A stretch of 64,000 nucleotides of DNA from Giardia intestinalis. Lineage: Eukaryota. Under the pieces are notes generated by a model. The model was not told where the DNA came from, did not search any database, and worked only from the letters and a program-made list of their open reading frames with translations. Positions 1-64,000 of the stretch are shown here, piece after piece; positions within the stretch are counted from its first letter, which is position 1, and every line of letters begins with the position of its first letter. The stretch lies in assembly GCA_000002435.2 (NCBI GenBank), contig CM018790.1; one strand, given 5' to 3'. The position numbers and the translations under genes are program-made.

Positions 1-1
1 A

Positions 2-3000
2 GAATTCTGGGTGGTTGAGGTCAGAGCTGTTATGTCGTTTTCCCTAGTCAAGAATCCCCGCGACGCCTCAGTTATCTTTGCTACCCCCAGATGCGGATCT
101 GGCCAGCCATGCTTTTTGACTATGCATCACGAAGTACAACATACCGGAAAGAGTCCTGTCGCCACGTCACCAGAGGATTTCAGTTATGTGTCGTACTTCT
201 ATTTCCAGCAAATAAAGTACGTTTGGATTGATAAGGAAAATAAATTTATTTCTGTGTCGGACGACCTTTCGTCCCAGCAGACATCATTAGAAGTACTCCT
301 CAGAAGTGCGGACAAAGGCTTGTCATCGGCGGAGCATTCACAGGCAACAATTCTGTACGGAGAAAATAGACTTGCAGTTCCCCTCTTAACGCTTGGGCAT
401 CTTTTCGTCGAGCACATTCTATCACCATTTTTTATGTTCCAACTTTTTACATCGATTCTCTGGTTGTTCGACGACTTTGCCGTATATTCATTCTTCACAT
501 CCGTTATGCTTTTGTTTATGGAGGGAGGAAACATTCTTACCAAGTTCAATCGCATGAAGGAGTCTAGGAAAATGATAAGTAACCCCTGTCAGGTCGAGGT
601 TCACCGTGATTGCGAGTGGGTTGTCGCATCAAGTACTTCGTTGGTTCCCGGAGACCTAGTTCGTTTCACAGTTGACAATCTCCAGGCTGCAATGGAACGT
701 CAGTCTTCACAAGCGGAAAAGCAGAGAAAAAGTGCCCAAGATACACAGCTAAAGCAGCTCGGTGTTCCTTCTATCCATATCTTGCTGTCTAGAATGGGGC
801 GCATGTTTCTCAGCGGTAGCTATCCTACCGAGAACTATGCTATCATGCAAAGGGAAAAGAATATTGGGTTTTCGACCCAGATTCCGGCTGACTTGCTAAT
901 TACAAAGAACGTGGCTGTGGTGGATGAGAGTCTGCTTACGGGAGAAAGCGCTGTGCAAATGAAAGACTCCATCTGGGAGAGTGATCTCCTTCTTAATAAA
1001 ACCTTGGATGATGCAAAAGAGATACCATTCAATCAAGACAGGGATGCGTCACACATTCTCTATGCCGGAACAACACTTGTGTCTGTCAGCTCAGAGCCTG
1101 TTGAGGCTGTCGTCTTGCGTACAGGCTTTGAAATGAGCCAGGGCCAGCTTATCAGGAAGATACTTTTCGACACGGAGCGCACAAGTGCCACTACCAAGGA
1201 TGCTGTGCAGTTCCTCGTGATCATGTTTGTCATTGCTTGTATCGCCTCCATCTACACCTTTGTAAGAGGGTATGTGACTCAGATTTGCCCCCTGAACAGA
1301 CTTATTCTAGAGAGTTTAATAGTCTTTGTCTCTGTTATTCCCCCCGAGCTTCCTATGGAGGTTTCCATGACGGTTTCCGCTTCACTTCAAGAGCTCCGCC
1401 GCTTATTTATATACTGCACTGAGCCATTCAAGATCATGAATGCTGGAAAACTTCGTATTTGTTGCTTTGATAAGACAGGAACACTTTGCGATTGCGAGGT
1501 GAAGGTGGTTGGCTTTATATCTAATTCTGAAGACGACAGAGCAAACCACTTAGAGCGTATAATTTCTTCTGCTGAACTTGTAAAAAGGGCTAATCGCTCT
1601 CTTGAGAATAGGAGCTTTACTGGTGATCTGGTGTCCCACCTTGTCTTGTCTTCGGCCCAGAGTCTTTTCGTTCATCATGATAAACTTATTGGTGACCCAC
1701 TAGAACAAGCAATCTATGCAGATGGTAAGATTTATAGCATCCAGACCGACGGCGTTGTTTCTCTCGCATTGACACATCCGTGGCAGGTGACCGTAACCAG
1801 ACGCTTTGCTCTCTCAAACCGACTGAAGCGAATGAGCGTTGTAGCAACTGCAACATGCAATTCCAAAGCCATCTCCAAAACTATTGTGGCAACCAAGGGT
1901 GCGCCAGAGGTGATCAAGGAGCTGTGCACCCCACAGTCTGTTCCCTACTGGCATGATGATTGTCTTAACGAGCTGGCTGCACAGGGCTACCGGATCCTTT
2001 CTTTTGCCTACAGAGAATTGGAATCTTCCGATGAAACGCTGACACGAGCTAATGCAGAAGACGGCCTCACCTTCCTGGGCTTTATTGTTACAGATTCAAA
2101 TCTAAAACCAGACACTAGGGAGGCTATAGAGATCATCAAGGCATCTGGCCACCGCTGCGCGGTGATCTCAGGAGATAATGTTATCAGTGTAGGAGTAGTG
2201 TCCATCCGTTCGGGGATACTACCAGCTAGCCGTCCGTTGTACAATCTTGAAAGGTTCGACGAATGCGCACAAACCTGCCTGTTTACAAGATTAAATATTA
2301 GGACTCATCACTCGGCACCTACTGAGTTTGACTTTCCTAGCGAGCTTGAAGTAACAGAGAAGAATGTTAAAGCAATAGCACGACAGTACTCATTAGCTGT
2401 AACGAATAATTCCGCTTTTATTGCCCTCTTAGCACACAGTAAGTGTGGTCCCATGTTTATTCCCCGCATCCACGTGTTCGCTCGAATGACCCCTGAACAG
2501 AAAGCTGACATCATTCGTGTCATGCAAGGAACCGCTCCTACCCTATTCTGCGGAGATGGATCGAATGATGTTGAAGGGCTCCGTTCAGCAGACGTTGGGG
2601 TTGCACTTTGGGAAGCAACAGACTACAAAGAGAAAAAAGCAGAGGCAGACCGGATCGAGGCGTCTGCCAAGGAGTCTGCCATAGTTCGCCAACAACGAAT
2701 TCAGGCAGCTGTGGCTCAAATCCCCAAGCCATCTATACTGGGCCCTTCGGGAACTCCTGCGTCCCAGCAGCTCATCTACACGGAGGCTCGTAGGCGCTCT
2801 GCAGAGAAGAATACAAAGCTTACTGACGAGATGCGCTATCTCATCTGGGAGCAAAATAAGTACTGGTCAGAGGTACGGCGGGTATCGAGAAGTGGGTCCA
2901 CCTCCCTTGTGGACAAGATCTTCGGTATGTCCAACGATGGAATAATGTCTGGCTGGAGTCAGGCCTTCGACATTGAGGACGAAGGGAAAAGCTTACAACT

Positions 3001-3748
3001 TGGCGATGCAGCAATCGCAGCACCTTTCACAGCCAAGTCTGGAACCATTGGGGGCGTCCTTGACATTATTCGTCAAGGGCGATGTTCGCTTGTCACCCTT
3101 ATTATGACCTATAAGACCTTAGCTCTGAAGTGCATCGTGGGGGCATATTCCATGTCTGTGTTGACACTGGACGGCGTTCGGTACTCTGAGCAGCAGCTGA
3201 TGGCCAGTGGCGTATCACAAATGTTTATTCTATTCAACATCAACAAATCAAAACCTCTGAGAAGGATTAGCCGCATCCCAGCACCAGACAATATCATAAG
3301 CGCATATGCCCTTGTGAGTCTTGCGCTGCAGGTCCTCGTCCACGTCCTTATCATGTCTTTGTTGGTCCACCTGCTTTCCACAGAGAAGACAACAGTGCCG
3401 TTTGATGTCAAGTTCCAGCCGTCGCTTGTTAATACCGTTGTATTCCTTCTGGGCATGTACCAGGATCTAGCAATCAATGTCGTTAACTATCCTGGAGAGC
3501 CGTACATGCTTAGCCTGACGCAGTTCAAGAAGCTGTGGAGAGGCGTCATCGTATCCGTAGTGGCCACGCTGGTTCTTACCATGCAGTGGCTTCCTGAGCT
3601 TAATGAGGCGCTCGGTCTCATCACGATGGACGGTCATGTGCAACGGACCGTGATGACATTTGGCCTACTCGATGTGCTGCTATGTCTCGGGATTGAGAGG
3701 GCGTCATTCCACATTTTGGGACCAAAGCCCATCAGTGATGACGCTTAG
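2..3748 (+). CDS. P5A-type P-type ATPase (Spf1/ATP13A1-like). It is probably 5'-partial: the frame is open to the window edge and the track start is a GTG.
   Basis: P-type motifs are seen in the translation: TGES (LLTGESAVQ), phosphorylation site ICCFDKTGTL, and hinge GDGSNDVEGLRSADVGVAL. The PPELPMEVS signature is P5A (PPELP) rather than P5B (PPALP). The stretch LYGENRLAVPLLTLGHLFVEHILSPFFMFQLF aligns to Spf1 at about residue 170, which suggests roughly 50-100 aa are missing upstream. Confidence 0.8.
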   Translation, partial: EFWVVEVRAVMSFSLVKNPRDASVIFATPRCGSGQPCFLTMHHEVQHTGKSPVATSPEDFSYVSYFYFQQIKYVWIDKENKFISVSDDLSSQQTSLEVLLRSADKGLSSAEHSQATILYGENRLAVPLLTLGHLFVEHILSPFFMFQLFTSILWLFDDFAVYSFFTSVMLLFMEGGNILTKFNRMKESRKMISNPCQVEVHRDCEWVVASSTSLVPGDLVRFTVDNLQAAMERQSSQAEKQRKSAQDTQLKQLGVPSIHILLSRMGRMFLSGSYPTENYAIMQREKNIGFSTQIPADLLITKNVAVVDESLLTGESAVQMKDSIWESDLLLNKTLDDAKEIPFNQDRDASHILYAGTTLVSVSSEPVEAVVLRTGFEMSQGQLIRKILFDTERTSATTKDAVQFLVIMFVIACIASIYTFVRGYVTQICPLNRLILESLIVFVSVIPPELPMEVSMTVSASLQELRRLFIYCTEPFKIMNAGKLRICCFDKTGTLCDCEVKVVGFISNSEDDRANHLERIISSAELVKRANRSLENRSFTGDLVSHLVLSSAQSLFVHHDKLIGDPLEQAIYADGKIYSIQTDGVVSLALTHPWQVTVTRRFALSNRLKRMSVVATATCNSKAISKTIVATKGAPEVIKELCTPQSVPYWHDDCLNELAAQGYRILSFAYRELESSDETLTRANAEDGLTFLGFIVTDSNLKPDTREAIEIIKASGHRCAVISGDNVISVGVVSIRSGILPASRPLYNLERFDECAQTCLFTRLNIRTHHSAPTEFDFPSELEVTEKNVKAIARQYSLAVTNNSAFIALLAHSKCGPMFIPRIHVFARMTPEQKADIIRVMQGTAPTLFCGDGSNDVEGLRSADVGVALWEATDYKEKKAEADRIEASAKESAIVRQQRIQAAVAQIPKPSILGPSGTPASQQLIYTEARRRSAEKNTKLTDEMRYLIWEQNKYWSEVRRVSRSGSTSLVDKIFGMSNDGIMSGWSQAFDIEDEGKSLQLGDAAIAAPFTAKSGTIGGVLDIIRQGRCSLVTLIMTYKTLALKCIVGAYSMSVLTLDGVRYSEQQLMASGVSQMFILFNINKSKPLRRISRIPAPDNIISAYALVSLALQVLVHVLIMSLLVHLLSTEKTTVPFDVKFQPSLVNTVVFLLGMYQDLAINVVNYPGEPYMLSLTQFKKLWRGVIVSVVATLVLTMQWLPELNEALGLITMDGHVQRTVMTFGLLDVLLCLGIERASFHILGPKPISDDA

Positions 3749-3827
3749 GCAGTGCTGTAAACCGTTATTGTTAGTCGCACGTTTCTCGCTACATTGAGAG
3801 AAGACAAAGTTTCAATTCACTTACCCT

Positions 3828-6323
3828 TCATTGCTTGGCGTCCAGTGAGTCAGCACTGTCTTCAAGGGATGCAATCTGCGAGACAGTACCCCCAATAAAA
3901 GCAGTCTGCTTGAGCTTGTCAATCCAACGTTGTACCTCCTCAACAGAAAGCTTGGATACAGAGTATCGGCCACCAGGCGTAACCATTGACTCGAAGTATC
4001 CCATGCTCTTTCGAATCAGAGTTTTTGCCTTAGAATCAGTATGTCCATAGTCTATGTAGTTAGATATCTCTGCAGAACGATGCTCGAGATTCTTAGCCTG
4101 CTGCTTGAGGTCAAGAATACTATTTTCAGCAAGGAACTGTTTGAAAATTTCTAGTGCTTCACCCACAGTTGTACAGGCCTGCGTATATGAATCAATAATT
4201 TTCTGACTTTCCTCTAATATCTTTTCAACTCTTTGTTCATCATCCTTACATGCCTCAAGTTCCTTCTTCACCTCTGGGTTTTCAACCAATCTACTACAAA
4301 ATGATCTCTTTGTCAACGCCAACTCGTGATTAGCTAACAGACAGAAACACCTTTTGCAACAATTTCCATAAGGCCTTATAAAAGACCAGCTGTATGTCAC
4401 CTTGGCAAGTAAATTATCTTCAAGCTTCTCTTGCTTGCTCTTCTCCATAGCTTTATATCGACTCATCGGAATAGGTGAGCTACAGCATATTTGATAGCAC
4501 CCTTTGCATCGCAATCCAGGATGGTCTAGATCACGATCCTCATAAATGTATTTCTTAACACGAGCCTTATCCTGAAGAGATTTTTCCTTGCTATATAATG
4601 CTCTAAGATAACCTCTTTCTTCCTCCATATCCTTTCTCTTAGTCTCCAAGCCATCACGCAGCCCGGGCAGCGTATAAACCAATGCCTCACTCACACGCAG
4701 AGTAACATCAAAGCTGACTGTTTCCTGAACATGATGTGGGTGCAAACCAGCAATGTGTCCGAACATACGTGCGAGCTCTCCACGCATCCTGTGCCAGCTT
4801 TCAGCAGAGGCGGAGCACATCTCGTTCGTTATCAGATTTGCATTCTGGGAACAAATGGCAAGAAGACGCACGATTTCACTGTCAAAGCAGTATAGTATCT
4901 TCTTTTCTAACGGCAGCCTAATTCCACTGTCAGTGAAATACTTCATTAGTGAGGGAAGGGTGTCGCCAGGTTTATATAGTGTAGCCCTAGTGTGTGTGAA
5001 CCCGATAACGATGTTGTCCAGTATGCTCCTATGGAAATGCTTGAGAAGCTCCTCGATACAGTACTTGAGGAAAACAGTGAAGCGGGAATCGTTCGGTTTC
5101 AGTAGAAAGCAAACACCGTAAAGAGTTTTATGATGCGAAAGATGCCTTATGATGTTGCGTATGTTCTCCGCGTCCTTCTCCAGCCCCCGCGTGTCACCCA
5201 TACCAGGAGTGTCTATGACGCAGACGCGCACGGGTAAACCGTTCAGAGTGTAGTTGAAATAGTAGTCCTGTGGAGCCTGTGTTACCGAGCCACCCAAGGC
5301 TTCTGCCTCCTTTTCTCCTGTCGAGATTTCTACACCGTCGAAGACGAATCTTACAGGAATTGGCCAGCGTGTGTTTTCGAGAGGAATTGTTGGGAGTCTA
5401 GAGAATTGAGAGCACAGCGAAAACGTATTGACAAGGGTGCTCTTACCGACTCCCGATTCCCCTATCAGAAGAATGGATAGCTCTTTTGTTGGCGGGAGGT
5501 CTGTCGGTCCAAAAACAGAGGGCTCCACAGCAGGACAACAAGCAGATGCAGCCACCAACGCAGCGTTAACGTCTATGGGAGAAGGAAAGGAGGGAACGGT
5601 GGGTGGCAGCGTACTGATCTCATGACTAGAAACATGATTGGAGCCATATTGCCTTTTAGACCCAGAAGGTTTGGACTTTGAACGAGGCTTAGATAGCTTG
5701 TCAATGGGTGAATCCAAATCCTTTAATACCTCATCTACCGTCGCATATGCACATTTTTCTATGCACTTCTTCAATTTCTCGGGAAGATGACGACGACACC
5801 CACGAAGCTGATCATAATTCGCCAGTTTTTCCCCAGTATATGCCTCATAAATCAACACAGCAAGGGAGCGCAGGTTATCTCCCTGAAATGTGGGAGCATC
5901 GTTCTTCGATAATGGAGCTGTCTTCAGTAAAACTTCACCATCTCTGAGAGATACTGTGTCCAATGTTAAATCCTTACAAAACGTAGGAGGATCACTGGCA
6001 TACCCTTCCTTCACTTTCTTAAGGAGACGTACAGTCCATTCTATTACAAGGTCTTCTCGGCCAGAAGGAGAGAGACCAGAGTCCTCAGAGAAAATGCTGC
6101 GAAGAGTTGGAGAGTCTTTCGAAACAACAGGCCTTTGGGTAGTTTTGGCATATGGAGCGCCCCCTACACAACCAGGTGGCATGACTGATGGCGTTTCTTT
6201 TATTTTTTGTGAAACTTTGCACGGCGTACTTGATTCTTCGTTGATCGGTATGAAAAGTATTACGAAAACCCAGGATAATATTAGCAAATGATATGTCCCA
6301 TCTTTAAGTGTGATTGATTCCAT
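3828..6323 (-). CDS. Septin/AIG1(Toc-GIMAP)-superfamily P-loop GTPase with an N-terminal hydrophobic anchor, a Cys-rich region and a C-terminal coiled coil.
   Basis: Motifs in the translation:
- G1: IGESGVGKSTLVNTF
- G3: VIDTPGMGDTRG
- septin-like block: LYGVCFLLKPNDSRF
- degenerate G4: IGFTHTRATLYKPGD
- Cys cluster: CKGCYQICC...CCKRCFC
The C-terminus is predicted coiled coil. The track start at 6341 is TTG; the first ATG (cat at 6321-6323) gives MESITLKDGTYHLLILSWVFVILFIPI, a TM or signal-anchor. Confidence 0.55.
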   Translation of the reverse strand: MESITLKDGTYHLLILSWVFVILFIPINEESSTPCKVSQKIKETPSVMPPGCVGGAPYAKTTQRPVVSKDSPTLRSIFSEDSGLSPSGREDLVIEWTVRLLKKVKEGYASDPPTFCKDLTLDTVSLRDGEVLLKTAPLSKNDAPTFQGDNLRSLAVLIYEAYTGEKLANYDQLRGCRRHLPEKLKKCIEKCAYATVDEVLKDLDSPIDKLSKPRSKSKPSGSKRQYGSNHVSSHEISTLPPTVPSFPSPIDVNAALVAASACCPAVEPSVFGPTDLPPTKELSILLIGESGVGKSTLVNTFSLCSQFSRLPTIPLENTRWPIPVRFVFDGVEISTGEKEAEALGGSVTQAPQDYYFNYTLNGLPVRVCVIDTPGMGDTRGLEKDAENIRNIIRHLSHHKTLYGVCFLLKPNDSRFTVFLKYCIEELLKHFHRSILDNIVIGFTHTRATLYKPGDTLPSLMKYFTDSGIRLPLEKKILYCFDSEIVRLLAICSQNANLITNEMCSASAESWHRMRGELARMFGHIAGLHPHHVQETVSFDVTLRVSEALVYTLPGLRDGLETKRKDMEEERGYLRALYSKEKSLQDKARVKKYIYEDRDLDHPGLRCKGCYQICCSSPIPMSRYKAMEKSKQEKLEDNLLAKVTYSWSFIRPYGNCCKRCFCLLANHELALTKRSFCSRLVENPEVKKELEACKDDEQRVEKILEESQKIIDSYTQACTTVGEALEIFKQFLAENSILDLKQQAKNLEHRSAEISNYIDYGHTDSKAKTLIRKSMGYFESMVTPGGRYSVSKLSVEEVQRWIDKLKQTAFIGGTVSQIASLEDSADSLDAKQ

Positions 6324-6385
6324 AGTCAATCTCAGAATCAATGATTGGATTAAAAAACCAAAAAGATCTTTTAAACAAATTTAGA
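6324..6385. promoter_or_regulatory. AT-rich bidirectional initiator region between the divergent GTPase paralogs.
   Basis: This ~60-bp spacer (ttaaaaaaccaaaaagatcttttaaacaaatttaga) lies between the two divergent ATGs. It has the Giardia-style AT-rich initiator context. Confidence 0.4.
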
Positions 6386-8254
6386 ATGAGCAGAGCAAGT
6401 TCGTCAGCCAGCGATACGTCAACATATGGCTCCGAGTCATCATACAACTCAAGTTATTCCGACGAATCTGACAAGTATGAATCGTCAGACACATCTACAA
6501 ATGATTCATGTGGCCGTCGTGCCAACATCCTTCTTTTGGGAGAAACCGGGGTCGGGAAGTCCACCTTCGTCAACGGATTCATTAACTATTTGCGCTTCGA
6601 TAAAATGCCAGAGAGCCCAGAAGATACAAAGAGAACTATATGGGCGGTGCCAATGAGTTTCAGTTTAATAGATAATAACTATAAGCAAGTGTCTGTGTCG
6701 GTCGGACCTTCTGACAAGAATGAGGACGTGGAAAGCGTGGGCGCTTCTGTGACCCAAGACCCAAAAGTGCACGTTTTTGAAGCTCATGAAACCGAGATAC
6801 ATTTGATTGACACGCCAGGAATTGGAGATACGAGGGGCTATGACTATGATAAGGCGAACTTCAACAAGATCATTAATTTCGTCAAGGACTACGAGCTCCA
6901 CGGGATCTGCATGCTCCTGAAGCCGAACAATGCTCGCCTCAACGTGTTCTTCAAGTTCTGTGTCGAGGAGCTCTTGGTCCATCTACCAGCTAACGCAGTG
7001 AAGAACATCATCTTTTGCTTCACAAACGCGCGTTCCACCTTCTACAAGCCTGGAGACACATACACACCTCTTAAGAAGCTTCTAGAGGACAGAAGCATCA
7101 AGATAGCCCTTGCCGAAAAGACAATGTATTGCTTTGATAATGAGGCTATACGTTTTCTTGCAGCTCGTGCAAATGGTGTCACATTTTCTCCCGAAGACAC
7201 AAATAGCTTCTGTGAAAGCTGGAAGAGGGCATCCGATGAGCTCAAGCGCGCGATAAACCATCTGAAAATAATCAAACCGCAGAGTGGAAAGGCAATCAGC
7301 CAGCTGGAGGACGTGCGCAGGACAATCACAGGCCTCTCCATTCCCATGGCAGACATTACGCGCATCATCCAGGAGAATATTGACCTTCAGAAGGGCCATG
7401 AGAAGGAACTTAAGAGCCTATCGGGAGAGGAGGACGACCTTAAGGACAGATTGAAAATGGAAGTCATCCGATACGACGTTATAGAATTCAATCAGCCCCG
7501 TACGGTCTGCACAACTTGTGCAAAACAGGTCACGGTTAACGGTGTAACGTGTATAGAATTTGATACTGCTTGCCACGATCCATGCTATTTAACGACTGTC
7601 ACCGCCATGCAAATGGGTCACCCAGAGCTACGAGGTTGCTGGGCTATGAATGGAGACATGTGTCATATTTGTGGTCACTCCTATATGGAGCACATGCACA
7701 CGATGCATAAAGCGAGTCCCAAGAAGGTCACTGAAGACGATCCCCAAGTACTGGAGCGCCTCAAGAGCACCAGTGACAGACAGGCGGTAATACAAGAGGA
7801 GATCCGCAAGGCGAAGGACAAGATTAAACACTACAAGAAGGAGTACCGCCGTATCATAGAAATAAGTGCTCGATTCGCGCAGTTCATCAAGAAGAACGCG
7901 ATCCTGGACTTCAACTCCTCTCTCGGCGATTATCTCAAGACTCAGATCAAAAAGCTCGAAGACGCATCTGACCTCTCCGACATTGACAAGAAGCGCCTCA
8001 ACGGGTTCAGAGAATCACTGAAGCGCTACGAGGAGGAGGTGAAGATCTTCCAGGAGGCCATTTCACGTGGGAAGGTAACCGTTCCAACAAACAATGAGAT
8101 AAGCGAGCTCATCGATGAACTCAAAAACCTTCCACTGACAGGCGAAAGTTTCAAGATAAGCCTCCAGGCAAACGAAAGGATGCTCAAGCACTACGCTGAG
8201 CACCTGGGCAAAGCCAAACCGGCAACCAGCTCTAAGAAAAAGCGCAGCAGGTGA
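6386..8254 (+). CDS. Septin/AIG1-superfamily P-loop GTPase, paralog of 3828-6323, with a Cys/His-rich zinc-ribbon-like region and a C-terminal coiled coil.
   Basis: Motifs in the translation:
- G1: LLGETGVGKSTFVNGFINY
- G3: LIDTPGIGDTRGYDYD
- septin-like block: HGICMLLKPNNARLNVFFKFCVEELL
- degenerate G4: CFTNARSTFYKPGD
- metal-binding-like cluster: CTTCAKQ...CHDPCYL...CHICGHSYMEHMH
The C-terminus is a K/E-rich coiled coil. The track start at 6341 also gives an ATG (MIGLKNQ...). I prefer the second ATG at 6386 (MSRASS...), which directly follows the AT-rich initiator. Confidence 0.55.
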   Translation: MSRASSSASDTSTYGSESSYNSSYSDESDKYESSDTSTNDSCGRRANILLLGETGVGKSTFVNGFINYLRFDKMPESPEDTKRTIWAVPMSFSLIDNNYKQVSVSVGPSDKNEDVESVGASVTQDPKVHVFEAHETEIHLIDTPGIGDTRGYDYDKANFNKIINFVKDYELHGICMLLKPNNARLNVFFKFCVEELLVHLPANAVKNIIFCFTNARSTFYKPGDTYTPLKKLLEDRSIKIALAEKTMYCFDNEAIRFLAARANGVTFSPEDTNSFCESWKRASDELKRAINHLKIIKPQSGKAISQLEDVRRTITGLSIPMADITRIIQENIDLQKGHEKELKSLSGEEDDLKDRLKMEVIRYDVIEFNQPRTVCTTCAKQVTVNGVTCIEFDTACHDPCYLTTVTAMQMGHPELRGCWAMNGDMCHICGHSYMEHMHTMHKASPKKVTEDDPQVLERLKSTSDRQAVIQEEIRKAKDKIKHYKKEYRRIIEISARFAQFIKKNAILDFNSSLGDYLKTQIKKLEDASDLSDIDKKRLNGFRESLKRYEEEVKIFQEAISRGKVTVPTNNEISELIDELKNLPLTGESFKISLQANERMLKHYAEHLGKAKPATSSKKKRSR

Positions 8255-9121
8255 CAACAGGACAAGCCTACTGGAAAAGTGAACTTGTGGCATGCATCTG
8301 GTTGCTATATGGATCTGCGCACATAGCTGAAGAAGGAGGTGGATAGTTGTAGACCTCTGTTGAACTTTTTAATTAGCCGTTTCTCTTACTTATTAATTTA
8401 TATCCCGACGTGGAGAAAGCAGTAGAATATCCCTTCAAGGACGCACTTATCGAGATGAGTGGTGAGACTAACTGCTGAATTGGGTCGTTTCTTATCTGAC
8501 CGTATACCTTCAATGCCTGTCTCTGATGCCTGTGACCCGCGACAAGACATCTGTTTGGAGAATCACGAAGCTATTGTTGTTAATCTGCGATACCTGTATC
8601 GTTTACTGCTCCATGATTGCTCCACAAATCACAGTTAGCCCATATTAATGTGCATCTAGAAGAGTAACCCGTCAAAAGGCGATGTGCGGCACCTTATTTC
8701 AGGTAACTTCAGAGTGCTCATGGCATACACTGCCCCAGGAAACCCCACTAGTACTCAGACCAGTCCCACTCAGTTGGCATAGAATAGTACAGTCTCTCAG
8801 CTACAAGTAGAGTATACCATGGCTGTGAGGTAAAAGATTGCATAGTAAAGCGTCCTAGCTTATGGGATATGTGCTCGAGCGTGGCACTGTACGATGAGGC
8901 TTAGGCATAATACCAAGCAGCTTTTGCGACTGTCTTCTTCTGGAGACCCTGCAAAGGGCTACACTTGGCGAGTGGGCGGCTACAACCAACTGATAACGAA
9001 CATAGCAGAGTAAACTTGAAGCACCCAATCAGTACGGGGAACACACACTTGGTTAGCGGAGGACGCTGTAGATGCTCTGGAGCACTTTCACGAGACGCTC
9101 AAGCCGATACCACGGGGTTGT

Positions 9122-10516
9122 ATGAAGATTTATAAAATACCCATGAGTGGAGCCGATGTAAGCACAGGCGGCACGCGCATGCCATCATCGCTAGAGGATC
9201 TTCTGGGTAGCCACAGCAAGGACGAGCCGTCAACCAGTAGGGACATAAGCACGAGGATAGGCGCGCTCAAAGCTCGGTTGACGCGTGCGACCGCAGCATC
9301 TGGCGGCACCACTGCACCGGACGTCCGCCTCTCGTCTCCCCACCTCACAGAGCCTTCTTACAGGCGCGCTTCAGTGGGAGGAGGTGAGCTTGGACGTCTG
9401 GCCTCCGAGATCCCCCGATCCAGCCTTTCTGACGTGCACTATTCAGAGGAGCTGTACAGTGCCAGATACAACGAGCAAGCAGCATCATCGAGCACACTAG
9501 AGGTGGAGATGCTGAAGCGGCGCATGGTAGAGCTGGAGAACGAAGTCATTGTCTTGAGGAACGAGAACGAGGCCCTGCGCAATCGGCTGACAATAGCGTG
9601 CACCCAGGGCCTGTGTCGGTCGGCCATAAACCAGAGCGCGATGAACGCGTCTCATGCTCCGGCCTCCAGGCAGAACGTGACCAATGCCACCGTGAGCAAT
9701 ATACGACCAGCCGCTTTGGACATGTCAGACTTTGAGCGCCAGTGGCAGGCCATTGAAGCAGGGGTGAACAATTGTGTGGATCGCACCTCGGTGAGCGATC
9801 CTCCTCAGATGGAGTCGCATACACCCAATACGGCCATATCTCCTAGCACTGGCAACAGTGCACTAACACGATCCCGTGCTTCTATCATGTCTGCTTCTCG
9901 TATTTCAACCACTCCACCAGTTTGGTGTAACGATGCACATAGGAAATCAAGAAAACTCAACAAAGAGATTGAGGAAGCATTGGGGAATGCGATCGCATCT
10001 AGTAATACAGGTCTTTCGTTTACAGCCTGTGGCAACGCAGATAGGGGTTCTTTAGGAAAGCAAACACAGACTCCAAATCCACATACAATCACTACAAAGG
10101 TTGCACTACCAACTGCAGGAAACTGCAAAGAGGCCGTCGCCCCAAGACTGGTTGGCATAGATGAAGATGCAGATGAGCCGTGCATTGTTTGGAAGAGGGA
10201 GACAGCGTCTGGATTGGTGCCTTCGGGGGCTCTGTCTCTTGAGCACATTACTGAATGCTTATATGGTGAACACGCACGGACGTTCAGAGGATGGATTATT
10301 GCTCTTCGTAAAGATGGTGAACAGAAAAGCATTGCGGACCTCATCGACCAGTGGGCAGCACTTCCTTCCGAGAGGCTTAGTCTTATTCCAAAGATTGGTC
10401 ATCCAAATACTATCGTTCTTGTGTCCCGCACCCGTGCTCTTTGCTTTGAAATTCATCATACAGAAGACTACACCATATGGGTCAATTATCTGGTTCAGAA
10501 GTTGAATGGATTGTAG
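9122..10516 (+). CDS. Hypothetical S/T-rich protein with a short coiled-coil segment.
   Basis: 464-aa ORF with an ATG start and AT-rich upstream context (tttataaaata). The translation contains EMLKRRMVELENEVIVLRNENEALRNRL. No family motif was recognised. Its 3' end overlaps the convergent gene 10482-11933 by about 35 bp. Confidence 0.4.
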   Translation: MKIYKIPMSGADVSTGGTRMPSSLEDLLGSHSKDEPSTSRDISTRIGALKARLTRATAASGGTTAPDVRLSSPHLTEPSYRRASVGGGELGRLASEIPRSSLSDVHYSEELYSARYNEQAASSSTLEVEMLKRRMVELENEVIVLRNENEALRNRLTIACTQGLCRSAINQSAMNASHAPASRQNVTNATVSNIRPAALDMSDFERQWQAIEAGVNNCVDRTSVSDPPQMESHTPNTAISPSTGNSALTRSRASIMSASRISTTPPVWCNDAHRKSRKLNKEIEEALGNAIASSNTGLSFTACGNADRGSLGKQTQTPNPHTITTKVALPTAGNCKEAVAPRLVGIDEDADEPCIVWKRETASGLVPSGALSLEHITECLYGEHARTFRGWIIALRKDGEQKSIADLIDQWAALPSERLSLIPKIGHPNTIVLVSRTRALCFEIHHTEDYTIWVNYLVQKLNGL

Positions 10517-11933
10517 TCTGTCTTTTATTTTTCAACGGTTCCAATTGTATTACCGTACAATCAAAATGAGGAACACCGTCACATTTGAGAGCATCTACCA
10601 ACTCTGAGCTAACAAGCCCTGTCTGGTTCAATTCTAAGAACTTTGGTTCAGGTCTGGTGTTGGCGCCGTCAATCACTCGTCCAAAAGCTGGACTATAGAC
10701 GGTCGCTATTTCGTTGACCACAGAATTGATATAATTGAGAAGCTGAGAGCGTACATGGTCTAGGTATTGCTGTGTGCAAAATCCGCTTTGCTTAGTGCAC
10801 ACTTCCGCAAGAATTTCACCGTCCCAGCTGACCATTTCTTGAGGGAGGTCGCATATGCATCTGTTGTAGTTTTGAAGAAGCGACGGCCCTGGTTTGAAGA
10901 TTGCTTCAAAAGGTCCAAGAAGGTATTGTGGAAGGCTGGCCACAAACGCCTCATAGTCGTTGCCACTCTTTGTCTTAATTATGCTCTTCAGTTGTTCTAG
11001 AAGCTCACCACGAAAGCGTACGTCGACACTTTTAGCTTGTAGTCCCAGGTGGGGATGAAGCCGTATATCCAATCCTCGGCGTATCCACACGTATCTCCAT
11101 GGTCCGTTCGTGTAGGTATAGGCCACTTGCTGTACTGCAGTGATACACTGGAACCTTGTAGCGGATCGGAGTGTAACTCTATAAGAGCTCCCGTCCGATA
11201 TTTGTGCTGCTGTTCTCTCTACATGAAAGATGTCCGAGGTGATACTCTCCAATTGATTGAGATACTGTGCAGCGCGCCTGAGACCATCGGCTATTGAAGT
11301 TGCAAACCGTAAGGTAAATACCGCTTCTCTTTGAAACAATCTATATAACATGTCTATAGTCCAGATTGGACGAACTGCAAAGAGTACCTCCATAAGCATG
11401 GCCAGGGAACTCTGGGTGAGAACACTCTGAGGTAAAGACTGGAGACACATGGGGGTATCGTAGTCTATCATCCAGTCGAAGTTTCCGTGTGACTTTGGGG
11501 TGAAAGTTAGATAGACTCGATGGAGCCTTGGAGTAGGGTAGAGTGTTGTCTGCTCCAACAATGATGGTAGGGGAATGATTGCTTCTGCTGGGAATGCAAG
11601 AGAAGGGGAAGAAAGGTAGCTAATGTTTCTCTTCACTTGGCCCCACACCTTATACTTCCAGGAATAGACGGTAGACTCTTCGCCTGTGTCTGTAGAACGA
11701 TACACTGTCCTTACTTGTGCATAGGATACTATGTGTTCTGTCCTTTCTGGACTGTTGGGAAGTAACATTGGCTTTATAGTAGCAAGTTTGCCGAGGGTGA
11801 TTGGCGGCATATTGTGAATAGAGGATGAGGAGGTGCACTGTGAGAGGTGCATGCGGAGAAGCTCCGGGGCAGCAAAATGCCGCAGGGCTACAGAAGGAGA
11901 GTCCACTCTGAACGGTAAGATAATAACATTCAT
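10482..11933 (-). CDS. Hypothetical protein.
   Basis: Long ORF on the minus strand. The track start at 11981 is GTG; the first ATG (cat at 11931-11933) gives MNVIILPFRVDSPSVAL. No motif was recognised. Confidence 0.4.
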   Translation of the reverse strand: MNVIILPFRVDSPSVALRHFAAPELLRMHLSQCTSSSSIHNMPPITLGKLATIKPMLLPNSPERTEHIVSYAQVRTVYRSTDTGEESTVYSWKYKVWGQVKRNISYLSSPSLAFPAEAIIPLPSLLEQTTLYPTPRLHRVYLTFTPKSHGNFDWMIDYDTPMCLQSLPQSVLTQSSLAMLMEVLFAVRPIWTIDMLYRLFQREAVFTLRFATSIADGLRRAAQYLNQLESITSDIFHVERTAAQISDGSSYRVTLRSATRFQCITAVQQVAYTYTNGPWRYVWIRRGLDIRLHPHLGLQAKSVDVRFRGELLEQLKSIIKTKSGNDYEAFVASLPQYLLGPFEAIFKPGPSLLQNYNRCICDLPQEMVSWDGEILAEVCTKQSGFCTQQYLDHVRSQLLNYINSVVNEIATVYSPAFGRVIDGANTRPEPKFLELNQTGLVSSELVDALKCDGVPHFDCTVIQLEPLKNKRQTTIHSTSEPDN

Positions 11934-12014
11934 TTTCTGCGGCTTGGGCAGCCCAAGGCCGAGGACATGAAAAACGCCCACTCTTATTTACACTCAACAA
12001 GCATGCCACTGCCC

Positions 12015-12620
12015 TTACTCCTTAGAGATTCTCATGGGAATCCCAATGCGGCGGTTTCTCTTGAAGCTGGTTTTCCGGACCCTTGTATCGACAACATTCT
12101 TCGCTGTCGCCAGTTGCTGAAGCGCTTTAGGATTTTTCCTGAAGAGGTCGTCAAGGATGGAAGACGTTCTCTGCTTCTTGGGTATCCGCGCAGAGTAGAA
12201 CTCGCCTGGTCCCTCTATGACCCTTCCAAAGTGCACGTTCCTCGGAAGCTTGCTAGAGTCCCACTCTATATCCGCGATCCCCTCCTCTGGTTGTAGCACT
12301 CCTCGCATGTCCAGCGCCTTCATGTCGCGAAGCTGTTCTGGAGTAAGATCCTGCTCGGGGATCTCATGCCATCGCCTAAGACTCTCGAGCTCCCGCTTCT
12401 TCTCTGCCCGCACGTCGTGGATCTTCATGCTCTTTGGGATGGCCCCAGGCTCTCGCCAAGTGAATTTACCTAGATCCACCTTACTGTTGGGATCTCTCAT
12501 TGCAGGCAGGATTGCCTTTTCCATTGCCTCCTGCGCACTGATAGAAAGTTTGCTACAAGCCTCTTCAGTAGCTGGGTCTAGTATTCTATCTAAAACTGGC
12601 TCTAGTCCGTACATCTTCAT
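12015..12620 (-). CDS. Fcf2-like pre-rRNA processing factor.
   Basis: The C-terminal block VHFGRVIEGPGEFYSARIPKKQRTSSILDDLF matches the Fcf2 domain consensus (GT.VEGPTEFYSSRLTKKERK.TLV.EL). The start is moved to M13 (cat at 12618-12620), which directly follows a classic initiator TTAAATTTAAAAATG. The track starts at 12656. Confidence 0.55.
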   Translation of the reverse strand: MKMYGLEPVLDRILDPATEEACSKLSISAQEAMEKAILPAMRDPNSKVDLGKFTWREPGAIPKSMKIHDVRAEKKRELESLRRWHEIPEQDLTPEQLRDMKALDMRGVLQPEEGIADIEWDSSKLPRNVHFGRVIEGPGEFYSARIPKKQRTSSILDDLFRKNPKALQQLATAKNVVDTRVRKTSFKRNRRIGIPMRISKE

Positions 12621-12692
12621 TTTTAAATTTAACAATCGTGCTAGCAATCCGTGCATCTCACATAGAAAGAGAGCCAGACAAGGATAGGCAAC

Positions 12693-13964
12693 TTACTTCT
12701 TCATAGAATTACAAATTACATCTATTTTCTTTCGCAGAAATACCTCATAGTTTTGGCCAAGGCCGAGAGACTGCACGGTGCGTCGTGCGACTTCCTCGGA
12801 CGTGTCTGTTTCGTAGAAATCTATCTTAATCTTTTTGGAACCAAACAGTATGTTTGTGGAAAAAATAAGCTTACCTTTCTCGGCAGTGTCTATGTTTCCT
12901 TTTGCTTGTGGACTGGGAGTGGCGGGGTCTTCGTCACTCAAGTACCCATTCTTGATCATTAAGCACTTAATCTTATCATAGAGCATGACATAGTCTCGCG
13001 ATGACACGTTGTTTTTCTGCATAAACTGGAGCATAGCTTCTCCGGGATCCTGTCCAATAAACCCGTGGAAGAGAACCTCTGTCCCATCACTCAAATCAAC
13101 AGGGAGGTCAAACTCCTTTGGCACATTGGAGTTCTCGTGCTTTCTCTCTCCAGGATTGAAGCTTGATGTTGAATCACATGAAATGGGCATGTCTTGTGCA
13201 TGCTGCAACCCTTCCTGTATATGTGTAGTTGGAAGCTTCACAGTGAACTTAGAAGAATCCTTTATGCTTAGCGACTGATCTTGGGGTCTTTGATCTGTAG
13301 TTGGCGACGGTTGAACCGCTAGGGGCACAGTGTCTAGAGTACCGGCCCTCTTAGCATAGAGTTTCTGATTAGCTTGTGATACTGCACCAGAGGGACTAAG
13401 GCTGACGGCAGGAGAGCTGGACTCGGTAGGAATTGCCTGGACGTCCTCAGGTGTCTCTGAATAAGTGGTCCGAAGATTAAGCAGCATAATTTGGCGCCTC
13501 TGCAGACAGTACTTAGTCGCTCTTAATAGGCAGCTCTTCAAGATTTCAGAGCTCTTGCTAAAGACATGTATGTAATGAAAGCTGTATCCTGGAGACACAT
13601 AAGGAGCAGCTATTTGCTCCACTGTCATGCAGTCCTCGTCTTCAGCATTGGTGTCGCAGAGGAAGCAAGATTGGGGCAGATTCTTAAGGCTCAAAAGACT
13701 TTCCAGCAGGGGCCTTGTCCGCTCCTGGCTTGAATCATATATGGCAATGATAATATCTGTAAAGTGTGTATCTAAGCGCTCTGCCAAAAATCCCAGAGAA
13801 GTGTCTGAATTCAGAGAGACTTGATCTAAAGTAACTTGCACACTGGACCCCTCCACAGAAGTCGTCAAAATTGGGCGCCCGCTGTTAATGGAATCCACGT
13901 AGGATGCAGTAGAAGCATCACTAGGCCCTACAAAGAGCCAGCGAACCATATTTTCAGATGCCAT
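12693..13964 (-). CDS. Hypothetical protein.
   Basis: 423-aa ORF with an ATG start and AT-rich upstream sequence (tttgtaaaaaATG on the coding strand). No motif was recognised. Confidence 0.4.
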   Translation of the reverse strand: MASENMVRWLFVGPSDASTASYVDSINSGRPILTTSVEGSSVQVTLDQVSLNSDTSLGFLAERLDTHFTDIIIAIYDSSQERTRPLLESLLSLKNLPQSCFLCDTNAEDEDCMTVEQIAAPYVSPGYSFHYIHVFSKSSEILKSCLLRATKYCLQRRQIMLLNLRTTYSETPEDVQAIPTESSSPAVSLSPSGAVSQANQKLYAKRAGTLDTVPLAVQPSPTTDQRPQDQSLSIKDSSKFTVKLPTTHIQEGLQHAQDMPISCDSTSSFNPGERKHENSNVPKEFDLPVDLSDGTEVLFHGFIGQDPGEAMLQFMQKNNVSSRDYVMLYDKIKCLMIKNGYLSDEDPATPSPQAKGNIDTAEKGKLIFSTNILFGSKKIKIDFYETDTSEEVARRTVQSLGLGQNYEVFLRKKIDVICNSMKK

Positions 13965-14158
13965 TTTTTACAAAGTGGAGCATAAGGAACACGATGAAAG
14001 GTAATTGTAACTGAAAGCTGATGCTAGCTGATGTTAGCTGATGCACACACTACCGTGTACTTTCTGGTTTACTCATAATAATCACACAAACCTAGCATGG
14101 CAGCTTCTGGTCAAGTTACTGCCTTTGGTGCTTTGGTGGGAGGCTAAAAAATTTGGAC

Positions 14159-15379
14159 ATGGCGTCGTTCCGTGCCAAGAAACCTATACCCACCAGTCAT
14201 GTAGAGCCGGTGCAACCGCTGAAAGTGGAGAAAAAGGTCTCGGATGGACAAACCCAAAAGTTGTTCAAAAGGCTAGCTCCGAGTCAGCAATCACAAGTCG
14301 GAATATTTCGCCACGTAGTCCTTATAATTGACTCATCTGAATCCCTCCCGCTAACCTATCTGTCTGAGTTTGTCAATAGTCTCTTTCTTTATGTCCAGTT
14401 CATTCTTTCCCATCGGCCCTTAATTCGGGTTGCCTTTATGACCCTGCAGAACTCGCTCTGCTATCTTGAGCTCCGCTTTTCGTCCAACTTATCTGCCTTT
14501 GAAGAGGTCTTGAGGGACGGATTTCGTCCTTCTGGTCACATAGCGCTGGCCACGGGACTAGACCAAGCCTATGAGCTGCTGATGAATAACAAGTCTGCGG
14601 CGTCTTCTCGGCGAATCCTATATGTCAATTTCTCCAACGCTACTCTGGACTCTCTTGACATCTTCAGTGTATTGGAGAAGCTACTGGCCGCGCAGATACA
14701 GGTGGATATTGTTTCACTTACAAATCGCTTTGGGGTGCTCGATCACATAAGCCGGGTAACAGGCGGGAGGCATCTCATTGTGGACCGTGACGTCAAAGGT
14801 GGGTTGCTCAACTTGCTCAAGAGGCTGGAGTTGCGATCTGAGGACACTAGGCTCATGCACTCAAAAGGAAGGGAAGAACATTCCCTGAATTTACAGGCCT
14901 CTCACAACCAGACTGCGACAGACACGGAAGGAGGGAAGTTTATCATGGTGGGCTTTCCCGTACACATTTGTGATGATGCAATCTGCTTTTGTCACAACAG
15001 ACATGGTACAGGCTTCTATGAGTGTCCGTTTTGTTATGCAGTCGTGTGTGACATCTCCGAGTGCGTGTGCTGTGGCCTGCAACTGGTCATGTACCCCAAC
15101 TTGTACAGGGGGGCACTCCTTCATAAGCGAGCTCTGTCGTTCAAGAAATTAGATACCTCTTTGTCTCAGACTGAAAGCATTGTAAACACTACCAACCCAG
15201 CAGAGGATGGAAAGAACATCAAAGCGAAAAGCATGTGCTCACTGTGTCAGATGCAATACGGAACAGATACAGATACCAGTCAGTATTTGTGCAGTTTCTG
15301 CGACGCCCCGTTCTGCAAAAGCTGCTCCGAGCTGCTGGCAGAGGCGAAGGTGGCCTGTACGGTGTGCGGTCAGATTTGA
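14159..15379 (+). CDS. TFIIH subunit p44/Ssl1, with a vWA domain and C-terminal zinc-finger/RING-like domain.
   Basis: Alignable blocks against human GTF2H2 are seen in the translation:
- GIFRHVVLIIDSSESL ~ GMMRHLYVVVDGSRTM
- VDIVSLTNRFGVLDHISRVTGGRHLIV ~ [28 protein letters not shown]
- MVGFPVHICDDAICFCHNRHGTGFYECPFCYAVVCDISECVCCGLQLV ~ RMGFPQH...[27 protein letters not shown]
There is also a C-terminal C4 cluster. The track start at 14153 is TTG; the ATG at 14159 follows ggctaaaaaatttggac. Confidence 0.75.
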   Translation: MASFRAKKPIPTSHVEPVQPLKVEKKVSDGQTQKLFKRLAPSQQSQVGIFRHVVLIIDSSESLPLTYLSEFVNSLFLYVQFILSHRPLIRVAFMTLQNSLCYLELRFSSNLSAFEEVLRDGFRPSGHIALATGLDQAYELLMNNKSAASSRRILYVNFSNATLDSLDIFSVLEKLLAAQIQVDIVSLTNRFGVLDHISRVTGGRHLIVDRDVKGGLLNLLKRLELRSEDTRLMHSKGREEHSLNLQASHNQTATDTEGGKFIMVGFPVHICDDAICFCHNRHGTGFYECPFCYAVVCDISECVCCGLQLVMYPNLYRGALLHKRALSFKKLDTSLSQTESIVNTTNPAEDGKNIKAKSMCSLCQMQYGTDTDTSQYLCSFCDAPFCKSCSELLAEAKVACTVCGQI

Positions 15380-15599
15380 TGAAAGAGTCTATGTAATCTT
15401 AACAAATCTATTCCATTGTAAATTTTGCATGGTAAACATCGCTTGATGACTACCCCAGATCAACTAGAAGTCAATGTTTTTCAACTTTTTTCAGCTTGTT
15501 GAGTACCCCCTCCTCCAGCTCCGAGGAGCAGCATAGGTACCTACAAAAAAGTTGTGACCCTCCATGGTCCGCCACTCACGCTTAATTTAAAAAAAACCT

Positions 15600-17951
15600 A
15601 TGTCCACTATGAGGGGTCTCAAGAACTTCATAGCCGATGTCAGGGCCACAATTGCACCAGAGGATGAGCTTAAAATCGTGAATGAGGAAAAGGCGAAGAT
15701 TCGCCAGTGCTTCGCTTCTCCCAAGGCAGATTCCTACGACCGCAGAAAGTACTGTCTCAAGTTGATGTACATGCACATTCTGGGCCACAACATAGACTTT
15801 GGGCTCCTGCAGGCGTCTCAGCTGATGACGTCGAAGGTCAGGGACGAGAAGATCGTCGGCTACATTGTTCTTGGAGAGCTTCTGCACGACAACAAGGACT
15901 TCCTGCGCCTTGTCACTCAGACGATCATGTATGATCTTCAGCAAGTTAATGAGTTCGCAACCCCTCTTGCCCTGACGTTTGTTGCCAATGTGGCCAATGC
16001 AGAGATGGCGGAGGTCGTTGCGCCGGCATGCATGCAGCTGGTCGCTGCCCAGAAGACCCAGGTCAACTCATATATCCGCAAGAAGGCTGCACTGGCCCTA
16101 CTTCATTGCTACAGAGTCAACCCGGCCTCAGTGGACACTGAAAACATCAACTCCATGCTCATCACCCTTATGGAGGCAAAGAACGTAGGTTTCCTGAGTT
16201 GTCTGACACACCTGCTGTATGGAATCTCCGATGTTAACTCTAAGGTTTTCGAGGTCATCAAGACCCGCGCAATCTACCTTCTGAGCAAGATAATTCTCAA
16301 AAAAGAAGTCTCTGTTGATCACCAATACCATGGGTGTCCGTGCCCCTGGCTGATAATCTCTCTGATGCGCTTCCTGCGGCGCCTGGCCCCCAGGTTGGAG
16401 GAGGCTCAAGACAAAGATCATGGCCTTATCAACCAGCGCACCATGTTGGAAAGTGTCATCAATGAGATTTTCAAAATGTGCTCTGGAATCTCCAGTAGTG
16501 CACCGATTGACAAGCAGCAAATATTTTGGGCCCTTGCTTATGAAACGGGCGTCTTGTCGAACTATTACGCTGAGTACTTTGAGGAAACTATCAAGGTCGA
16601 CTTTATGATCAAGACGGTCACAGCTAAGGACACAAAGCCGAATGTCCGCTTTGCGGCGCTCTCTACTCTTGCGGAGATGTCCCGCATGGTCAACGTAAAC
16701 ATCGCGATCCGCGCCAACATACGCTCAATCGTTGAGATAGTCTCTTATGAAATGGACTTTTCGCTCCGCGGTAAAGGACAGGTTCTTCTGTTCAATAGTG
16801 CAGATGTGGAGACAGCCGAGGGCATAGTTCTCTGCCTCCTTGGAGGTGCAAAGGCCACTCGCTTCCCCAAGGACTATCGAGAGGACTCGCTACTGCGTGC
16901 CGCTATCCTTTGTGAGCGTTACGGGCTTTATAGCACCATTGAGGTTGATGGGGTTGACACCGTGAAGGAGTCTCTGTGGACTCTGCGTGCTATGATCAAC
17001 CTTCTCCCCACGGCGTCTGAGTTGCACCTTCGTTTTATTTGGGCGAATCTGGCCAACGCAATTATGCTGAAGATAGTTGGCGCAGATGAGTATCCTGACC
17101 TCAAGGCGCAGGTTCTGTTTCAAATTATTTCTGCCTGCTTCAACCAGGAGCAGATCCAACAAGGTAACCTGCTCGTTGTCGACGATCCGTTGATACTGAC
17201 AACGGCCTGTTATATTATAACCGAGTCTGTCTTTGAAAGCTTTGGGAAAGGATTTGAGGGAATCTTCTATGGGATTGAAAACACGCGACTCTTTGCCGAG
17301 TATGGACCTCTGTTCTCCGCCGAGGCCATCTTCCAGATAGTTTCCCAGGCCATCATCATGCTTTCTAATGGATCATTCAAGGAGGAGCAACCAGTAGCCG
17401 TTAGCGCCATGATTGCCCTCTGCTACATGAGCGTGTGTCCGATGGAGAACTTGCAGATGCTAATAGAATCACCTGTGGCAGACGTTCAGCAACGAGCAGC
17501 AGAGGCAATGGCTATCATGCAAATTCCTGACAGAGAGCTGGTTGCGACCCTACTCCAACAGACTCCTCTTCTCAAGAACATCCGCGGACTGGAAGCCATG
17601 ATTAAGAAAGGCGGTGATGATAAGCCGTACAGAGATGAGGACATCCCAGATAGCGACGACACTGGCACTAACCCCAGCACATATGTCGAGGACACTCCTG
17701 ACTCCACGCAGCCTGTTCAGTCTATTCAACCAGTACAGCCGGCTACCATGCAACCAGCCCAGTATGTTCAGCAAGCGCCGCAGCAGACTATGCCGCCGCA
17801 AACCCTTGCATCCATGATACCAGGCGGTATGCCTGCAGCCGTGCCTGCTCCGGTGACCATGCCAACTGCCGCCCCTGTACCGATAGCACAAACTATGCCT
17901 GCTCCCCAAGCTACTATGGCGCCAGGCTTAAACGATCTTCTTTCACTGTAA
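15600..17951 (+). CDS. Adaptor-protein complex large subunit, alpha-adaptin-like (AP-2 alpha), with a Q/P-rich hinge and tail.
   Basis: The N-terminus MRGLKNFIADVR...KIRQCF...RRKYCLKLMYMHILGHNIDFGLLQASQLM...KIVGYIVLGELL matches the alpha/gamma-adaptin N-terminal signature (MRGLAVFISDIRN...KYVCKLLFIFLLGHDIDFG). The gene has an ATG start and a classic initiator cttaatttaaaaaaaacctATG. Confidence 0.65.
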   Translation: MSTMRGLKNFIADVRATIAPEDELKIVNEEKAKIRQCFASPKADSYDRRKYCLKLMYMHILGHNIDFGLLQASQLMTSKVRDEKIVGYIVLGELLHDNKDFLRLVTQTIMYDLQQVNEFATPLALTFVANVANAEMAEVVAPACMQLVAAQKTQVNSYIRKKAALALLHCYRVNPASVDTENINSMLITLMEAKNVGFLSCLTHLLYGISDVNSKVFEVIKTRAIYLLSKIILKKEVSVDHQYHGCPCPWLIISLMRFLRRLAPRLEEAQDKDHGLINQRTMLESVINEIFKMCSGISSSAPIDKQQIFWALAYETGVLSNYYAEYFEETIKVDFMIKTVTAKDTKPNVRFAALSTLAEMSRMVNVNIAIRANIRSIVEIVSYEMDFSLRGKGQVLLFNSADVETAEGIVLCLLGGAKATRFPKDYREDSLLRAAILCERYGLYSTIEVDGVDTVKESLWTLRAMINLLPTASELHLRFIWANLANAIMLKIVGADEYPDLKAQVLFQIISACFNQEQIQQGNLLVVDDPLILTTACYIITESVFESFGKGFEGIFYGIENTRLFAEYGPLFSAEAIFQIVSQAIIMLSNGSFKEEQPVAVSAMIALCYMSVCPMENLQMLIESPVADVQQRAAEAMAIMQIPDRELVATLLQQTPLLKNIRGLEAMIKKGGDDKPYRDEDIPDSDDTGTNPSTYVEDTPDSTQPVQSIQPVQPATMQPAQYVQQAPQQTMPPQTLASMIPGGMPAAVPAPVTMPTAAPVPIAQTMPAPQATMAPGLNDLLSL

Positions 17952-18008
17952 ATTTGTTAGCGGACCGCCCCAAACAACAGGATTTCGCTGGGTAAACTAA
18001 AATTCCAA

Positions 18009-20570
18009 ATGCACAGGCATGAACAGGATCCCATCAAGGCAGCCATTATTCAGGCAAAGAACACGGGGTCTCTTGTTCTTGATGACTACGTTCTTATTAC
18101 TCTGCCAGCAACGGTCTACAACGCCGAGATGCTTGCTGAAGACTCGTCATCGTGGTACACCAGTACAAATATCCGTAAGCTCTCTTGTCGAACCTGTGGC
18201 CTTAAGAGTCTATCAAACGATCTTTCCTTGTTGGAAAATTTGGAGATCATTGATTTGACGGGCAATAAACTCACCTCTTTTCCCCAGGACGCCGAGCTTC
18301 CGGTGCTTAAGATACTCAACATTTCCAAAAACCTATTGACAGACCTATGTTCCTCTTGCTTTGCGACCGTTACTGAGCTACATGCTACTGAAAATCGTAT
18401 TGAAACCCTTTGCTTCGATGCAATTTCGCCCTCTGGAGTCCTAATTAAGCTTTCTTTAGCCAAGAATAGGATAAGATCTATCATAGCACCATCTATTTAT
18501 CAATACAATCTTCTCCACTTGGATCTAGCGGACAATGCGTTGGATGAGTTTGATTGTGCACCATTTCCAAGCCTTGAGACACTGATATTGCATCACAATC
18601 GGATTCGCGACATTAGAAATCTGTCATCCCTCACGAAGCTCCGAGTCCTTGACTTAAGTTATAACAGGATCCAGAATGATCCGCATGGTTTTGAGCTGTT
18701 TTCCATAAGCGGGGACAAGGAGATATTACATGATTTACAGGCTAAACGTGTGTTCACAAATCTGCGAGAAATCAATCTATCTAATAACACATTGCAATCC
18801 ATTCCCTCCTTTATTTTCTCCTGTCCAGAGCTTAGTAGTGCTGATTTATCAAACAATAATATCCAGCGTGGTGAAGGTATGATTATTTGGGAGTTCCGCG
18901 AGTCTAGCCAATTGGAATCCTTAGACCTCACTGCGAATGACATGCAAGAGCTCCCGATTGAGCTGGGTATCTTGAAAAGGTTGAACAAGTTGCGCTTCGA
19001 CGGCAATCCTATGCGGAGAATGCGGCAAATAGCCGGAGATAGTTCGTGTGCAAAGGTACTCGAGTATCTTCGCAGCAAGATCCCCCATGATCATCCGTAC
19101 TATCAATGTGATAAGACCTCTTTAAGTAAGCAACAGCGCGACAAGGTAGCGGGCCAGCTTAAGGCCATGGCAGAAAATCAGATAGAAACGGAGTATACGG
19201 TTCTTCCTAATTCCTCGGTTGTTGTTAGGAATGCCGCAGCCAGCCTCTCCGGGTGCAAGCTGGAGTTTATAGATATTCATGATATAGACGACATACCCCT
19301 ATCGGTCCTTCAGACACCAAACCCTTCTCTTAAAAGCCTGTCTTCTATTGTCTTTCGGAACTGTACCTGCTTGACCCAGAACATTTTGCAAGCCATTTTG
19401 AATAATCTTAACTTTGATGTTGCGCCTAGCCTACGTAGCTTAGAAGTGAGCGGAGTACGAAAGCCCCCTATTAGGGATTTGGTTATCTATCGTTCTAGTG
19501 TGACACACTTAATCATAAAGCAGCTTCCGTCACTGGTCCGAGTGGAACTAGCCGATAATCCATTCTTAACAGGCGTGGTTATCGAGGAGTCAGGACTTGA
19601 GGACTTATTGTTATCGAGTGTAGCCTCTCTTAAGTCCTTATCTCTAAAGTCAAATAGACTGATGGCCATCCCTGAATCGATTTTCACTCCAGTCTTGAAT
19701 ATAGAAGAGCTTTACTTAAATGGCAACTCCATTTCTGCTATTCCTATTGATCTGATTAACATGAAGGCTCTTCAAACACTTGATCTTTCTTGCAATTTAT
19801 TCAAGAAGCTTCCCAATGAAATGGGCTTGCTATCTCCTTCAGAGGAACATGAGCAAAGCTGGACTAGACAGTATGCAGGCAGTTTAACGAAGATTGGCCT
19901 TACAGGAGTATACATCACGCATCCCCCACCTAGTATTGTCAAGCGTGGTGCCTTGGTAATGATGGGGTACATGCGCGAGTGCCTAGATAAAGAAGAATTC
20001 GAGCAGGTCCTCTCTGTGCGCAGAAAGCTTGATCACGCATTTTATGAAAATGTAAGGCCAGCCAGATCAGGATCCCACACACATAGGCCTCGTTTAGATG
20101 GAAACTATACTGACTCAAGACATTTACTCTCCTCTAACGACGCGCCCACTGCAACTTACCAGGGGGAAGTTTACAATCCTTATCACGCTACAGATGAGAT
20201 GCTTGCAGAGTATGAGCGGTCACGTAGTCGCGGGAGCAGCAGAGGGGCGGAACGAGATAAAGGTCGCATACTGCAGTCTGGTGGTCAGGCTAGCGGCACC
20301 ATCTATGAGCCCGATCCACCTAGTCCACCTAGGCGAGGTAGAATCACGCAGAGTAGCATTAGATTTGGAGATGAAGCTCCAACCAATAAGCCCTTAGATT
20401 ATGGCCGTGTCAGAAGTCAACAACAGCTACAGCCACCTTCCCAGCCTACACCTGCACAGCCACCAAGAGAGGATTATGAAAGGCCCACACTGCCTTCGCG
20501 CGGGCATGTAAGCACACAAAAGGGAGACCCCCCAAGAAGGCACTATCTTGATAGTCAACGCTTATGGTAA
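18009..20570 (+). CDS. Leucine-rich repeat protein with an S/R/P-rich C-terminal region.
   Basis: Many LxxLxLxxN LRR units are seen, for example LEIIDLTGNKLTSFP, LKILNISKNLLTDL, LDLSYNRIQ and LDLSCNLFKKLPNEMG. The ORF has an ATG start. Confidence 0.5.
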   Translation: MHRHEQDPIKAAIIQAKNTGSLVLDDYVLITLPATVYNAEMLAEDSSSWYTSTNIRKLSCRTCGLKSLSNDLSLLENLEIIDLTGNKLTSFPQDAELPVLKILNISKNLLTDLCSSCFATVTELHATENRIETLCFDAISPSGVLIKLSLAKNRIRSIIAPSIYQYNLLHLDLADNALDEFDCAPFPSLETLILHHNRIRDIRNLSSLTKLRVLDLSYNRIQNDPHGFELFSISGDKEILHDLQAKRVFTNLREINLSNNTLQSIPSFIFSCPELSSADLSNNNIQRGEGMIIWEFRESSQLESLDLTANDMQELPIELGILKRLNKLRFDGNPMRRMRQIAGDSSCAKVLEYLRSKIPHDHPYYQCDKTSLSKQQRDKVAGQLKAMAENQIETEYTVLPNSSVVVRNAAASLSGCKLEFIDIHDIDDIPLSVLQTPNPSLKSLSSIVFRNCTCLTQNILQAILNNLNFDVAPSLRSLEVSGVRKPPIRDLVIYRSSVTHLIIKQLPSLVRVELADNPFLTGVVIEESGLEDLLLSSVASLKSLSLKSNRLMAIPESIFTPVLNIEELYLNGNSISAIPIDLINMKALQTLDLSCNLFKKLPNEMGLLSPSEEHEQSWTRQYAGSLTKIGLTGVYITHPPPSIVKRGALVMMGYMRECLDKEEFEQVLSVRRKLDHAFYENVRPARSGSHTHRPRLDGNYTDSRHLLSSNDAPTATYQGEVYNPYHATDEMLAEYERSRSRGSSRGAERDKGRILQSGGQASGTIYEPDPPSPPRRGRITQSSIRFGDEAPTNKPLDYGRVRSQQQLQPPSQPTPAQPPREDYERPTLPSRGHVSTQKGDPPRRHYLDSQRLW

Positions 20571-20587
20571 GTAGTACATCACAACAC

Positions 20588-23413
20588 TCACAAACTGAGC
20601 GTATCAGTATTGGTTACTGTGAGGAATATCTCCTCCATGGTCGTCTGCCTAATAGACCAGGTTAGTATCCACGCTTCAGAGCTTATCTTAGTAAGCATGT
20701 CTTCCAGACCCTTCCCTAAGCTTCCCTTGGGAACTGCAAGCGTTAGTGCCCCGCCCGCTCGGGACACAAGGACGGCAGTTGGGCAATAGACGTTTATGAT
20801 TTCATCACGGACTCGAAGGACATCTGTAGCATGGACCTCAATGTCCAAACGGTATCCTATTCCGTATCTTTTTTTAAGCTTGCGCGGCGCGTTATTGCAA
20901 CGCAGACAACCATCTGAAATGATCCCAACCTTATTGGACAGAGCTTCGCATTCCTCCATGCTGTGAGTTGTGAGCACGATAGATCTCTCATACTTTGCCA
21001 TCTGTATTGCATCCCACATCTTGCGCTTAGATATGGGATCAAGTCCGGTGCTGGCTTCATCCATGAAAATAACATGAGAATTCCCTATCAGGGATAAGGC
21101 AACAGTGAGGCGTCTCTTCATGCCACCAGACAGGCTTCTAACCTGGAAATCGACAGACTCCTGCAATCCCACGGTTTGGAGACGAAACATGACTAGATCG
21201 GCAATGGAAGGATCAGCTGGTCGGCGCGGTTTGCACTGTACCTTTGTAGTGCATAAGCCCTTCTTCTTAGGAGAATCATTGAGATACACTGTGCTAGCAC
21301 TGGCAGCATACAGCACGCCTTCCTCCTCAGCAAGCTTCATCCTTCTCTCTAGGTCCTCCAGGTCCTCAGCATAATTAACTCCACGCATATTGCAAAAGAA
21401 CTTTATGTGCTCTGCAGGAGTCAGGTCCGGCCACAGAATGTCAAACTGAGGCGCATACCCAATGAGCTGGGACACCTTCTGGCGCTGGTGCACAATGCTG
21501 TACCCCTCTATGGTGACGTATCCGGAGGTTGGCTTGAGGGTTCCCGTCAGGACCGAGAGAGTCGTCGACTTGCCAGCGCCGTTCGGACCCAGGAGCCCAT
21601 ATATTGTGTTGCGTGGAATGCTGAGACTCAGGTTTTTCACTGCATGCTTCAAGGGTCTTCCACACGCTGTAGCGCAGGAGTTATCGCGCTTGTAGCATCC
21701 ACCGTACATAACGTTCAAGTCGTAGATAATTACAGGAGCATTTGATATCTTCATATATTGTGATGACCCGAGAGGAGAAAGAACTGCACTCTGCTCTGCA
21801 ATGACATCTTCGTCCCACTCAGGCCTCACAGGGGGCATTTTGTAGTTAGGCCTGTGCGAATCCGGAGGAGCTGGTGTTGCAAGACAACCCCAGAACTCTA
21901 AAGTAAACGGCGCCCAAGGCTTCAGTCGAGATCCGTGAGCGCTGGGTAGTAACAGATCAACATAGGCTGCCAAGACCCAGTAGCACAGGCAGAGCACTGG
22001 CGTGATTAGCATGTGAAAGAGCACTGTATGTCCACTGTCATATGCCGCAGCTTGCTGACCACATACAGATCTATCGCAAAGACCAGTAAAGCTTACAAGG
22101 TCAGCAACGGTAAATTTAGCTGGCGCATTGAGAAGCTGGTTATACGGGAAAGTATAGGCTCGGAGACTCATAAGCATTATAGATTGAACGGAGTGAAGAA
22201 AGGGAATAAGGAAAAAAATACTAAAAGCCCCATTTTCTGGGAATATTATCTGTGGGGAAGATTGGGTCAATCCTAAAAATGTTACAACCAGAATAATTAT
22301 AAACACAAGAAATGCAACAGATTGGGCCTTAAAGATAAATGAAGATAGGAAGATAGAGACAGAGAGAATGGAGAAGTGGTACATCGTGAGAGTATACCAG
22401 TTCACCAAGAAGGGGGTATTTAGCCAATACTCTGAAAATGATAACATCCCAACAATTGAAGTAAGAAGCCCTATGCATATGCAGATTGTGAAACCAACAA
22501 CAGCGTGGCTTAGGTAATAAGTAGAATCTAGCATCCCTATTGTATGCAGAGATTGGCGAAGCTTAGCCTCTTTCTCTGATACAATTTGATAGCAAAAATA
22601 GTACAGAAGAAACAGGCTCGAAATACTCAAAATCATACCGCCCCTATCGAGTATAGGGTTGGTGAAGTTCGTGGAGGAGTACCACTCGAAGTCTGGGAAC
22701 CGTTTATAGGTGATGGTGTTGTTTATTCGGACACGATTGGACTGCACCAGGTTGTAGGCTTTCGATAACGGATTCGTGGATAGAGCTGAGTCATCGGCAA
22801 TCTCCTTGAGCTTTGAGGAAAACGTGGTATTAAGTATATATCGCATAATGGCCAGCTGGGCAAGACGCTCTGCACGGAATGGGTCATAGTAAAGATCAAC
22901 ATTTGGATCTGGGTCCCCGAATGTGTAATACCTGTTAACACGCCAATAGTATTGAATGGACAAGTTGTTATAGACTGGCGAAAGAACTTCGAAGCTGAAT
23001 GCTGCAGCAAGAGACTCAGGGTTAGCCACGGAGTAGGCAGCGATTTCATCCTCGCTATCAAATCCTAGAAGAACATCATTGGAGAGAGGAGGCTCATGAG
23101 ACATCAAGAGGTATTCCATAAGAGATGCTACATTTCTGCTATTCTTTGGGTAGTATCCAATCTTCTTTCCAACCATTGAAAAGCCATAGAGAGGAATAGT
23201 TGGGTATTTTTCTGTTAAGAGAGGCTTTTTAACGGACGCACTCGAGAGAAAAAGGATAAGGAGGGCCGGGTAGAGGAGAATAAAAACCAAGATGGCAGGA
23301 TGACGCACAAGAACAAGGAAGTTCTTCACTAGCAAAACGCGCATCTGCCTGCCAAAGACAGTGCAATGTCTCTCCACCGATCTCGGGCGATTGGACGCCA
23401 CAGTGAAGGACAT
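20588..23413 (-). CDS. ABC transporter, ABCA-like half transporter with an N-terminal TMD and a C-terminal NBD.
   Basis: Motifs in the translation: Walker A GLLGPNGAGKSTTLSVLTG, signature LSGGMKRRLTVALSL, and Walker B HVIFMDEASTGLD. The N-terminal half has multiple hydrophobic helices. The ORF has an ATG start and AT-rich upstream sequence. Confidence 0.75.
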   Translation of the reverse strand: MSFTVASNRPRSVERHCTVFGRQMRVLLVKNFLVLVRHPAILVFILLYPALLILFLSSASVKKPLLTEKYPTIPLYGFSMVGKKIGYYPKNSRNVASLMEYLLMSHEPPLSNDVLLGFDSEDEIAAYSVANPESLAAAFSFEVLSPVYNNLSIQYYWRVNRYYTFGDPDPNVDLYYDPFRAERLAQLAIMRYILNTTFSSKLKEIADDSALSTNPLSKAYNLVQSNRVRINNTITYKRFPDFEWYSSTNFTNPILDRGGMILSISSLFLLYYFCYQIVSEKEAKLRQSLHTIGMLDSTYYLSHAVVGFTICICIGLLTSIVGMLSFSEYWLNTPFLVNWYTLTMYHFSILSVSIFLSSFIFKAQSVAFLVFIIILVVTFLGLTQSSPQIIFPENGAFSIFFLIPFLHSVQSIMLMSLRAYTFPYNQLLNAPAKFTVADLVSFTGLCDRSVCGQQAAAYDSGHTVLFHMLITPVLCLCYWVLAAYVDLLLPSAHGSRLKPWAPFTLEFWGCLATPAPPDSHRPNYKMPPVRPEWDEDVIAEQSAVLSPLGSSQYMKISNAPVIIYDLNVMYGGCYKRDNSCATACGRPLKHAVKNLSLSIPRNTIYGLLGPNGAGKSTTLSVLTGTLKPTSGYVTIEGYSIVHQRQKVSQLIGYAPQFDILWPDLTPAEHIKFFCNMRGVNYAEDLEDLERRMKLAEEEGVLYAASASTVYLNDSPKKKGLCTTKVQCKPRRPADPSIADLVMFRLQTVGLQESVDFQVRSLSGGMKRRLTVALSLIGNSHVIFMDEASTGLDPISKRKMWDAIQMAKYERSIVLTTHSMEECEALSNKVGIISDGCLRCNNAPRKLKKRYGIGYRLDIEVHATDVLRVRDEIINVYCPTAVLVSRAGGALTLAVPKGSLGKGLEDMLTKISSEAWILTWSIRQTTMEEIFLTVTNTDTLSL

Positions 23414-23477
23414 GAGTTTTTAATATGATTGTCGGAGAATATGCAGAATAAATTTACTGAGGTATCACCAGACTATA

Positions 23478-25922
23478 TCAAATGGTCTCAGTGTTAGACA
23501 GTGATGTAGTTATATGTTGTCTTGCACCTTCTTTATAGCGAACAATCAGAATAACTACAATCCAAAGAATAATTAGAGAAAGCATAATAATAAAGAGCGC
23601 CAAGCTTGATGAAGCTGCCGGCGATATGATACTTTTGCGTGGCTCTTGAATACACGTCGACACAGTATCTTCCGTAGGAGTCAAGATGTACCCTTTGCTG
23701 CACGCTGTACATTGAATGCTGTCGTGTGAAGCAGTGCTTTTCAGAACTGCACAGCCTGTACATCCTTGCGGGCAGGTGGTCATGAAGCTTGTAAGGGTAT
23801 TAAAGTAATATCCACGCTGTGGCTTAGAACATGTCCTTGGGCCTTCACAAATCAAACAGTGAGGCATGCATTGCATAACTCTGGAGGTCAATGCGTCCAA
23901 GTAGTATCCCTTTGCTGCCTGTAAGCAATCTGTATCCTTTTCTCCCTTACAGGAGTCACAATTGTTTGTACATTTTATGCAGGCACCAGATCCCGTGAAA
24001 CTGGAATATCCACGCATACACTTTTCGCAGACAGTTGTGTTACTGCAAAGAATACAGTTATCTATGCACGGGCTACAGATTCCAGCCAGTTTATCTGCCA
24101 TGAAGCTACCGGGAAGACATTCGGTGCACCTATTCTCGGCATCGCAAGTCTTACAGTTATCTGGGCAGCGGTAGCACTTAAGGTCCTCCATTCTGTATCC
24201 CGGAACGCAAACACCGCAGGTCTCAGGTGTTGAACACTTTAGACAATTAACTGGACACGGAGAACAGCTTCCTTCAGCAGTACGATAGTTATAGTCCTTG
24301 CATTCGTGGCAAAAGTCTCTCTTAAAGCATCGCTTACAGTTTGCTGGGCACGGTATACATATACCATCAATAAGAATACTCCCATCAGCACATTGAAGAC
24401 ATATACCCTCTGAGGTGCAACTAGCACAATTTGCCACAAAACTAGAACAGAGCACGCATGTGACAGAGTCAGCAGCCTGCAAAGTGATAGCACTCTCCAT
24501 ACAGGCAGTGCATTGACCAGTATTCGTGCAAGTTTGGCAACCTGTGATTGCCGTGCACGGTGGGCACTTACCTTCCTTGAGATAATGTCCTTCACTACAA
24601 ACGTTGCATATACCAGGATTGCTAGCAAAGCACTGAACGCAATTGGAAACGTAACAATCTGGGTACTTCACGCATACATTGCTGGAAAGATAGTAGTCAT
24701 CAGCACACGCTTCGCAGATGGCACGCCCGGTCCTTGAGCAGCGAATGCAACCCATCAGCAACGTGCCAGAGCATGTCGCGTGCTCACATATTGTACCAGA
24801 ATGTCCATCGAGGCATGTTTGGCAAGAGTATTGGCTTGAGCAGGTTCGACAATTGATGGGACAGACAAGGCAGGAACCGCCGTCAAGATAGTACCCTTCC
24901 TTGCATGCTGCACACATTCCGGAGTTGGTTGTAGAGCAGGACGTACAGTAGTCTTGTGGGGTACCGTCACACATGAGAGTCATGCACTCGTACCCAACGT
25001 AATTTGTCGGGCATGGAACGCATCCAGCACCATCAAGCCTATAGTCATCTTGGCACTCCATGCAGTAGTTGCTGAGGGCTGTGTTGCTACACTTTGCGCA
25101 GTAATCGCGAGATACCCCATAACACTTGATGCTTCTGCAATTAATCCCCGTTCGTCCGTTGGGACAAGGGATGCATTTATTGTCTTCACGCAGATAGTAG
25201 TCATTTTTGCAGATCGTGCAAGTGAGGGTGTCCTTATTGCATTCCGTACAATAAGGTAGAATTGCCTTGTTCCCGTTTGATTCGCACACAAGATCAGCAC
25301 AATTAATCCCTGTATATGGCGCAGCACACGGGACGCAATGTCTATTAAAAGCACCGCCCCAGTAATATCCAGGAAAGCACTCAGCACAGTATTCGCTAGT
25401 GAGTCCGCCACACTTGTTGCAATACTGATAGGAATACAGGCTGTTACAATAAAGGACCGTGCAATTCTCGCCGCTGAAAGACCCTGTACAAGGCTTGCAC
25501 CCGGTAGTGGTCAGGTAGAAGTTTGTGTTGCAGCTTGCGCATTCGCTTTTGCCATCGACACATGCTTTGCAGTTGCGGAAAACCTTGTTGTTGCATAACC
25601 GGTCCATACAGTTCATGCCTATTGAGTCGTCTGGACATGGTGCACAGCTTCCTCCAGAAAGTTGATAGTTGGCTTGGCATTCCGTACAAGAGTTGCCACT
25701 GCACGTCTTGCAATACCTTACAGAAGTCGTCCCACAAGTTAGATACTCACAGTTCTCCCCGGTCCGACCGCCCATGCATGGGGTACAAGCCCCTCTAAAA
25801 TCTGGAGCAAATCCGTCGCTGCAACGGATGCACTGCTCCGTACTTGCCGGGCACTGTAAGCAGTGCGCATCGGTGCACTGTGCAGTGAGGCTGGTCAAAA
25901 GGTGTAAAGTCAAGAGCACCAT
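23478..25922 (-). CDS. High-cysteine membrane protein (HCMP; VSP-like, lacking the CRGKA tail).
   Basis: An N-terminal signal peptide MVLLTLHLLTSLTAQC is followed by about 750 aa dominated by CxxC/CxC repeats. The C-terminus has a single TM (LALFIIMLSLIILWIVVILIV) and a 20-aa tail RYKEGARQHITTSLSNTETI. The ATG start follows tagcttaataaattcATG. Confidence 0.8.
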   Translation of the reverse strand: MVLLTLHLLTSLTAQCTDAHCLQCPASTEQCIRCSDGFAPDFRGACTPCMGGRTGENCEYLTCGTTSVRYCKTCSGNSCTECQANYQLSGGSCAPCPDDSIGMNCMDRLCNNKVFRNCKACVDGKSECASCNTNFYLTTTGCKPCTGSFSGENCTVLYCNSLYSYQYCNKCGGLTSEYCAECFPGYYWGGAFNRHCVPCAAPYTGINCADLVCESNGNKAILPYCTECNKDTLTCTICKNDYYLREDNKCIPCPNGRTGINCRSIKCYGVSRDYCAKCSNTALSNYCMECQDDYRLDGAGCVPCPTNYVGYECMTLMCDGTPQDYCTSCSTTNSGMCAACKEGYYLDGGSCLVCPINCRTCSSQYSCQTCLDGHSGTICEHATCSGTLLMGCIRCSRTGRAICEACADDYYLSSNVCVKYPDCYVSNCVQCFASNPGICNVCSEGHYLKEGKCPPCTAITGCQTCTNTGQCTACMESAITLQAADSVTCVLCSSFVANCASCTSEGICLQCADGSILIDGICIPCPANCKRCFKRDFCHECKDYNYRTAEGSCSPCPVNCLKCSTPETCGVCVPGYRMEDLKCYRCPDNCKTCDAENRCTECLPGSFMADKLAGICSPCIDNCILCSNTTVCEKCMRGYSSFTGSGACIKCTNNCDSCKGEKDTDCLQAAKGYYLDALTSRVMQCMPHCLICEGPRTCSKPQRGYYFNTLTSFMTTCPQGCTGCAVLKSTASHDSIQCTACSKGYILTPTEDTVSTCIQEPRKSIISPAASSSLALFIIMLSLIILWIVVILIVRYKEGARQHITTSLSNTETI

Positions 25923-25945
25923 GAATTTATTAAGCTACCCTAAAC

Positions 25946-26266
25946 TCATCGCTTAAACACATTCCAGTTTAGTGACGAGAAAATGACGCAGAGGGGTCCA
26001 ATGACCACGAGAGAGGAGGGCATATCAAGAGGACGATGGTTGTGATAGATGACCATCAACAAAAGCGTAATCCAGCTGGCCTTTTCGGCGCCTGTAGTGA
26101 TGCACGTAACTCCCAAAAAAACTGCCAGAATCAAACTCAGCTGCGCCACCGTTTCAACGTCTACCTTCATATACTTCACCTGATCGATACTAGACATCAG
26201 CACCGCAACCCTATTTTCGGCTTCTCGTTGCCTCGCCCTCCGCGTCCGGTCTTGGTTTGAGCTCAT
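25946..26266 (-). CDS. Small hypothetical membrane protein (~107 aa) with two hydrophobic segments.
   Basis: The track ORF is 149 aa. The internal ATG (MSSNQDRTRRARQ...) follows a more plausible AT-rich context. Hydrophobic stretches are LSLILAVFLGVTCI and WITLLLMVIY. No homology was recognised. Confidence 0.25.
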   Translation of the reverse strand: MSSNQDRTRRARQREAENRVAVLMSSIDQVKYMKVDVETVAQLSLILAVFLGVTCITTGAEKASWITLLLMVIYHNHRPLDMPSSLVVIGPLCVIFSSLNWNVFKR

Positions 26267-26448
26267 GTCCTCTTGTAAATCTTTAGCAAAGTGCGTTTTT
26301 ATTGTGCAATTTCTAATGAAACAATGTATGAAAATATGAAAGTCGTGTAATAGAATGCTAAAGTATAAACATTCTATAAACCCATTGAATAACAAAGACC
26401 TGCGCTAAGAAATTAATATGCATTTCTTCTGTTGCGCACCGAATGGAC

Positions 26449-27513
26449 TTAACTGGGTAGAGCCAGATCTTCGAGCCTGAGGTCACCTTGGTCAATTGCC
26501 TTCACTGTCAACATGTCTGCACTGTCTGCCGGTAAGTTCTGGGCAACAGGATGCATCGGGCTAAGACAGAAAGATGGCTTTCGCTGCTTACTACCCAACT
26601 GGGGTAGTCTAACGGATGAAGTGCTCGGTAGCGTCTTCTGTGGAGAGCTCCATCTGGCCTGCTTCCGCGTGACATGCATGGTCGGAGACAGCGCACTATT
26701 ATTTGCAATCTTGTCGGATAGAGGAGCCGGTAGAGCACATCCTTCGATGTTGTCAGCGTCAGACAGAGAGTGCTTGCTTCGCCAACTATGGTAGTGTATA
26801 TCCGGCGCCAGATGGTTCATCACATAAATGTAGTCATTGGAGTGCTGGCCAACGGGAGTGTGAAGCAGAGAGCCATTTGTTTCGCTGCTCTGCCTCATTC
26901 TTGCACGCTGAAGAGATGTGTGATGATAGGTACGTAAGGAGCACAGCTTTGGAGAATAGCACGGGCTCTGCAATGATACAGATGAATCTTCATGCGAATA
27001 TAATGACTTGTTAAGAGTGGCTACGTGCCGCCACCGCGTAGGACTAGGGCCAGCCGCTGGGGAGCGAAAGGAGCACTCTGACATCGGCTCTGGCTGAGAC
27101 TCAGAAATAGGGTGCCTTTCGGGGGCAGAAACAGCCTCTCCCGGCGAGGATGCACGACTACGTAATAAACAACCTTCGTACTTTCTTGCTGTCTGTATGC
27201 GTTCCTGTCGGTATCGTTCTGCAATGTTAGAGAGAGACGATCTGGTTTTGCGGTTGGATAATTGCAAATTTAGCTTTTGTCGCTTCTCCTCCAGGTCCCG
27301 CGCTCGTTGCAGTTTCGTCAAACTTTCCATAGTGTTATATTGCTTGAGGACACATTTCTCTTGTGGGGTTAACAAGTCGGTTTGATACTGTCCAAAACTC
27401 TCTGCATCAGCTACAGGAGTCTGGGGATCTATATATGTGAGGGGAAACCCCGCCTCGTAGGAAGTTAACCCTGTACGGTCTATATTTCCAAAGCAAAGTG
27501 AGCTGACTGTCAT
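26449..27513 (-). CDS. Hypothetical S/P-rich protein.
   Basis: 354-aa ORF with an ATG start after an AT-rich context (gttaaaataaATG). The sequence is low-complexity and S/P/R-rich. No motif was recognised. Confidence 0.35.
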   Translation of the reverse strand: MTVSSLCFGNIDRTGLTSYEAGFPLTYIDPQTPVADAESFGQYQTDLLTPQEKCVLKQYNTMESLTKLQRARDLEEKRQKLNLQLSNRKTRSSLSNIAERYRQERIQTARKYEGCLLRSRASSPGEAVSAPERHPISESQPEPMSECSFRSPAAGPSPTRWRHVATLNKSLYSHEDSSVSLQSPCYSPKLCSLRTYHHTSLQRARMRQSSETNGSLLHTPVGQHSNDYIYVMNHLAPDIHYHSWRSKHSLSDADNIEGCALPAPLSDKIANNSALSPTMHVTRKQARWSSPQKTLPSTSSVRLPQLGSKQRKPSFCLSPMHPVAQNLPADSADMLTVKAIDQGDLRLEDLALPS

Positions 27514-27582
27514 TTATTTTAACATCAGGAAAGAGGTCACGAAGCCCGCCAAAAGAAGCCAGAATGATCTAGAGCTTTACTA

Positions 27583-29340
27583 CTATGCATCCTTGAATGT
27601 CACAAACCTCTTTTCAGAAAATCCTTTCTTTCCTCGATCAGCTTCATAGTTAGATAGTCCTAGCACACAAATGAGCGTTGTTAAGAAAATGCTTATGAAC
27701 ATGAGTCCCATACACACGCTTGTTGCTCGTGCATAGCTCTTATTGTAGTACGGATCACCAACAACTGGGTAGAGAGCGCCATAGTCTCCCTGTAACATGA
27801 TGGAATGGAGAGAAGAAACAATACAAGTGCCCACGCTACACGCTAGGGTCTTGGACAGGTTTGGTAGTACAGAGATGACAGAAAGTTGGGACACAGGCGC
27901 CGTCGTGAGGATGACTGCCCATGACATAGAGGTCACTATGTTAAGGAATGCAAAGGCCACCACAAATAGAACTATAGAGGGATAAAAGCTGTTGTACGTG
28001 ACAAACGGAAACGCTGCTGTGCAAGCAGTTATACCCATAAAGCAGACTGAAAAGATCCTGCGTGTCGTGTACCGTTTGTCAAGGATAGGAAGAATTGTAG
28101 CTGTTAAGATATCCATTAGGCCAAAGACGGCATTCAATATACCAACAAACACAGAGGATTGTTCATAAATAACTGAGTATATGAATGGAACAAGCATGCG
28201 TGTGGCATTGCGATAAAATGCAGCAAGCAAGTGAATGCTCAATAACGCCTTCAGTGGTCCGGTCAATATTTTCAAAGGAATAAGTGGATGAGTAACTCGC
28301 TTCTCTAGGAAAATAAAGAAGCCAAATAGCAAGCACCCTATTATGAACAGGATTGAGCCAATAAGAAAGATCTGCTGGCCTAGGACACTAGCACTGAGAG
28401 ACGAAACAATGTACGCAAAGGATAATAGAATGATGCCACCAAAGTCTGTCTTACGCTTTTCTGCCCGTGTAAACGGATCATATACAAAAGCCATGCTGGA
28501 AAATGTGATCGCAGAAAGCACCGCACAGACGATATAGCAAGCACGCCAACTCATATGCTCAATAATAAATCCTGCTATAAGCGGCGAAATGATAGCCCCC
28601 AAATCGAACAGCATAATGGTCAAGAACAAGCCCAGCTTAACCCTTTCTGGGAATGGCAGCAATCGGAAAAGATACCCCTTAGTGACGTTCATGCCTGTCA
28701 ATGCAATACCAGTGATGAAGCGCATAACTAAGAGAGAATAGAACTCTGGCATGAAGGCAGAGCACAGACTGCTAAGCGTTGCCAGGAAGGCCCAGCAAAG
28801 GAACATATTAATTGAACCAAATCGTTCCAGGAACTTTCCCGAGATTGTTCCAGAGACTGCACAGCCAAGGTTCATGGCAACGGTAATCCACTGTGTTAAC
28901 GAGATATCAATACCGTACTCTTTTGCGATAACAGGCATTGCGACTGTGCTTGTTGCTATATCCATAGTTGGAAGCGCTGCGGTAAGGGAATAATAGAATA
29001 TCATTACCTTCATGGGCGTAGCATGTAGCTTAAATATCTTTGCTTTACGGCATCGCCGTTGCTGCTGCCTTGGTGACCCAGCAGGCGCTGCATCTGTAAT
29101 AAGTTCCGTTGCATCATCAGTTATGTCACCTGTCCCATCCACCTTGTCATTATCTTGCACTACCGACTGCAGCTTTTTCTCTTGCTCGTGTTCAGCAGGT
29201 GGCTCTGGAACAAGGCCCAGACCGATCTGTACGGATGGCACCATGGTTACATCCACAGGTAATAACGAGACAGTATCAGCCTCCTGCTCTGAGCATCCTT
29301 CTGTGTCACAAGGCACCTCGTTGTTTTTAAGCTCAGACAT
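27583..29340 (-). CDS. Major facilitator superfamily (MFS)-like polytopic transporter.
   Basis: The 585-aa ORF has about 12 hydrophobic helices in a 6+6 arrangement after an acidic N-terminal tail. The ATG start has an AT-rich upstream context. Confidence 0.55.
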   Translation of the reverse strand: MSELKNNEVPCDTEGCSEQEADTVSLLPVDVTMVPSVQIGLGLVPEPPAEHEQEKKLQSVVQDNDKVDGTGDITDDATELITDAAPAGSPRQQQRRCRKAKIFKLHATPMKVMIFYYSLTAALPTMDIATSTVAMPVIAKEYGIDISLTQWITVAMNLGCAVSGTISGKFLERFGSINMFLCWAFLATLSSLCSAFMPEFYSLLVMRFITGIALTGMNVTKGYLFRLLPFPERVKLGLFLTIMLFDLGAIISPLIAGFIIEHMSWRACYIVCAVLSAITFSSMAFVYDPFTRAEKRKTDFGGIILLSFAYIVSSLSASVLGQQIFLIGSILFIIGCLLFGFFIFLEKRVTHPLIPLKILTGPLKALLSIHLLAAFYRNATRMLVPFIYSVIYEQSSVFVGILNAVFGLMDILTATILPILDKRYTTRRIFSVCFMGITACTAAFPFVTYNSFYPSIVLFVVAFAFLNIVTSMSWAVILTTAPVSQLSVISVLPNLSKTLACSVGTCIVSSLHSIMLQGDYGALYPVVGDPYYNKSYARATSVCMGLMFISIFLTTLICVLGLSNYEADRGKKGFSEKRFVTFKDA

Positions 29341-29377
29341 ACGACAGCTTCTGTTTCAAATAAATGATATCCATATT

Positions 29378-32300
29378 TCATAATAGTTTACACAGATGTT
29401 CAAAGAGATACTGCTTCAGCTGCTTCAAACATTGTACGTCAGATGGGAGTTGTCTATCCGTGACGGGTATCCTTATAGTGCTCAAGGCGACAGCAATGTC
29501 TCCAACCACTCCTACAACTTCAGCAATTGTGTGATCCAATCTGTACTTCTCTTTCACAAAGTCTATGAGTTCATCAACGAGCATTGCCTGCTTACGTCGG
29601 AGCTCTATCATGCCACGCCTCACTGCGTCAATGCTGGTGAGTAACTCCTCCATGGACTTCCGGGTACGTGCCTCCGCAGTGCCGAGGGTTTCCAGATAAC
29701 TGCGCAACTCGGCTTCGCGCTTCTCCAAAATAAGATGGCGCATGGTAGCGGAGCGAGGAAAAGTCTGATTGGCGTTCTCCTCCATTGAAATAATGGATGC
29801 AGAGGGTCTACTATTTGCTGTCTCAGTGGGCATATTATCGCGCTGCTGGGCAGAACGAAGGAGAAAGTCAAGGCATGATATCTTTTGCACTAAAGAATCG
29901 AGGATTTCTGACTGCTGAGCGGTTTTCTTGGTGACAGACTTGCCAGACAGCGCGGCTATCTCATCGTCTATCATTAGATAATCTGACTTAGGTGGTAGAG
30001 TAGCATATTCTGGGGGTGGCTTAAGATTATACCGCGGCGGACTGGATGTGAGCTCGTCAACGGCAAGCATGGTCTGTTGAGTTGTGAGCTTTTTGGCCCG
30101 TTCTTTGTCTATAAGAGAGAGCACTTCTTTTGCTTCATCTCGTTCGTCACGTGCCTGCTCATCACGCTCCTGCTTTATTTCTGAAAACAACCTTCCATCT
30201 TCACAACTGGAAATAGACGCAAATGAAGAGACGTTGACAAGGGAATTGAGTGTCTGAAGTATTCGAATGCTCTCTGATGTGTGGCCATAATCGTAATGTG
30301 TTTCTAGTTGATACCTAGTTTCGAGAAATTCTGGTAAAATGTCATTCATAAGATGCTTGAGAATTGTCGCTGCATCCGGTGTCTCATCTGTTCTGGAAGA
30401 AAGCATTGCCTTCAATTTTTGTAAGATTGGCATGTTACGAGATATGGGTATCTCTGATCGACTGGATGCTTCTAGAAGGTTCTTCAGATCGCTATCCATC
30501 CATGCATTGCTGTTGGACTCGCTGTACTCCTCAATTAGGAATCTTAGTGCTCTATCAAATCCGGTGTAAAATAAGCAATTCTCGTTGATCTCATTCTTTA
30601 GCCGTGTTATGTGCATACTTGATGGAAGAGAAAAGGGAAGATTGGACTGCCTATGAACGATAGAGCTTTCATAGATATTAACTGATTCTTGAGAAGTTAG
30701 TTTGGCAGAGTCGATATCCTTTTCTGCCTTCTGATGGACTACTCCTGGTTCTGCACCTGTAAGAATGTCACCTGAACTAGAAATGCCAGAGGCAGCAATT
30801 CCATTTGTGTACATAACTTTAGCGTGCTCCGGTATGCAAAATGGACGAATGGATTGTCCAATCCAAGAAGATAAGGCCTCGTGGGTCAAGTTTGGCATAA
30901 GATAGTTATCAATATAACTAGTAGGGAAGACGGCTGAAACAGTATCTGGGAAAGTGGTATGCGCCGCATGCCTATGCACAGCTCCAGAGCCGAAAGCCGA
31001 TAACCCCCCTCCTGGAAGTATTTGCAGTGATCCAGGAGCTGGTCCAACAGATCCACTTAATGAGTTAGAGTTCGTAGACGACACCTGATGTGCGCCTCCT
31101 TTTCCTTGTGAAACCAATGGGACTCCGTTGACATCGGACTGAAAGAGAGCATTAGAATCAGCCACTTGTCGCGAGCCTCGCGTGGATGCCTTGGCACGTC
31201 TGGCTTGAGGCTTTCTATTTGTCTCTTCACGCTGGGTAGTATTTGGGCTTTCCTCAAGTTTAATTGACGTATCTTGTGATAACGAGCCCCCTAGAGATGC
31301 CAGTCCTCGTCGACGACTTGTTCCAGACGTATTTTGAATACCGGAAGATGCAGCAGCAAGCGTTGTTGAACCAGCAGGCTTACCACGTGGTTTCCGTTTG
31401 CTTAGTGAAGTTTGTGGCGTATCCTGCAGAGGATTTTTGATATCCTCCAGATCTTTTCCTTGGTAATATTCTAAGTACACACGTGAATAAAAGGGGGCCC
31501 CATAAAACAACAAGTTTGCCCCCCGGTTCGAGCTACTCCATATGCGCGGAAAGATCGGCAGTAGAAGACGGTTACTATTCTCATATAGTCCTGCTGTTGG
31601 AAGATTAGCGAAGAAGCTTCTATAGTCTAGTGGCGATGGCACGGAGAAGTGCAGATCCATTGATATAAGTACACATTTTTCACTCACACTGGGACACTGT
31701 TCATCAGGGTATGAGTATCTGATGGTTGAAACGAGATCAAGAAGAGAAGTAAATGACCTGGTCTGCTTCTTTAAATTGGATTCAATGATATCAGAATCTC
31801 TTGTAGAATCTGTGCATTGAGGAGAGTATCTCCACTCAATTAAATTACTAGCAAAGTGCCAAGAAGAGCGGAGAGCATCTAGCTCATGCAGAAACTGCCT
31901 TGCAGCCAGCTGAATGGTATGATCCTGGTCTGTAGGAACTGATAGATCTGTGAGTACCTTCTTAAAATAATCTGAATAACTCGATGCTAACCGTTTAGAA
32001 TCTAAAAAAACTTCGGAAGCCTTATAATTCATAAAGTCAATCAGCTTGTGTAAATAAAACTGCACCATAGGATTGCCAAAGTCGGCAGAAATTCCGGCCG
32101 AGGCGTATGTGGAGAGGTCGCATTTCCAACACGGAGTATTTAGATTCTCAAACCCAGCTTGCTTTTGATGAGCAGAAGAAATCCAAAGGTTTGTTTGATA
32201 GAGGATCTGATCATATGGTGAGTTTAGCATTTCCATCTTACACGCCTTACAGTAAGGGCTGAAGCATTGGGGGCATAGATACATTTTTCCTTTAGCATTA

Positions 32301-33970
32301 AGGAGCAAGGCTATCTCTATTGTTGGAAAAATAGGCATGTTATGGTCGGAAGCTTTGTCCCCAAGAAACCGCTGAGCATCGAGTGTATACACATCTGAAA
32401 GCTCTCCAATAAAGAGATCAGAGGCTCCTAGCTCCTGTTGACATATGCTGCACAATACCGGTCGGATCATATTTGCCGTTGAGAACGTAACATGATAGCT
32501 GCACTCATATGATATGCTCGGTTGTTCTAGATCAAGTGCTTGCAAATAGAGCCCACTGGCTTCATGAAAAGAGCGTCGCTTTAATTGTGGCTCTAGATTG
32601 CCATCCGTATGGGCATCAGCTACACTAGAAGAAGTGCTGCTAATGGTAGATTTTGAGGAATACAGTTGTCCATCTATTACAGCCTCTTCTTTGGACTCGT
32701 CCTGTTCTTCTTCCAGATCCTGAAGCTTAACGTCTTGGAATGTCACAGAATGATCTCTGAGACTTATGTTTTGATTTGGAATCAGTGAGCACGTAAGAGA
32801 GCATTGAAAGAGATGTGCACTTTGAGGAATTTCCGCCAATGAAACTCTTCCAACCACGTGACAGGTACGAATGCAAGTTTCCGTGCAACAAACCTCAGGA
32901 TACAATAGATCCTCTAACCCCCCTTGTAAAGGTATGTGCAAATTGGCTACTTTGTCGTCCTGAAGATGTGCATTTATGACAAAAGTAAGGGGGACTCTTT
33001 GAACCCCTTTACAAACGGTGGGATCTGAGATAGGGAGGGTCAATAATATACCTGTTAAGAATACACTTAAAGAGGTTGTCAATTGTTCGGAGCGAACAAG
33101 AAGCTCTCCATCAAGAAAAACAGAGGGGAAAATGCGCCCATCTATTGCCCATATTCTCCGTACAAGGACAAGAACACTCGCTATAGTACTTTCTCTTCCT
33201 TGGGCCTCAGACATATAATGGTAAATCGCAGCGTCCCCTACAGATATATGGTCGTAGCAAAGATAATTGGTTGCCCAAAAGAGATCCATGCGGCGAAAGA
33301 GCCTACTAGCAGCCATGCTCACTGGTACATACTGATGATCGCCTACCAATTGTTGCAAAGGGGCGTCTATTAATGCGGTAAGACCCCGGTTCCCAAGGCC
33401 CCCAGGAAGAGAGTAGTCACAGGGAGTATCAGTAGATCTATTATCAGGGAGGTACTCTGCATTCATGGCCATGAGAGCTCTTTCATAACCCTTTATTATC
33501 GGTGGGAATACAGGAGTGTCCTGTGTCTGTGCATCTGTCAGTATCTTGAGCTTCAAAGACTCAAGGGAAGCAAGCATTGGAATAGTAACGTCTTTCCTAA
33601 CACTAGCTGTGCCAATAATAGATTGTGAATCGTTTTCTGATGCCTCCTCAACAGGAAAGTTAAAAGATTCTGTTTGGATTGCCGCAGGCGTCGAATTAAT
33701 GAGAATACCAGCCGTGCCAAATTCGCGAACACCAGAGGCATGGAGGACATGAGGCATGCCAAGGGGGAGTGCAGTGATGGGTGGATAAGAAGAGCCAACA
33801 AGAACAATATCGAAAATATGAGCACAAATGTCACGAAGAAGATCCTTAGTGGCTGGATTCTGCGATAACTGAATTAGTAGCGGAGTGCTGAGATGCTGTA
33901 TCTTAAAGTAAGGTACAGCTAGAGACTCTTTGGTTCGAAGTATATAGACAAAATATGTTAATTTGTCCAA
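29378..33970 (-). CDS. Large hypothetical protein (~1460-1530 aa) with a C-terminal coiled coil. The start is uncertain.
   Basis: Uninterrupted 4.6-kb ORF. The track start at 33970 is TTG. The first in-frame ATG is at 33757 (M72), and it has no AT-rich initiator in front of it. The protein has Cys-rich patches (CPQCFSPYCKACK, CSICQQ). No family was recognised. Confidence 0.45.
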   Translation of the reverse strand: MDKLTYFVYILRTKESLAVPYFKIQHLSTPLLIQLSQNPATKDLLRDICAHIFDIVLVGSSYPPITALPLGMPHVLHASGVREFGTAGILINSTPAAIQTESFNFPVEEASENDSQSIIGTASVRKDVTIPMLASLESLKLKILTDAQTQDTPVFPPIIKGYERALMAMNAEYLPDNRSTDTPCDYSLPGGLGNRGLTALIDAPLQQLVGDHQYVPVSMAASRLFRRMDLFWATNYLCYDHISVGDAAIYHYMSEAQGRESTIASVLVLVRRIWAIDGRIFPSVFLDGELLVRSEQLTTSLSVFLTGILLTLPISDPTVCKGVQRVPLTFVINAHLQDDKVANLHIPLQGGLEDLLYPEVCCTETCIRTCHVVGRVSLAEIPQSAHLFQCSLTCSLIPNQNISLRDHSVTFQDVKLQDLEEEQDESKEEAVIDGQLYSSKSTISSTSSSVADAHTDGNLEPQLKRRSFHEASGLYLQALDLEQPSISYECSYHVTFSTANMIRPVLCSICQQELGASDLFIGELSDVYTLDAQRFLGDKASDHNMPIFPTIEIALLLNAKGKMYLCPQCFSPYCKACKMEMLNSPYDQILYQTNLWISSAHQKQAGFENLNTPCWKCDLSTYASAGISADFGNPMVQFYLHKLIDFMNYKASEVFLDSKRLASSYSDYFKKVLTDLSVPTDQDHTIQLAARQFLHELDALRSSWHFASNLIEWRYSPQCTDSTRDSDIIESNLKKQTRSFTSLLDLVSTIRYSYPDEQCPSVSEKCVLISMDLHFSVPSPLDYRSFFANLPTAGLYENSNRLLLPIFPRIWSSSNRGANLLFYGAPFYSRVYLEYYQGKDLEDIKNPLQDTPQTSLSKRKPRGKPAGSTTLAAASSGIQNTSGTSRRRGLASLGGSLSQDTSIKLEESPNTTQREETNRKPQARRAKASTRGSRQVADSNALFQSDVNGVPLVSQGKGGAHQVSSTNSNSLSGSVGPAPGSLQILPGGGLSAFGSGAVHRHAAHTTFPDTVSAVFPTSYIDNYLMPNLTHEALSSWIGQSIRPFCIPEHAKVMYTNGIAASGISSSGDILTGAEPGVVHQKAEKDIDSAKLTSQESVNIYESSIVHRQSNLPFSLPSSMHITRLKNEINENCLFYTGFDRALRFLIEEYSESNSNAWMDSDLKNLLEASSRSEIPISRNMPILQKLKAMLSSRTDETPDAATILKHLMNDILPEFLETRYQLETHYDYGHTSESIRILQTLNSLVNVSSFASISSCEDGRLFSEIKQERDEQARDERDEAKEVLSLIDKERAKKLTTQQTMLAVDELTSSPPRYNLKPPPEYATLPPKSDYLMIDDEIAALSGKSVTKKTAQQSEILDSLVQKISCLDFLLRSAQQRDNMPTETANSRPSASIISMEENANQTFPRSATMRHLILEKREAELRSYLETLGTAEARTRKSMEELLTSIDAVRRGMIELRRKQAMLVDELIDFVKEKYRLDHTIAEVVGVVGDIAVALSTIRIPVTDRQLPSDVQCLKQLKQYLFEHLCKLL

Positions 33971-34735
33971 CGAACGTTGACCCGTAATGGCTTCCTTAGG
34001 TATATTGCCTATTGGAATTATCTGTGTGTCAGTTGGATGGTAAATGCTCGGCGGTCAATCCCTCGTCTAAAAGCCCGTTAATAGAAAGCCAAAAGAGGTA
34101 AGAAGTTGAATAGTTGGCAGGAATGCGTACCCTTTTGGCAGTTTCGTAGAGCGTGATAGGAGAGGAAATTGTTCTACCTTCGATCCGCTGGGCTAGTTTC
34201 CAGTAATCTTGAAGTATAGTGCCGCCGAGCTACAAACATACTCTTCCTAAATGGAGTTCTTTGTTCGAGTAATGGATAACGACAAATTCGCCTGGAAGGA
34301 AAACACCGTTACTCGTGTCAAAGAAAGTCATTTTCTTTTTTTGGTACTAACGGTGATCATAATAGTGCCTCTAACTCAGAGATAAGCCACTATGATATCT
34401 ACTGGAGTATTACTAGCTTAATTACGAGCATACTATTAGATATCTCTTGGCAGAAAGAGGCTGTCGCTTGTCAGTAGAAAAATAAGGAGGAAGGTTTATT
34501 TTCTCGAATTATCTGCGTAATTCTAGCGAGTTTTGTGTCTGTCGCCACTGAGCTTGTTGACTAGGTAGTCAATATAAGGCATGTTAGGTGCCATACATTG
34601 TTATCATGAGTTTTGGGCTGATTTCATCAATCTGATAGCGAATGACCTGTACATGTAATACACTGATATAGCTGCTTCACTATAGCCCAGGATGAAGAAT
34701 TAGACGCAGGGTTTTGCCGAGACATGTAGGCAAGC

Positions 34736-35988
34736 GCGCGGGGACGCCTGTCTGCAGGGGGCCGCAGCCCCAGGCGTCTCATCCCGGGCGCCGCACGCTG
34801 CACCCCTGGACTCGGTCCCTCGGGGCCCTGAGCATGCCTCCACACTGCGCGGGACAGAACCTGCTCACCAGGAGCTGAGGAGATGCCCCGCTCAGTGCCC
34901 ATGCCGACGACACATCCATCTTCCATAGTAGCAACAGTGACGCGACGGGGGTAGTCACAGAGGCGGCAGGCCTGGCGAAGCGATTGGCTCGACGGTCAAC
35001 ACTGACAAGTATAGGAACACAGAGGGGCAGGAGGCCTCCTTCCTGGCCGGTCGAAGGAGCTCCCAGGGCAACGGAGGGCCGAAGCTAGTGATGGCACTAA
35101 TCACTCGCCGTGCTGGTTGAGACGGACCCACACGCAACCCATGTGAATCCCTCGACAAGAGATGGGGCCCCTGGGGTGCTTGGCTGACAGAGGCGGACTG
35201 ATCCTGCCCACACCGGAGAGCGGTGACCTGGGCCACCTGCCGGGCGTCTGCCGCAGCAGCTGGCAGTGCCTGACACCCTCGAGTGGACAGGCGCCGGTTG
35301 TAGAGAGACGACCTCGATGAACCGGTCCTGACCGCTCCTGGTGCCTCAGACGACGCCTCTCAGAGAGGTGGCCCTGGACCGACGCCTCGGTGGACCGAAG
35401 CATCACCCAAGTGTGCTGTGCAGATGGACCAGCCCACACGTCACCGAGCCAGACGCACTGCACAGGGTGAGCGCCGACATGATCTCGTGCTGGGTGACGG
35501 ACCACCTGCAAGAGTGCACTGCGATCCATGAGTAGGAGGGCAAACCAGGGCCGGACCTCTCCCCCGACACAACGCATGGGAGTACTCTGCCGGCATCCGC
35601 GAACGCGTACTATGACTCCAAGATAGAGGCGCACGGGGAGCGCATCCTTGATAATGGAACAGATGGTGCCCTCCACGAGAAGATGAAGAGGCACCCCGAG
35701 GAACGAGGTAGGCACCCGGGGTCGTGGCGTATCCTATCTTCGTCATGAAGCATCAGCACCACAAAGCTACTCCGGAGTACATGGCCAGAGTCAATTGCTC
35801 TCGAGACTAGATCGCTGTGACCGACACAAGGCCCGAGACAACGGATGCTCAATAGATGTCAGACGATGGTTGACCCCGACGGGCCAGAGAGAAGAGACGC
35901 CCCGGAGCATATAGTGGAGCACCCAACGGCTCCCAGGCGGGATGCACAAGGCTCTTCTCCAGAGTGGGCGGCATCCGAGCTTCGGACT
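34736..35988. repeat. Left arm of a ~1.25-kb GC-rich inverted repeat. It is the reverse complement of 43168-44421.
   Basis: Six-frame ORFs inside it have near-identical counterparts on the opposite strand of the right arm:
- 35101-35715(-) = 43441-44055(+), identical 204-aa translation
- 35441-35746(-) = 43410-43715(+), identical
- 34955-35236(-) = 43920-44201(+), identical
- 35610-35852(-) = 43304-43546(+), identical
- 35845-36093(+) vs 42943-43311(-): one difference (H vs R) across the 47 aa shared before the arm boundary
- 34627-34926(-) vs 44230-44439(+): identical for 64 aa, then they diverge, which marks the repeat end
The arm is GC-rich, and its Arg/Pro/Gly-rich pseudo-ORFs do not look coding. 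Confidence 0.85.
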
Positions 35989-35998
35989 CTGGACGGGT

Positions 35999-38166
35999 TT
36001 ACTCGGACAGGAGCTGGCAAGCCGACCTTGATGAAGAAGAGCAGATCTCGTTTGAGAAGATGTCTACTATCTCTTTGCGATCCTTCTTCTTAGCGATATT
36101 GAGGGCAGTGGTACCAGGCGAGTGACCATGGCAGCTGCAGGTTGTCTTCAGATATTTCTCGTTTTCTTTAGGAAGTCTTGTACATTCCACGGTGTTGCTA
36201 TATGCTGCGTTCATAAGGGCGATCCCCCTTGGTCGTTTGCATGCCGCCTTCGCCCTTCAGCAGGGGCCTGACACACTCTGGATGGCCATTGCACACCGTC
36301 CATGTGAGGACAGTCTGATGCTCGTTGTTCTTTATACGAGCTTCTTGCTTGAGCAGCTCTACACTCCCTTCGTGCCCTCGTGCTGCTGCATACATGAGCT
36401 CCGTCCACCCTGAGATACTGCTCTCATACTCCATCAAAAGCTCAACGTGCCCAATATAGTCCACCAGGGGGTCATTGGAACGATTGCACCGTGCCGCGAA
36501 TACGAGAGCGGTCCAACCGCCTACTTTCTCTCCCTTTTCGTGTTCCACTAGCAGTTCTACTATTTCTGCGTATCCATTGCCGCAGCCACCATCAGAGCTG
36601 TTCCTTTGCGCATGTACCATCCGCTTCTTGTGACCTCTTTGTATGTTTTCCTCCCCCTCTGGATGGGTAAGAGTGCTTTTACAGCCCCCGCGTCGTTTCT
36701 ATTGACAGCTCGCATGAGCGCCGTGACGCCGTTCTCATCGGTTGGGTCGATGGCCTCCACCACGGTTCCATGTCCTGCCTCTGCCGCAATCACCAAGGCC
36801 GTCTTGCCTTCGCTGCCGATCCGGTCCTTCTCATATGGGACCAGAAGGGAGGCAGCTCTTGCATAGTCCTCCTCTGTGGCGATCATCAGGTAGTCCAGCC
36901 ATTCTTGTCCTGGAGGCCCCTCTCCTCCCCAACAAGCAACTCGACGGGACTGACGTGCCCCTGCTCGTCGCGCTGACCAACGCCGAGTCTTTCTTCAAGC
37001 AGCATCCAGACGGTCTCCGTGCTATTTGTGTGCAGCACGCATCAGCCCGGGCAACAAAAAGAGGCTGGACTGAGGGTCAGTCGTGTTCATCCTGTCACCG
37101 AACTGTGCAAGCCTATTCTCCAGTGCCTTACTCATGGCTAGATGCTCCTTACCTTGGTCTTCAAGTGCGTCGATCTTAGTAGATCTAGTCTTAACATCCT
37201 CTTCCAGCAACGCGATCCTGGCGTTAGCGCCATTCAGCGCAGCCTCCAAGGATCCGCACTTATACTTCAGCATCACGCACTGACCTCCCAACTCACCAAC
37301 TGGGATGTCGAATGTAGCGAGCGTCTCGTGCAGCTCCCTGGCCGTCGGCCTCCTCTCTGGCTCCAATACGAATATCCGCTCCAGAACACTCTTTATGAAG
37401 CCATCAGTGACACCGCTCAGGTCCGGCCTCCACCCATCGATGAAGACCTCTGCTGGCTCCTTGCCCCCCAAGAAGTCCGGTCTCCTCAGAGTAGTAAGTT
37501 CATAAATGATGACCCCGAGGCTCCATACATCAGAAGCGGGGCTGGCCTCATTACGGAGGAGCGCCTCGGGGGCCATGTATACTGCCGTGCCTGCAATGGT
37601 GCTCCCGCATCTCAGGGCGTCCTTACAGAGGCCGAAGTCGGCGATGACGAAGCGCTCTCCGTCTGCGCTGATGAGGACGTTGGCAGGCTTGAGGTCGCGG
37701 TGGACGAGGCCCTTAGCACCTACCCCACTAAGGCCGTGGAGGTAGGCGAGGGCGGCGGCGACCTGCTTCATGACAGAGAGGATCATAGCGATAGGGACGG
37801 GGATCTTCCTTCGTTTGTGCTCGGTGAGGAGGTTGTCAAGAGTCCTGCTGTGCCGGTCCGTGACGACGTAGATGAGGCCCTCGTCTTCAATCACTTGATG
37901 ATACTTGAGGACCCGGGTGAAAGATGTTAAGAAGGGCGGCCAGCCTACGCTTAATAGCATCCACACCGTGCTGATCCAGACCGTCGAGCCGGATCTCCTT
38001 CACAGCAAGGTGGGGGCATCCCCTGAGAGAGTAGATAACACTGAAGGCCCCCGCTGAGCACGGGGATGCCACCAGCGCCCATCGGCTCTGCAAAGCCGCT
38101 AACTGCACTGTTACTAGCAACTCCTAGGGCGCCCTCTGCGGTGGCTGGGACAGGGAGTGGAGTCAA
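35999..38166 (-). pseudogene. NEK-family Ser/Thr kinase fused to ankyrin repeats (Protein 21.1-like). It is fragmented by several frameshifts.
   Basis: The parts found, all on the minus strand but in different frames:
- glycine loop and VAIK region: AGAFSVIYSLRG...HLAVKEI, in ORF 37887-38120(-)
- intact catalytic core: LVHRDLKPANVLISADGERFVIADFGLCKD...APE, in 37022-37966(-)
- three consecutive ankyrin-repeat ORFs: 36560-36886(-), 36198-36620(-), 35999-36214(-), with TALVIAAEAGH and TALMRAVNRND motifs
That makes at least four frame changes, and the 3' end abuts the left inverted-repeat arm. Indel-type assembly errors in GC-rich homopolymer runs are the alternative explanation. Confidence 0.55.
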
Positions 38167-38754
38167 CAGCCGCAGCTGATTTTAACTGCAATCCGGAGCC
38201 ATCCTTTGGAGTGGCCTTGGCTACTACCCGAGCAAGGCGCCCAGTGTGAGCTGTCGATGGCAGGCCAAGGAGAGGCATACTAACGGCTTGTATGGCCTTA
38301 AGCAGGCCGGATCCTGGAGGCCGACGCGGAGTGCCCCAGACAGAGTATGCCGATCAGGGACCACACTGAGCTCTGGATGCATCACTAGGGAGAACTCTCG
38401 TCATGTTATCCACAACCAGCCATCGTCTCCGGACGGTCGAGAAGTAGGCGCGGCTTACCCATGAGACCTCTGAGCGCACCTGCAGGCGGGGTCAGTGATA
38501 CAGTGACAGCAATGTACAGGAGTGCGCCCCGAGCAATCACTCCACAAGAGAGGTGCGGTCTGAGTCTGGCCCTCACTGGTCCTGTTCCTATGGAAGTCAG
38601 AGAGAACTACACTATCAGCTGGCCTCTGGTTGGTGTGCTCCTATCTCGTCCTTCTCCGGTCCAACTGATCAAGAGAGCAAGAGCGGCTGTCTCTCACTGC
38701 TCGCGGTCAATGCACAAGTCTGATGAAAGAGCAGTGGCACGTGTACTCCGGCTA

Positions 38755-41700
38755 ATGTTGGTAGGATTTCTCCTAGTTTGTGCAACAGTGCTGGCAAAGG
38801 ACAGTGGGAAGACCGCGCAGTGTGACGGAGACAATGGCTACACGCTCCAGGGCGACGCGTGCACCAAGGCGGCTCCTGACAACGCGTGCCAGACCCTGGG
38901 AACCGCCGGGTGTGCCACGTGCGACTCGGGTAGCGGCGGGGAAACCTGTCTTACATGCAAGAAGGACGCGCAATACGTCGCGGCCAACAAGAAGAGCTGC
39001 AAGGATGCCTGCGACACGAGCGGAGGAGAGGTAATAGACCAGGCTGCCAGCCCGGCGAAGGTCTGCAAGTGTGACGGAGACAATGGCTACACGCTCCAGG
39101 GCGACGCGTGCACCAAGGCGGCTCCTGACAACGCGTGCCAGACCCTGGGAACCGCCGGGTGTGCCACGTGCGACTCGGGTAGCGGCGGGGAAACCTGTCT
39201 TACATGCAAGAAGGACGCGCAATACGTCGCGGCCAACAAGAAGAGCTGCAAGGATGCCTGCGACACGAGCGGAGGAGAGGTAATAGACCAGGCTGCCAGC
39301 CCGGCGAAGGTCTGCAAGTGTGACGGAGACAATGGCTACACGCTCCAGGGCGACGCGTGCACCAAGGCGGCTCCTGACAACGCGTGCCAGACCCTGGGAA
39401 CCGCCGGGTGTGCCACGTGCGACTCGGGTAGCGGCGGGGAAACCTGTCTTACATGCAAGAAGGACGCGCAATACGTCGCGGCCAACAAGAAGAGCTGCAA
39501 GGATGCCTGCGACACGAGCGGAGGAGAGGTAATAGACCAGGCTGCCAGCCCGGCGAAGGTCTGCAAGTGTGACGGAGACAATGGCTACACGCTCCAGGGC
39601 GACGCGTGCACCAAGGCGGCTCCTGACAACGCGTGCCAGACCCTGGGAACCGCCGGGTGTGCCACGTGCGACTCGGGTAGCGGCGGGGAAACCTGTCTTA
39701 CATGCAAGAAGGACGCGCAATACGTCGCGGCCAACAAGAAGAGCTGCAAGGATGCCTGCGACACGAGCGGAGGAGAGGTAATAGACCAGGCTGCCAGCCC
39801 GGCGAAGGTCTGCAAGTGTGACGGAGACAATGGCTACACGCTCCAGGGCGACGCGTGCACCAAGGCGGCTCCTGACAACGCGTGCCAGACCCTGGGAACC
39901 GCCGGGTGTGCCACGTGCGACTCGGGTAGCGGCGGGGAAACCTGTCTTACATGCAAGAAGGACGCGCAATACGTCGCGGCCAACAAGAAGAGCTGCAAGG
40001 ATGCCTGCGACACGAGCGGAGGAGAGGTAATAGACCAGGCTGCCAGCCCGGCGAAGGTCTGCAAGTGTGACGGAGACAATGGCTACACGCTCCAGGGCGA
40101 CGCGTGCACCAAGGCGGCTCCTGACAACGCGTGCCAGACCCTGGGAACCGCCGGGTGTGCCACGTGCGACTCGGGTAGCGGCGGGGAAACCTGTCTTACA
40201 TGCAAGAAGGACGCGCAATACGTCGCGGCCAACAAGAAGAGCTGCAAGGATGCCTGCGACACGAGCGGAGGAGAGGTAATAGACCAGGCTGCCAGCCCGG
40301 CGAAGGTCTGCAAGTGTGACGGAGACAATGGCTACACGCTCCAGGGCGACGCGTGCACCAAGGCGGCTCCTGACAACGCGTGCCAGACCCTGGGAACCGC
40401 CGGGTGTGCCACGTGCGACTCGGGTAGCGGCGGGGAAACCTGTCTTACATGCAAGAAGGACGCGCAATACGTCGCGGCCAACAAGAAGAGCTGCAAGGAT
40501 GCCTGCGACACGAGCGGAGGAGAGGTAATAGACCAGGCTGCCAGCCCGGCGAAGGTCTGCAAGTGTGACGGAGACAATGGCTACACGCTCCAGGGCGACG
40601 CGTGCACCAAGGCGGCTCCTGACAACGCGTGCCAGACCCTGGGAACCGCCGGGTGTGCCACGTGCGACTCGGGTAGCGGCGGGGAAACCTGTCTTACATG
40701 CAAGAAGGACGCGCAATACGTCGCGGCCAACAAGAAGAGCTGCAAGGATGCCTGCGACACGAGCGGAGGAGAGGTAATAGACCAGGCTGCCAGCCCGGCG
40801 AAGGTCTGCAAGTGTGACGGAGACAATGGCTACACGCTCCAGGGCGACGCGTGCACCAAGGCGGCTCCTGACAACGCGTGCCAGACCCTGGGAACCGCCG
40901 GGTGTGCCACGTGCGACTCGGGTAGCGGCGGGGAAACCTGTCTTACATGCAAGAAGGACGCGCAATACGTCGCGGCCAACAAGAAGAGCTGCAAGGATGC
41001 CTGCGACACGAGCGGAGGAGAGGTAATAGACCAGGCTGCCAGCCCGGCGAAGGTCTGCAAGTGTGACGGAGACAATGGCTACACGCTCCAGGGCGACGCG
41101 TGCACCAAGGCGGCTCCTGACAACGCGTGCCAGACCCTGGGAACCGCCGGGTGTGCCACGTGCGACTCGGGTAGCGGCGGGGAAACCTGTCTTACATGCA
41201 AGAAGGACGCGCAATACGTCGCGGCCAACAAGAAGAGCTGCAAGGATGCCTGCGACACGAGCGGAGGAGAGGTAATAGACCAGGCTGCCAGCCCGGCGAA
41301 GGTCTGCAAGTGTGACGGAGACAATGGCTACACGCTCCAGGGCGACGCGTGCACCAAGGCGGCTCCTGACAACGCGTGCCAGACCCTGGGAACCGCCGGG
41401 TGTGCCACGTGCGACTCGGGTAGCGGCGGGGAAACCTGTCTTACATGCAAGAAGGACGCGCAATACGTCGCGGCCAACAAGAAGAGCTGCAAGGATGCCT
41501 GCGACACGAGCGGAGGAGAGGTAATAGACCAGGCTGCCAGCCCGGCGAAGGTCTGCAAGTGTGACGGAGACAATGGCTACACGCTCCAGGGCGACGCGTG
41601 CACCAAGGCGGCTCCTGACAACGCGTGCCAGACCCTGGGAACCGCCGGGTGTGCCACGTGCGACTCGGGTAGCGGCGGGGAAACCTGTCTTACATGCAAG

Positions 41701-42798
41701 AAGGACGCGCAATACGTCGCGGCCAACAAGAAGAGCTGCAAGGATGCCTGCGACACGAGCGGAGGAGAGGTAATAGACCAGGCTGCCAGCCCGGCGAAGG
41801 TCTGCAAGTGTGACGGAGACAATGGCTACACGCTCCAGGGCGACGCGTGCACCAAGGCGGCTCCTGACAACGCGTGCCAGACAGAGAACTGCCAGGAATG
41901 CACTAGCAAAGGCACGGCCAACGAGGTCTGTACAAAGTGTACTTCTACTCATTACTTGACACCAACAAACCAGTGCGTACCTGACTGCGCAGCCATCAGC
42001 GGATACTACGGAGATACTGACAAGAAGTGTAAGCCATGCAGCCTTGAGTGTGCTGAGTGCGTTGGGCCGGCCAACAATCAGTGCAGTGCCTGTCCTGCTG
42101 GCAAGAAACTGACATATACAGATGACAGCCATCCTAATAACGGAGGCGCCTGCGGGGATGCGTGCAAAGTGTCTGCAGATGGCACTGGCTGTGAGACATG
42201 TGGGGCCCAAATAGGAGGAACTGCATACTGCTCAAAGTGCAAGACCTCTACTCAGGCCCCCTTGAACGGCAACTGTGCGGCCAATTCACGAGCAGCCTTC
42301 TGTGCAACAATCACAAATGGGGCCTGTACACAATGCAATGAGGGTTACTTCCTCAAGGACGGCGGCTGCTATCAGACAGATAGACAGCCTGGTAAGCAGG
42401 TGTGTAGTAGTGCACAGGGAGGAACATGTCAGACGTGTGCCAACGGACTGCAGGCACAAGGTGGGGCCTGTGGGGAGTGCCATTCTACTTGTGCTACGTG
42501 CTCGACTGCAGGTGCGGCTGATAAGTGTAAGACCTGTGCCACTGGGTATTACAAGACAAGCGATAGTGATGGCCCGTGCATGAAGTGCTCAGAGAAGATC
42601 TCCGGATGCAAGCAATGTGTGTCGTCATCTGGCAGCTCAGTCATATGTTTAGAATCAGAAGTAGGCACTGGTGGAAGCGTCAACAAGAGTGGCCTCTCCA
42701 CGGGGGCCATAGCCGGTATCGCTGTTGCTGTGATTGTTGTTGTAGGTGGTCTTGTTGGTTTCTTGTGTTGGTGGTTCCTGTGCAGAGGAAAGGCGTAG
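38755..42798 (+). CDS. Variant-specific surface protein (VSP) with 12.3 identical 83-aa tandem repeats.
   Basis: The C-terminus is a TM helix plus the canonical tail ...GLVGFLCWWFLCRGKA*. The protein is CXXC-rich throughout. The signal peptide MLVGFLLVCATVLA begins at the ATG at 38755. The track ORF extends a further 98 codons upstream, to 38461, with no signal-like sequence. An AGTAAAC poly(A) signal lies 13 nt past the stop. Confidence 0.9.
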   Translation: MLVGFLLVCATVLAKDSGKTAQCDGDNGYTLQGDACTKAAPDNACQTLGTAGCATCDSGSGGETCLTCKKDAQYVAANKKSCKDACDTSGGEVIDQAASPAKVCKCDGDNGYTLQGDACTKAAPDNACQTLGTAGCATCDSGSGGETCLTCKKDAQYVAANKKSCKDACDTSGGEVIDQAASPAKVCKCDGDNGYTLQGDACTKAAPDNACQTLGTAGCATCDSGSGGETCLTCKKDAQYVAANKKSCKDACDTSGGEVIDQAASPAKVCKCDGDNGYTLQGDACTKAAPDNACQTLGTAGCATCDSGSGGETCLTCKKDAQYVAANKKSCKDACDTSGGEVIDQAASPAKVCKCDGDNGYTLQGDACTKAAPDNACQTLGTAGCATCDSGSGGETCLTCKKDAQYVAANKKSCKDACDTSGGEVIDQAASPAKVCKCDGDNGYTLQGDACTKAAPDNACQTLGTAGCATCDSGSGGETCLTCKKDAQYVAANKKSCKDACDTSGGEVIDQAASPAKVCKCDGDNGYTLQGDACTKAAPDNACQTLGTAGCATCDSGSGGETCLTCKKDAQYVAANKKSCKDACDTSGGEVIDQAASPAKVCKCDGDNGYTLQGDACTKAAPDNACQTLGTAGCATCDSGSGGETCLTCKKDAQYVAANKKSCKDACDTSGGEVIDQAASPAKVCKCDGDNGYTLQGDACTKAAPDNACQTLGTAGCATCDSGSGGETCLTCKKDAQYVAANKKSCKDACDTSGGEVIDQAASPAKVCKCDGDNGYTLQGDACTKAAPDNACQTLGTAGCATCDSGSGGETCLTCKKDAQYVAANKKSCKDACDTSGGEVIDQAASPAKVCKCDGDNGYTLQGDACTKAAPDNACQTLGTAGCATCDSGSGGETCLTCKKDAQYVAANKKSCKDACDTSGGEVIDQAASPAKVCKCDGDNGYTLQGDACTKAAPDNACQTLGTAGCATCDSGSGGETCLTCKKDAQYVAANKKSCKDACDTSGGEVIDQAASPAKVCKCDGDNGYTLQGDACTKAAPDNACQTENCQECTSKGTANEVCTKCTSTHYLTPTNQCVPDCAAISGYYGDTDKKCKPCSLECAECVGPANNQCSACPAGKKLTYTDDSHPNNGGACGDACKVSADGTGCETCGAQIGGTAYCSKCKTSTQAPLNGNCAANSRAAFCATITNGACTQCNEGYFLKDGGCYQTDRQPGKQVCSSAQGGTCQTCANGLQAQGGACGECHSTCATCSTAGAADKCKTCATGYYKTSDSDGPCMKCSEKISGCKQCVSSSGSSVICLESEVGTGGSVNKSGLSTGAIAGIAVAVIVVVGGLVGFLCWWFLCRGKA
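38821..41882 (+). repeat. 249-bp tandem repeat array inside the VSP coding sequence: 12 complete copies plus a 74-bp partial copy, all apparently identical.
   Basis: tgtgacggagacaatggc recurs at 38821, 39070, 39319 and so on to 41809, exactly 249 nt apart. Every off-frame and antisense ORF in the track repeats with identical translation at a 249-nt period. The repeat unit encodes CKCDGDNGYTLQGDACTKAAPDNACQTLGTAGCATCDSGSGGETCLTCKKDAQYVAANKKSCKDACDTSGGEVIDQAASPAKV. Confidence 0.9.
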
Positions 42799-42810
42799 AT
42801 GTACTTAGAT

Positions 42811-42817
42811 AGTAAAC
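42811..42817 (+). promoter_or_regulatory. Giardia polyadenylation signal AGTAAAC downstream of the VSP stop codon.
   Basis: The sequence is aggcgTAGatgtacttagatAGTAAACacg. AGTRAAY is the established Giardia poly(A) signal. VSP genes characteristically carry it within about 20 nt of the stop. Confidence 0.5.
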
Positions 42818-43167
42818 ACGTCACTAGTGGTGCAGCTGCCGACAAGCGGGTGCGCCTTATGTACGTTGCTAGCCTGCAACCGGGAGAAGGGGTGGCCGCT
42901 TCCCTGCCCCCGAGCGTGCTCTGCACAGCGCCGTTGACACCGTCATGGCCGAGAACGGTGCACTCGATATCCTGCGCCTGCCGATGAGCTGCATCGATGC
43001 GAGGAGAGCAGCCCAGCTCCACAGCTCGTCTGCTTCTGATGGGATCTATTAGCACGCGTAGGCAGCCCGAACAGTCTTATTTTTGCTTCGGCGAACTGGG
43101 CAAGATCGGAGTTTAATGGCAGTTGAGGCAAGTGAAGGCAGGCCCCTTGCTCCCAGGCAGTGTTCAG

Positions 43168-44421
43168 AGTCCGAAGCTCGGATGCCGCCCACTCTGGAGA
43201 AGAGCCTTGTGCATCCCGCCTGGGAGCCGTTGGGTGCTCCACTATGCGCTCCGGGGCGTCTCTTCTCTCTGGCCCGTCGGGGTCAACCATCGTCTGACAT
43301 CTATTGAGCATCCGTTGTCTCGGGCCTTGTGTCGGTCACAGCGATCTAGTCTCGAGAGCAATTGACTCTGGCCATGTACTCCGGAGTAGCTTTGTGGTGC
43401 TGATGCTTCATGACGAAGATAGGATACGCCACGACCCCGGGTGCCTACCTCGTTCCTCGGGGTGCCTCTTCATCTTCTCGTGGAGGGCACCATCTGTTCC
43501 ATTATCAAGGATGCGCTCCCCGTGCGCCTCTATCTTGGAGTCATAGTACGCGTTCGCGGATGCCGGCAGAGTACTCCCATGCGTTGTGTCGGGGGAGAGG
43601 TCCGGCCCTGGTTTGCCCTCCTACTCATGGATCGCAGTGCACTCTTGCAGGTGGTCCGTCACCCAGCACGAGATCATGTCGGCGCTCACCCTGTGCAGTG
43701 CGTCTGGCTCGGTGACGTGTGGGCTGGTCCATCTGCACAGCACACTTGGGTGATGCTTCGGTCCACCGAGGCGTCGGTCCAGGGCCACCTCTCTGAGAGG
43801 CGTCGTCTGAGGCACCAGGAGCGGTCAGGACCGGTTCATCGAGGTCGTCTCTCTACAACCGGCGCCTGTCCACTCGAGGGTGTCAGGCACTGCCAGCTGC
43901 TGCGGCAGACGCCCGGCAGGTGGCCCAGGTCACCGCTCTCCGGTGTGGGCAGGATCAGTCCGCCTCTGTCAGCCAAGCACCCCAGGGGCCCCATCTCTTG
44001 TCGAGGGATTCACATGGGTTGCGTGTGGGTCCGTCTCAACCAGCACGGCGAGTGATTAGTGCCATCACTAGCTTCGGCCCTCCGTTGCCCTGGGAGCTCC
44101 TTCGACCGGCCAGGAAGGAGGCCTCCTGCCCCTCTGTGTTCCTATACTTGTCAGTGTTGACCGTCGAGCCAATCGCTTCGCCAGGCCTGCCGCCTCTGTG
44201 ACTACCCCCGTCGCGTCACTGTTGCTACTATGGAAGATGGATGTGTCGTCGGCATGGGCACTGAGCGGGGCATCTCCTCAGCTCCTGGTGAGCAGGTTCT
44301 GTCCCGCGCAGTGTGGAGGCATGCTCAGGGCCCCGAGGGACCGAGTCCAGGGGTGCAGCGTGCGGCGCCCGGGATGAGACGCCTGGGGCTGCGGCCCCCT
44401 GCAGACAGGCGTCCCCGCGCG
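43168..44421. repeat. Right arm of the ~1.25-kb GC-rich inverted repeat. It is the reverse complement of 34736-35988.
   Basis: See the left arm. Identical six-frame translations are found in opposite orientation. The boundaries are set where the paired ORFs 42943-43311(-)/35845-36093(+) and 44230-44439(+)/34627-34926(-) stop being identical. Confidence 0.85.
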
Positions 44422-44593
44422 GGTGCTCACGAACGTTGAAAGAGAATATTTACAGTTGAACCCTCAGCTTACATCAGCGTTCTTCAGGGTAGTCATCTTT
44501 TAATAGAGCATATTATAGAGATATCTACGCATATGACTAGCATGTGACTATAGATAGGACCAATTCAATCCTTTAAAAAGATCATCCTTCAAA

Positions 44594-45055
44594 ATGACTA
44601 TCTTCGATCTTCTGTTCAATTCTGAGACTAGTAACGTTAAATCAGTCCATAGGGCTCCTCATACACTTATCTTTCTTGCATTTGTCTGTACAAAATGCGG
44701 CGAAAAGACGAAAGAGATAGGAATATGCCCCGAGGATAGGGTAGAAATACCTAATTCTAAGGGTGACACCAACATGCACTACAAGTGCAAAGGATGTAGT
44801 TCCAGATGTAATGTAGATATCATTTCCGAAGCCACCTTTGCCCCAGAAGACGCAGGTCCAACTGGAGCACGCGTTGCCACGGTCGAGTGTCGAGGATCGC
44901 TGCAGCCACTAAAATGGTACTATGATCAGTTGATCGTCACGTCTGCCAGTGGCACAGAGCTAAAGGCTTCTGGCAGTGACCCAGACTGGTGTGATTATGA
45001 TGAACTACTAGAGGAGCAGGTGGAGCTGACCGAGATGAGGTTTACTGTGCAGTAA
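44594..45055 (+). CDS. CXXC-motif zinc-binding protein (CZIB/C1orf123, DUF866 family).
   Basis: Blocks align to human CZIB:
- CTKCGEK ~ KCGNCGE
- YKCKGCSSRCNVDI ~ QKCKLCARENSIEI
- ATVECRGSLQPLKW ~ VEFECRGLEPVDF
- DWCDYDELLEEQVELTEM ~ DWTDYDEKAQESVGIYEV
The size also fits, 153 aa against about 160 aa. Confidence 0.7.
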   Translation: MTIFDLLFNSETSNVKSVHRAPHTLIFLAFVCTKCGEKTKEIGICPEDRVEIPNSKGDTNMHYKCKGCSSRCNVDIISEATFAPEDAGPTGARVATVECRGSLQPLKWYYDQLIVTSASGTELKASGSDPDWCDYDELLEEQVELTEMRFTVQ

Positions 45056-45079
45056 ATGAGAGCAGGAACTCGTGATATT

Positions 45080-47431
45080 TCATTTACGCTTGGGCGGCAC
45101 GGGGCGTTGGGCCGGCCCGGGACCAATTGCAGGACGCTGAACTAATTGGGAATTGCGCTCCGTTGTTTGGTGCTGAGGCGCTTCAATGGTGATCTTCTTC
45201 TCAGCAATAAGTGTCTGTTCTGTTGCCAAGAGAATACCAAGGATTCTTATTTGGTTCTTTAATTGGAGATCCAATTCATTACGCAACCTAACCAGCTGTT
45301 CTTGCTTTGGCTTGATTACTTCTTCTTGAAACTCGATCTCCTTGGCTTGCATTGCTGCTTCTAGCTCTGTGATTTTGTTGAACGTAACACTGGCTTTATC
45401 CCGTGCTTGCTTCCTCTTCAATTCAATAGTAGCGATTTCTGCCTCACCCTTTGATGTTATTTGTGATATTTGCTGAGTTACTGAGTTCAGTTTGCCTTCC
45501 TTAATATTGTTATCCTTCCGTGCCTCGTCTAATACACTCTGAAGCTCGTCAATGTTAGTTGTCCAGTTTGAGTGTTCGCTGTGGCACTTGTCTATCTCGT
45601 CTATAAGGGCAACGCACTTTTCTGCTAAAAGGTCATGCTTCTGCTGAATTCCATCCTTAATTTTCATAACCTTAGCAAGCTGTTTGGTCTGCTCCTGAAG
45701 TGCATCTTCGAGCTCAGTTGTTGTGTTCTCAACGTGTAAAGCCTGATTGTTGTGAACTAGTGTGTTTATTCTTTCATATAAGCTATAAGAAATCCTATTG
45801 AGCTCTAAATTTAAGACCGTTAATTTGTGGTATGCAGACAAAGAAGCATAGATAATGCGTGCCGATACATCTGTTCCACTGTTTCCCTTTAAGTTAAGAA
45901 TCTTGAGAGCAGCACAAGCTGGTATCGCCTTTGCGATACTAGATATTCCTTGATCTAAAATCCCGCAGTGAGAGACTTCAAGAGCCTCTAATGATTCAGA
46001 ATTGCCAATGTTGTTGCCTATGAAAATGGCCCCTTGATTAGCGATGTTGTTCCCAGTTAATGATAGAGTCTTGAGAGCTGGAAGCCTCATCACGTTAACG
46101 ATTAGGGCCTCAAAAGCTGTTGTGAATTCAGTTTGATTTAGATCAATAGCACAATATGATAAATTAATAGACTCAAGGGTTTCATTCTTTTGAAGGGCCA
46201 AAGCCAATTGCCCGATTGCCTCGGGTGACAAAGGAATGTCCGAGACGTCGAGAGCACGTAAGGAGCACGTGTCTCCAAAATACAGCACTGTATCTTTTTC
46301 TCCATCGCTTGGTTCATCTGTGGTCTGAGCAGGTGCAGAGTCATGGGTCCCAGTTGCAAGAGGAAGGTGATCACCTTGCTTTACAGTAGCAGACGTGTCA
46401 GCAGATGGATCCAGTTCGTTGTGCGGTATCTCTGGTGTTGGATCAGTGATATTAACTCTCTCCCTAATCACCTTGCCTGTCTCAATGAAGTTCTTCATAC
46501 CAGGGCAAAGACCCTTGAATGTCTCGTGCCGCCAGCGAGTGCGCTCCTGCATGCGTTTATTATATGCCTCTGCAGCTGCTGCCAAATCGGCAGACTTGTG
46601 GCGTAGTGCAGAAAAGGGTAGTACCAAGGAGCGTGCTAGGGTGGTGTTCTTGCTAAGTATTAGAGTATGTAGATGTTTGAGACGCTTAATGCCTATTTCA
46701 ATAGCTTGACAACAGTCGCCAGTCAGTGTAGAGGAATTCCCGGAAAGATCGACATAGACCAGCTCTGAAAGCATGTTAGCACCGGTGGATGCTTCTCGAG
46801 TGAATATGTGTTCAACCGCCTTATTAGATATGTCTGTGTTCTGCAGATGCAGGTGGGTTAGGGAGGATGGGTGGGATATTGCCTTGAAGAGGGTCGCACC
46901 TGAATTACCACGGAGCTGTGTATTCGTGAAGACTAAGGACTTTATAGTGGAATTTGCAGAGACAAACGCCGCTAGTGCATGGGCTCCTATTTCTCCAGGC
47001 CTGTTTCGCCGTTCTGCCGAACTTGTGCTAGATAGATCAATGTTCTCTATAAGGCATCGATGCTTGCGCAACATGGTAAAAAAGTAATCAAATCCAGTGG
47101 GAGAAAGTCCAACTGACCGTAGCTTTACAGTTTTTAGGTCAGTGAACGAAGATCCCGCTTCAAGGAGCAGAGCTGCTCCCTCGTCTAAAATTGGATTCAT
47201 ACTAAGATCCAGTGTGTGGATTACGCCGTAGAAGTGGGTGAGAAGCTCGCAAACAATGGGAATCGATGAGGCTTTAAGACCCTGGTCTGCCAAGGCAAGA
47301 ATGCCATCTTGTATTTGTGGGGCAACAGCAACGATAAATCTTTCATAGAGGTTATCTGTAGGTATGATACCGAGGTCACGACACTTCTGAGAATAGAGTT
47401 TGCCCCAAAGGGGAGTCTTTGTGTCTAGCAT
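45080..47431 (-). CDS. Leucine-rich repeat (RNI-like) protein with a long C-terminal coiled coil.
   Basis: The N-terminal two thirds carry repeated LxxLxLxxNxI(G/S) units, for example LKTLSLTGNNIANQGA, LEALEVSHCGILDQG and LKILNLKGNSGTDVSA. The last ~250 aa are heptad-rich (QEQTKQLAKVMKIKDGIQQKHDLLAEK...). The ORF has an ATG start. Confidence 0.5.
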   Translation of the reverse strand: MLDTKTPLWGKLYSQKCRDLGIIPTDNLYERFIVAVAPQIQDGILALADQGLKASSIPIVCELLTHFYGVIHTLDLSMNPILDEGAALLLEAGSSFTDLKTVKLRSVGLSPTGFDYFFTMLRKHRCLIENIDLSSTSSAERRNRPGEIGAHALAAFVSANSTIKSLVFTNTQLRGNSGATLFKAISHPSSLTHLHLQNTDISNKAVEHIFTREASTGANMLSELVYVDLSGNSSTLTGDCCQAIEIGIKRLKHLHTLILSKNTTLARSLVLPFSALRHKSADLAAAAEAYNKRMQERTRWRHETFKGLCPGMKNFIETGKVIRERVNITDPTPEIPHNELDPSADTSATVKQGDHLPLATGTHDSAPAQTTDEPSDGEKDTVLYFGDTCSLRALDVSDIPLSPEAIGQLALALQKNETLESINLSYCAIDLNQTEFTTAFEALIVNVMRLPALKTLSLTGNNIANQGAIFIGNNIGNSESLEALEVSHCGILDQGISSIAKAIPACAALKILNLKGNSGTDVSARIIYASLSAYHKLTVLNLELNRISYSLYERINTLVHNNQALHVENTTTELEDALQEQTKQLAKVMKIKDGIQQKHDLLAEKCVALIDEIDKCHSEHSNWTTNIDELQSVLDEARKDNNIKEGKLNSVTQQISQITSKGEAEIATIELKRKQARDKASVTFNKITELEAAMQAKEIEFQEEVIKPKQEQLVRLRNELDLQLKNQIRILGILLATEQTLIAEKKITIEAPQHQTTERNSQLVQRPAIGPGPAQRPVPPKRK

Positions 47432-47456
47432 AGATTTTGATTTAAGAACAGTGGGT

Positions 47457-49541
47457 TCACTCTGTTTTGGTTGCTAGAGAGGGCATTATCCGGAGCGCAG
47501 ATATAAAGATGGTTGCGACAAGTACAAACATGCATGCCCGCTCCCAGTAGCTGGCCAGGGCTTCGTTTGGTAAACTCATTTCGATAATGTCCAGATAGGG
47601 TCCTGATGTTAGAAGAATAGCGTTTTTGTGTTCTGTTGGGTGTAGGCGTGCAAATAATATCGTGCTACTGGCACGTGAACCCTCGTCGTCATGAAACACG
47701 TCGGCTGTATCGGCATGCTGCATGCTATCTTCAGGTAACTTAAATATGGCCATTTCTTTGCCATTGTACAGGTCAAAGATATGTGCCCGCGTGCCCATGG
47801 TAAACACTAATACAGAATGCGAACCGGAGGCCCATTGGATGGACATGTGTGCATTCAAACTTGTGGGGATGAAGTCCGTGACAGCCGTTCGCCAAAGAAT
47901 GGCATTTGTGCTGGTAGAAAGCGCATAGATAACGCCACCCGGCGTCAAGAAGAAGGCTAGGTGGCTATTAAGCCTCTCGTCGAGATGTAATATGGGGCCA
48001 ACAAGGGATTTAATAGGATCAGGCGGTTCGTCAAATGTAGCTCCCGTGCTAAGTAGTGTGGACCTCTCTGACAGAGATAGATGCTCAATTTCCTCTGTGA
48101 GCGTCCCATTAACGCTTCTGACGCGAATATAGTCGTAGTACTTAACATCGTAAGTCTTGGCCTGCTTGAGTGAACGATCGGAGAGATAAGAAATGAATAC
48201 CTCGCCGTATTCAGCTCCTGGTTCTAGGAGGACCCCGGGCATGACGCTGTAGGCTGCTATTTCTTCCCCAGTGGCTTCATCCAAGAGAGCTATGAAGGTC
48301 GGGGAATGAAAGGCCACGATCTTGAGTCCACTTATGCCACTTATATAGTCATCGTCGTAGGCTATAATATAGTGAGATACCCCGTGGGATAGTCTATGCA
48401 CGTTGTGCTGTGTATTAAATACGTCTCGCTGCCGTAGGTATCTCCGCAGAATTTCCCAAGAGTGATCCTTCACACTAAGCCCCAGCTTCCGGGCCTTCTT
48501 TTCATCAAGAGAACACCCCCTTTTTGGTAACTTGTTGTTGCTTTTGGCAGAAAATATCTCTGAAACATTATACACCTCACAGACAGCATCAATCTCGCTT
48601 AGCAGCCATTCGGGCTCGAAGTCCTTTAGCATCCGTGTGCTCCAAGCTCGGCTGGGGATTGTTGCCGTGTTGATCCATTGCGCAGCCCCAGTCGTCAGAC
48701 TTAGTGCAGCCAAGAGAACAAGCCCGTCACCGGTAGGCGATCGTGCCACGGCGGACACAATAGCAGTATTCTCTGAAATTTCAACCTTATGAGAGACTAT
48801 CTGAAACGTAGAGAAGGCGTCCAACTCCATCTGGAATAAATCCCCCAACTCTTTGTTCACCCAAAGAGTCTTCATGTCTCTAGTAAGAAGGAAGACCTCG
48901 AGCGTGTCTGTGACGCCTGCTATATACCGTCGTGTCTTGTATGCAGCAAAGTCTGTCATCAACTTCGTTGATATCTTCTGGTCAACGCTACGAACGCGAG
49001 TCTTTAGGATGCGCTCATCGTTGAGGGTGGGAGGATTCTCTTGAATCAGGTGTCTGATGTGCCCCATTGCTCCTGTGCGTACCACAGCAGAATACGCTTC
49101 ATACTGCCAGGGATGGTTGGGGTCTTCTGCACCATGGAGGTCTACAGTTTTACAAATAGCCGGCTTCATGCGATTGACCGTAAGAACGGATGCTTTATGC
49201 TGATAGGGAGAAGTATATCTAGATGCAGCGTAACATCGATCCACAGACATTGCACGCTGAAGACCAACTAGCATGACAGCATCAACAAGAGACTCAGAAG
49301 TATAAGGATCGTAGAGGGGCAAGAGCAAATGGGGTGCCTCAACAACCTTTCCCTCCTGCACAGTCTCAACTACACCTGTAATGAGGCCCGCTTTGACGTG
49401 TGCTTCGTAATACTCGTTTCCGTAGACCCTAAGGGCCGAGGTGACGGGCTCGAGAGCCATCCCCTGTTCCTGTAAAAAGCAGAATGGAACAATCAAAATT
49501 GCTGCCAAAATAGCCAAGTAATCGGTCATGCGCAGCCGCAT
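47457..49541 (-). CDS. Type I membrane protein with a large luminal beta-propeller-like domain. It is tentatively EMC1-like.
   Basis: The N-terminal signal/anchor is MRLRMTDYLAILAAILIVPFCFL. There is a single C-terminal TM (ACMFVLVATIFISALRIM) with a short tail. PQQ-like segments such as GGVIYALSTSTNAILWRTAV are present. This overall architecture resembles ER membrane complex subunit 1. The family call is weak. Confidence 0.3.
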   Translation of the reverse strand: MRLRMTDYLAILAAILIVPFCFLQEQGMALEPVTSALRVYGNEYYEAHVKAGLITGVVETVQEGKVVEAPHLLLPLYDPYTSESLVDAVMLVGLQRAMSVDRCYAASRYTSPYQHKASVLTVNRMKPAICKTVDLHGAEDPNHPWQYEAYSAVVRTGAMGHIRHLIQENPPTLNDERILKTRVRSVDQKISTKLMTDFAAYKTRRYIAGVTDTLEVFLLTRDMKTLWVNKELGDLFQMELDAFSTFQIVSHKVEISENTAIVSAVARSPTGDGLVLLAALSLTTGAAQWINTATIPSRAWSTRMLKDFEPEWLLSEIDAVCEVYNVSEIFSAKSNNKLPKRGCSLDEKKARKLGLSVKDHSWEILRRYLRQRDVFNTQHNVHRLSHGVSHYIIAYDDDYISGISGLKIVAFHSPTFIALLDEATGEEIAAYSVMPGVLLEPGAEYGEVFISYLSDRSLKQAKTYDVKYYDYIRVRSVNGTLTEEIEHLSLSERSTLLSTGATFDEPPDPIKSLVGPILHLDERLNSHLAFFLTPGGVIYALSTSTNAILWRTAVTDFIPTSLNAHMSIQWASGSHSVLVFTMGTRAHIFDLYNGKEMAIFKLPEDSMQHADTADVFHDDEGSRASSTILFARLHPTEHKNAILLTSGPYLDIIEMSLPNEALASYWERACMFVLVATIFISALRIMPSLATKTE

Positions 49542-49702
49542 TCCTAAAACGCTATGGTAGTGGGGCTGACTAGATGCGCAGACGCCAAGCTAGACAAAAT
49601 CCCTGCGACTTTGTATAACTGGATGCAATAAGAATTAATTAAATTTATTTCAATAGAAATTTCAATGGAATTGGCGGATTTACCTGTTTAACCTTTACTA
49701 AA

Positions 49703-52700
49703 ATGAGTCACTTCGGGATCAAGTACCAGGTCTCCGACATTGTCAGCAACGACGTGTATCTGAAAATCAGCCAAGGAAAGAGGCGATCTGATGGCGCTCT
49801 GGTAACTTTTAGGGAATTAGACTACCACAATCTAATCAGTGCAAACATGCCCCTGAACTTTTATGAGCTCGAGGCTCATAGCAAGATAAATCACTATGCC
49901 ATTTGCCGCATTGAAGAAATGCACCACGATCAGCACAGGTCGCGTCTCTTCCTTGTCACGGAGTTTTGGGACAATAAAACACTTGCCGATCTTACCAGCG
50001 CTCATAAGCAGACGGGGGTGCCCGTTCCAGAAGATCTTGTCTGGCGAATCTTAGTCCACGCAAACGAGGGCCTCTTTTACTACCACAGTGTGTTCAAAAG
50101 CAACGCCCCTGATGTTCGGCGTATCTTGCACAGACACATCACCCCACAATCCATCGTTATGAGGAATAATGGAGCCGTTAAGATCGTCCACCCAGAGATA
50201 CCCTATCTGATTGCTATTCGGGATCACTCCAACATTTCCCCTGAGGAGAAGAAGTACGTTGCTCCAGAGGTGCTGGGAGGCAGGGGATTCTCGGACCGTT
50301 CTGACATATATGCTCTCGGCTGCATCATCTATCAGTTGTGTACGCTGCGCAACTTTGCCGACGTGTTCAAGAATGATATTTCTTACTACACTAATCCGCG
50401 CACCACGGTCCCCAATCCAGAACCCAACGGAGGCCGTATGTATACTGCCTTACTCCCAAACTATTCCCAGGAACTGAATGAAATTATCGGGAATATGACG
50501 GCATTTGATGAGACGCGTCGCTTCACCAGTAACGATGTGCGCAACTTCCCCAAATCTCGCCACGTTCTAGACCAGGACCTGGGGAGTGGTATCTACAAGT
50601 ACGCTAGCACGGATTACAACCCGGACGTCTATAAGGAAATTTTCACACCAGGGCATACGACCGATCCCATGTACAGTAGGAACACCCTTACCAGCACAGG
50701 GTATCTTACCAATCCGCCAGAGACGTATGCACCGAGTACATTTTCGCCATCAGGAACTCAGCTAACGACTACCTTCCCGCAGAGTACAGAGGTTGTGGAA
50801 GGAGATCCGTCATTTGCAAGTTCGGGGAAGAAGTCTCGATCAGCTTCGAAGACGGGCCGTGCAAAAACACCAAAGGAAAAAACTTCCAGGGCGAAAACTC
50901 CCAAGGCAAAGACGCCTAAAACGAAGACTCCTAAGACAAAAGGGAAGAGTCTTAGGGACGCCGAATCGACAGAATATTATGATCCACCTACAGCAGATAT
51001 GAATCTTTACCATAGCCCTACTGCAACAACAGTGATGCGCTCGACATACAATATCCCCACTGCAGATAATTATCAACCTCTTATCTACACAGAGAAGCCA
51101 TACTATGATCCTGGAACATCAACGTTTAGGGCAATGCCCATTTCAGATCGCGTATCGGCCAGCCCAGATAACCGTGGCCGTGGGCCTGCAGGTGTTACAA
51201 ACAGTTATGGAGGCACTAGCAATAGACTATCGTGGAACGAGCATGCCGATTACGACACTCAGTCGGAAGTGCCACGTCTAAGAACACCTGGCCTAACAAC
51301 CTCGGTTCCATCTCAGGCTGGGACTCCTCGTGAAGCCATAGAGGTGTACTCTCAACCTTCCCAGTACTCAACACGCTCTATGCGTAGTACCACAGAGCGC
51401 GATAACACGGGACAAGCAAAGAATAGGCGGCACTCTAGTAGCCGCGATCTCGACTATGTTATTCCTGAATACATCGACGAGCTCCTACGCGACATCATTG
51501 CTAGCAAGTTCGGACAAAAAGCAAACGTTGATAACATCCTTCAAGAGCTTTATAAAGTTGTTCCGGGAACACTTTTAACCGAGGGACGCAAGGTCTATGC
51601 TCCAGACGATATCGTCCAGATGCTAATGCTCAAAGAGGAGCTCGAGCGCAAGGTGGAGCCGTATCTCAATCGACTGACGATTCCGAATAGCACTACTTCG
51701 AAGGGAAGCTACAGTTATGGATCCTATCGCGACGACGACTCTATAGATAGATCACCCCACACTACTTACAGGACATCAAGCAATTCCACAACTCATCTGA
51801 GCATCAACACGATGAACCCCACGGAGACGCGTGGAACCCTCCTCAAGGACAGAACCATGACCAGCAGACTCCACACCAAGTCATTCAACGACCACACGCC
51901 TGATACTGTTAACAACCTCCGTGATTCTCAAGTATTTTCGGGGGAGGATACAGTCTCTAACGATCTGACTCCGCTGATGCGCGCTGCAATCCGCAATGAC
52001 GTGGACGCTGTTGAGTCTTCCATTTCCGAATATGGCGGATACAGCAATCTGACTGGAAACACGGCTCTTATGATGGCAGCATCTAAGAATAATTATAACG
52101 TGATACCGAAGTTAATTCCTCGCGAAGCAAAGATTGTGGATCGTGATGGCTTGACCGCTCTCAATTACGCTGCATACTACGGTCACGTCGAGTCTGTCAA
52201 ACTGCTTATGGATCATGAGGCAGGCATTCAATCAAACTATGGGCAGACAGCATTGATGGCGGCGTGCGACCGCCAGCATTTGAACATCGTTAAGCTGCTA
52301 AAGCATCGAGAGGGTGGACTTGTCAATAACGTCGGGGAGACCGCGCTTATGAGGGCCGTAAAGGCAGGAAATACGTTCATCGTGCAGGAGCTTTTGGATA
52401 CGGAGGCCGGTATCAGAAACCAGGACGGAGAAACAGCTCTTATGCTCGCCGCTCACGCCGGCAACATGAGTCTTTGCAGAGCGTTACTTGCGAAAGAAAT
52501 AGGTCTCCAGTCTAAGTACGGGCAAACGGCTCTCATGGTGGCAGCACAACGCAATAACATGCAGCTTTGCGAGCTCCTTATTGGCCGTGAGGTCAATCTT
52601 AAGGATAATTCGGAAGAAACTGCCTTGATGAAGGCGGCCAGGGTTGGTGCCACTGATGCCGTCCGTTTTCTGATGAACTTTGAGGCAGGGATGAAGGGCA

Positions 52701-53056
52701 GGGACGGTATAACAGCCCTGATGATAGCTGCTGAAGAGGGACATAAGGACATCGTCCAGCTGCTAATCCCTCGCGAGAAGATGATGGTGATGCGCGACGG
52801 TTCCTCTGCTCTGATGCTCGCAGTGTGTACGCGCCACCTGGAGGTGGTCAAGCTCCTGGCGCCCGTGGAGTCGAAGATGCAGAAGGCAACAGGGGAGACG
52901 GCTATGATAATTGCAATCCGTAACAAGCGCCCCGAGTGTGCCCGCCTGCTTCTGGAGTACGAGGGCAGCATGAAGCACAATGGAATGAATGTTCTTCAGA
53001 TCGCAGACGCAGAGGGCGAGTACGCGCTCGTCGAGGATCTGCGAGGCCTGGTGTGA
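49703..53056 (+). CDS. NEK-family pseudokinase with a KTPK-repeat linker and C-terminal ankyrin repeats.
   Basis: The N-terminal ~260 aa have a kinase fold signature (APEVLGG...SDIYALGCIIYQL) but lack the canonical catalytic residues:
- there is no GxGxxG loop
- the VAIK lysine context is ALVTFRE
- the catalytic loop is HRHITPQS instead of HRDLKPxN
- there is no DFG
The middle is S/T/P-rich with the repeats AKTPKEKTSRAKTPKAKTPKTKTPKTKGK. The C-terminal ~350 aa are about 10 ankyrin repeats (TALMMAASKNN, LTALNYAAYYGHVESVKLLM, and so on). Confidence 0.75.
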   Translation: MSHFGIKYQVSDIVSNDVYLKISQGKRRSDGALVTFRELDYHNLISANMPLNFYELEAHSKINHYAICRIEEMHHDQHRSRLFLVTEFWDNKTLADLTSAHKQTGVPVPEDLVWRILVHANEGLFYYHSVFKSNAPDVRRILHRHITPQSIVMRNNGAVKIVHPEIPYLIAIRDHSNISPEEKKYVAPEVLGGRGFSDRSDIYALGCIIYQLCTLRNFADVFKNDISYYTNPRTTVPNPEPNGGRMYTALLPNYSQELNEIIGNMTAFDETRRFTSNDVRNFPKSRHVLDQDLGSGIYKYASTDYNPDVYKEIFTPGHTTDPMYSRNTLTSTGYLTNPPETYAPSTFSPSGTQLTTTFPQSTEVVEGDPSFASSGKKSRSASKTGRAKTPKEKTSRAKTPKAKTPKTKTPKTKGKSLRDAESTEYYDPPTADMNLYHSPTATTVMRSTYNIPTADNYQPLIYTEKPYYDPGTSTFRAMPISDRVSASPDNRGRGPAGVTNSYGGTSNRLSWNEHADYDTQSEVPRLRTPGLTTSVPSQAGTPREAIEVYSQPSQYSTRSMRSTTERDNTGQAKNRRHSSSRDLDYVIPEYIDELLRDIIASKFGQKANVDNILQELYKVVPGTLLTEGRKVYAPDDIVQMLMLKEELERKVEPYLNRLTIPNSTTSKGSYSYGSYRDDDSIDRSPHTTYRTSSNSTTHLSINTMNPTETRGTLLKDRTMTSRLHTKSFNDHTPDTVNNLRDSQVFSGEDTVSNDLTPLMRAAIRNDVDAVESSISEYGGYSNLTGNTALMMAASKNNYNVIPKLIPREAKIVDRDGLTALNYAAYYGHVESVKLLMDHEAGIQSNYGQTALMAACDRQHLNIVKLLKHREGGLVNNVGETALMRAVKAGNTFIVQELLDTEAGIRNQDGETALMLAAHAGNMSLCRALLAKEIGLQSKYGQTALMVAAQRNNMQLCELLIGREVNLKDNSEETALMKAARVGATDAVRFLMNFEAGMKGRDGITALMIAAEEGHKDIVQLLIPREKMMVMRDGSSALMLAVCTRHLEVVKLLAPVESKMQKATGETAMIIAIRNKRPECARLLLEYEGSMKHNGMNVLQIADAEGEYALVEDLRGLV

Positions 53057-53062
53057 GTAAAC

Positions 53063-53135
53063 TGGACGATGGGGGATTTGAACCCCCGGCCTCGACGATG
53101 CAAACGTCGCGCTCTACCAACTGAGCTAACCGCCC
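53063..53135 (-). tRNA. tRNA-Ala (anticodon UGC).
   Basis: The reverse complement folds as a canonical 73-nt cloverleaf: GGGCGGT TA GCTC AGTTGGTA GAGC G CGACG TTTGCAT CGTCG AGGCC GGGGG TTCAAAT CCCCC ATCGTCC A. The acceptor stem has a G3:U70 pair, the alanine identity element. The anticodon loop is TT-TGC-AT. The T-loop is TTCAAAT. No CCA is encoded. The 3' end of the tRNA lies 7 nt after the stop of the NEK gene, on the opposite strand. Confidence 0.85.
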
Positions 53136-53273
53136 GTGCCAAGGGAAAAAATGCCAACATGCGCGAAAAGGTACTTCAAAGGTTTCTAGGTCTCTAAGGA
53201 TGTGTCGGGGGCTTCTGCAGACGATCCGCGGAGGGCCCCTACCAAATGAAAATTCAAAAAAATCATTTCAATT

Positions 53274-53771
53274 TTGAATATGCCACCTGCAAAGGCCGGA
53301 AGCAAGCTTTCTGCCGAGGTCCAGAAGAAGATCGAGGCCATCCGCAAGCAGAAGAAGGCCCTCCCCAAGGGCATGGAGCCTGTCCCCAAGGAGCACGTGG
53401 CCATTAGCGATCAGATCTCAATTCTTACATCTGCAGGCTTTGTGCCGCTCTCTATGGATGCCGTGCGCATCTACCAGGGTGATAAGGTCACTGAGATCAC
53501 CAAGCTTCAATTCATGGGCAACCCGAGGGACAACATCTGGAGCATCAGCGGGACCGAGACCGAGAAGGCGATTTCAGATGTACCAGATAACGATTCTTAC
53601 GTAGAGATGTTCCGCAAATACATGTCGCAGATGTCTAAGGAGTTTGCTGCCAATGACAAGGCCAAGAGTGACACCGCTAACAAGGAGCCAGAGGCCGAGG
53701 CTGCGACGGAGAACCAGGCGGCAGCAGACACTGCTCCCAAGCCTGAACAAGAAGAAAAGGTGGAGGAGTAA
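53274..53771 (+). CDS. Small protein with an acidic C-terminal tail. It may carry a NAC domain (nascent-polypeptide-associated complex subunit-like).
   Basis: The 165-aa ORF has an ATG start. The block VRIYQGDKVTEITKLQFMGNPRDNIWSISGTETEKAISDV resembles the NAC-domain end (…NTFTITGHAETKQLTEM in BTF3). The tail is K/E/A-rich. The assignment is weak. Confidence 0.3.
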   Translation: MNMPPAKAGSKLSAEVQKKIEAIRKQKKALPKGMEPVPKEHVAISDQISILTSAGFVPLSMDAVRIYQGDKVTEITKLQFMGNPRDNIWSISGTETEKAISDVPDNDSYVEMFRKYMSQMSKEFAANDKAKSDTANKEPEAEAATENQAAADTAPKPEQEEKVEE

Positions 53772-53862
53772 ATTTACCTCTCCGTTTCAGGGGGCCGTGC
53801 GGCGCGCATTCTCTTACACAGATTGACAATGCAGGCCGTTTACATTTAATTCTTCAAATCCC

Positions 53863-56800
53863 ATGGGCTCAGATAGCTACTTTCCGAGTGATGTAGTGCG
53901 TTCAGCCACCCCGTGGTACCACTGGTACGAGAATTGCGAGGTTCAGAATGTCTCCACAACAATCCCTAACAATGACATTCCGTCGTATTTTGAGACAATT
54001 TATAAGGAGGTCGTGAGCCACGAGCGCGCTCTCTTTCGCCAACAAAAGTATGGAAAACGGGACGAGCGGTGGATAGAAGCCACTATGGCCAAGGGAACGT
54101 TTAAAGACAGGATTGCCACAATGACCATGTATGCTCGTGAAAACCCAGTAACAAGCATTGAACTACTTACCAATTTGGAAGAGCTGTGTAAGGATAAAAA
54201 GAGAAATGTGGCTGACGTGCTTCCTGCACTGATTGAGCTCTTTGATCTGACTCTTCCGGTCAACCGCCCTCTGATCTCGTTGGAACGTCGTTGCTTGGTG
54301 TTAAAGACGTCCGGCACTCAATACCTCCTTCCATCACATAAAGGAATTCTAGCCTCTTGGTACTTCGAGAACTTTCTCTTGCAGTACCTCCATCGCCTTC
54401 TTGTCTGGATTACCGATGAAATGGGCGCTGACCCTCAAGAGTGGATGCGGCAGAAGGCCGTGGAAACTGCTTTTGAGTTGCTGCCCTATCCTACGACGAC
54501 TGAGAGATGTATTCGCTACATGATAGACAAGATGGGCGACCCTGTCGGAAACATTGCCTCTTGTAGCGCATCTCGTCTGCGCACGGCAATCTACTTGCTA
54601 CACAGTAACTTATCGTGGACTGTGAGTGTCGTGGAGAAGGAGAGCGATGCATCTAGACACAAGTTTATGCTATACGGAAAAGACAATCGAATCAAGTTCC
54701 TGATGGGCTGCATCGCGCAGTCAATCTCTTTCCTGAGCAGACCTAACATCTCACAAAAGATGCTGAAGACCATTGTATCATTCATTGCTTTCAATATCCT
54801 TCCATTCATTCAGGGCCAATCCGATGCAGAGGTGCGCCTCATCTCAGATCTTTCAGAGCTATTCTTTGGATTGCTTAACAGGCAGTTGGCTGAGGTGTGC
54901 AAGGTAGAAGTTAAGGATTCAAAGATTGTTCATATGAAGAGCAAAAAGCACAAGAAGGGTTCAAAGACAAGAACCACAGAGGCGGCACAAATGCAAGAGT
55001 TCTCCGTGCTGAAGTACATCCTGCAGGGATTGAGCACTTCGCTGAAGTATGCTGACCTTCGCCTAATAGGCAATTTAGATGGTCATGTCCATACGCTTTC
55101 TGCCATGTTGCGTGCTACCAAGTATCATATTTCCATGCTTGTTGCCACCGTTCTCCTTACTGTTGCCGAGAAGGCCGTGGGGTCTGGGCAGCCTCGCGTA
55201 GTCCAGGGATTGGATAATCAGGTAGCGAAGACTGCCGTCAATGCATACTATTCCCTAATCAACCGGTTTGAGGCCGCGCATGTGACTTATAAGTCTCGTA
55301 CTGGCTTGCTCTTGAGTGGCATGGGCCGGTGTATGCAGTTGACTGCCAATGGGATATTCACTTCTAAGAACATACAAGCGGCCTTTTGGAAGCGCTGCCT
55401 TCAAACAGGTCTTGTTGCTGGGAACGGAAGCTTTGTTTGCGGAGCTGTGCTTGCTCTGGGCACAACGATGCTGAGACTAAACAATTATGGGACCTCGACA
55501 GCAGGATTAGCAGCAAATGCTAAGAGCAACACCAACACAGTCATGAGAGTCATGCCCTTCACTGTCTCGTACTTGATGTCTAGCTATAAGAAAACGGTGG
55601 ACAGCGGAAATCGTCCCGTTGTGCGTCAGTCTCTTCAAGCCCAGCAGAGGGAACATCCCAAGCCAGTTGAAGAAACAAAGAAAGAGGAGAGAACAAAGGA
55701 GCCAGTGGTTGTCACTAGTAAGCCGACTGCACACCTAGAGCTGTTATTACCGTCCAGGGGAACTGAAGCCAGGCCTGCTGCAAGTGAGAAGCAAAGACAA
55801 ACGGTTCAGGAAATCGAAGCAGATACGACTAGAAGATACATTCCTGAAGCATATAATCCTGCGACATCCTCTGCAGCTAACGATGAGCTCTGGGAGCTGC
55901 TTATTCTACAAAACCACTACCACTTAGGTGTACAGAAGGCCCTCAGTCTAATGTTGACGGAGAACACCTTTGGACGGTATGTAAAATCAGACGCTGGTGA
56001 CTATGATAAGCTCGATGCTCCCGCTGAGTTTTCTAGCAAGGCTGCCATCGATTTCATCGACGGGCGGACTGACTATTGTGTCTCCAAGTCTAGGTATGAT
56101 TTAGCGCGCACGTATCCGAACGTATGCGTCAACGGATCAATGTATGAAGCTCTAGCAACACTTTATAATATGAAAGGAAAAAGACAAAAGGCTGCAAGTG
56201 TTAAGCGCATCACAGACACGCTGGATGCTGTCACACCGAAAGAATTTCTCACCAACTACAAGAACAAGGCAGACATTTACACGGATAAGCAGCGAACGGA
56301 TGCTGTCAATAGGATGACCGATGAGGAGCGCGATGAATACATTCTGGAAGCCATGAAGCAAGAGGGCCTCATCGATAGCTCTGGTAAGGCAATAGATTTG
56401 GATAAGAAGCATGCGGAGAGGCATAGGGCGTCATACATCGGAGGAGAGATTCATGATGAAAATGATGACTCCAGTTATCACTTGGATGATGCGTCGCAGG
56501 AATTCACAAGTAACATATCATATTCAGACGAGGATTCGGATGGCAGAGATGGAGACGAAGAGGAGTACGAAGAAACAGAAGCAAACGAGCTGGACGTCAA
56601 TCAAGGCTCAATGACGAAGCGCGAGAGACTAATGATGATAAAGAAAGCAGCTGGGCCCCGTGGGTTTGTCAGTGCAGACCTGGTCTTCGGTGATGATAGC
56701 AGCGACCTCGAGATCGATGATAAAGCCTCTTCGAGAGCCGCGTCAAGGAAGCATGTCGGTCCCGCTATGGGAACAAAGTTACCAATGCAATCTCCTGGAA

Positions 56801-57042
56801 CGCAATGTATCGCAGATTATGTTGATAGTGAGGAATCTGGCATTGATAGGAAGAACAGAGGTAAGGAATTGCTTAATGACAGCCTACTTCCGAGCACTGA
56901 TGATGATAGTGATGAATACCAGGAGGACGTTCCATATGTTACTCGCGCCAGGGTTAGCCTGGCTGCCAAAGAACAAACACCGTCGGGACGTCGATCTCTC
57001 CAAGCGCGGATGCAGACCCGGACTAGGGGCCTGAAGAAGTAG
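53863..57042 (+). CDS. Large nucleolar-type protein with an acidic Ser/Asp/Glu tail. It is tentatively from the Noc/CBF (Mak21-like) ribosome-biogenesis family.
   Basis: The 1059-aa ORF has an ATG start after an AT-rich context. The central part is helical-repeat-like. The C-terminal ~200 aa have SDEDSDGRDGDEEEYEE and SDDDSDEYQED acidic runs with K/R patches, which are typical of nucleolar pre-ribosomal factors. I could not pin a specific domain motif. Confidence 0.3.
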   Translation: MGSDSYFPSDVVRSATPWYHWYENCEVQNVSTTIPNNDIPSYFETIYKEVVSHERALFRQQKYGKRDERWIEATMAKGTFKDRIATMTMYARENPVTSIELLTNLEELCKDKKRNVADVLPALIELFDLTLPVNRPLISLERRCLVLKTSGTQYLLPSHKGILASWYFENFLLQYLHRLLVWITDEMGADPQEWMRQKAVETAFELLPYPTTTERCIRYMIDKMGDPVGNIASCSASRLRTAIYLLHSNLSWTVSVVEKESDASRHKFMLYGKDNRIKFLMGCIAQSISFLSRPNISQKMLKTIVSFIAFNILPFIQGQSDAEVRLISDLSELFFGLLNRQLAEVCKVEVKDSKIVHMKSKKHKKGSKTRTTEAAQMQEFSVLKYILQGLSTSLKYADLRLIGNLDGHVHTLSAMLRATKYHISMLVATVLLTVAEKAVGSGQPRVVQGLDNQVAKTAVNAYYSLINRFEAAHVTYKSRTGLLLSGMGRCMQLTANGIFTSKNIQAAFWKRCLQTGLVAGNGSFVCGAVLALGTTMLRLNNYGTSTAGLAANAKSNTNTVMRVMPFTVSYLMSSYKKTVDSGNRPVVRQSLQAQQREHPKPVEETKKEERTKEPVVVTSKPTAHLELLLPSRGTEARPAASEKQRQTVQEIEADTTRRYIPEAYNPATSSAANDELWELLILQNHYHLGVQKALSLMLTENTFGRYVKSDAGDYDKLDAPAEFSSKAAIDFIDGRTDYCVSKSRYDLARTYPNVCVNGSMYEALATLYNMKGKRQKAASVKRITDTLDAVTPKEFLTNYKNKADIYTDKQRTDAVNRMTDEERDEYILEAMKQEGLIDSSGKAIDLDKKHAERHRASYIGGEIHDENDDSSYHLDDASQEFTSNISYSDEDSDGRDGDEEEYEETEANELDVNQGSMTKRERLMMIKKAAGPRGFVSADLVFGDDSSDLEIDDKASSRAASRKHVGPAMGTKLPMQSPGTQCIADYVDSEESGIDRKNRGKELLNDSLLPSTDDDSDEYQEDVPYVTRARVSLAAKEQTPSGRRSLQARMQTRTRGLKK

Positions 57043-57159
57043 GCCGTGTTGTTACAAAAAAGTAAATGTAGCGTTTTTTATGGAAGGAGATAAAAGAAAG
57101 GTAGGTTAAAATAAAGATTTATTTCGGAGCAAGTGGTAACAGTAGGGAAAAACCTGCCA

Positions 57160-57729
57160 ATGTCCCATGCTGCAGACCAAGAAATGGAAAAGGAGGCTAT
57201 TCGCGCCATATACCCGGAAGGCTTTGTCGATCTTGCCCCATATGAGTACATCTTTCAGTTTCCCGTGCCCGGCTTCGGCGATGCATTCATAAGGCTCCAT
57301 ATCCAATATCCTCCGGAGTATCCAGAAGCACCCGCCAACATCTGCTCTTGTGAGGCTATCAACCTCCACCAGTCTGCCTCTAGCAAGGTGATTCAAGCAA
57401 TAAATAGTCGACACATGGAGCTGGCCGGAGAGCCATACATCGCAGCTCTGTCCATGTTGGTTGAGGATGCTCTAGGTCTTCAAACTGATGAGGATACAGA
57501 GGCATGCCCCACTCCCTCCGCTGCCAACTTACCAAGTGAAGAGGAGTTCAACCCTGGCTTACTTCCTGGGCCTCCTCTTACAGCAGAAAATTTCAAGGAG
57601 TGGTGGACTACCTTTTGCGTAGAGAATAACATATCATTGGAAGACGTCGATGAGCAGTGTGCGCGACCAACCGGACGGCAGATCTGGGAGGAGATGGAAC
57701 GGGGCGGTGCACCTATGACTACTGTGTGA
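57160..57729 (+). CDS. RWD-domain protein.
   Basis: The N-terminal block EMEKEAIRAIYPEGFVDL...FIRLHIQYPPEYPEAPANI fits the RWD signature (E.EAL.SIY.DE..., ...YP...P). The track start at 57133 is GTG. The first ATG (MSHAADQ) is at 57160, and AT-rich ggttaaaataaagatttatttc lies about 40 bp upstream. Confidence 0.55.
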   Translation: MSHAADQEMEKEAIRAIYPEGFVDLAPYEYIFQFPVPGFGDAFIRLHIQYPPEYPEAPANICSCEAINLHQSASSKVIQAINSRHMELAGEPYIAALSMLVEDALGLQTDEDTEACPTPSAANLPSEEEFNPGLLPGPPLTAENFKEWWTTFCVENNISLEDVDEQCARPTGRQIWEEMERGGAPMTTV

Positions 57730-57807
57730 AGTGCCCTACTCCTCATTCGTTGTGTTAGCATCTCAATGGAATTCAGCAACCTTTGCGCTTGTGGAGTGTA
57801 AAAAAAT

Positions 57808-58809
57808 ATGACGTCGATCCATAAGCTTTCAAAAGAGGAATCAAGCGCGTACTCTCAGGCATATAAGCCAGTGAATCCTGCCTTTGACACAGGTACACCG
57901 ATTCATTTCGAGAAGGTTAAATTTAAACTGCAGACAGCGTACGTCAATGCCTTCACGGTGGGAAATCAAGTTCTCGTATTCGGAGGGGGAGAAGCGGCTA
58001 GCTCAACACTTCATGTTATGAATAACATCGATGTTGGTTTTAAGGCAATCACCTTGCCCACAAGCCCGCGTACCCTACACGCATCTTGTCTTTTTAATGA
58101 GTATTATGTCGTGCATGGAGGAACGTCGGCCGGCTTTATCAACTTTAAGAAGGGGCTGTACCCTGGTTCCAGTCTACTTGTTATCAACCCCACGACGGGG
58201 GCCGTGACCGAACACACGTTGGGTGGACAGGTGCCGACTCCTCGGGCATCTCATCGTATAGCACAGTTGGACTCCTCCAACATCATTCTGGCAGGGGGAA
58301 TAGACGGTGAAGAGGCTTCACTAGGAGACACATACATAATCAATATGGTGACGTTTCACTGCGTCAGAGTATCTGACATGCCTATGCACATGGTGGCAGG
58401 GGTGCTTGCTAACGTGGAAGGGCAGGTGATTGCTTTCGGAGGGAGCACAACGCTGGGTAATTTCAACAGAGACATACTGCTCTTCAACAACGAAAGCGCC
58501 TCCTGGTCTCGCCTTTCCTTCATACCTTTTGAACCACGCAAGTCTTCTGCGTACACAGTGTACAATGGTATCATCTTCTGTTTTGGCGGTCGCAACGCCA
58601 TCAAGGAATTCAGTAGTGTGTGGGCATTTTCGCCTAGATTGATGGACTGGACGAGGATGAACATCGCCGGAAAGCTGCCAAATCTCTTTGGAGCCATCAT
58701 CTTCTTCTACCACGGGCAGCTCTTCGTCGCTGGGGGCTCTGCACGTCGCCCCAAGGCGTCGGATGTATATCGGCTCGATACACGTTCTCTCTTCGCTTCT
58801 CCTTATTAG
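57808..58809 (+). CDS. Kelch-repeat beta-propeller protein.
   Basis: About six repeats share the diglycine/aromatic kelch signature: VFGGGEAASSTLHVMN, VHGGTSAGF, LAGGIDGEEASLGDTYI, AFGGSTTLGNF, CFGGRNAIKEF, VAGGSARRPKASDVYRL. The ATG start follows gtgtaaaaaaatATG. Confidence 0.6.
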   Translation: MTSIHKLSKEESSAYSQAYKPVNPAFDTGTPIHFEKVKFKLQTAYVNAFTVGNQVLVFGGGEAASSTLHVMNNIDVGFKAITLPTSPRTLHASCLFNEYYVVHGGTSAGFINFKKGLYPGSSLLVINPTTGAVTEHTLGGQVPTPRASHRIAQLDSSNIILAGGIDGEEASLGDTYIINMVTFHCVRVSDMPMHMVAGVLANVEGQVIAFGGSTTLGNFNRDILLFNNESASWSRLSFIPFEPRKSSAYTVYNGIIFCFGGRNAIKEFSSVWAFSPRLMDWTRMNIAGKLPNLFGAIIFFYHGQLFVAGGSARRPKASDVYRLDTRSLFASPY

Positions 58810-59575
58810 CTATTGCCACCTCCCAGTGTGAATTAGAGTCTGTAGGCTTTAAGGCTTTCTATCTCTGCTGTGAGCCTCCTGAATAAAGTCAATCTGCTCT
58901 GTATGGATTGTTTTGCATGGTTAGGGTGAAGAGCTTTGGAATAACGATGGATGATTGGAGTACAAATGGCTGCCAGCAGGTGCCAGCATATAGTGCGCGG
59001 CAATGGTAGGGGATAATACAATAGGTAGGTTGCCTACGTTGTCTATGAATGCACTCTTGTCTAGGACATACTCTAGACGACTTCATCAATCTAGTTATCT
59101 GCATCGAGATGTGCAAGAACCGCAACTACTATAATAACTGCCTTATCCTACGTCTAAAAGTGATTCCTACACACCATCCCTAAACCTATCGAAGAATGCT
59201 TATGTTGAGTAAAACTCAAAACTCATGAATTCCATTTGTATGGAGTGCGATGGGTTATAGAGCTATTCCTTCTGTCTCAATGTAATTTTAGACACATGTT
59301 CAAGCCAGCTTATAGAGTCTAGACAACGAGGGTGCAATATAAGTTTGAGATATCTGTGAGTCCACAACGATGTGGAGTGAGTAAGAAGTGCACTTCTTTA
59401 GTGAATAAACCCAAGCTCAAGTTGCCATGAAAGATAGAGCCCAAAGCATAGAGATAAAAGAATCTACGCCAGACGGCCTTAATTTCGTGATCAAATCACT
59501 TAAACAATGGATATAGCGATGACTGCAAGGCCTCTTTGAGAACCGAAACACAGACAGCAGCTTTTAAACATAAAA

Positions 59576-60127
59576 ATGAATCGGAGATATAAGGACAGAC
59601 CCGAGCAAAGAGATGAAGGACCGCTCATTCACATCGGTAAGTTTCTTCATCCCTGTACTAACGACGGTTATAACGTTGCCGTCTTAGAGAGCACCAACAG
59701 AGATCTTGTCCCCAAGTTTAACTCTCCTGTGTATAATGACAAAGGAGCAGACGTTGGAATCATCGACGAGGTCTTTGGCCCCATCACAGGCTACTATTTC
59801 ACAGTAAAGCTCCATCCTAACGTTACTCCCAAGGGTTTCGCTGTTGGCCAGTCTTTTCAGATGCGCGAGGGACGAACAATGCCTCTGAGTCGCTTTACGA
59901 ATCCGCCTCCGCCTCCTCAACGTCAAGCTAAGCAAGGTGGAGCTCAAAAGCGACCCCAAGGAAAGCCAGCTGGGAAGCCGGGTAAACCAAACGATAGAAG
60001 ACGTGATAGTAAGGGGCCTAATCCCTTCAGTTTCACACGAGACGGTGGAAACCCTTCCCGCGACAGGCAAGGGCCGCGGCCTGGTAGCGGGGTTACACGC
60101 AATCGCTTTTCTCATGGTAGAGTGTAA
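59576..60127 (+). CDS. GAR1: H/ACA snoRNP subunit Gar1.
   Basis: The core block FLHPCTNDGYNVAVLESTNRDLVPKFNSPVYNDKGADVGIIDEVFGPITGYYFTVKLHPNV...PLSRF matches the conserved Gar1 domain (HPC...IPYFNAPIY...IGKVDEIFGP...YFSVKL). The C-terminus is a G/R/P/K-rich basic tail. The gene has the classic initiator cttttaaacataaaaATG. Confidence 0.8.
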   Translation: MNRRYKDRPEQRDEGPLIHIGKFLHPCTNDGYNVAVLESTNRDLVPKFNSPVYNDKGADVGIIDEVFGPITGYYFTVKLHPNVTPKGFAVGQSFQMREGRTMPLSRFTNPPPPPQRQAKQGGAQKRPQGKPAGKPGKPNDRRRDSKGPNPFSFTRDGGNPSRDRQGPRPGSGVTRNRFSHGRV

Positions 60128-60139
60128 ATTGCACGTGCT

Positions 60140-61450
60140 CTAGACGGCCTTCACGCTAGAGTGGTATGCCTGACGAGCTGATTCAACTGAATCTTCGCCT
60201 ACAGCGTTCTTGATTGGTGAGAAGTCTGTTGCTCTGTCGCTAATGATGATACCGAACCTCTCCAGCGGACAGAAGTGAAAGATATCAAAGATAAAGTGCT
60301 CTATCTTATAGACAGAGGGGATGGACAGGGTGATATTTGTCTTGTTCTCGTAGTCATAGATGCTTCCGCTTTTTATGGCGATGTGATAGGGCACCACCTC
60401 CACGTCAAGTTTCTCCATGTAACCCGCAACCCTTTCCAGATAGGCCAGCGATAACACATGGTTCATTATGTTGGCGTACTGGGAGGCGTAACTATAATCT
60501 GAAGGAAGTTCAGAGTACTCTAAGACGGACGGAGCTTGGTCAGGTAGCTGCAAATCAAGAAGGTCCCTCGGGACTAGCGGCGCTTGCCACTCTTGTGTGA
60601 TGCTTCGCACTCCAACAATACCCTCCTTCTTTCCAGACTGGCATGGGATTACGCGATTCAAGATGTCAAGAGATCGTAGCTTGGCAAACCCCACAGTCAA
60701 CTCATCGCACAAGGGTATCAGCGGATTGTCAACACCAACTATATGGAGAAACTCTACTCCTCGCGCTGACAGAGTTTTTAGCAGTTTTGCGTTCATCATG
60801 GCACGTAGAAAACCTGCATTCCCATTTGGAGCGGAGAAGACCTCTAGAGGCTTAGCAAGTAGTATCTTCCCATCAGCACTGAATGCTGGATAGTGGTCTT
60901 GGGTGCAGTAAAATATGAGCTCGTTAGGATAGCCAAAGTATGACTTTTCCCTTAGATGATCCTTTGTAGCCTGCTCTGTGGCCGGGGACAAAAGAATAAT
61001 GATTGGTATATTATGCCCCTTGTTGTGAACCCGGCGAATAAGGATTTCTAAGAGGCAGCCAGCACGTTCCCCAAAATTTATAGGGAAGACACCTTTTGGT
61101 ACAGATGCCCCTAACCGCGTTGCTTGGCCTCCTGCCATAATGAGGGCTGCAACCTTCCCTTCTTCAAGAAGCTTCTTTCCAAGATTGAATGCTTCGTCCT
61201 GTACACTCTGCTGTCCCTTATCTGGATATCCACAGATGTTAAGCACACGGCCTCCCAAATCTGGAAGGGGTTTGATGGTCATAGGAGAGCTACTAGTGAG
61301 TTGTGCAAAGTGCAAGGCGGGCTCAAAGCACACATTTTGGGCGCTCTTAAATACAGTGCAGCGATCCTCTGCAGAAAGTGATTGAAGATACTTTTGCAGA
61401 GATGGCTGTACCTCAGGGTTCTTCTTAAGAAACTCCTCCAGGCCTGGCAT
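60140..61450 (-). CDS. UAP: UDP-N-acetylglucosamine pyrophosphorylase (UAP; encystation-pathway enzyme).
   Basis: The nucleotidyltransferase motif ALIMAGGQATRLGASVPKG (L(X)2GGQGTRLG) is present. The overall length (436 aa) and blocks such as FSAPNGNAGF and VLEYSELP are typical of the eukaryotic UAP1/AGX family. The ATG start follows cagaaaaaaaATG. Confidence 0.8.
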   Translation of the reverse strand: MPGLEEFLKKNPEVQPSLQKYLQSLSAEDRCTVFKSAQNVCFEPALHFAQLTSSSPMTIKPLPDLGGRVLNICGYPDKGQQSVQDEAFNLGKKLLEEGKVAALIMAGGQATRLGASVPKGVFPINFGERAGCLLEILIRRVHNKGHNIPIIILLSPATEQATKDHLREKSYFGYPNELIFYCTQDHYPAFSADGKILLAKPLEVFSAPNGNAGFLRAMMNAKLLKTLSARGVEFLHIVGVDNPLIPLCDELTVGFAKLRSLDILNRVIPCQSGKKEGIVGVRSITQEWQAPLVPRDLLDLQLPDQAPSVLEYSELPSDYSYASQYANIMNHVLSLAYLERVAGYMEKLDVEVVPYHIAIKSGSIYDYENKTNITLSIPSVYKIEHFIFDIFHFCPLERFGIIISDRATDFSPIKNAVGEDSVESARQAYHSSVKAV

Positions 61451-61858
61451 TTTTTTTCTGCGCTCAGAGGTCTACTGGCCTTGCGAACTCTAGTCTAGCA
61501 TTAGTATTCATTAGCAGTAAAAGAATAGAAAGTATATTGGTGCAAAGAGAGAGCCTCGATACTGGGATGAATAGATGGAAGTGCTGGGAAGGTGCCACAA
61601 AAAGACACCAGTAGCCAGGCTTGCTTTGGCCGTGTGGATGACTGTGACCTAGTTTAGTATCTCTTAGCACCACACCACATATGTGAGCAACGCGAGATAA
61701 ATACGTGGTCTACATCTGCATCTGTTATCCTCAGGAGTGACTTTGTAAAATAGACAAGCAGGTGTTGCAACCGGGACTCCACTTTCTAATTATCAAAACC
61801 TTTTGGGGAGAGATTAATTGGCCTAAGATCGACAATTAATGTACTTTTACTTACCTAA

Positions 61859-62800
61859 TTATAACAGTCTCATAGCCCTTAATACAGAGGCAGCCATGAG
61901 AGTCGGGTAAAATGAGCGGTTGGCTTCAGGTGCATCAGGGGGGTTCTTCAGCTTGAGCTCATCCAGCATCTTTGCATTCTGTGATAAAAACGGATTAGAT
62001 GAAAGAATAAGTCTATTGCCGAGTTGAACCGTGTACCTGAACTCAGGCTGCTCCTTCACAATGCTGAGGGTGAACCGATATTCACTGGGTGACTTCATGT
62101 CAAAGCGCCACCCCGTGATCTGCTCGTAACGCTTCCGCATGTATAAAAGATATGCATAACACTTGGACTTGACCTTTGTGATTTCTTCCTGCCGATGGCG
62201 CGCAACCAGGTCCTTATTTTCTCCACTCTCCTCAGATACTTTAGGAGGACTTATCCCTGAAAGCGCCTTTTCCAGAAGATCTAAAGAGAACTTATCAGCA
62301 GGGGTTCCAGTGACCACCTCCACTATCATTCTTACACTATTCTCAAAACTCTGCAACTCTGCAACACGCTTCTCTAGTCCTTGATTTCTTTTAGATAAAT
62401 AGTCAATGTCAGACAGTTTCTGGCTGGCGTCTACAGTCACCCCGTGGGCTTCCTGAAGTTGCTTTGCCAAATTGTCAATCTCCTGCTGATATCTCTGAAT
62501 AGTCTCTGCTGCCATCTCCAGCTTCTTTTGAAGGCTGGCCCTCTGTTGATTGAGATCATTGATTAGAACCTCGTACCCAGCGGTCCTATTAAGTAGCTCT
62601 TGCATCTGAGAGCGAAGACCTTGGTTTTCTGCTCGTAATTGTTGGACTTCTTCTGCAAAGAAATTCATATTTGGTAAGGCGATCGTGGGCTGAACGTCCG
62701 ACTCCAGTTCATTGATTACTTCAAGTTCATCGCCCTCGTCAATCTTCCCAAGAATAGTATCCAAATCGTTAAGAAAGTCAAAATCTTGCTCGTCAGACAT
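61859..62800 (-). CDS. Hypothetical coiled-coil protein with an acidic N-terminus and a globular C-terminal domain.
   Basis: 313-aa ORF with an ATG start. Residues ~45-170 are heptad-rich (QQLRAENQGLRSQMQELLNRTAGYEVLINDLNQQRASLQKKLEMAAETIQRYQQEIDNLAKQLQEAH). No family was recognised. Confidence 0.4.
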   Translation of the reverse strand: MSDEQDFDFLNDLDTILGKIDEGDELEVINELESDVQPTIALPNMNFFAEEVQQLRAENQGLRSQMQELLNRTAGYEVLINDLNQQRASLQKKLEMAAETIQRYQQEIDNLAKQLQEAHGVTVDASQKLSDIDYLSKRNQGLEKRVAELQSFENSVRMIVEVVTGTPADKFSLDLLEKALSGISPPKVSEESGENKDLVARHRQEEITKVKSKCYAYLLYMRKRYEQITGWRFDMKSPSEYRFTLSIVKEQPEFRYTVQLGNRLILSSNPFLSQNAKMLDELKLKNPPDAPEANRSFYPTLMAASVLRAMRLL

Positions 62801-62849
62801 AGGATCTCGAACTCTGATTTTTGGTTTTGGTTTTAATATCAGCTCTCAC

Positions 62850-64000
62850 TTAATCCAGCCCTGTGCCACCGCCCCAGATGTCTCTTAGAAGCCTATCTGC
62901 TGTGCTTAGAACTGCACACGTATCTTGAGTGTCTTGGCATGCGCCCATCTCCTCTACAGTGGACTTTGGTCCAGATGGAGTTGGCTCTTCTGTGACCGCT
63001 GGAGAAGAAATATTAATGGGATTGATACTGTCTGCATCCCTGTTGAGATGCGAAACAGACATATTTGTGGTAGCCTCTTTGTCCTTTGGCTTAAACAGTC
63101 CCATCAGCAGATTGTTTTTGGTCCGTTGCCTTGCTTTCTTGTCGACTGCTTTACTTCTCAATCCATTACTCCCATCTTTACATACTTTCTTTTCACCAGC
63201 ATCTCTTGTTGACACTTTCCCAGCTTCAGTTTTGCTCTTCCGTGACTTAGTCAGCTGAGGCTGTATCTTCACAACCATACAGTCCGCTTGTTTCTTTCTT
63301 CGAGGCAGCTGACTGCCACAAAAGCCCCACCGACGTGGCCTCTCGAGTTCTTCGCCATAGTACTCAACGTTGTTAGCAAGTATCATGTGCTCTTTGAAAT
63401 GCATCTGGGACAGGGCACTTTCCAATTCTGGAACTCTTCTTCTGTCCACTATTTTAGCCTTAAGCTCATCCAGAAGGAGGTCCTGCCGTGCCACATACTT
63501 TTCTGATCTAAGCTTTTGGGCCATAAGGTCCTCCTCCGCCATCATCCACCTATCTTTCAGAAAGGAAATAACATTCTGCAAAACCTGTACATTCATGCTT
63601 GATGTAGCCTCATCGTTCTCCTTACTCAATTGATTAATTGCACCGGTTGCACTCGCTGAAGGCCATCCAGCCTCTCGAAATACATAATGCGTAGAGTAAG
63701 CAACGCATTCTAGAGATTTTCTCGTGCTTAGCTGGTTTTCTAGATGGTGCTTGAGTAGAGCAGTGGCTTGAAGCTCCGGTTGGCATGGAGACCTACAATC
63801 AGCGTTTAATGAATGCTTATCCTCTTCACAACATATGTTTGACAAGAGAAGATTTGGCTTGACAGTAATACTTTCATGCAAAGCATCCACATGAGAGTCA
63901 TTTGCAGATGCACTGGATGGGCTCTTCTCATTCAGATGTAGACAGCTTAGAGGTTCAAAATTAGGAACGCAAATTGGCGACAGAATCTTGTTTGTGTCAC
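62850..64000 (-). CDS. Hypothetical protein. The N-terminus probably lies beyond the window end.
   Basis: The track ORF starts with GTG at 63890. The same frame stays open (…NEKSPSSASANDSH|VDALHES…) up to the window edge. The first internal ATG is at about residue 97. The gene is therefore most likely 5'-partial in this window. No motif was recognised. Confidence 0.35.
   Translation of the reverse strand, partial: DTNKILSPICVPNFEPLSCLHLNEKSPSSASANDSHVDALHESITVKPNLLLSNICCEEDKHSLNADCRSPCQPELQATALLKHHLENQLSTRKSLECVAYSTHYVFREAGWPSASATGAINQLSKENDEATSSMNVQVLQNVISFLKDRWMMAEEDLMAQKLRSEKYVARQDLLLDELKAKIVDRRRVPELESALSQMHFKEHMILANNVEYYGEELERPRRWGFCGSQLPRRKKQADCMVVKIQPQLTKSRKSKTEAGKVSTRDAGEKKVCKDGSNGLRSKAVDKKARQRTKNNLLMGLFKPKDKEATTNMSVSHLNRDADSINPINISSPAVTEEPTPSGPKSTVEEMGACQDTQDTCAVLSTADRLLRDIWGGGTGLD

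What the first reader, a model, noticed from the sequence alone, without database searches (positions are those of the whole stretch)
34736..44421. Near-identical 1.25-kb GC-rich inverted repeats bracket a cassette holding a VSP gene and a decayed NEK gene
Two arms, ~34736-35988 and ~43168-44421, are reverse complements of each other. Paired six-frame ORFs give identical translations, and the only visible difference is one codon (H vs R). They enclose 7.2 kb holding a fragmented NEK-ankyrin gene and a VSP gene with perfect tandem repeats.

The arms are GC-rich and look non-coding, with Arg/Pro-rich pseudo-ORFs and no initiator contexts. Each arm is bounded on the outside by an AT-rich spacer that is unusually long for this genome (33971-34735 and 44422-44593).

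Such high identity between arms points to recent duplication or ongoing gene conversion.

Structurally this layout could allow recombinational inversion or excision and replacement of the VSP cassette. It could also form a cruciform or long hairpin. If read-through transcription crosses both arms, it would produce self-complementary RNA next to a vsp gene. That matters because vsp silencing has been linked to dsRNA and RNAi in the literature.

I am not aware of a described flanking inverted-repeat architecture for vsp loci, so this could be a locus-specific mechanism for antigen switching or for homogenising the locus.
Basis: partly seen in the sequence, partly recalled or inferred. Interest (0 to 1): 0.8.

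Follow-up and report, generated by a model that had tools for sequence, protein, structure and literature searches.

The report
Ancient inverted repeats bracketing Giardia VSP island
Two near-identical 1.26-kb inverted repeats really do bracket a surface-antigen (VSP) gene in Giardia, but they are copies of a non-coding repeat family scattered through the genome, and this inverted pair is old and kept identical by gene conversion; no antigen-switching role was shown or could be tested here.

Summary
The arms are 34735-35994 and 43162-44421: 1260 nt, 3 mismatches, 7167 nt apart. The window is Giardia intestinalis WB. The arms have no coding signal and no Rfam or Pfam match.

1. The duplication is not recent. 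The same inverted repeat (IR) sits between the same two core genes in isolates DH (assemblage AII) and P15 (assemblage E), with the same outer boundary in WB and P15. Arms are 99-100% identical within each genome. Between genomes they are about 87% (WB/DH) and 52-77% (WB/P15). This is concerted evolution.

2. The arms are not locus-specific. They belong to a dispersed GC-rich family of elements about 1.1 kb long with imperfect terminal inverted repeats. Some copies are solo, lying between housekeeping genes. The WB and DH arm cores are different mosaics of this family, which points to ectopic conversion.

3. The "unusually long AT-rich spacer" on the left mostly holds exon 1 and the known 220-nt intron of GL50803_35332.

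4. Inverted duplications at vsp loci are already described. There the arms contain the vsp genes.

A different VSP lies next to the conserved 3' flank in DH. In the DH contig that flank joins the opposite arm. This fits inversion, but misassembly cannot be excluded.

The dsRNA and switching roles remain untested.

The parts
29378..34331 (-). Left core gene GL50803_35332. Exon 2 is 29378-34021. The 220-nt intron is 34022-34241 (GTATGTT...ACTGACACACAG). Exon 1 is 34242-34331.
   Evidence: The spliced CDS translates exactly to KAE8302140.1, 1577 aa. The intron is reported in PMC3610916. Its sequence is 97-99% conserved between WB and P15.
34332..34734 (.). True intergenic spacer (403 nt) between the ATG of GL50803_35332 and the left arm.
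   Evidence: About 99% identical in DH and roughly 75-85% in P15.
34735..35994 (+). Left IR arm (1260 nt, 63% G+C, non-coding). Positions 34735-35065 are an outer segment shared only with DH, P15 and the L026-type copy. Positions 35066-35994 are the core shared with all family copies. Positions 35967-35991 (GGCGGCATCCGAGCTTCGGACTCTG) are the inner terminal-inverted-repeat remnant of the family and coincide with the inner IR boundary.
35999..37999 (-). Decayed NEK kinase/ankyrin pseudogene. The kinase fragment is 37022-37966. The ankyrin fragments are 36560-36886, 36198-36620 and 35999-36256, in different frames. Its stop codon (35999-36001) lies 5 nt from the end of the left arm.
   Evidence: Pfam Pkinase 1.8e-31 and Ank_2 2e-16. 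Frames and stop codon. A paralogous block exists in DH contig 23 (L025), 87-89% identical.
38755..42798 (+). VSP gene (1347 aa, identical to KAE8302141.1 / XP_037901708.1). It has a signal peptide, 12.3 perfect 249-bp repeats (38819-41882), a CRGKA tail, and a poly(A) signal AGTAAA at 42811-42816.
42799..43161 (+). VSP 3' flank (363 nt). It is 97-100% identical in DH, where it follows a different VSP and is joined to the left arm in the DH contig.
43162..44421 (-). Right IR arm, the reverse complement of the left arm with 3 mismatches (43247, 43246, 43164).
44422..44593 (.). Spacer (172 nt) between the right arm and the CXXC gene.
44594..45055 (+). Right core gene, a CXXC zinc-binding protein (153 aa). 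It is transcribed divergently from GL50803_35332.
   Evidence: Pfam PF05907, 1.2e-28. Synteny with DH and P15.

Best explanation
**What it is.** The two arms are inverted copies of a dispersed, non-coding, GC-rich Giardia repeat family. Full-length members are about 1.1-1.2 kb and have imperfect terminal inverted repeats (54 nt measured without gaps in one copy, perhaps about 100 nt with indels by eye). The arms form the two borders of a small variable-gene island (VSP plus NEK pseudogene). This island sits in the divergent intergenic region between two conserved core genes, GL50803_35332 and a CXXC-protein gene.

**Shown.**
- The inverted pair is old. It predates the split of assemblages A and E.
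- Its arms are kept 99-100% identical within each genome while diverging strongly between genomes (concerted evolution).
- The arm cores in WB and DH are different mosaics of family members from other loci.

**Inferred.**
- Frequent arm-to-arm gene conversion keeps the arms identical.
- Occasional ectopic conversion from dispersed copies is copied into one arm and then spread to the other.
- As 1.26 kb of perfect inverted homology, the arms are substrates for homologous recombination. That recombination can flip the 7.2-kb island and helps exchange what lies between the arms. DH has a different VSP on the same conserved 3' flank.
- The architecture is most likely a by-product and facilitator of recombination at a variable-gene island. 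It is probably not a dedicated switch or a dsRNA device.
For: **IR exact and real.**. Short-read contigs break at the arm edges.

**Same IR in other isolates.**
- DH: L011 and L008.
- P15: L010 and L007.
- P15 arms are at least 1799 nt and 99.4% identical.
- DH arms are identical over about 500 nt of the 600 nt available.
- The outer boundary falls at the same GCAAGCGCGCGG in WB and P15.

**Arms cluster by genome.** WB left/right 99.8%, DH left/right 99%, P15 left/right about 100%. WB against DH is 87%. WB against P15 is about 52% in a global alignment and 71-77% in local alignments.

**Flanks are far more conserved than the arm core.** Between WB and DH the flanks outside and inside the arms are 97-100% identical, while the arm core is 63-90%.

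**Mosaic test.** Across 35030-35810 each arm is closer to paralogues at other loci than to its orthologue. WB reaches 96% to L026 and DH reaches 96% to L022, against 41-89% between WB and DH.

**Dispersed family.** 31 spurious-ORF clusters; every hit that carries a source name is Giardia. Copies were examined at L021, L022/L023, L024, L025, L026 and L027.

**Terminal inverted repeats.**

**Non-coding.**

**VSP turnover.** The VSP C-terminus is 45% identical between WB and DH, while the 3' flank is 97-100% identical.

**Literature.** Large near-identical inverted duplications and structural variants are common at Giardia vsp loci (PMC2996952, PMC7000408, PMC7048089).
Against: - No long read or contig spanning a whole arm was available for WB or any other long-read assembly. 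Inversion is therefore inferred, not shown.
- The single DH contig that implies the flipped orientation crosses a repeat whose two copies are essentially identical, so it may be a mis-join.
- DH and P15 are draft assemblies. The DH right arm is known for only 600 nt.
- Family copy number and association with vsp loci rest on about 7 contexts, not the whole genome.
- G+C content of the IR arms (0.61-0.64) is barely above that of solo copies (0.59-0.61). There is no clear biased-conversion signature.
- The origin of the family (transposon, decayed gene, or 3' flank of a duplicated NEK unit) is unresolved.
Confidence: 0.72

Rival explanations
1. A recent, lineage-specific inverted duplication. 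The arms are identical simply because they are young.
For: 99.76% arm identity with abrupt boundaries. 6.9% of the WB genome is recent duplication (PMC7000408).
Against: The same IR, with the same outer boundary, is present in DH and P15. The arms differ by 13% to about 50% between genomes but by 1% or less within each genome.
Confidence: 0.04
2. Assembly artefact: a collapsed or chimeric join in the PacBio assembly.
For: None specific. Repeats are a known source of misassembly.
Against: More than 20 short-read assemblies carry the flanking genes. All those inspected (one representative per group of similar contigs) end 31-90 nt inside the arm on both sides, as expected for a true two-copy repeat. 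Two independent draft genomes carry both arms.
Confidence: 0.02
3. A hairpin or dsRNA-generating device. Transcription through both arms, or convergent transcription of them, yields self-complementary RNA that feeds RNAi-type vsp silencing.
For: The arms are perfectly complementary. Pervasive and bidirectional transcription is described in Giardia (PMC3610916). dsRNA from repeats has been reported (PMC1950533).
Against: - The arms share no sequence with the VSP.
- The arms are 7.2 kb apart.
- The VSP has its canonical poly(A) signal 345 nt before the right arm.
- Family members also occur as single copies between housekeeping genes (L024).
- There is no covariation support for a conserved RNA structure.
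- No expression data could be examined.
Confidence: 0.06
4. A composite-transposon-like unit. Two copies of a TIR-bearing DNA element mobilised, or still mobilise, the VSP/NEK cassette between them.
For: Family members have terminal inverted repeats of roughly 54-100 nt. Copies are dispersed and sit in intergenic regions. The arms are in inverted orientation with the same end facing the cargo.
Against: - No transposase was found anywhere nearby.
- No target-site duplication was found. The 11-nt direct repeat seen at first lies inside an exon and is absent from P15.
- The WB arms lack the family's outer TIR.
- The island occupies the same site in assemblages A and E.
- The paralogous VSP-NEK block (L025) has only one element copy.
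Confidence: 0.08
5. A programmed invertible switch: site-specific inversion that turns this vsp on or off.
For: The IR-flanked cassette geometry. The DH contig implies the opposite orientation.
Against: - The VSP keeps its own upstream region inside the island, so flipping does not obviously change promoter linkage.
- The arms are long dispersed repeats, not short recombinase sites.
- No recombinase gene was found.
- vsp control is reported as epigenetic or post-transcriptional (PMC2996952, abstract).
- The DH join may be a misassembly.
Confidence: 0.03

Closest known systems
Identical inverted vsp gene pairs of Giardia WB (vsp1267-type; Adam et al. 2010, PMC2996952; Xu et al. 2020, PMC7000408)
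   Same: Same organism and same class of locus. Both have kilobase-scale, near-identical inverted arms with abrupt divergence points and a spacer of 2-12 kb. One described pair even has a NEK kinase between the arms.
   Different: In the described pairs the arms are the vsp genes themselves plus 139-729 bp of flank, and the spacer is reported as non-coding DNA or a reverse-transcriptase remnant. Here the arms are non-coding dispersed repeats, and a single VSP lies in the spacer.
Large palindromes homogenised by arm-to-arm gene conversion (primate sex-chromosome palindromes, plastid inverted repeats; from general knowledge)
   Same: Arms are over 99% identical within a genome. An orthologous palindrome is present in diverged lineages, with arms that differ between lineages. 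This is the signature of concerted evolution.
   Different: - The scale here is much smaller.
- The arms additionally exchange sequence with dispersed paralogues, so they diverge faster than their flanks rather than slower.
- No clear GC-biased conversion signal was seen.
Inversions generated by ectopic recombination between inverted copies of non-coding TIR or foldback elements (Galileo and BuT5 in Drosophila; PMC3573991, PMC3698922)
   Same: A non-coding dispersed element of about 1 kb with terminal inverted repeats, present as two inverted copies at the ends of a segment that may be inverted between strains.
   Different: No transposase partner, TSDs or insertion polymorphism are known for the Giardia family. 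Inversion here is only suggested by one draft contig.
Giardia non-LTR retrotransposons GilM/GilT/GilD (Genie 1/2; from general knowledge; RT remnants between VSP pairs noted in PMC7000408)
   Same: Dispersed repeats associated with vsp regions. Genie 2 / GilD is degenerate and, from memory, is reported to carry inverted repeats.
   Different: No reverse-transcriptase or endonuclease similarity was found in the arms or in the 9.4-kb paralogue-bearing contig. There is no poly(A) tail and no tandem or telomeric arrangement here. No direct sequence comparison with GilD was possible.

Membership tests
Giardia identical inverted vsp pairs | Two (near-)identical vsp ORFs in head-to-head or tail-to-tail orientation | tested here: not met
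   There is only one VSP between the arms. The arms have no VSP or CXXC content and no Pfam VSP hit.
Giardia identical inverted vsp pairs | Near-identical arms ending at abrupt divergence points, separated by a few kb | tested here: met
   1260-nt arms with 3 mismatches, random similarity beyond both ends, and a 7167-nt spacer.
Palindrome with concerted evolution of arms | An orthologous IR in diverged lineages, with arms more similar within a genome than between genomes | tested here: met
   matrix: within-genome 99-100%, WB/DH 87%, WB/P15 52-77%. The flanks are the same core genes and the outer boundary is shared.
Palindrome with concerted evolution of arms | GC-biased conversion signature: arms richer in G+C than non-palindromic paralogues | tested here: inconclusive
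   IR arms 0.61-0.64 against solo copies 0.59-0.61.
TIR DNA transposon / MITE-like element | Terminal inverted repeats at both ends of the element | tested here: inconclusive
   Family copies have imperfect TIRs. L027 has 54 nt at 76%. L022 has 25 nt plus 20 nt at 80-85%. L024 has 17 nt. The WB arms retain only the inner TIR.
TIR DNA transposon / MITE-like element | Target-site duplications and filled or empty site polymorphism | tested here: inconclusive
   No TSD was recognised. The candidate ACGAACGTTGA pair was rejected. Empty sites could not be fetched.
TIR DNA transposon / MITE-like element | A related autonomous element encoding a transposase | not tested
   This needs a whole-genome search. 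Nothing was found in the loci held.
Non-LTR retrotransposon (GilM/GilT/GilD) | Reverse transcriptase or endonuclease ORF, or a remnant of one | tested here: not met
   Pfam at E up to 1 on the 10 longest arm ORFs and the 10 longest L026 ORFs gave no RT hit.
rDNA or known structured RNA | A match to an Rfam covariance model | tested here: not met
   No match at E up to 1 over 33000-46000. No covariation in the family core.
Hairpin-RNA / siRNA-producing inverted repeat | Transcription across the arms and small RNAs mapping to them | not testable with these tools
   No expression data were accessible.
Site-specific invertible DNA switch | Both orientations present within a clonal population, and a dedicated recombinase | not testable with these tools
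   No long reads were available. No recombinase was seen in the window ORFs, which were not searched exhaustively.

The most novel reading that the evidence does not exclude
The arms may be members of a previously undescribed TIR-bearing, non-coding DNA element family in Giardia, a genome thought to hold only three non-LTR retrotransposon families. These elements would mark the borders of variable-gene islands and act as portable recombination modules. Inverted pairs of them would flip islands, and ectopic exchange among copies would swap VSP/NEK cassettes between islands. This would be a DNA-level route to diversifying the vsp repertoire, acting alongside epigenetic switching.
Probability: 0.12. 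Interest if true: 0.7.

Novelty: new variant of a known kind. Interest (0 to 1): 0.4.

Why it matters
Giardia antigenic variation is usually described as purely epigenetic or post-transcriptional. How the vsp repertoire itself is reshuffled between isolates is poorly understood.

This locus gives a clean, small example with four features:
- a VSP island bounded by an inverted repeat;
- the repeat is conserved across assemblages A and E;
- the arms are homogenised within genomes and mosaic between genomes;
- the VSP cargo differs between two sub-assemblages that are otherwise about 99% identical in the flanks compared here.

It is directly testable with existing long-read data and with PCR.

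There are also practical consequences. Such repeats break short-read assemblies exactly at island borders, and they can create false or real inversions in comparative maps.

The repeat family itself may be an unrecognised repeat class in a genome considered almost free of transposons. Its nature is unresolved.

Tried and rejected
1. **rDNA or known ncRNA.** Rfam gave nothing at E up to 1.

2. **Coding arms.** Pfam gave nothing on the 10 longest arm ORFs. The homologous 'proteins' in the database are spurious ORFs whose frames shift between copies.

3. **Retroelement remnant.** No reverse-transcriptase hit was found in the arms or in the 9.4-kb paralogue contig L026.

4. **Conserved RNA structure in the family's most conserved 250 nt.** The RNAalifold covariation term was +0.89, which is no support.

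5. **Target-site duplication.** An 11-nt direct repeat, ACGAACGTTGA, occurs at 33970 and 44430. The first copy lies in exon 2 of GL50803_35332, and the motif is missing from the P15 right flank, so this is coincidence.

6. **GC-biased gene conversion as the cause of the arms' G+C richness.** Solo copies are nearly as GC-rich.

7. **Orientation in other long assemblies.** The protein-anchored look-ups returned only short-read contigs that stop at the arms. The Pollo et al. supplementary GFFs are truncated and lacked the flanking genes.

8. **An S/MAR paper and searches for Giardia TIR or DNA-transposon literature.** Nothing relevant was found. Adam et al. 2013 was not held.

9. **A methyltransferase-like motif glimpsed in the inner part of the P15 arm.** There was no Pfam support.

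Full report
**1. Identity of the window**

The VSP ORF from 38755 and the neighbouring 783-aa ORF are exact matches to KAE8302141.1 and KAE8302143.1 of Giardia intestinalis WB clone C6. Both lie on a 1.54-Mb contig of the 2020 PacBio reference.

**2. The observation**

The repeat finder reports one inverted repeat. A base-by-base comparison and blastn set the arms at 34735-35994 and 43162-44421. Each arm is 1260 nt, and they are 7167 nt apart. There are three mismatches: 35909/35910 against 43247/43246, and 35992 against 43164. Similarity falls to random immediately outside both ends. No further copy exists in the window.

Composition and content:
- The arms are 63% G+C against 49% for the window.
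- Between the arms lies a frameshifted NEK kinase/ankyrin pseudogene on the minus strand. Pfam gives Pkinase 1.8e-31 and Ank_2 2e-16. Its last stop codon is at 35999-36001, 5 nt from the arm.
- Also between the arms is a 1347-aa VSP with 12.3 perfect 249-bp repeats, a CRGKA tail and an AGTAAA signal at 42811-42816.

**3. Not an artefact**

Short-read assemblies of independent sequencing runs carry the right-hand genes. Those inspected all end 31-90 nt inside the right arm. Contigs carrying the left-hand gene end 56 nt inside the left arm. This is the behaviour expected of a true two-copy repeat.

**4. The left 'AT-rich spacer' is largely a gene part**

Aligning WB with P15 showed that 33900-34340 is 97-99% conserved, more than the coding sequence around it. 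On the minus strand there are three signals:
- an ATG at 34331;
- a Giardia 5' splice site, GTATGTT, at 34241;
- a 3' site, ACTGACACACAG, ending at 34022.

Splicing out these 220 nt gives a CDS that translates exactly to the annotated 1577-aa GL50803_0035332. This intron is one of the few known in Giardia (PMC3610916). The real spacer to the arm is 403 nt. An 11-nt direct repeat that I first took for a possible target-site duplication lies in exon 2 and is absent from P15. I reject it.

**5. The IR is ancient and evolves in concert**

I fetched the orthologous flanks from DH (assemblage AII) and P15 (assemblage E) through their copies of the two core genes.

Both genomes carry arm homologues at both sides, next to the same genes.
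- In P15 the two arms match each other over at least 1799 nt at 99.4%.
- In DH the 600 nt available for the right arm are identical to the left arm over about 500 nt.
- The outer boundary falls at the same GCAAGCGCGCGG in WB and P15.

In a joint alignment the arms group by genome:
- WB left/right: 99.8%
- DH left/right: 99%
- P15 left/right: about 100%
- WB against DH: 87%
- WB against P15: about 52% globally, 71-77% in local segments

Between WB and DH the sequence just outside the arms, the first 56 nt of the arm, its last roughly 120 nt and the VSP 3' flank are 97-100% identical. The arm core is only 63-90% identical.

A recent duplication cannot produce this pattern. Repeated arm-to-arm conversion can.

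**6. The arms belong to a dispersed family**

A search with the longest, spurious, arm ORF found 31 clusters. Every hit that carries a source name is Giardia. They include seven DH loci and an old WB ORF, GL50803_30984. In the protein alignment the frames shift between copies, as expected for non-coding DNA.

I retrieved six further contexts:
- **L021:** between a DEAD helicase and a cysteine-rich surface-protein gene.
- **L022/L023:** between an ankyrin gene 3' end and a CPSF-like gene.
- **L024:** a solo GC island of about 1 kb between two housekeeping genes, with no VSP within 10 kb.
- **L025:** a paralogous block in DH, 87-89% identical to window 38798-35369, containing a VSP 5' end, the NEK pseudogene and the element.
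- **L026:** a 9.4-kb gene-less contig at double coverage holding the closest paralogue, 83% identical.
- **L027:** between a VSP cluster and ribosomal and other core genes.

Copies are about 75-83% identical to the WB arm. Full-length copies have imperfect terminal inverted repeats:
- L027: 54 nt ungapped, extending to roughly 100 nt with indels by eye;
- L022: 25 nt plus 20 nt.

The inner end of the WB arms coincides with one such terminus.

In four of five informative cases the same end of the element faces the variable genes. In four loci (WB left arm, L021, L022, L025) the element directly follows the ankyrin (NEK) 3' end. The family is thus often, but not always, at the border between a variable-gene island and core genes.

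**7. Mosaic arms**

I computed a sliding-window comparison. Across 35030-35810 the WB and DH arms are each closer to paralogues at other loci than to each other:
- WB reaches 96% to L026.
- DH reaches 96% to L022.
- WB against DH is 41-89%.

Shared indels tell the same story. The simplest reading has two steps. Ectopic conversion from dispersed copies enters one arm. Arm-to-arm conversion then spreads it to the other.

**8. Cargo turnover and a hint of inversion**

In the DH contig the left arm runs straight into the sequence that lies inside the right arm in WB. That sequence is the 363-nt VSP 3' flank, 97-100% identical, followed by a VSP C-terminus that is only 45% identical to the WB VSP.

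So the VSP differs between two sub-assemblages whose flanks at this locus are about 99% identical. Its 3' flank also appears attached to the opposite arm.

The DH arms are essentially identical, and the assembly (as I recall, built from 454 reads shorter than an arm) could have mis-joined here. I therefore treat inversion as suggested, not shown.

Pollo et al. predicted 162 intra-isolate inversions in WB, and structural variants enriched for VSPs (PMC7048089). Their held tables did not cover this locus.

**9. What the arms are not**

- No Rfam hit.
- No Pfam hit.
- No reverse-transcriptase remnant, including in L026.
- No covariation-supported RNA structure in the most conserved 250 nt.
- No clear G+C excess over solo copies.

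**10. Comparison with what is known**

Near-identical inverted duplications are a described feature of Giardia vsp loci. Adam et al. list 14 identical inverted vsp pairs with 2-4 kb spacers and abrupt divergence points (PMC2996952). Xu et al. list 19 duplicated VSP pairs, one with a NEK kinase between them (PMC7000408).

The present locus differs in two ways. The repeated unit is a non-coding dispersed element, and the single VSP lies between the arms.

Functionally the closest analogues are palindromes homogenised by gene conversion, and inversions caused by ectopic recombination between inverted non-coding TIR elements (Galileo and BuT5).

**11. Verdict**

The repeat is real, old and actively homogenised. 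Its arms are ordinary members of a dispersed repeat family that tends to border variable-gene islands.

The most likely role is as a passive recombination substrate that permits inversion and cargo exchange. Nothing supports a dedicated dsRNA or switching function, and it could not be tested here.

Confidence levels:
- Anatomy and evolutionary pattern: high.
- Recombination consequences: moderate.
- Any regulatory role: low.

Noticed in passing
window 34022-34331 (minus strand): Exon 1 (90 nt) and the 220-nt cis-spliced intron of GL50803_35332 lie inside what looked like an empty AT-rich spacer. The intron is 97-99% identical between assemblages A and E. That is more conserved than the flanking coding sequence, which hints at a constrained intron, for example an embedded RNA or a structural requirement for splicing.
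   Followed up: partly
L026 (ENA ERZ28528424 NODE_3463), whole 9361 nt: A 9.4-kb contig at about twice the coverage of a neighbouring single-copy contig. It has no ORF longer than 295 codons and no Pfam hit, and it carries the closest paralogue of the WB arm at 5453-6434. A gene-less stretch of this size is unusual for Giardia.
   Followed up: partly
L025 8395-11757 (DH contig AHGT01000023): A paralogous copy (87-89% identical) of the block 'VSP 5' end - NEK pseudogene - element' lies next to a TFIIB gene. This explains why the old WB annotation had two near-identical (same 90% cluster) 108-aa ORFs, GL50803_113470 and GL50803_102617. The pseudogene was apparently duplicated already in its decayed state.
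   Followed up: partly
L027 1-549 and 2195-2741 (DH contig AHGT01000077): A 550-nt inverted repeat (96.9% identical) containing VSP 3' ends. It is a classical inverted vsp pair, a few kb from another copy of the arm family.
   Followed up: no
L010 3648-5048 and L007/L010 arms (P15): In P15 the IR arms extend at least 550 nt further inwards than in WB. The island holds an apparently intact 685-aa NEK kinase and a 466-aa ORF with no Pfam match and no DNA-level counterpart (blastn) in the WB window.
   Followed up: partly
L005 1-24, L006 1-25 (Logan contigs): These contigs begin with Illumina adapter sequence fused to window position about 44463, 130 nt upstream of the CXXC gene ATG. This is probably adapter read-through at a fragment or transcript end.
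   Followed up: no
window 38773-42210 (minus strand) and 38461-38754: A 1145-codon antisense ORF runs through the VSP repeat array, and a 98-codon in-frame extension lies upstream of the VSP signal peptide. Both are most likely by-products of a stop-free repeated unit and GC-rich sequence, not genes.
   Followed up: no
Pollo et al. supplementary GFF (PMC7048089, file 3), contig utg731 332834-338858: In assemblage B (GS) the ORF homologous to the NEK fragment maps twice in inverted orientation, 5.4 kb apart. This suggests an inverted duplication that includes the NEK gene in that lineage. Whether it is this locus is unknown.
   Followed up: no
window 23478-25922 (minus strand): The 814-aa ORF in the conserved gene block has a faint precomputed Pfam VSP hit in its DH and P15 orthologues. 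It may be a cysteine-rich non-VSP protein.
   Followed up: no

Follow-up and report, generated by a model that had tools for sequence, protein, structure and literature searches.

A VSP gene of Giardia intestinalis WB with 12.3 identical copies of a 249-bp repeat unit

Repeat array and gene identity

In the window analysed here, a 64-kb stretch of DNA, the gene GL50803_0050345 on chromosome 2 of Giardia intestinalis WB C6 carries a perfect in-frame tandem array of a 249-bp unit. In our assessment, this locus is very probably best explained as an annotated VSP gene with the layout of the vspA6/CRP170 type, in which a module array was amplified and homogenised, and whose product would form the surface coat when expressed. 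Neither the gene nor its repeat unit is new, since the gene has been annotated and this exact unit tabulated before. The features of the locus are listed in Table 1.

Table 1. Features of the GL50803_0050345 locus (positions in the 64-kb window)
Feature	Position	Strand	Remark
VSP gene GL50803_0050345	38755..42798	+	4,044 nt including stop; product 1,347 aa
Conserved 5' flank common to other VSP loci, non-coding	38276..38717	+	tblastn
Initiator TAATGTT, includes ATG at 38755	38753..38759	+	seen in sequence
Signal peptide MLVGFLLVCATVLA	38755..38796	+	leader shared with other VSPs; preprint table
5' unique section ahead of array	38755..38818	+	64 nt
Tandem array, 12.3 identical copies of a 249-bp (83-aa) unit	38819..41882	+	Tandem Repeats Finder and base-by-base check
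Non-repeated Cys-rich ectodomain region	41883..42705	+	65-82% identity to many other VSPs
Transmembrane segment, then cytoplasmic tail CRGKA	42706..42795	+	segment 42706-42780; tail 42781-42795
Extended VSP polyadenylation signal ACTTAGATAGTAAAC	42803..42817	+	starts 5 nt past stop
Antisense ORF, 1,145 codons, not a gene	38773..42210	-	table 11, TTG start

Tandem Repeats Finder reported the array with a period of 249, 12.3 copies, 100% matches, 0% indels and a score of 6128, and it is the sole sizeable tandem array within the window. In a direct base-by-base check, the period held over 3,064 nt, equal to 12.305 copies, and all 12 full units shared a single sequence with zero mismatches. Such perfect periodicity cannot have arisen by chance. 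The first-pass annotation had called 12.3 identical copies at 38821-41882 and had proposed a repeat-finder run for period, copy number and SNPs between copies; the period, copy number and identity hold, with no SNP between copies, but the array already starts at 38819. Its estimate that the array makes up about 3.06 kb of a 4.0-kb gene is likewise correct, corresponding to 75.8% of the CDS and ~78% of the ectodomain. The CxxC and CxC motifs that it had described are also present, CxxC twice (CATC and CLTC) and CxC once (CKC, across the unit junction), although each unit contains 10 Cys, an even number, instead of the 12 that it had counted. The sequence CDGDNGYTLQGDACTK is a possible source of unit-specific tryptic peptides.

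The encoded product, with a mass of 134 kDa, is an exact match to XP_037901708.1 / KAE8302141.1 on a 1,539,535-bp WB contig. Counting of its composition gave 163 Cys (12.1%) and 38 CXXC motifs, the same numbers as in the supplements of bioRxiv 10.1101/2022.03.07.483299, where 12 copies of the 249-nt unit are recorded for GL50803_50345 under tandem-repeat motif 12. Since no 249-nt repeat appears in the 2010 catalogue, which was based on the Sanger assembly (Adam et al. 2010, PMC2996952), the array was apparently first resolved by the 2020 PacBio assembly, and it represents a clean case of a locus resolved by long reads only. A literature search on the gene ID returned no paper, and the ID is absent from searchable main texts. 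A look-up of contigs encoding the exact product of this gene or of its chromosome-2 paralogue (P0003) gave no record.

All sequence features tested for an expressible VSP are present in GL50803_0050345. The true start is the ATG at 38755, and its surrounding sequence, given as 'taatgtt' in the S1 table of bioRxiv 10.1101/2022.03.07.483299, belongs to the (T/C)AATGTT initiator class that was defined for one VSP subset by Adam et al. 2010 (PMC2996952). A longer ORF, 38461-42798, was rejected as the extent of the gene, being an in-frame extension upstream of this ATG. The conserved 5' flank, which is matched at 65-79% translated identity by the N-terminal 'extensions' of three other proteins (P0035, P0044 and P0059; tblastn), adds to this spurious extension. 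The hydrophobic leader is identical in the VSPs P0004, P0010 and P0049 and nearly so in CRP136, and it has been scored as a signal peptide for this gene (bioRxiv 10.1101/2022.03.07.483299); by both the comparison and the scoring, it is a VSP signal peptide. The protein ends in ...AIAGIAVAVIVVVGGLVGFLCWWFLCRGKA, comprising the transmembrane segment and the invariant CRGKA, whose columns are nearly invariant among 47 aligned VSPs. The polyadenylation signal is in place together with the initiator, and TACTTAGATAGTAAACACGT is given as this signal in supplementary file 5 of the same preprint. The Pfam VSP family PF03302 matches with 236 bits, well above its gathering cut-off of 31.4 (E=8.6e-70), and the Cys and CXXC content agrees with the Cys-rich ectodomain of a VSP (about 11-12% Cys, many CXXC). 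Both annotations, GenBank/RefSeq and the preprint, class the gene as a VSP and not as a pseudo-VSP.

Comparison with other repeat-bearing VSPs

The layout of GL50803_0050345 is that of the vspA6/CRP170 type, with a short leader, identical repeats, a unique Cys-rich region and a conserved anchor. Tandem-repeat VSPs have been characterised by a leader of about 66-99 bp, in-frame repeats of 105-516 bp, a unique region and a conserved 3' end (PMC2996952); here, we found a 64-bp leader section, 12.3 copies of 249 bp and 916 bp of 3' sequence. The first-pass annotation had treated repeat-bearing VSPs such as CRP170 as established background, in line with the 30 tandem-repeat vsp genes reported in WB (Adam et al. 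2010, PMC2996952), and tandem repeats are found in 36 of 136 WB VSPs.

In comparison with vspA6/CRP170 (vsp67) of G. lamblia WB, the four-part layout is shared (PMC2996952, Figure 1 legend), as are a unique Cys-rich part of about 0.9-1.3 kb and the conserved 3' end with CRGKA. However, the vspA6 unit differs in sequence and measures 195 bp (65 aa), with ~22-25 copies on chromosome 4, compared with 249 bp (83 aa) and 12.3 copies on chromosome 2. CRP136 (GL50803_00103142) possesses nearly the same leader, MLVGFLLVCATVLAKDSGK, in which 2 of the first 57 nt differ, and likewise has a TAATGTT initiator and many short Cys-rich units in a long array, while its 120-bp (40-aa) unit, present in 22-28 copies, is unrelated in sequence. 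The CRP65-like protein O97448 (P0004) has the same leader, 69% overall identity and an N-terminal tandem module with an 'AGCATC...TCLTC' core, but its unit, 76 aa in 4.2 copies, shares only 38% identity with the 83-aa unit. At 63-64% identity, the 83-aa unit is most closely related to the module of P0001 (VSP with INR, G. intestinalis P15, assemblage E) and of the ENA protein P0092. Their module is in the same phase and directly follows the signal peptide, as in GL50803_0050345, although it measures 88 aa and is present in ~2 copies only. These values answer the earlier proposal to compare the unit with known repeat-bearing VSPs.

Because this repeat architecture has been known in VSPs since the 1990s, the gene is real but ordinary, and VSPs with identical units in variable copy number have been described over the same period. 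With the gene in GenBank/RefSeq and its unit in a published supplement, the array has little significance past bookkeeping.

Predicted structure of the repeat unit

An AF2 model of two units together with the C-terminal region reached a mean pLDDT of 86. The strand pattern is identical in both modelled units (E10-16/19-25/49-51/60-63/69-72/75-78, then the same positions +83), which gives the same set of three beta-hairpins per unit, predicted with high confidence. Since each unit is predicted to fold into these same three beta-hairpins, the 83-aa unit is, according to the model, a self-contained structural module. The pLDDT is ~90-96 across the non-repeated ectodomain region (41883-42705), and a helix at model residues 450-471 corresponds to the transmembrane segment.

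The predicted disulfide-rich beta-hairpin ectodomain is similar to furin-like cysteine-rich repeats, the top Foldseek matches being R-spondin Fu1-Fu2 and ErbB Cys-rich domains (probability <=0.99, target TM-score <=0.67). Because no Foldseek match reached E<=0.001, 'furin-like' denotes a weak resemblance only. A sequence search of the PDB detected no relative.

Origin and copy number of the array

Other VSPs contain homologues of the module in 1-3 copies, none of which exceeds 64% identity to the 83-aa unit, whereas the copies within one gene are identical among related VSPs. From this contrast, we reasonably infer that the array has either expanded recently or been homogenised, a pattern that the sequence comparison fits and that agrees with the earlier proposal. 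The array probably derives from an N-terminal VSP module that already existed and was then amplified. By analogy with vspA6 and vspC5, its identity would be maintained and its length changed by unequal exchange between sister chromatids or alleles, or by replication slippage, whereby each gain or loss of one unit would alter the protein by 8.2 kDa.

The copy number and identity of the units derive from one assembly. It could thus be argued that the true number differs, or that the units are slightly diverged and were rendered falsely identical by consensus or polishing. Adam et al. 2010 warn that assembled repeat copy numbers are only approximate (PMC2996952), their Sanger-based list does not contain this repeat, and metagenome scans with the unit junction and an internal 29-mer did not find the unit elsewhere, including any independent contig carrying it. 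In addition, in the polyploid Giardia, the alleles of some other VSPs, namely vspA6 and vspC5, are known to vary in copy number (PMC2996952); therefore, one assembled number may mask others. Nevertheless, we consider an assembly artefact quite improbable. The PacBio reads had an N50 of 12.7 kb, with 10% of reads >20 kb, so that many of them should span the 3.06-kb array with its unique flanks. Furthermore, a later Illumina-based correction altered just 50 SNPs and 85 indels genome-wide, and in other genomes, which were assembled independently, related VSPs as a rule also carry identical intra-gene repeats.

A related proposal is that the four genome copies of WB, as well as other sub-assemblage AI isolates, carry differing numbers of the 249-bp unit, with identity resulting from ongoing inter-allele or inter-nuclear recombination. 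We regard this as speculative and rather unlikely. If true, mitotic or inter-nuclear recombination could be read from the long-unit array, in an organism for which sexuality is a matter of debate. As a copy-number marker, the long identical unit could also be applied to sub-assemblage AI isolates.

Expression and possible function

VSPs as a class are displayed on the trophozoite surface in a mutually exclusive manner, with switching. When this VSP is expressed, GL50803_0050345 would act as a type I surface coat protein of about 133 kDa. Since roughly 78% of its ectodomain would be a rod of 12 identical modules, the host may meet a multivalent and probably immunodominant epitope, by analogy with the vspA6 repeat, which is described as immunodominant in the summary given by PMC2996952.

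Alternatively, the array may be a neutral slippage product in a silent reservoir gene that is rarely or never expressed, and the number of repeats would not be under selection. A literature search by gene ID found no expression data, and WB expresses only one of its 133-136 VSPs at any given time, both of which are compatible with such a silent gene. In contrast, the 4-kb ORF is uninterrupted, and nothing is missing from its initiator, signal peptide, anchor or poly(A) signal. The VSP classification is shared by both annotations, and the unit, which has an even number of Cys, is predicted to form a complete structural module. On balance, a silent reservoir gene seems unlikely, and a VSP that forms the surface coat when expressed is the preferred reading.

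Antisense open reading frame

The first-pass annotation had pointed out a 1145-aa antisense ORF at 38773-42210(-) and regarded it as a product of the array. The ORF does exist, measuring 1,119 aa when counted from the first ATG. It stays open because the 249-bp unit is free of stops in one of its antisense frames only, compared with 12-13 stops in the other two. The ORF is a by-product of the repeat, as had been claimed.

Its length, along with a whole-sequence E-value of 7e-21 for Pfam FPL, might suggest a real protein-coding gene overlapping the VSP. However, this score is the sum of 12 identical weak matches, and because none of them is significant singly, the FPL match is a summed-repeat artefact. 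The openness is due only to the stop-free frame, the listed start is a TTG of the bacterial table, neither ATG-start version was found among about 15 billion proteins, and the VSP homology of the sense strand is overwhelming. The ORF was rejected as a gene on the basis of the FPL artefact, the stop-free frame and its absence from the protein collection, and we see virtually no chance that it encodes a protein. This array cautions against annotating such an antisense ORF and against relying on summed Pfam scores on repeats.

Surrounding locus

A check for positional orthologues showed that the loci of P0001 (P15) and P0002 (DH) are not syntenic with the window. Contigs containing the neighbouring LRR gene end ~0.7-1.2 kb past this gene, and none reaches the VSP. 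In other assemblage-A samples, these short-read contigs end within or at the margin of the right arm of an inverted repeat, and an LRR contig from a more divergent sample ends at a similar distance past the LRR gene. An Rfam scan of 33.9-45.1 kb gave no match to an RNA family. GL50803_0050345 itself lies within a 7.2-kb segment (35995-43161) bracketed by this inverted repeat of 1,265 bp, and the 1.27-kb repeat around the VSP could allow inversion of the segment.

The VSP gene and its product

The VSP (variant-specific surface protein) gene in this region is intact and fully equipped. While the listed open reading frame (ORF) spans 38461-42798, the gene itself starts at ATG 38755, because this ATG lies within the VSP initiator TAATGTT, the leader MLVGFLLVCATVLA comes next, and no other start yields a protein in the public collection. 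The product of 1,347 aa (134 kDa; 163 Cys, 12.1%; 38 CXXC) ends in a hydrophobic segment followed by CRGKA and matches the Pfam VSP family (PF03302, E=8.6e-70). The extended poly(A) signal of VSP genes, ACTTAGATAGTAAAC, starts 5 nt past the stop codon. Among the 120 best homologues listed, practically every one is a Giardia VSP or a close high-cysteine relative, and a near-identical leader is shared with a group of VSPs that includes CRP136, GL50803_00101010 and the CRP65-like O97448 (P0004). The non-coding 5′ flank of ~440 bp is similar to the sequence that precedes VSPs at other loci. When translated, it shows 65-79% identity to N-terminal 'extensions' of the predicted VSPs P0035, P0044 and P0059 from other assemblies; it is therefore upstream sequence common to VSP loci, and some deposited VSP starts are mis-called.

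Coordinates of the features in the window and of arm-like copies on other contigs
Feature	Coordinates	Strand	Remarks
VSP gene	38755-42798	+
VSP 5′ flank	38276-38717		non-coding
Tandem array	38819-41882		period 249 bp, 12.3 copies
Antisense ORF	38773-42210	-	rejected as a gene
Left inverted-repeat arm	34730-35994		arms: 5 mismatches, perfect core ~1,174 bp, 63% G+C
Right inverted-repeat arm	43162-44426
Left arm ORF	35101-35715	-	204 aa
Right arm ORF	43441-44055	+	204 aa
Arm stretches matched elsewhere	34794-35793; 43363-44362
Arm-like copy, contig L001	5453-6433
Arm-like copy, contig L002	6057-7038
Arm-like copy, contig L003	7729-8365
Kinase-ankyrin fragments	35999-38120	-	probable pseudogene
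Kinase ORF	37022-37966
Ank repeats in the fragments	36560-36886; 36198-36620	-
814-aa ORF	23478-25922	-	probable high-cysteine membrane protein
Stretch similar to VSP queries	23652-25877

The tandem array

Tandem Repeats Finder reported the array with 100% matches and no indels (score 6128), and a base-by-base check showed that the period holds over 3,064 nt, in which 12 of 12 complete units are a single sequence, as the first-pass annotation had claimed. In the gene frame, each unit encodes 83 aa with 10 cysteines and not the 12 stated there; its CxxC (CATC and CLTC) and CxC motifs were indeed found, the latter (CKC) being created across the unit junction. The array observation is thus confirmed with a corrected cysteine number. 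About 78% of the ectodomain consists of 12 identical modules of 8.2 kDa apiece. The G+C content of the unit is 63% compared with 49% for the window, and there is no other substantial tandem array within these 64 kb.

The antisense ORF counts 1,145 codons from a TTG (1,119 if read from its first ATG). It is open solely because stop codons are missing from one antisense frame of the unit; the other two antisense frames contain 12-13. Whole-sequence Pfam scores (FPL, E=7e-21; E1_dh, 7e-5) came with no individually significant stretch; the FPL match is a false positive, summed from 12 identical weak matches, none significant singly. Both ATG-start versions are absent from the protein collection. 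The ORF was consequently rejected as a gene, and the earlier advice to leave this by-product of the array unannotated holds.

Prior record and reliability of the assembly

The product is an exact match to KAE8302141.1 / XP_037901708.1, 'VSP [Giardia intestinalis]', from ATCC 50803 / WB clone C6 on a 1,539,535-bp contig. The gene is GL50803_0050345 on NC_051857.1 (chromosome 2), tabulated with 4,044 nt, 1,347 aa, 'taatgtt', 163 Cys, 38 CXXC, the same signal peptide and CRGKA, and the identical 249-nt unit is tandem-repeat motif 12, present 12x (bioRxiv 10.1101/2022.03.07.483299, supplements). The first-pass interpretation was right, but the feature already has an annotation and a catalogue entry. 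Repeats occur in 36 of 136 VSPs in WB (bioRxiv 10.1101/2022.03.07.483299). In the Sanger assembly, Adam et al. 2010 (PMC2996952) listed 30 tandem-repeat vsp genes with units of 105-516 bp in 2 to >20 copies; the 249-nt repeat is absent from that table. None of the old-annotation proteins among the homologues listed exceeds 82% identity to the gene in collapsed form, and its RefSeq accession falls in the new XP_0379 series, from which we infer that the 2020 PacBio assembly (PMC7000408) was the first to resolve it.

Adam et al. 2010 (PMC2996952) cautioned that assembled repeat copy numbers are approximate. That the copy number or identity of this array is an assembly artefact is nevertheless unlikely: the PacBio read N50 is 12.7 kb against a 3.06-kb array with unique flanks, so that many reads should span it, and a later Illumina-based correction altered no more than 50 SNPs and 85 indels across the genome (PMC7000408). 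No independent copy of the unit was found in metagenome scans.

Origin of the repeat module

One unit was compared with homologues by BLASTP, and the module phase was taken from its single-copy relatives. In P0003, a signal peptide is followed by ...AGCAAC...KVCKCDGDNGYTLQGDAC and then CQTENCQEC; in this phase, the array reads as one partial module and 12 full modules, each starting ACQTLGTAGCATC. Two copies each are present in P0092 (ENA; 64% identity to the unit), the P15 VSP P0001 (assemblage E; 63%), P0019 (53-57%) and P0005 (54-55%), one in P0003 (54%) and P0002 (50%), three in P0025 (46-48%) and four in the CRP65-like P0004 (38%). Within each of these relatives, the copies agree completely or almost completely across long exact stretches. 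Since copies are alike within each relative and differ between genes, the module appears to be old and to have undergone independent amplification in several genes and assemblages. Identical copies within the gene, combined with identities of at most 64% between genes, point to recent expansion or continuing homogenisation of the array.

Adam et al. 2010 (PMC2996952) also pointed to alleles of vspA6 and vspC5 that differ in repeat copy number. By analogy with these genes, the repeats are likely immunodominant, and unit copy number may shift via unequal exchange or slippage, which would alter antigen size.

Predicted structure of the modules

An AlphaFold2 model of the last two modules and the remainder of the protein, based on an alignment of 47 sequences, had a mean pLDDT of 86.4 (~78-95 across the two modules). 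The two modules share one pattern of six strands in three hairpins, shifted by exactly 83 residues, and the membrane anchor forms a C-terminal helix. Foldseek against the PDB gave no match at E<=0.001; the best matches above this threshold were R-spondin furin-like repeats (probability 0.99, TM-score relative to target <=0.67), with ErbB cysteine-rich domains also among them. No sequence relatives were found among PDB chains. With its 10 cysteines, each module could in principle satisfy its own disulfides, which would fit a fold that stays intact when modules are gained or lost.

Surroundings of the VSP gene

A 1,265-bp inverted repeat, spotted because its two arm ORFs have identical translations, flanks a 7,167-bp segment that contains the VSP along with a kinase gene in fragments. 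The arms have no Pfam or Rfam match. Their ORF resembles 29 'hypothetical' proteins (DH, WB and ENA assemblies; 42-85% identity), and at the nucleotide level stretches of ~0.65-1 kb on three other contigs are 82-84% identical to the arms; one of these copies, in isolate DH, lies ~3 kb from a VSP. The arms are thus members of a dispersed Giardia repeat family.

Contigs that include the adjacent LRR gene extend ~0.7-1.2 kb beyond it and do not reach the VSP. Short-read contigs from other assemblage-A samples (among L006-L011), which match the neighbouring genes at 98-99% identity, all break off inside the right arm or at its outer edge (window positions 43874 and 44392). Over its final ~530 bp, L006 has just ~84% identity to the arm, and L011, from a sample with an 86%-identical LRR protein, ends at a similar distance beyond the LRR gene. 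The VSP locus marks a break in both assembly and synteny.

The stretch from the left arm to the VSP holds pieces of an ankyrin-repeat-bearing NEK-like kinase, which are spread over several reading frames and oriented head-to-head with the VSP. The kinase ORF lacks the first ~57 Pkinase profile positions, and the fragments are probably a frameshifted pseudogene. Elsewhere in the window, the 814-aa ORF scores 28 bits against the Pfam VSP profile, below the cut-off of 31.4, and 69 VSP queries are similar to this stretch by tblastn; it probably encodes a high-cysteine membrane protein and not a VSP.
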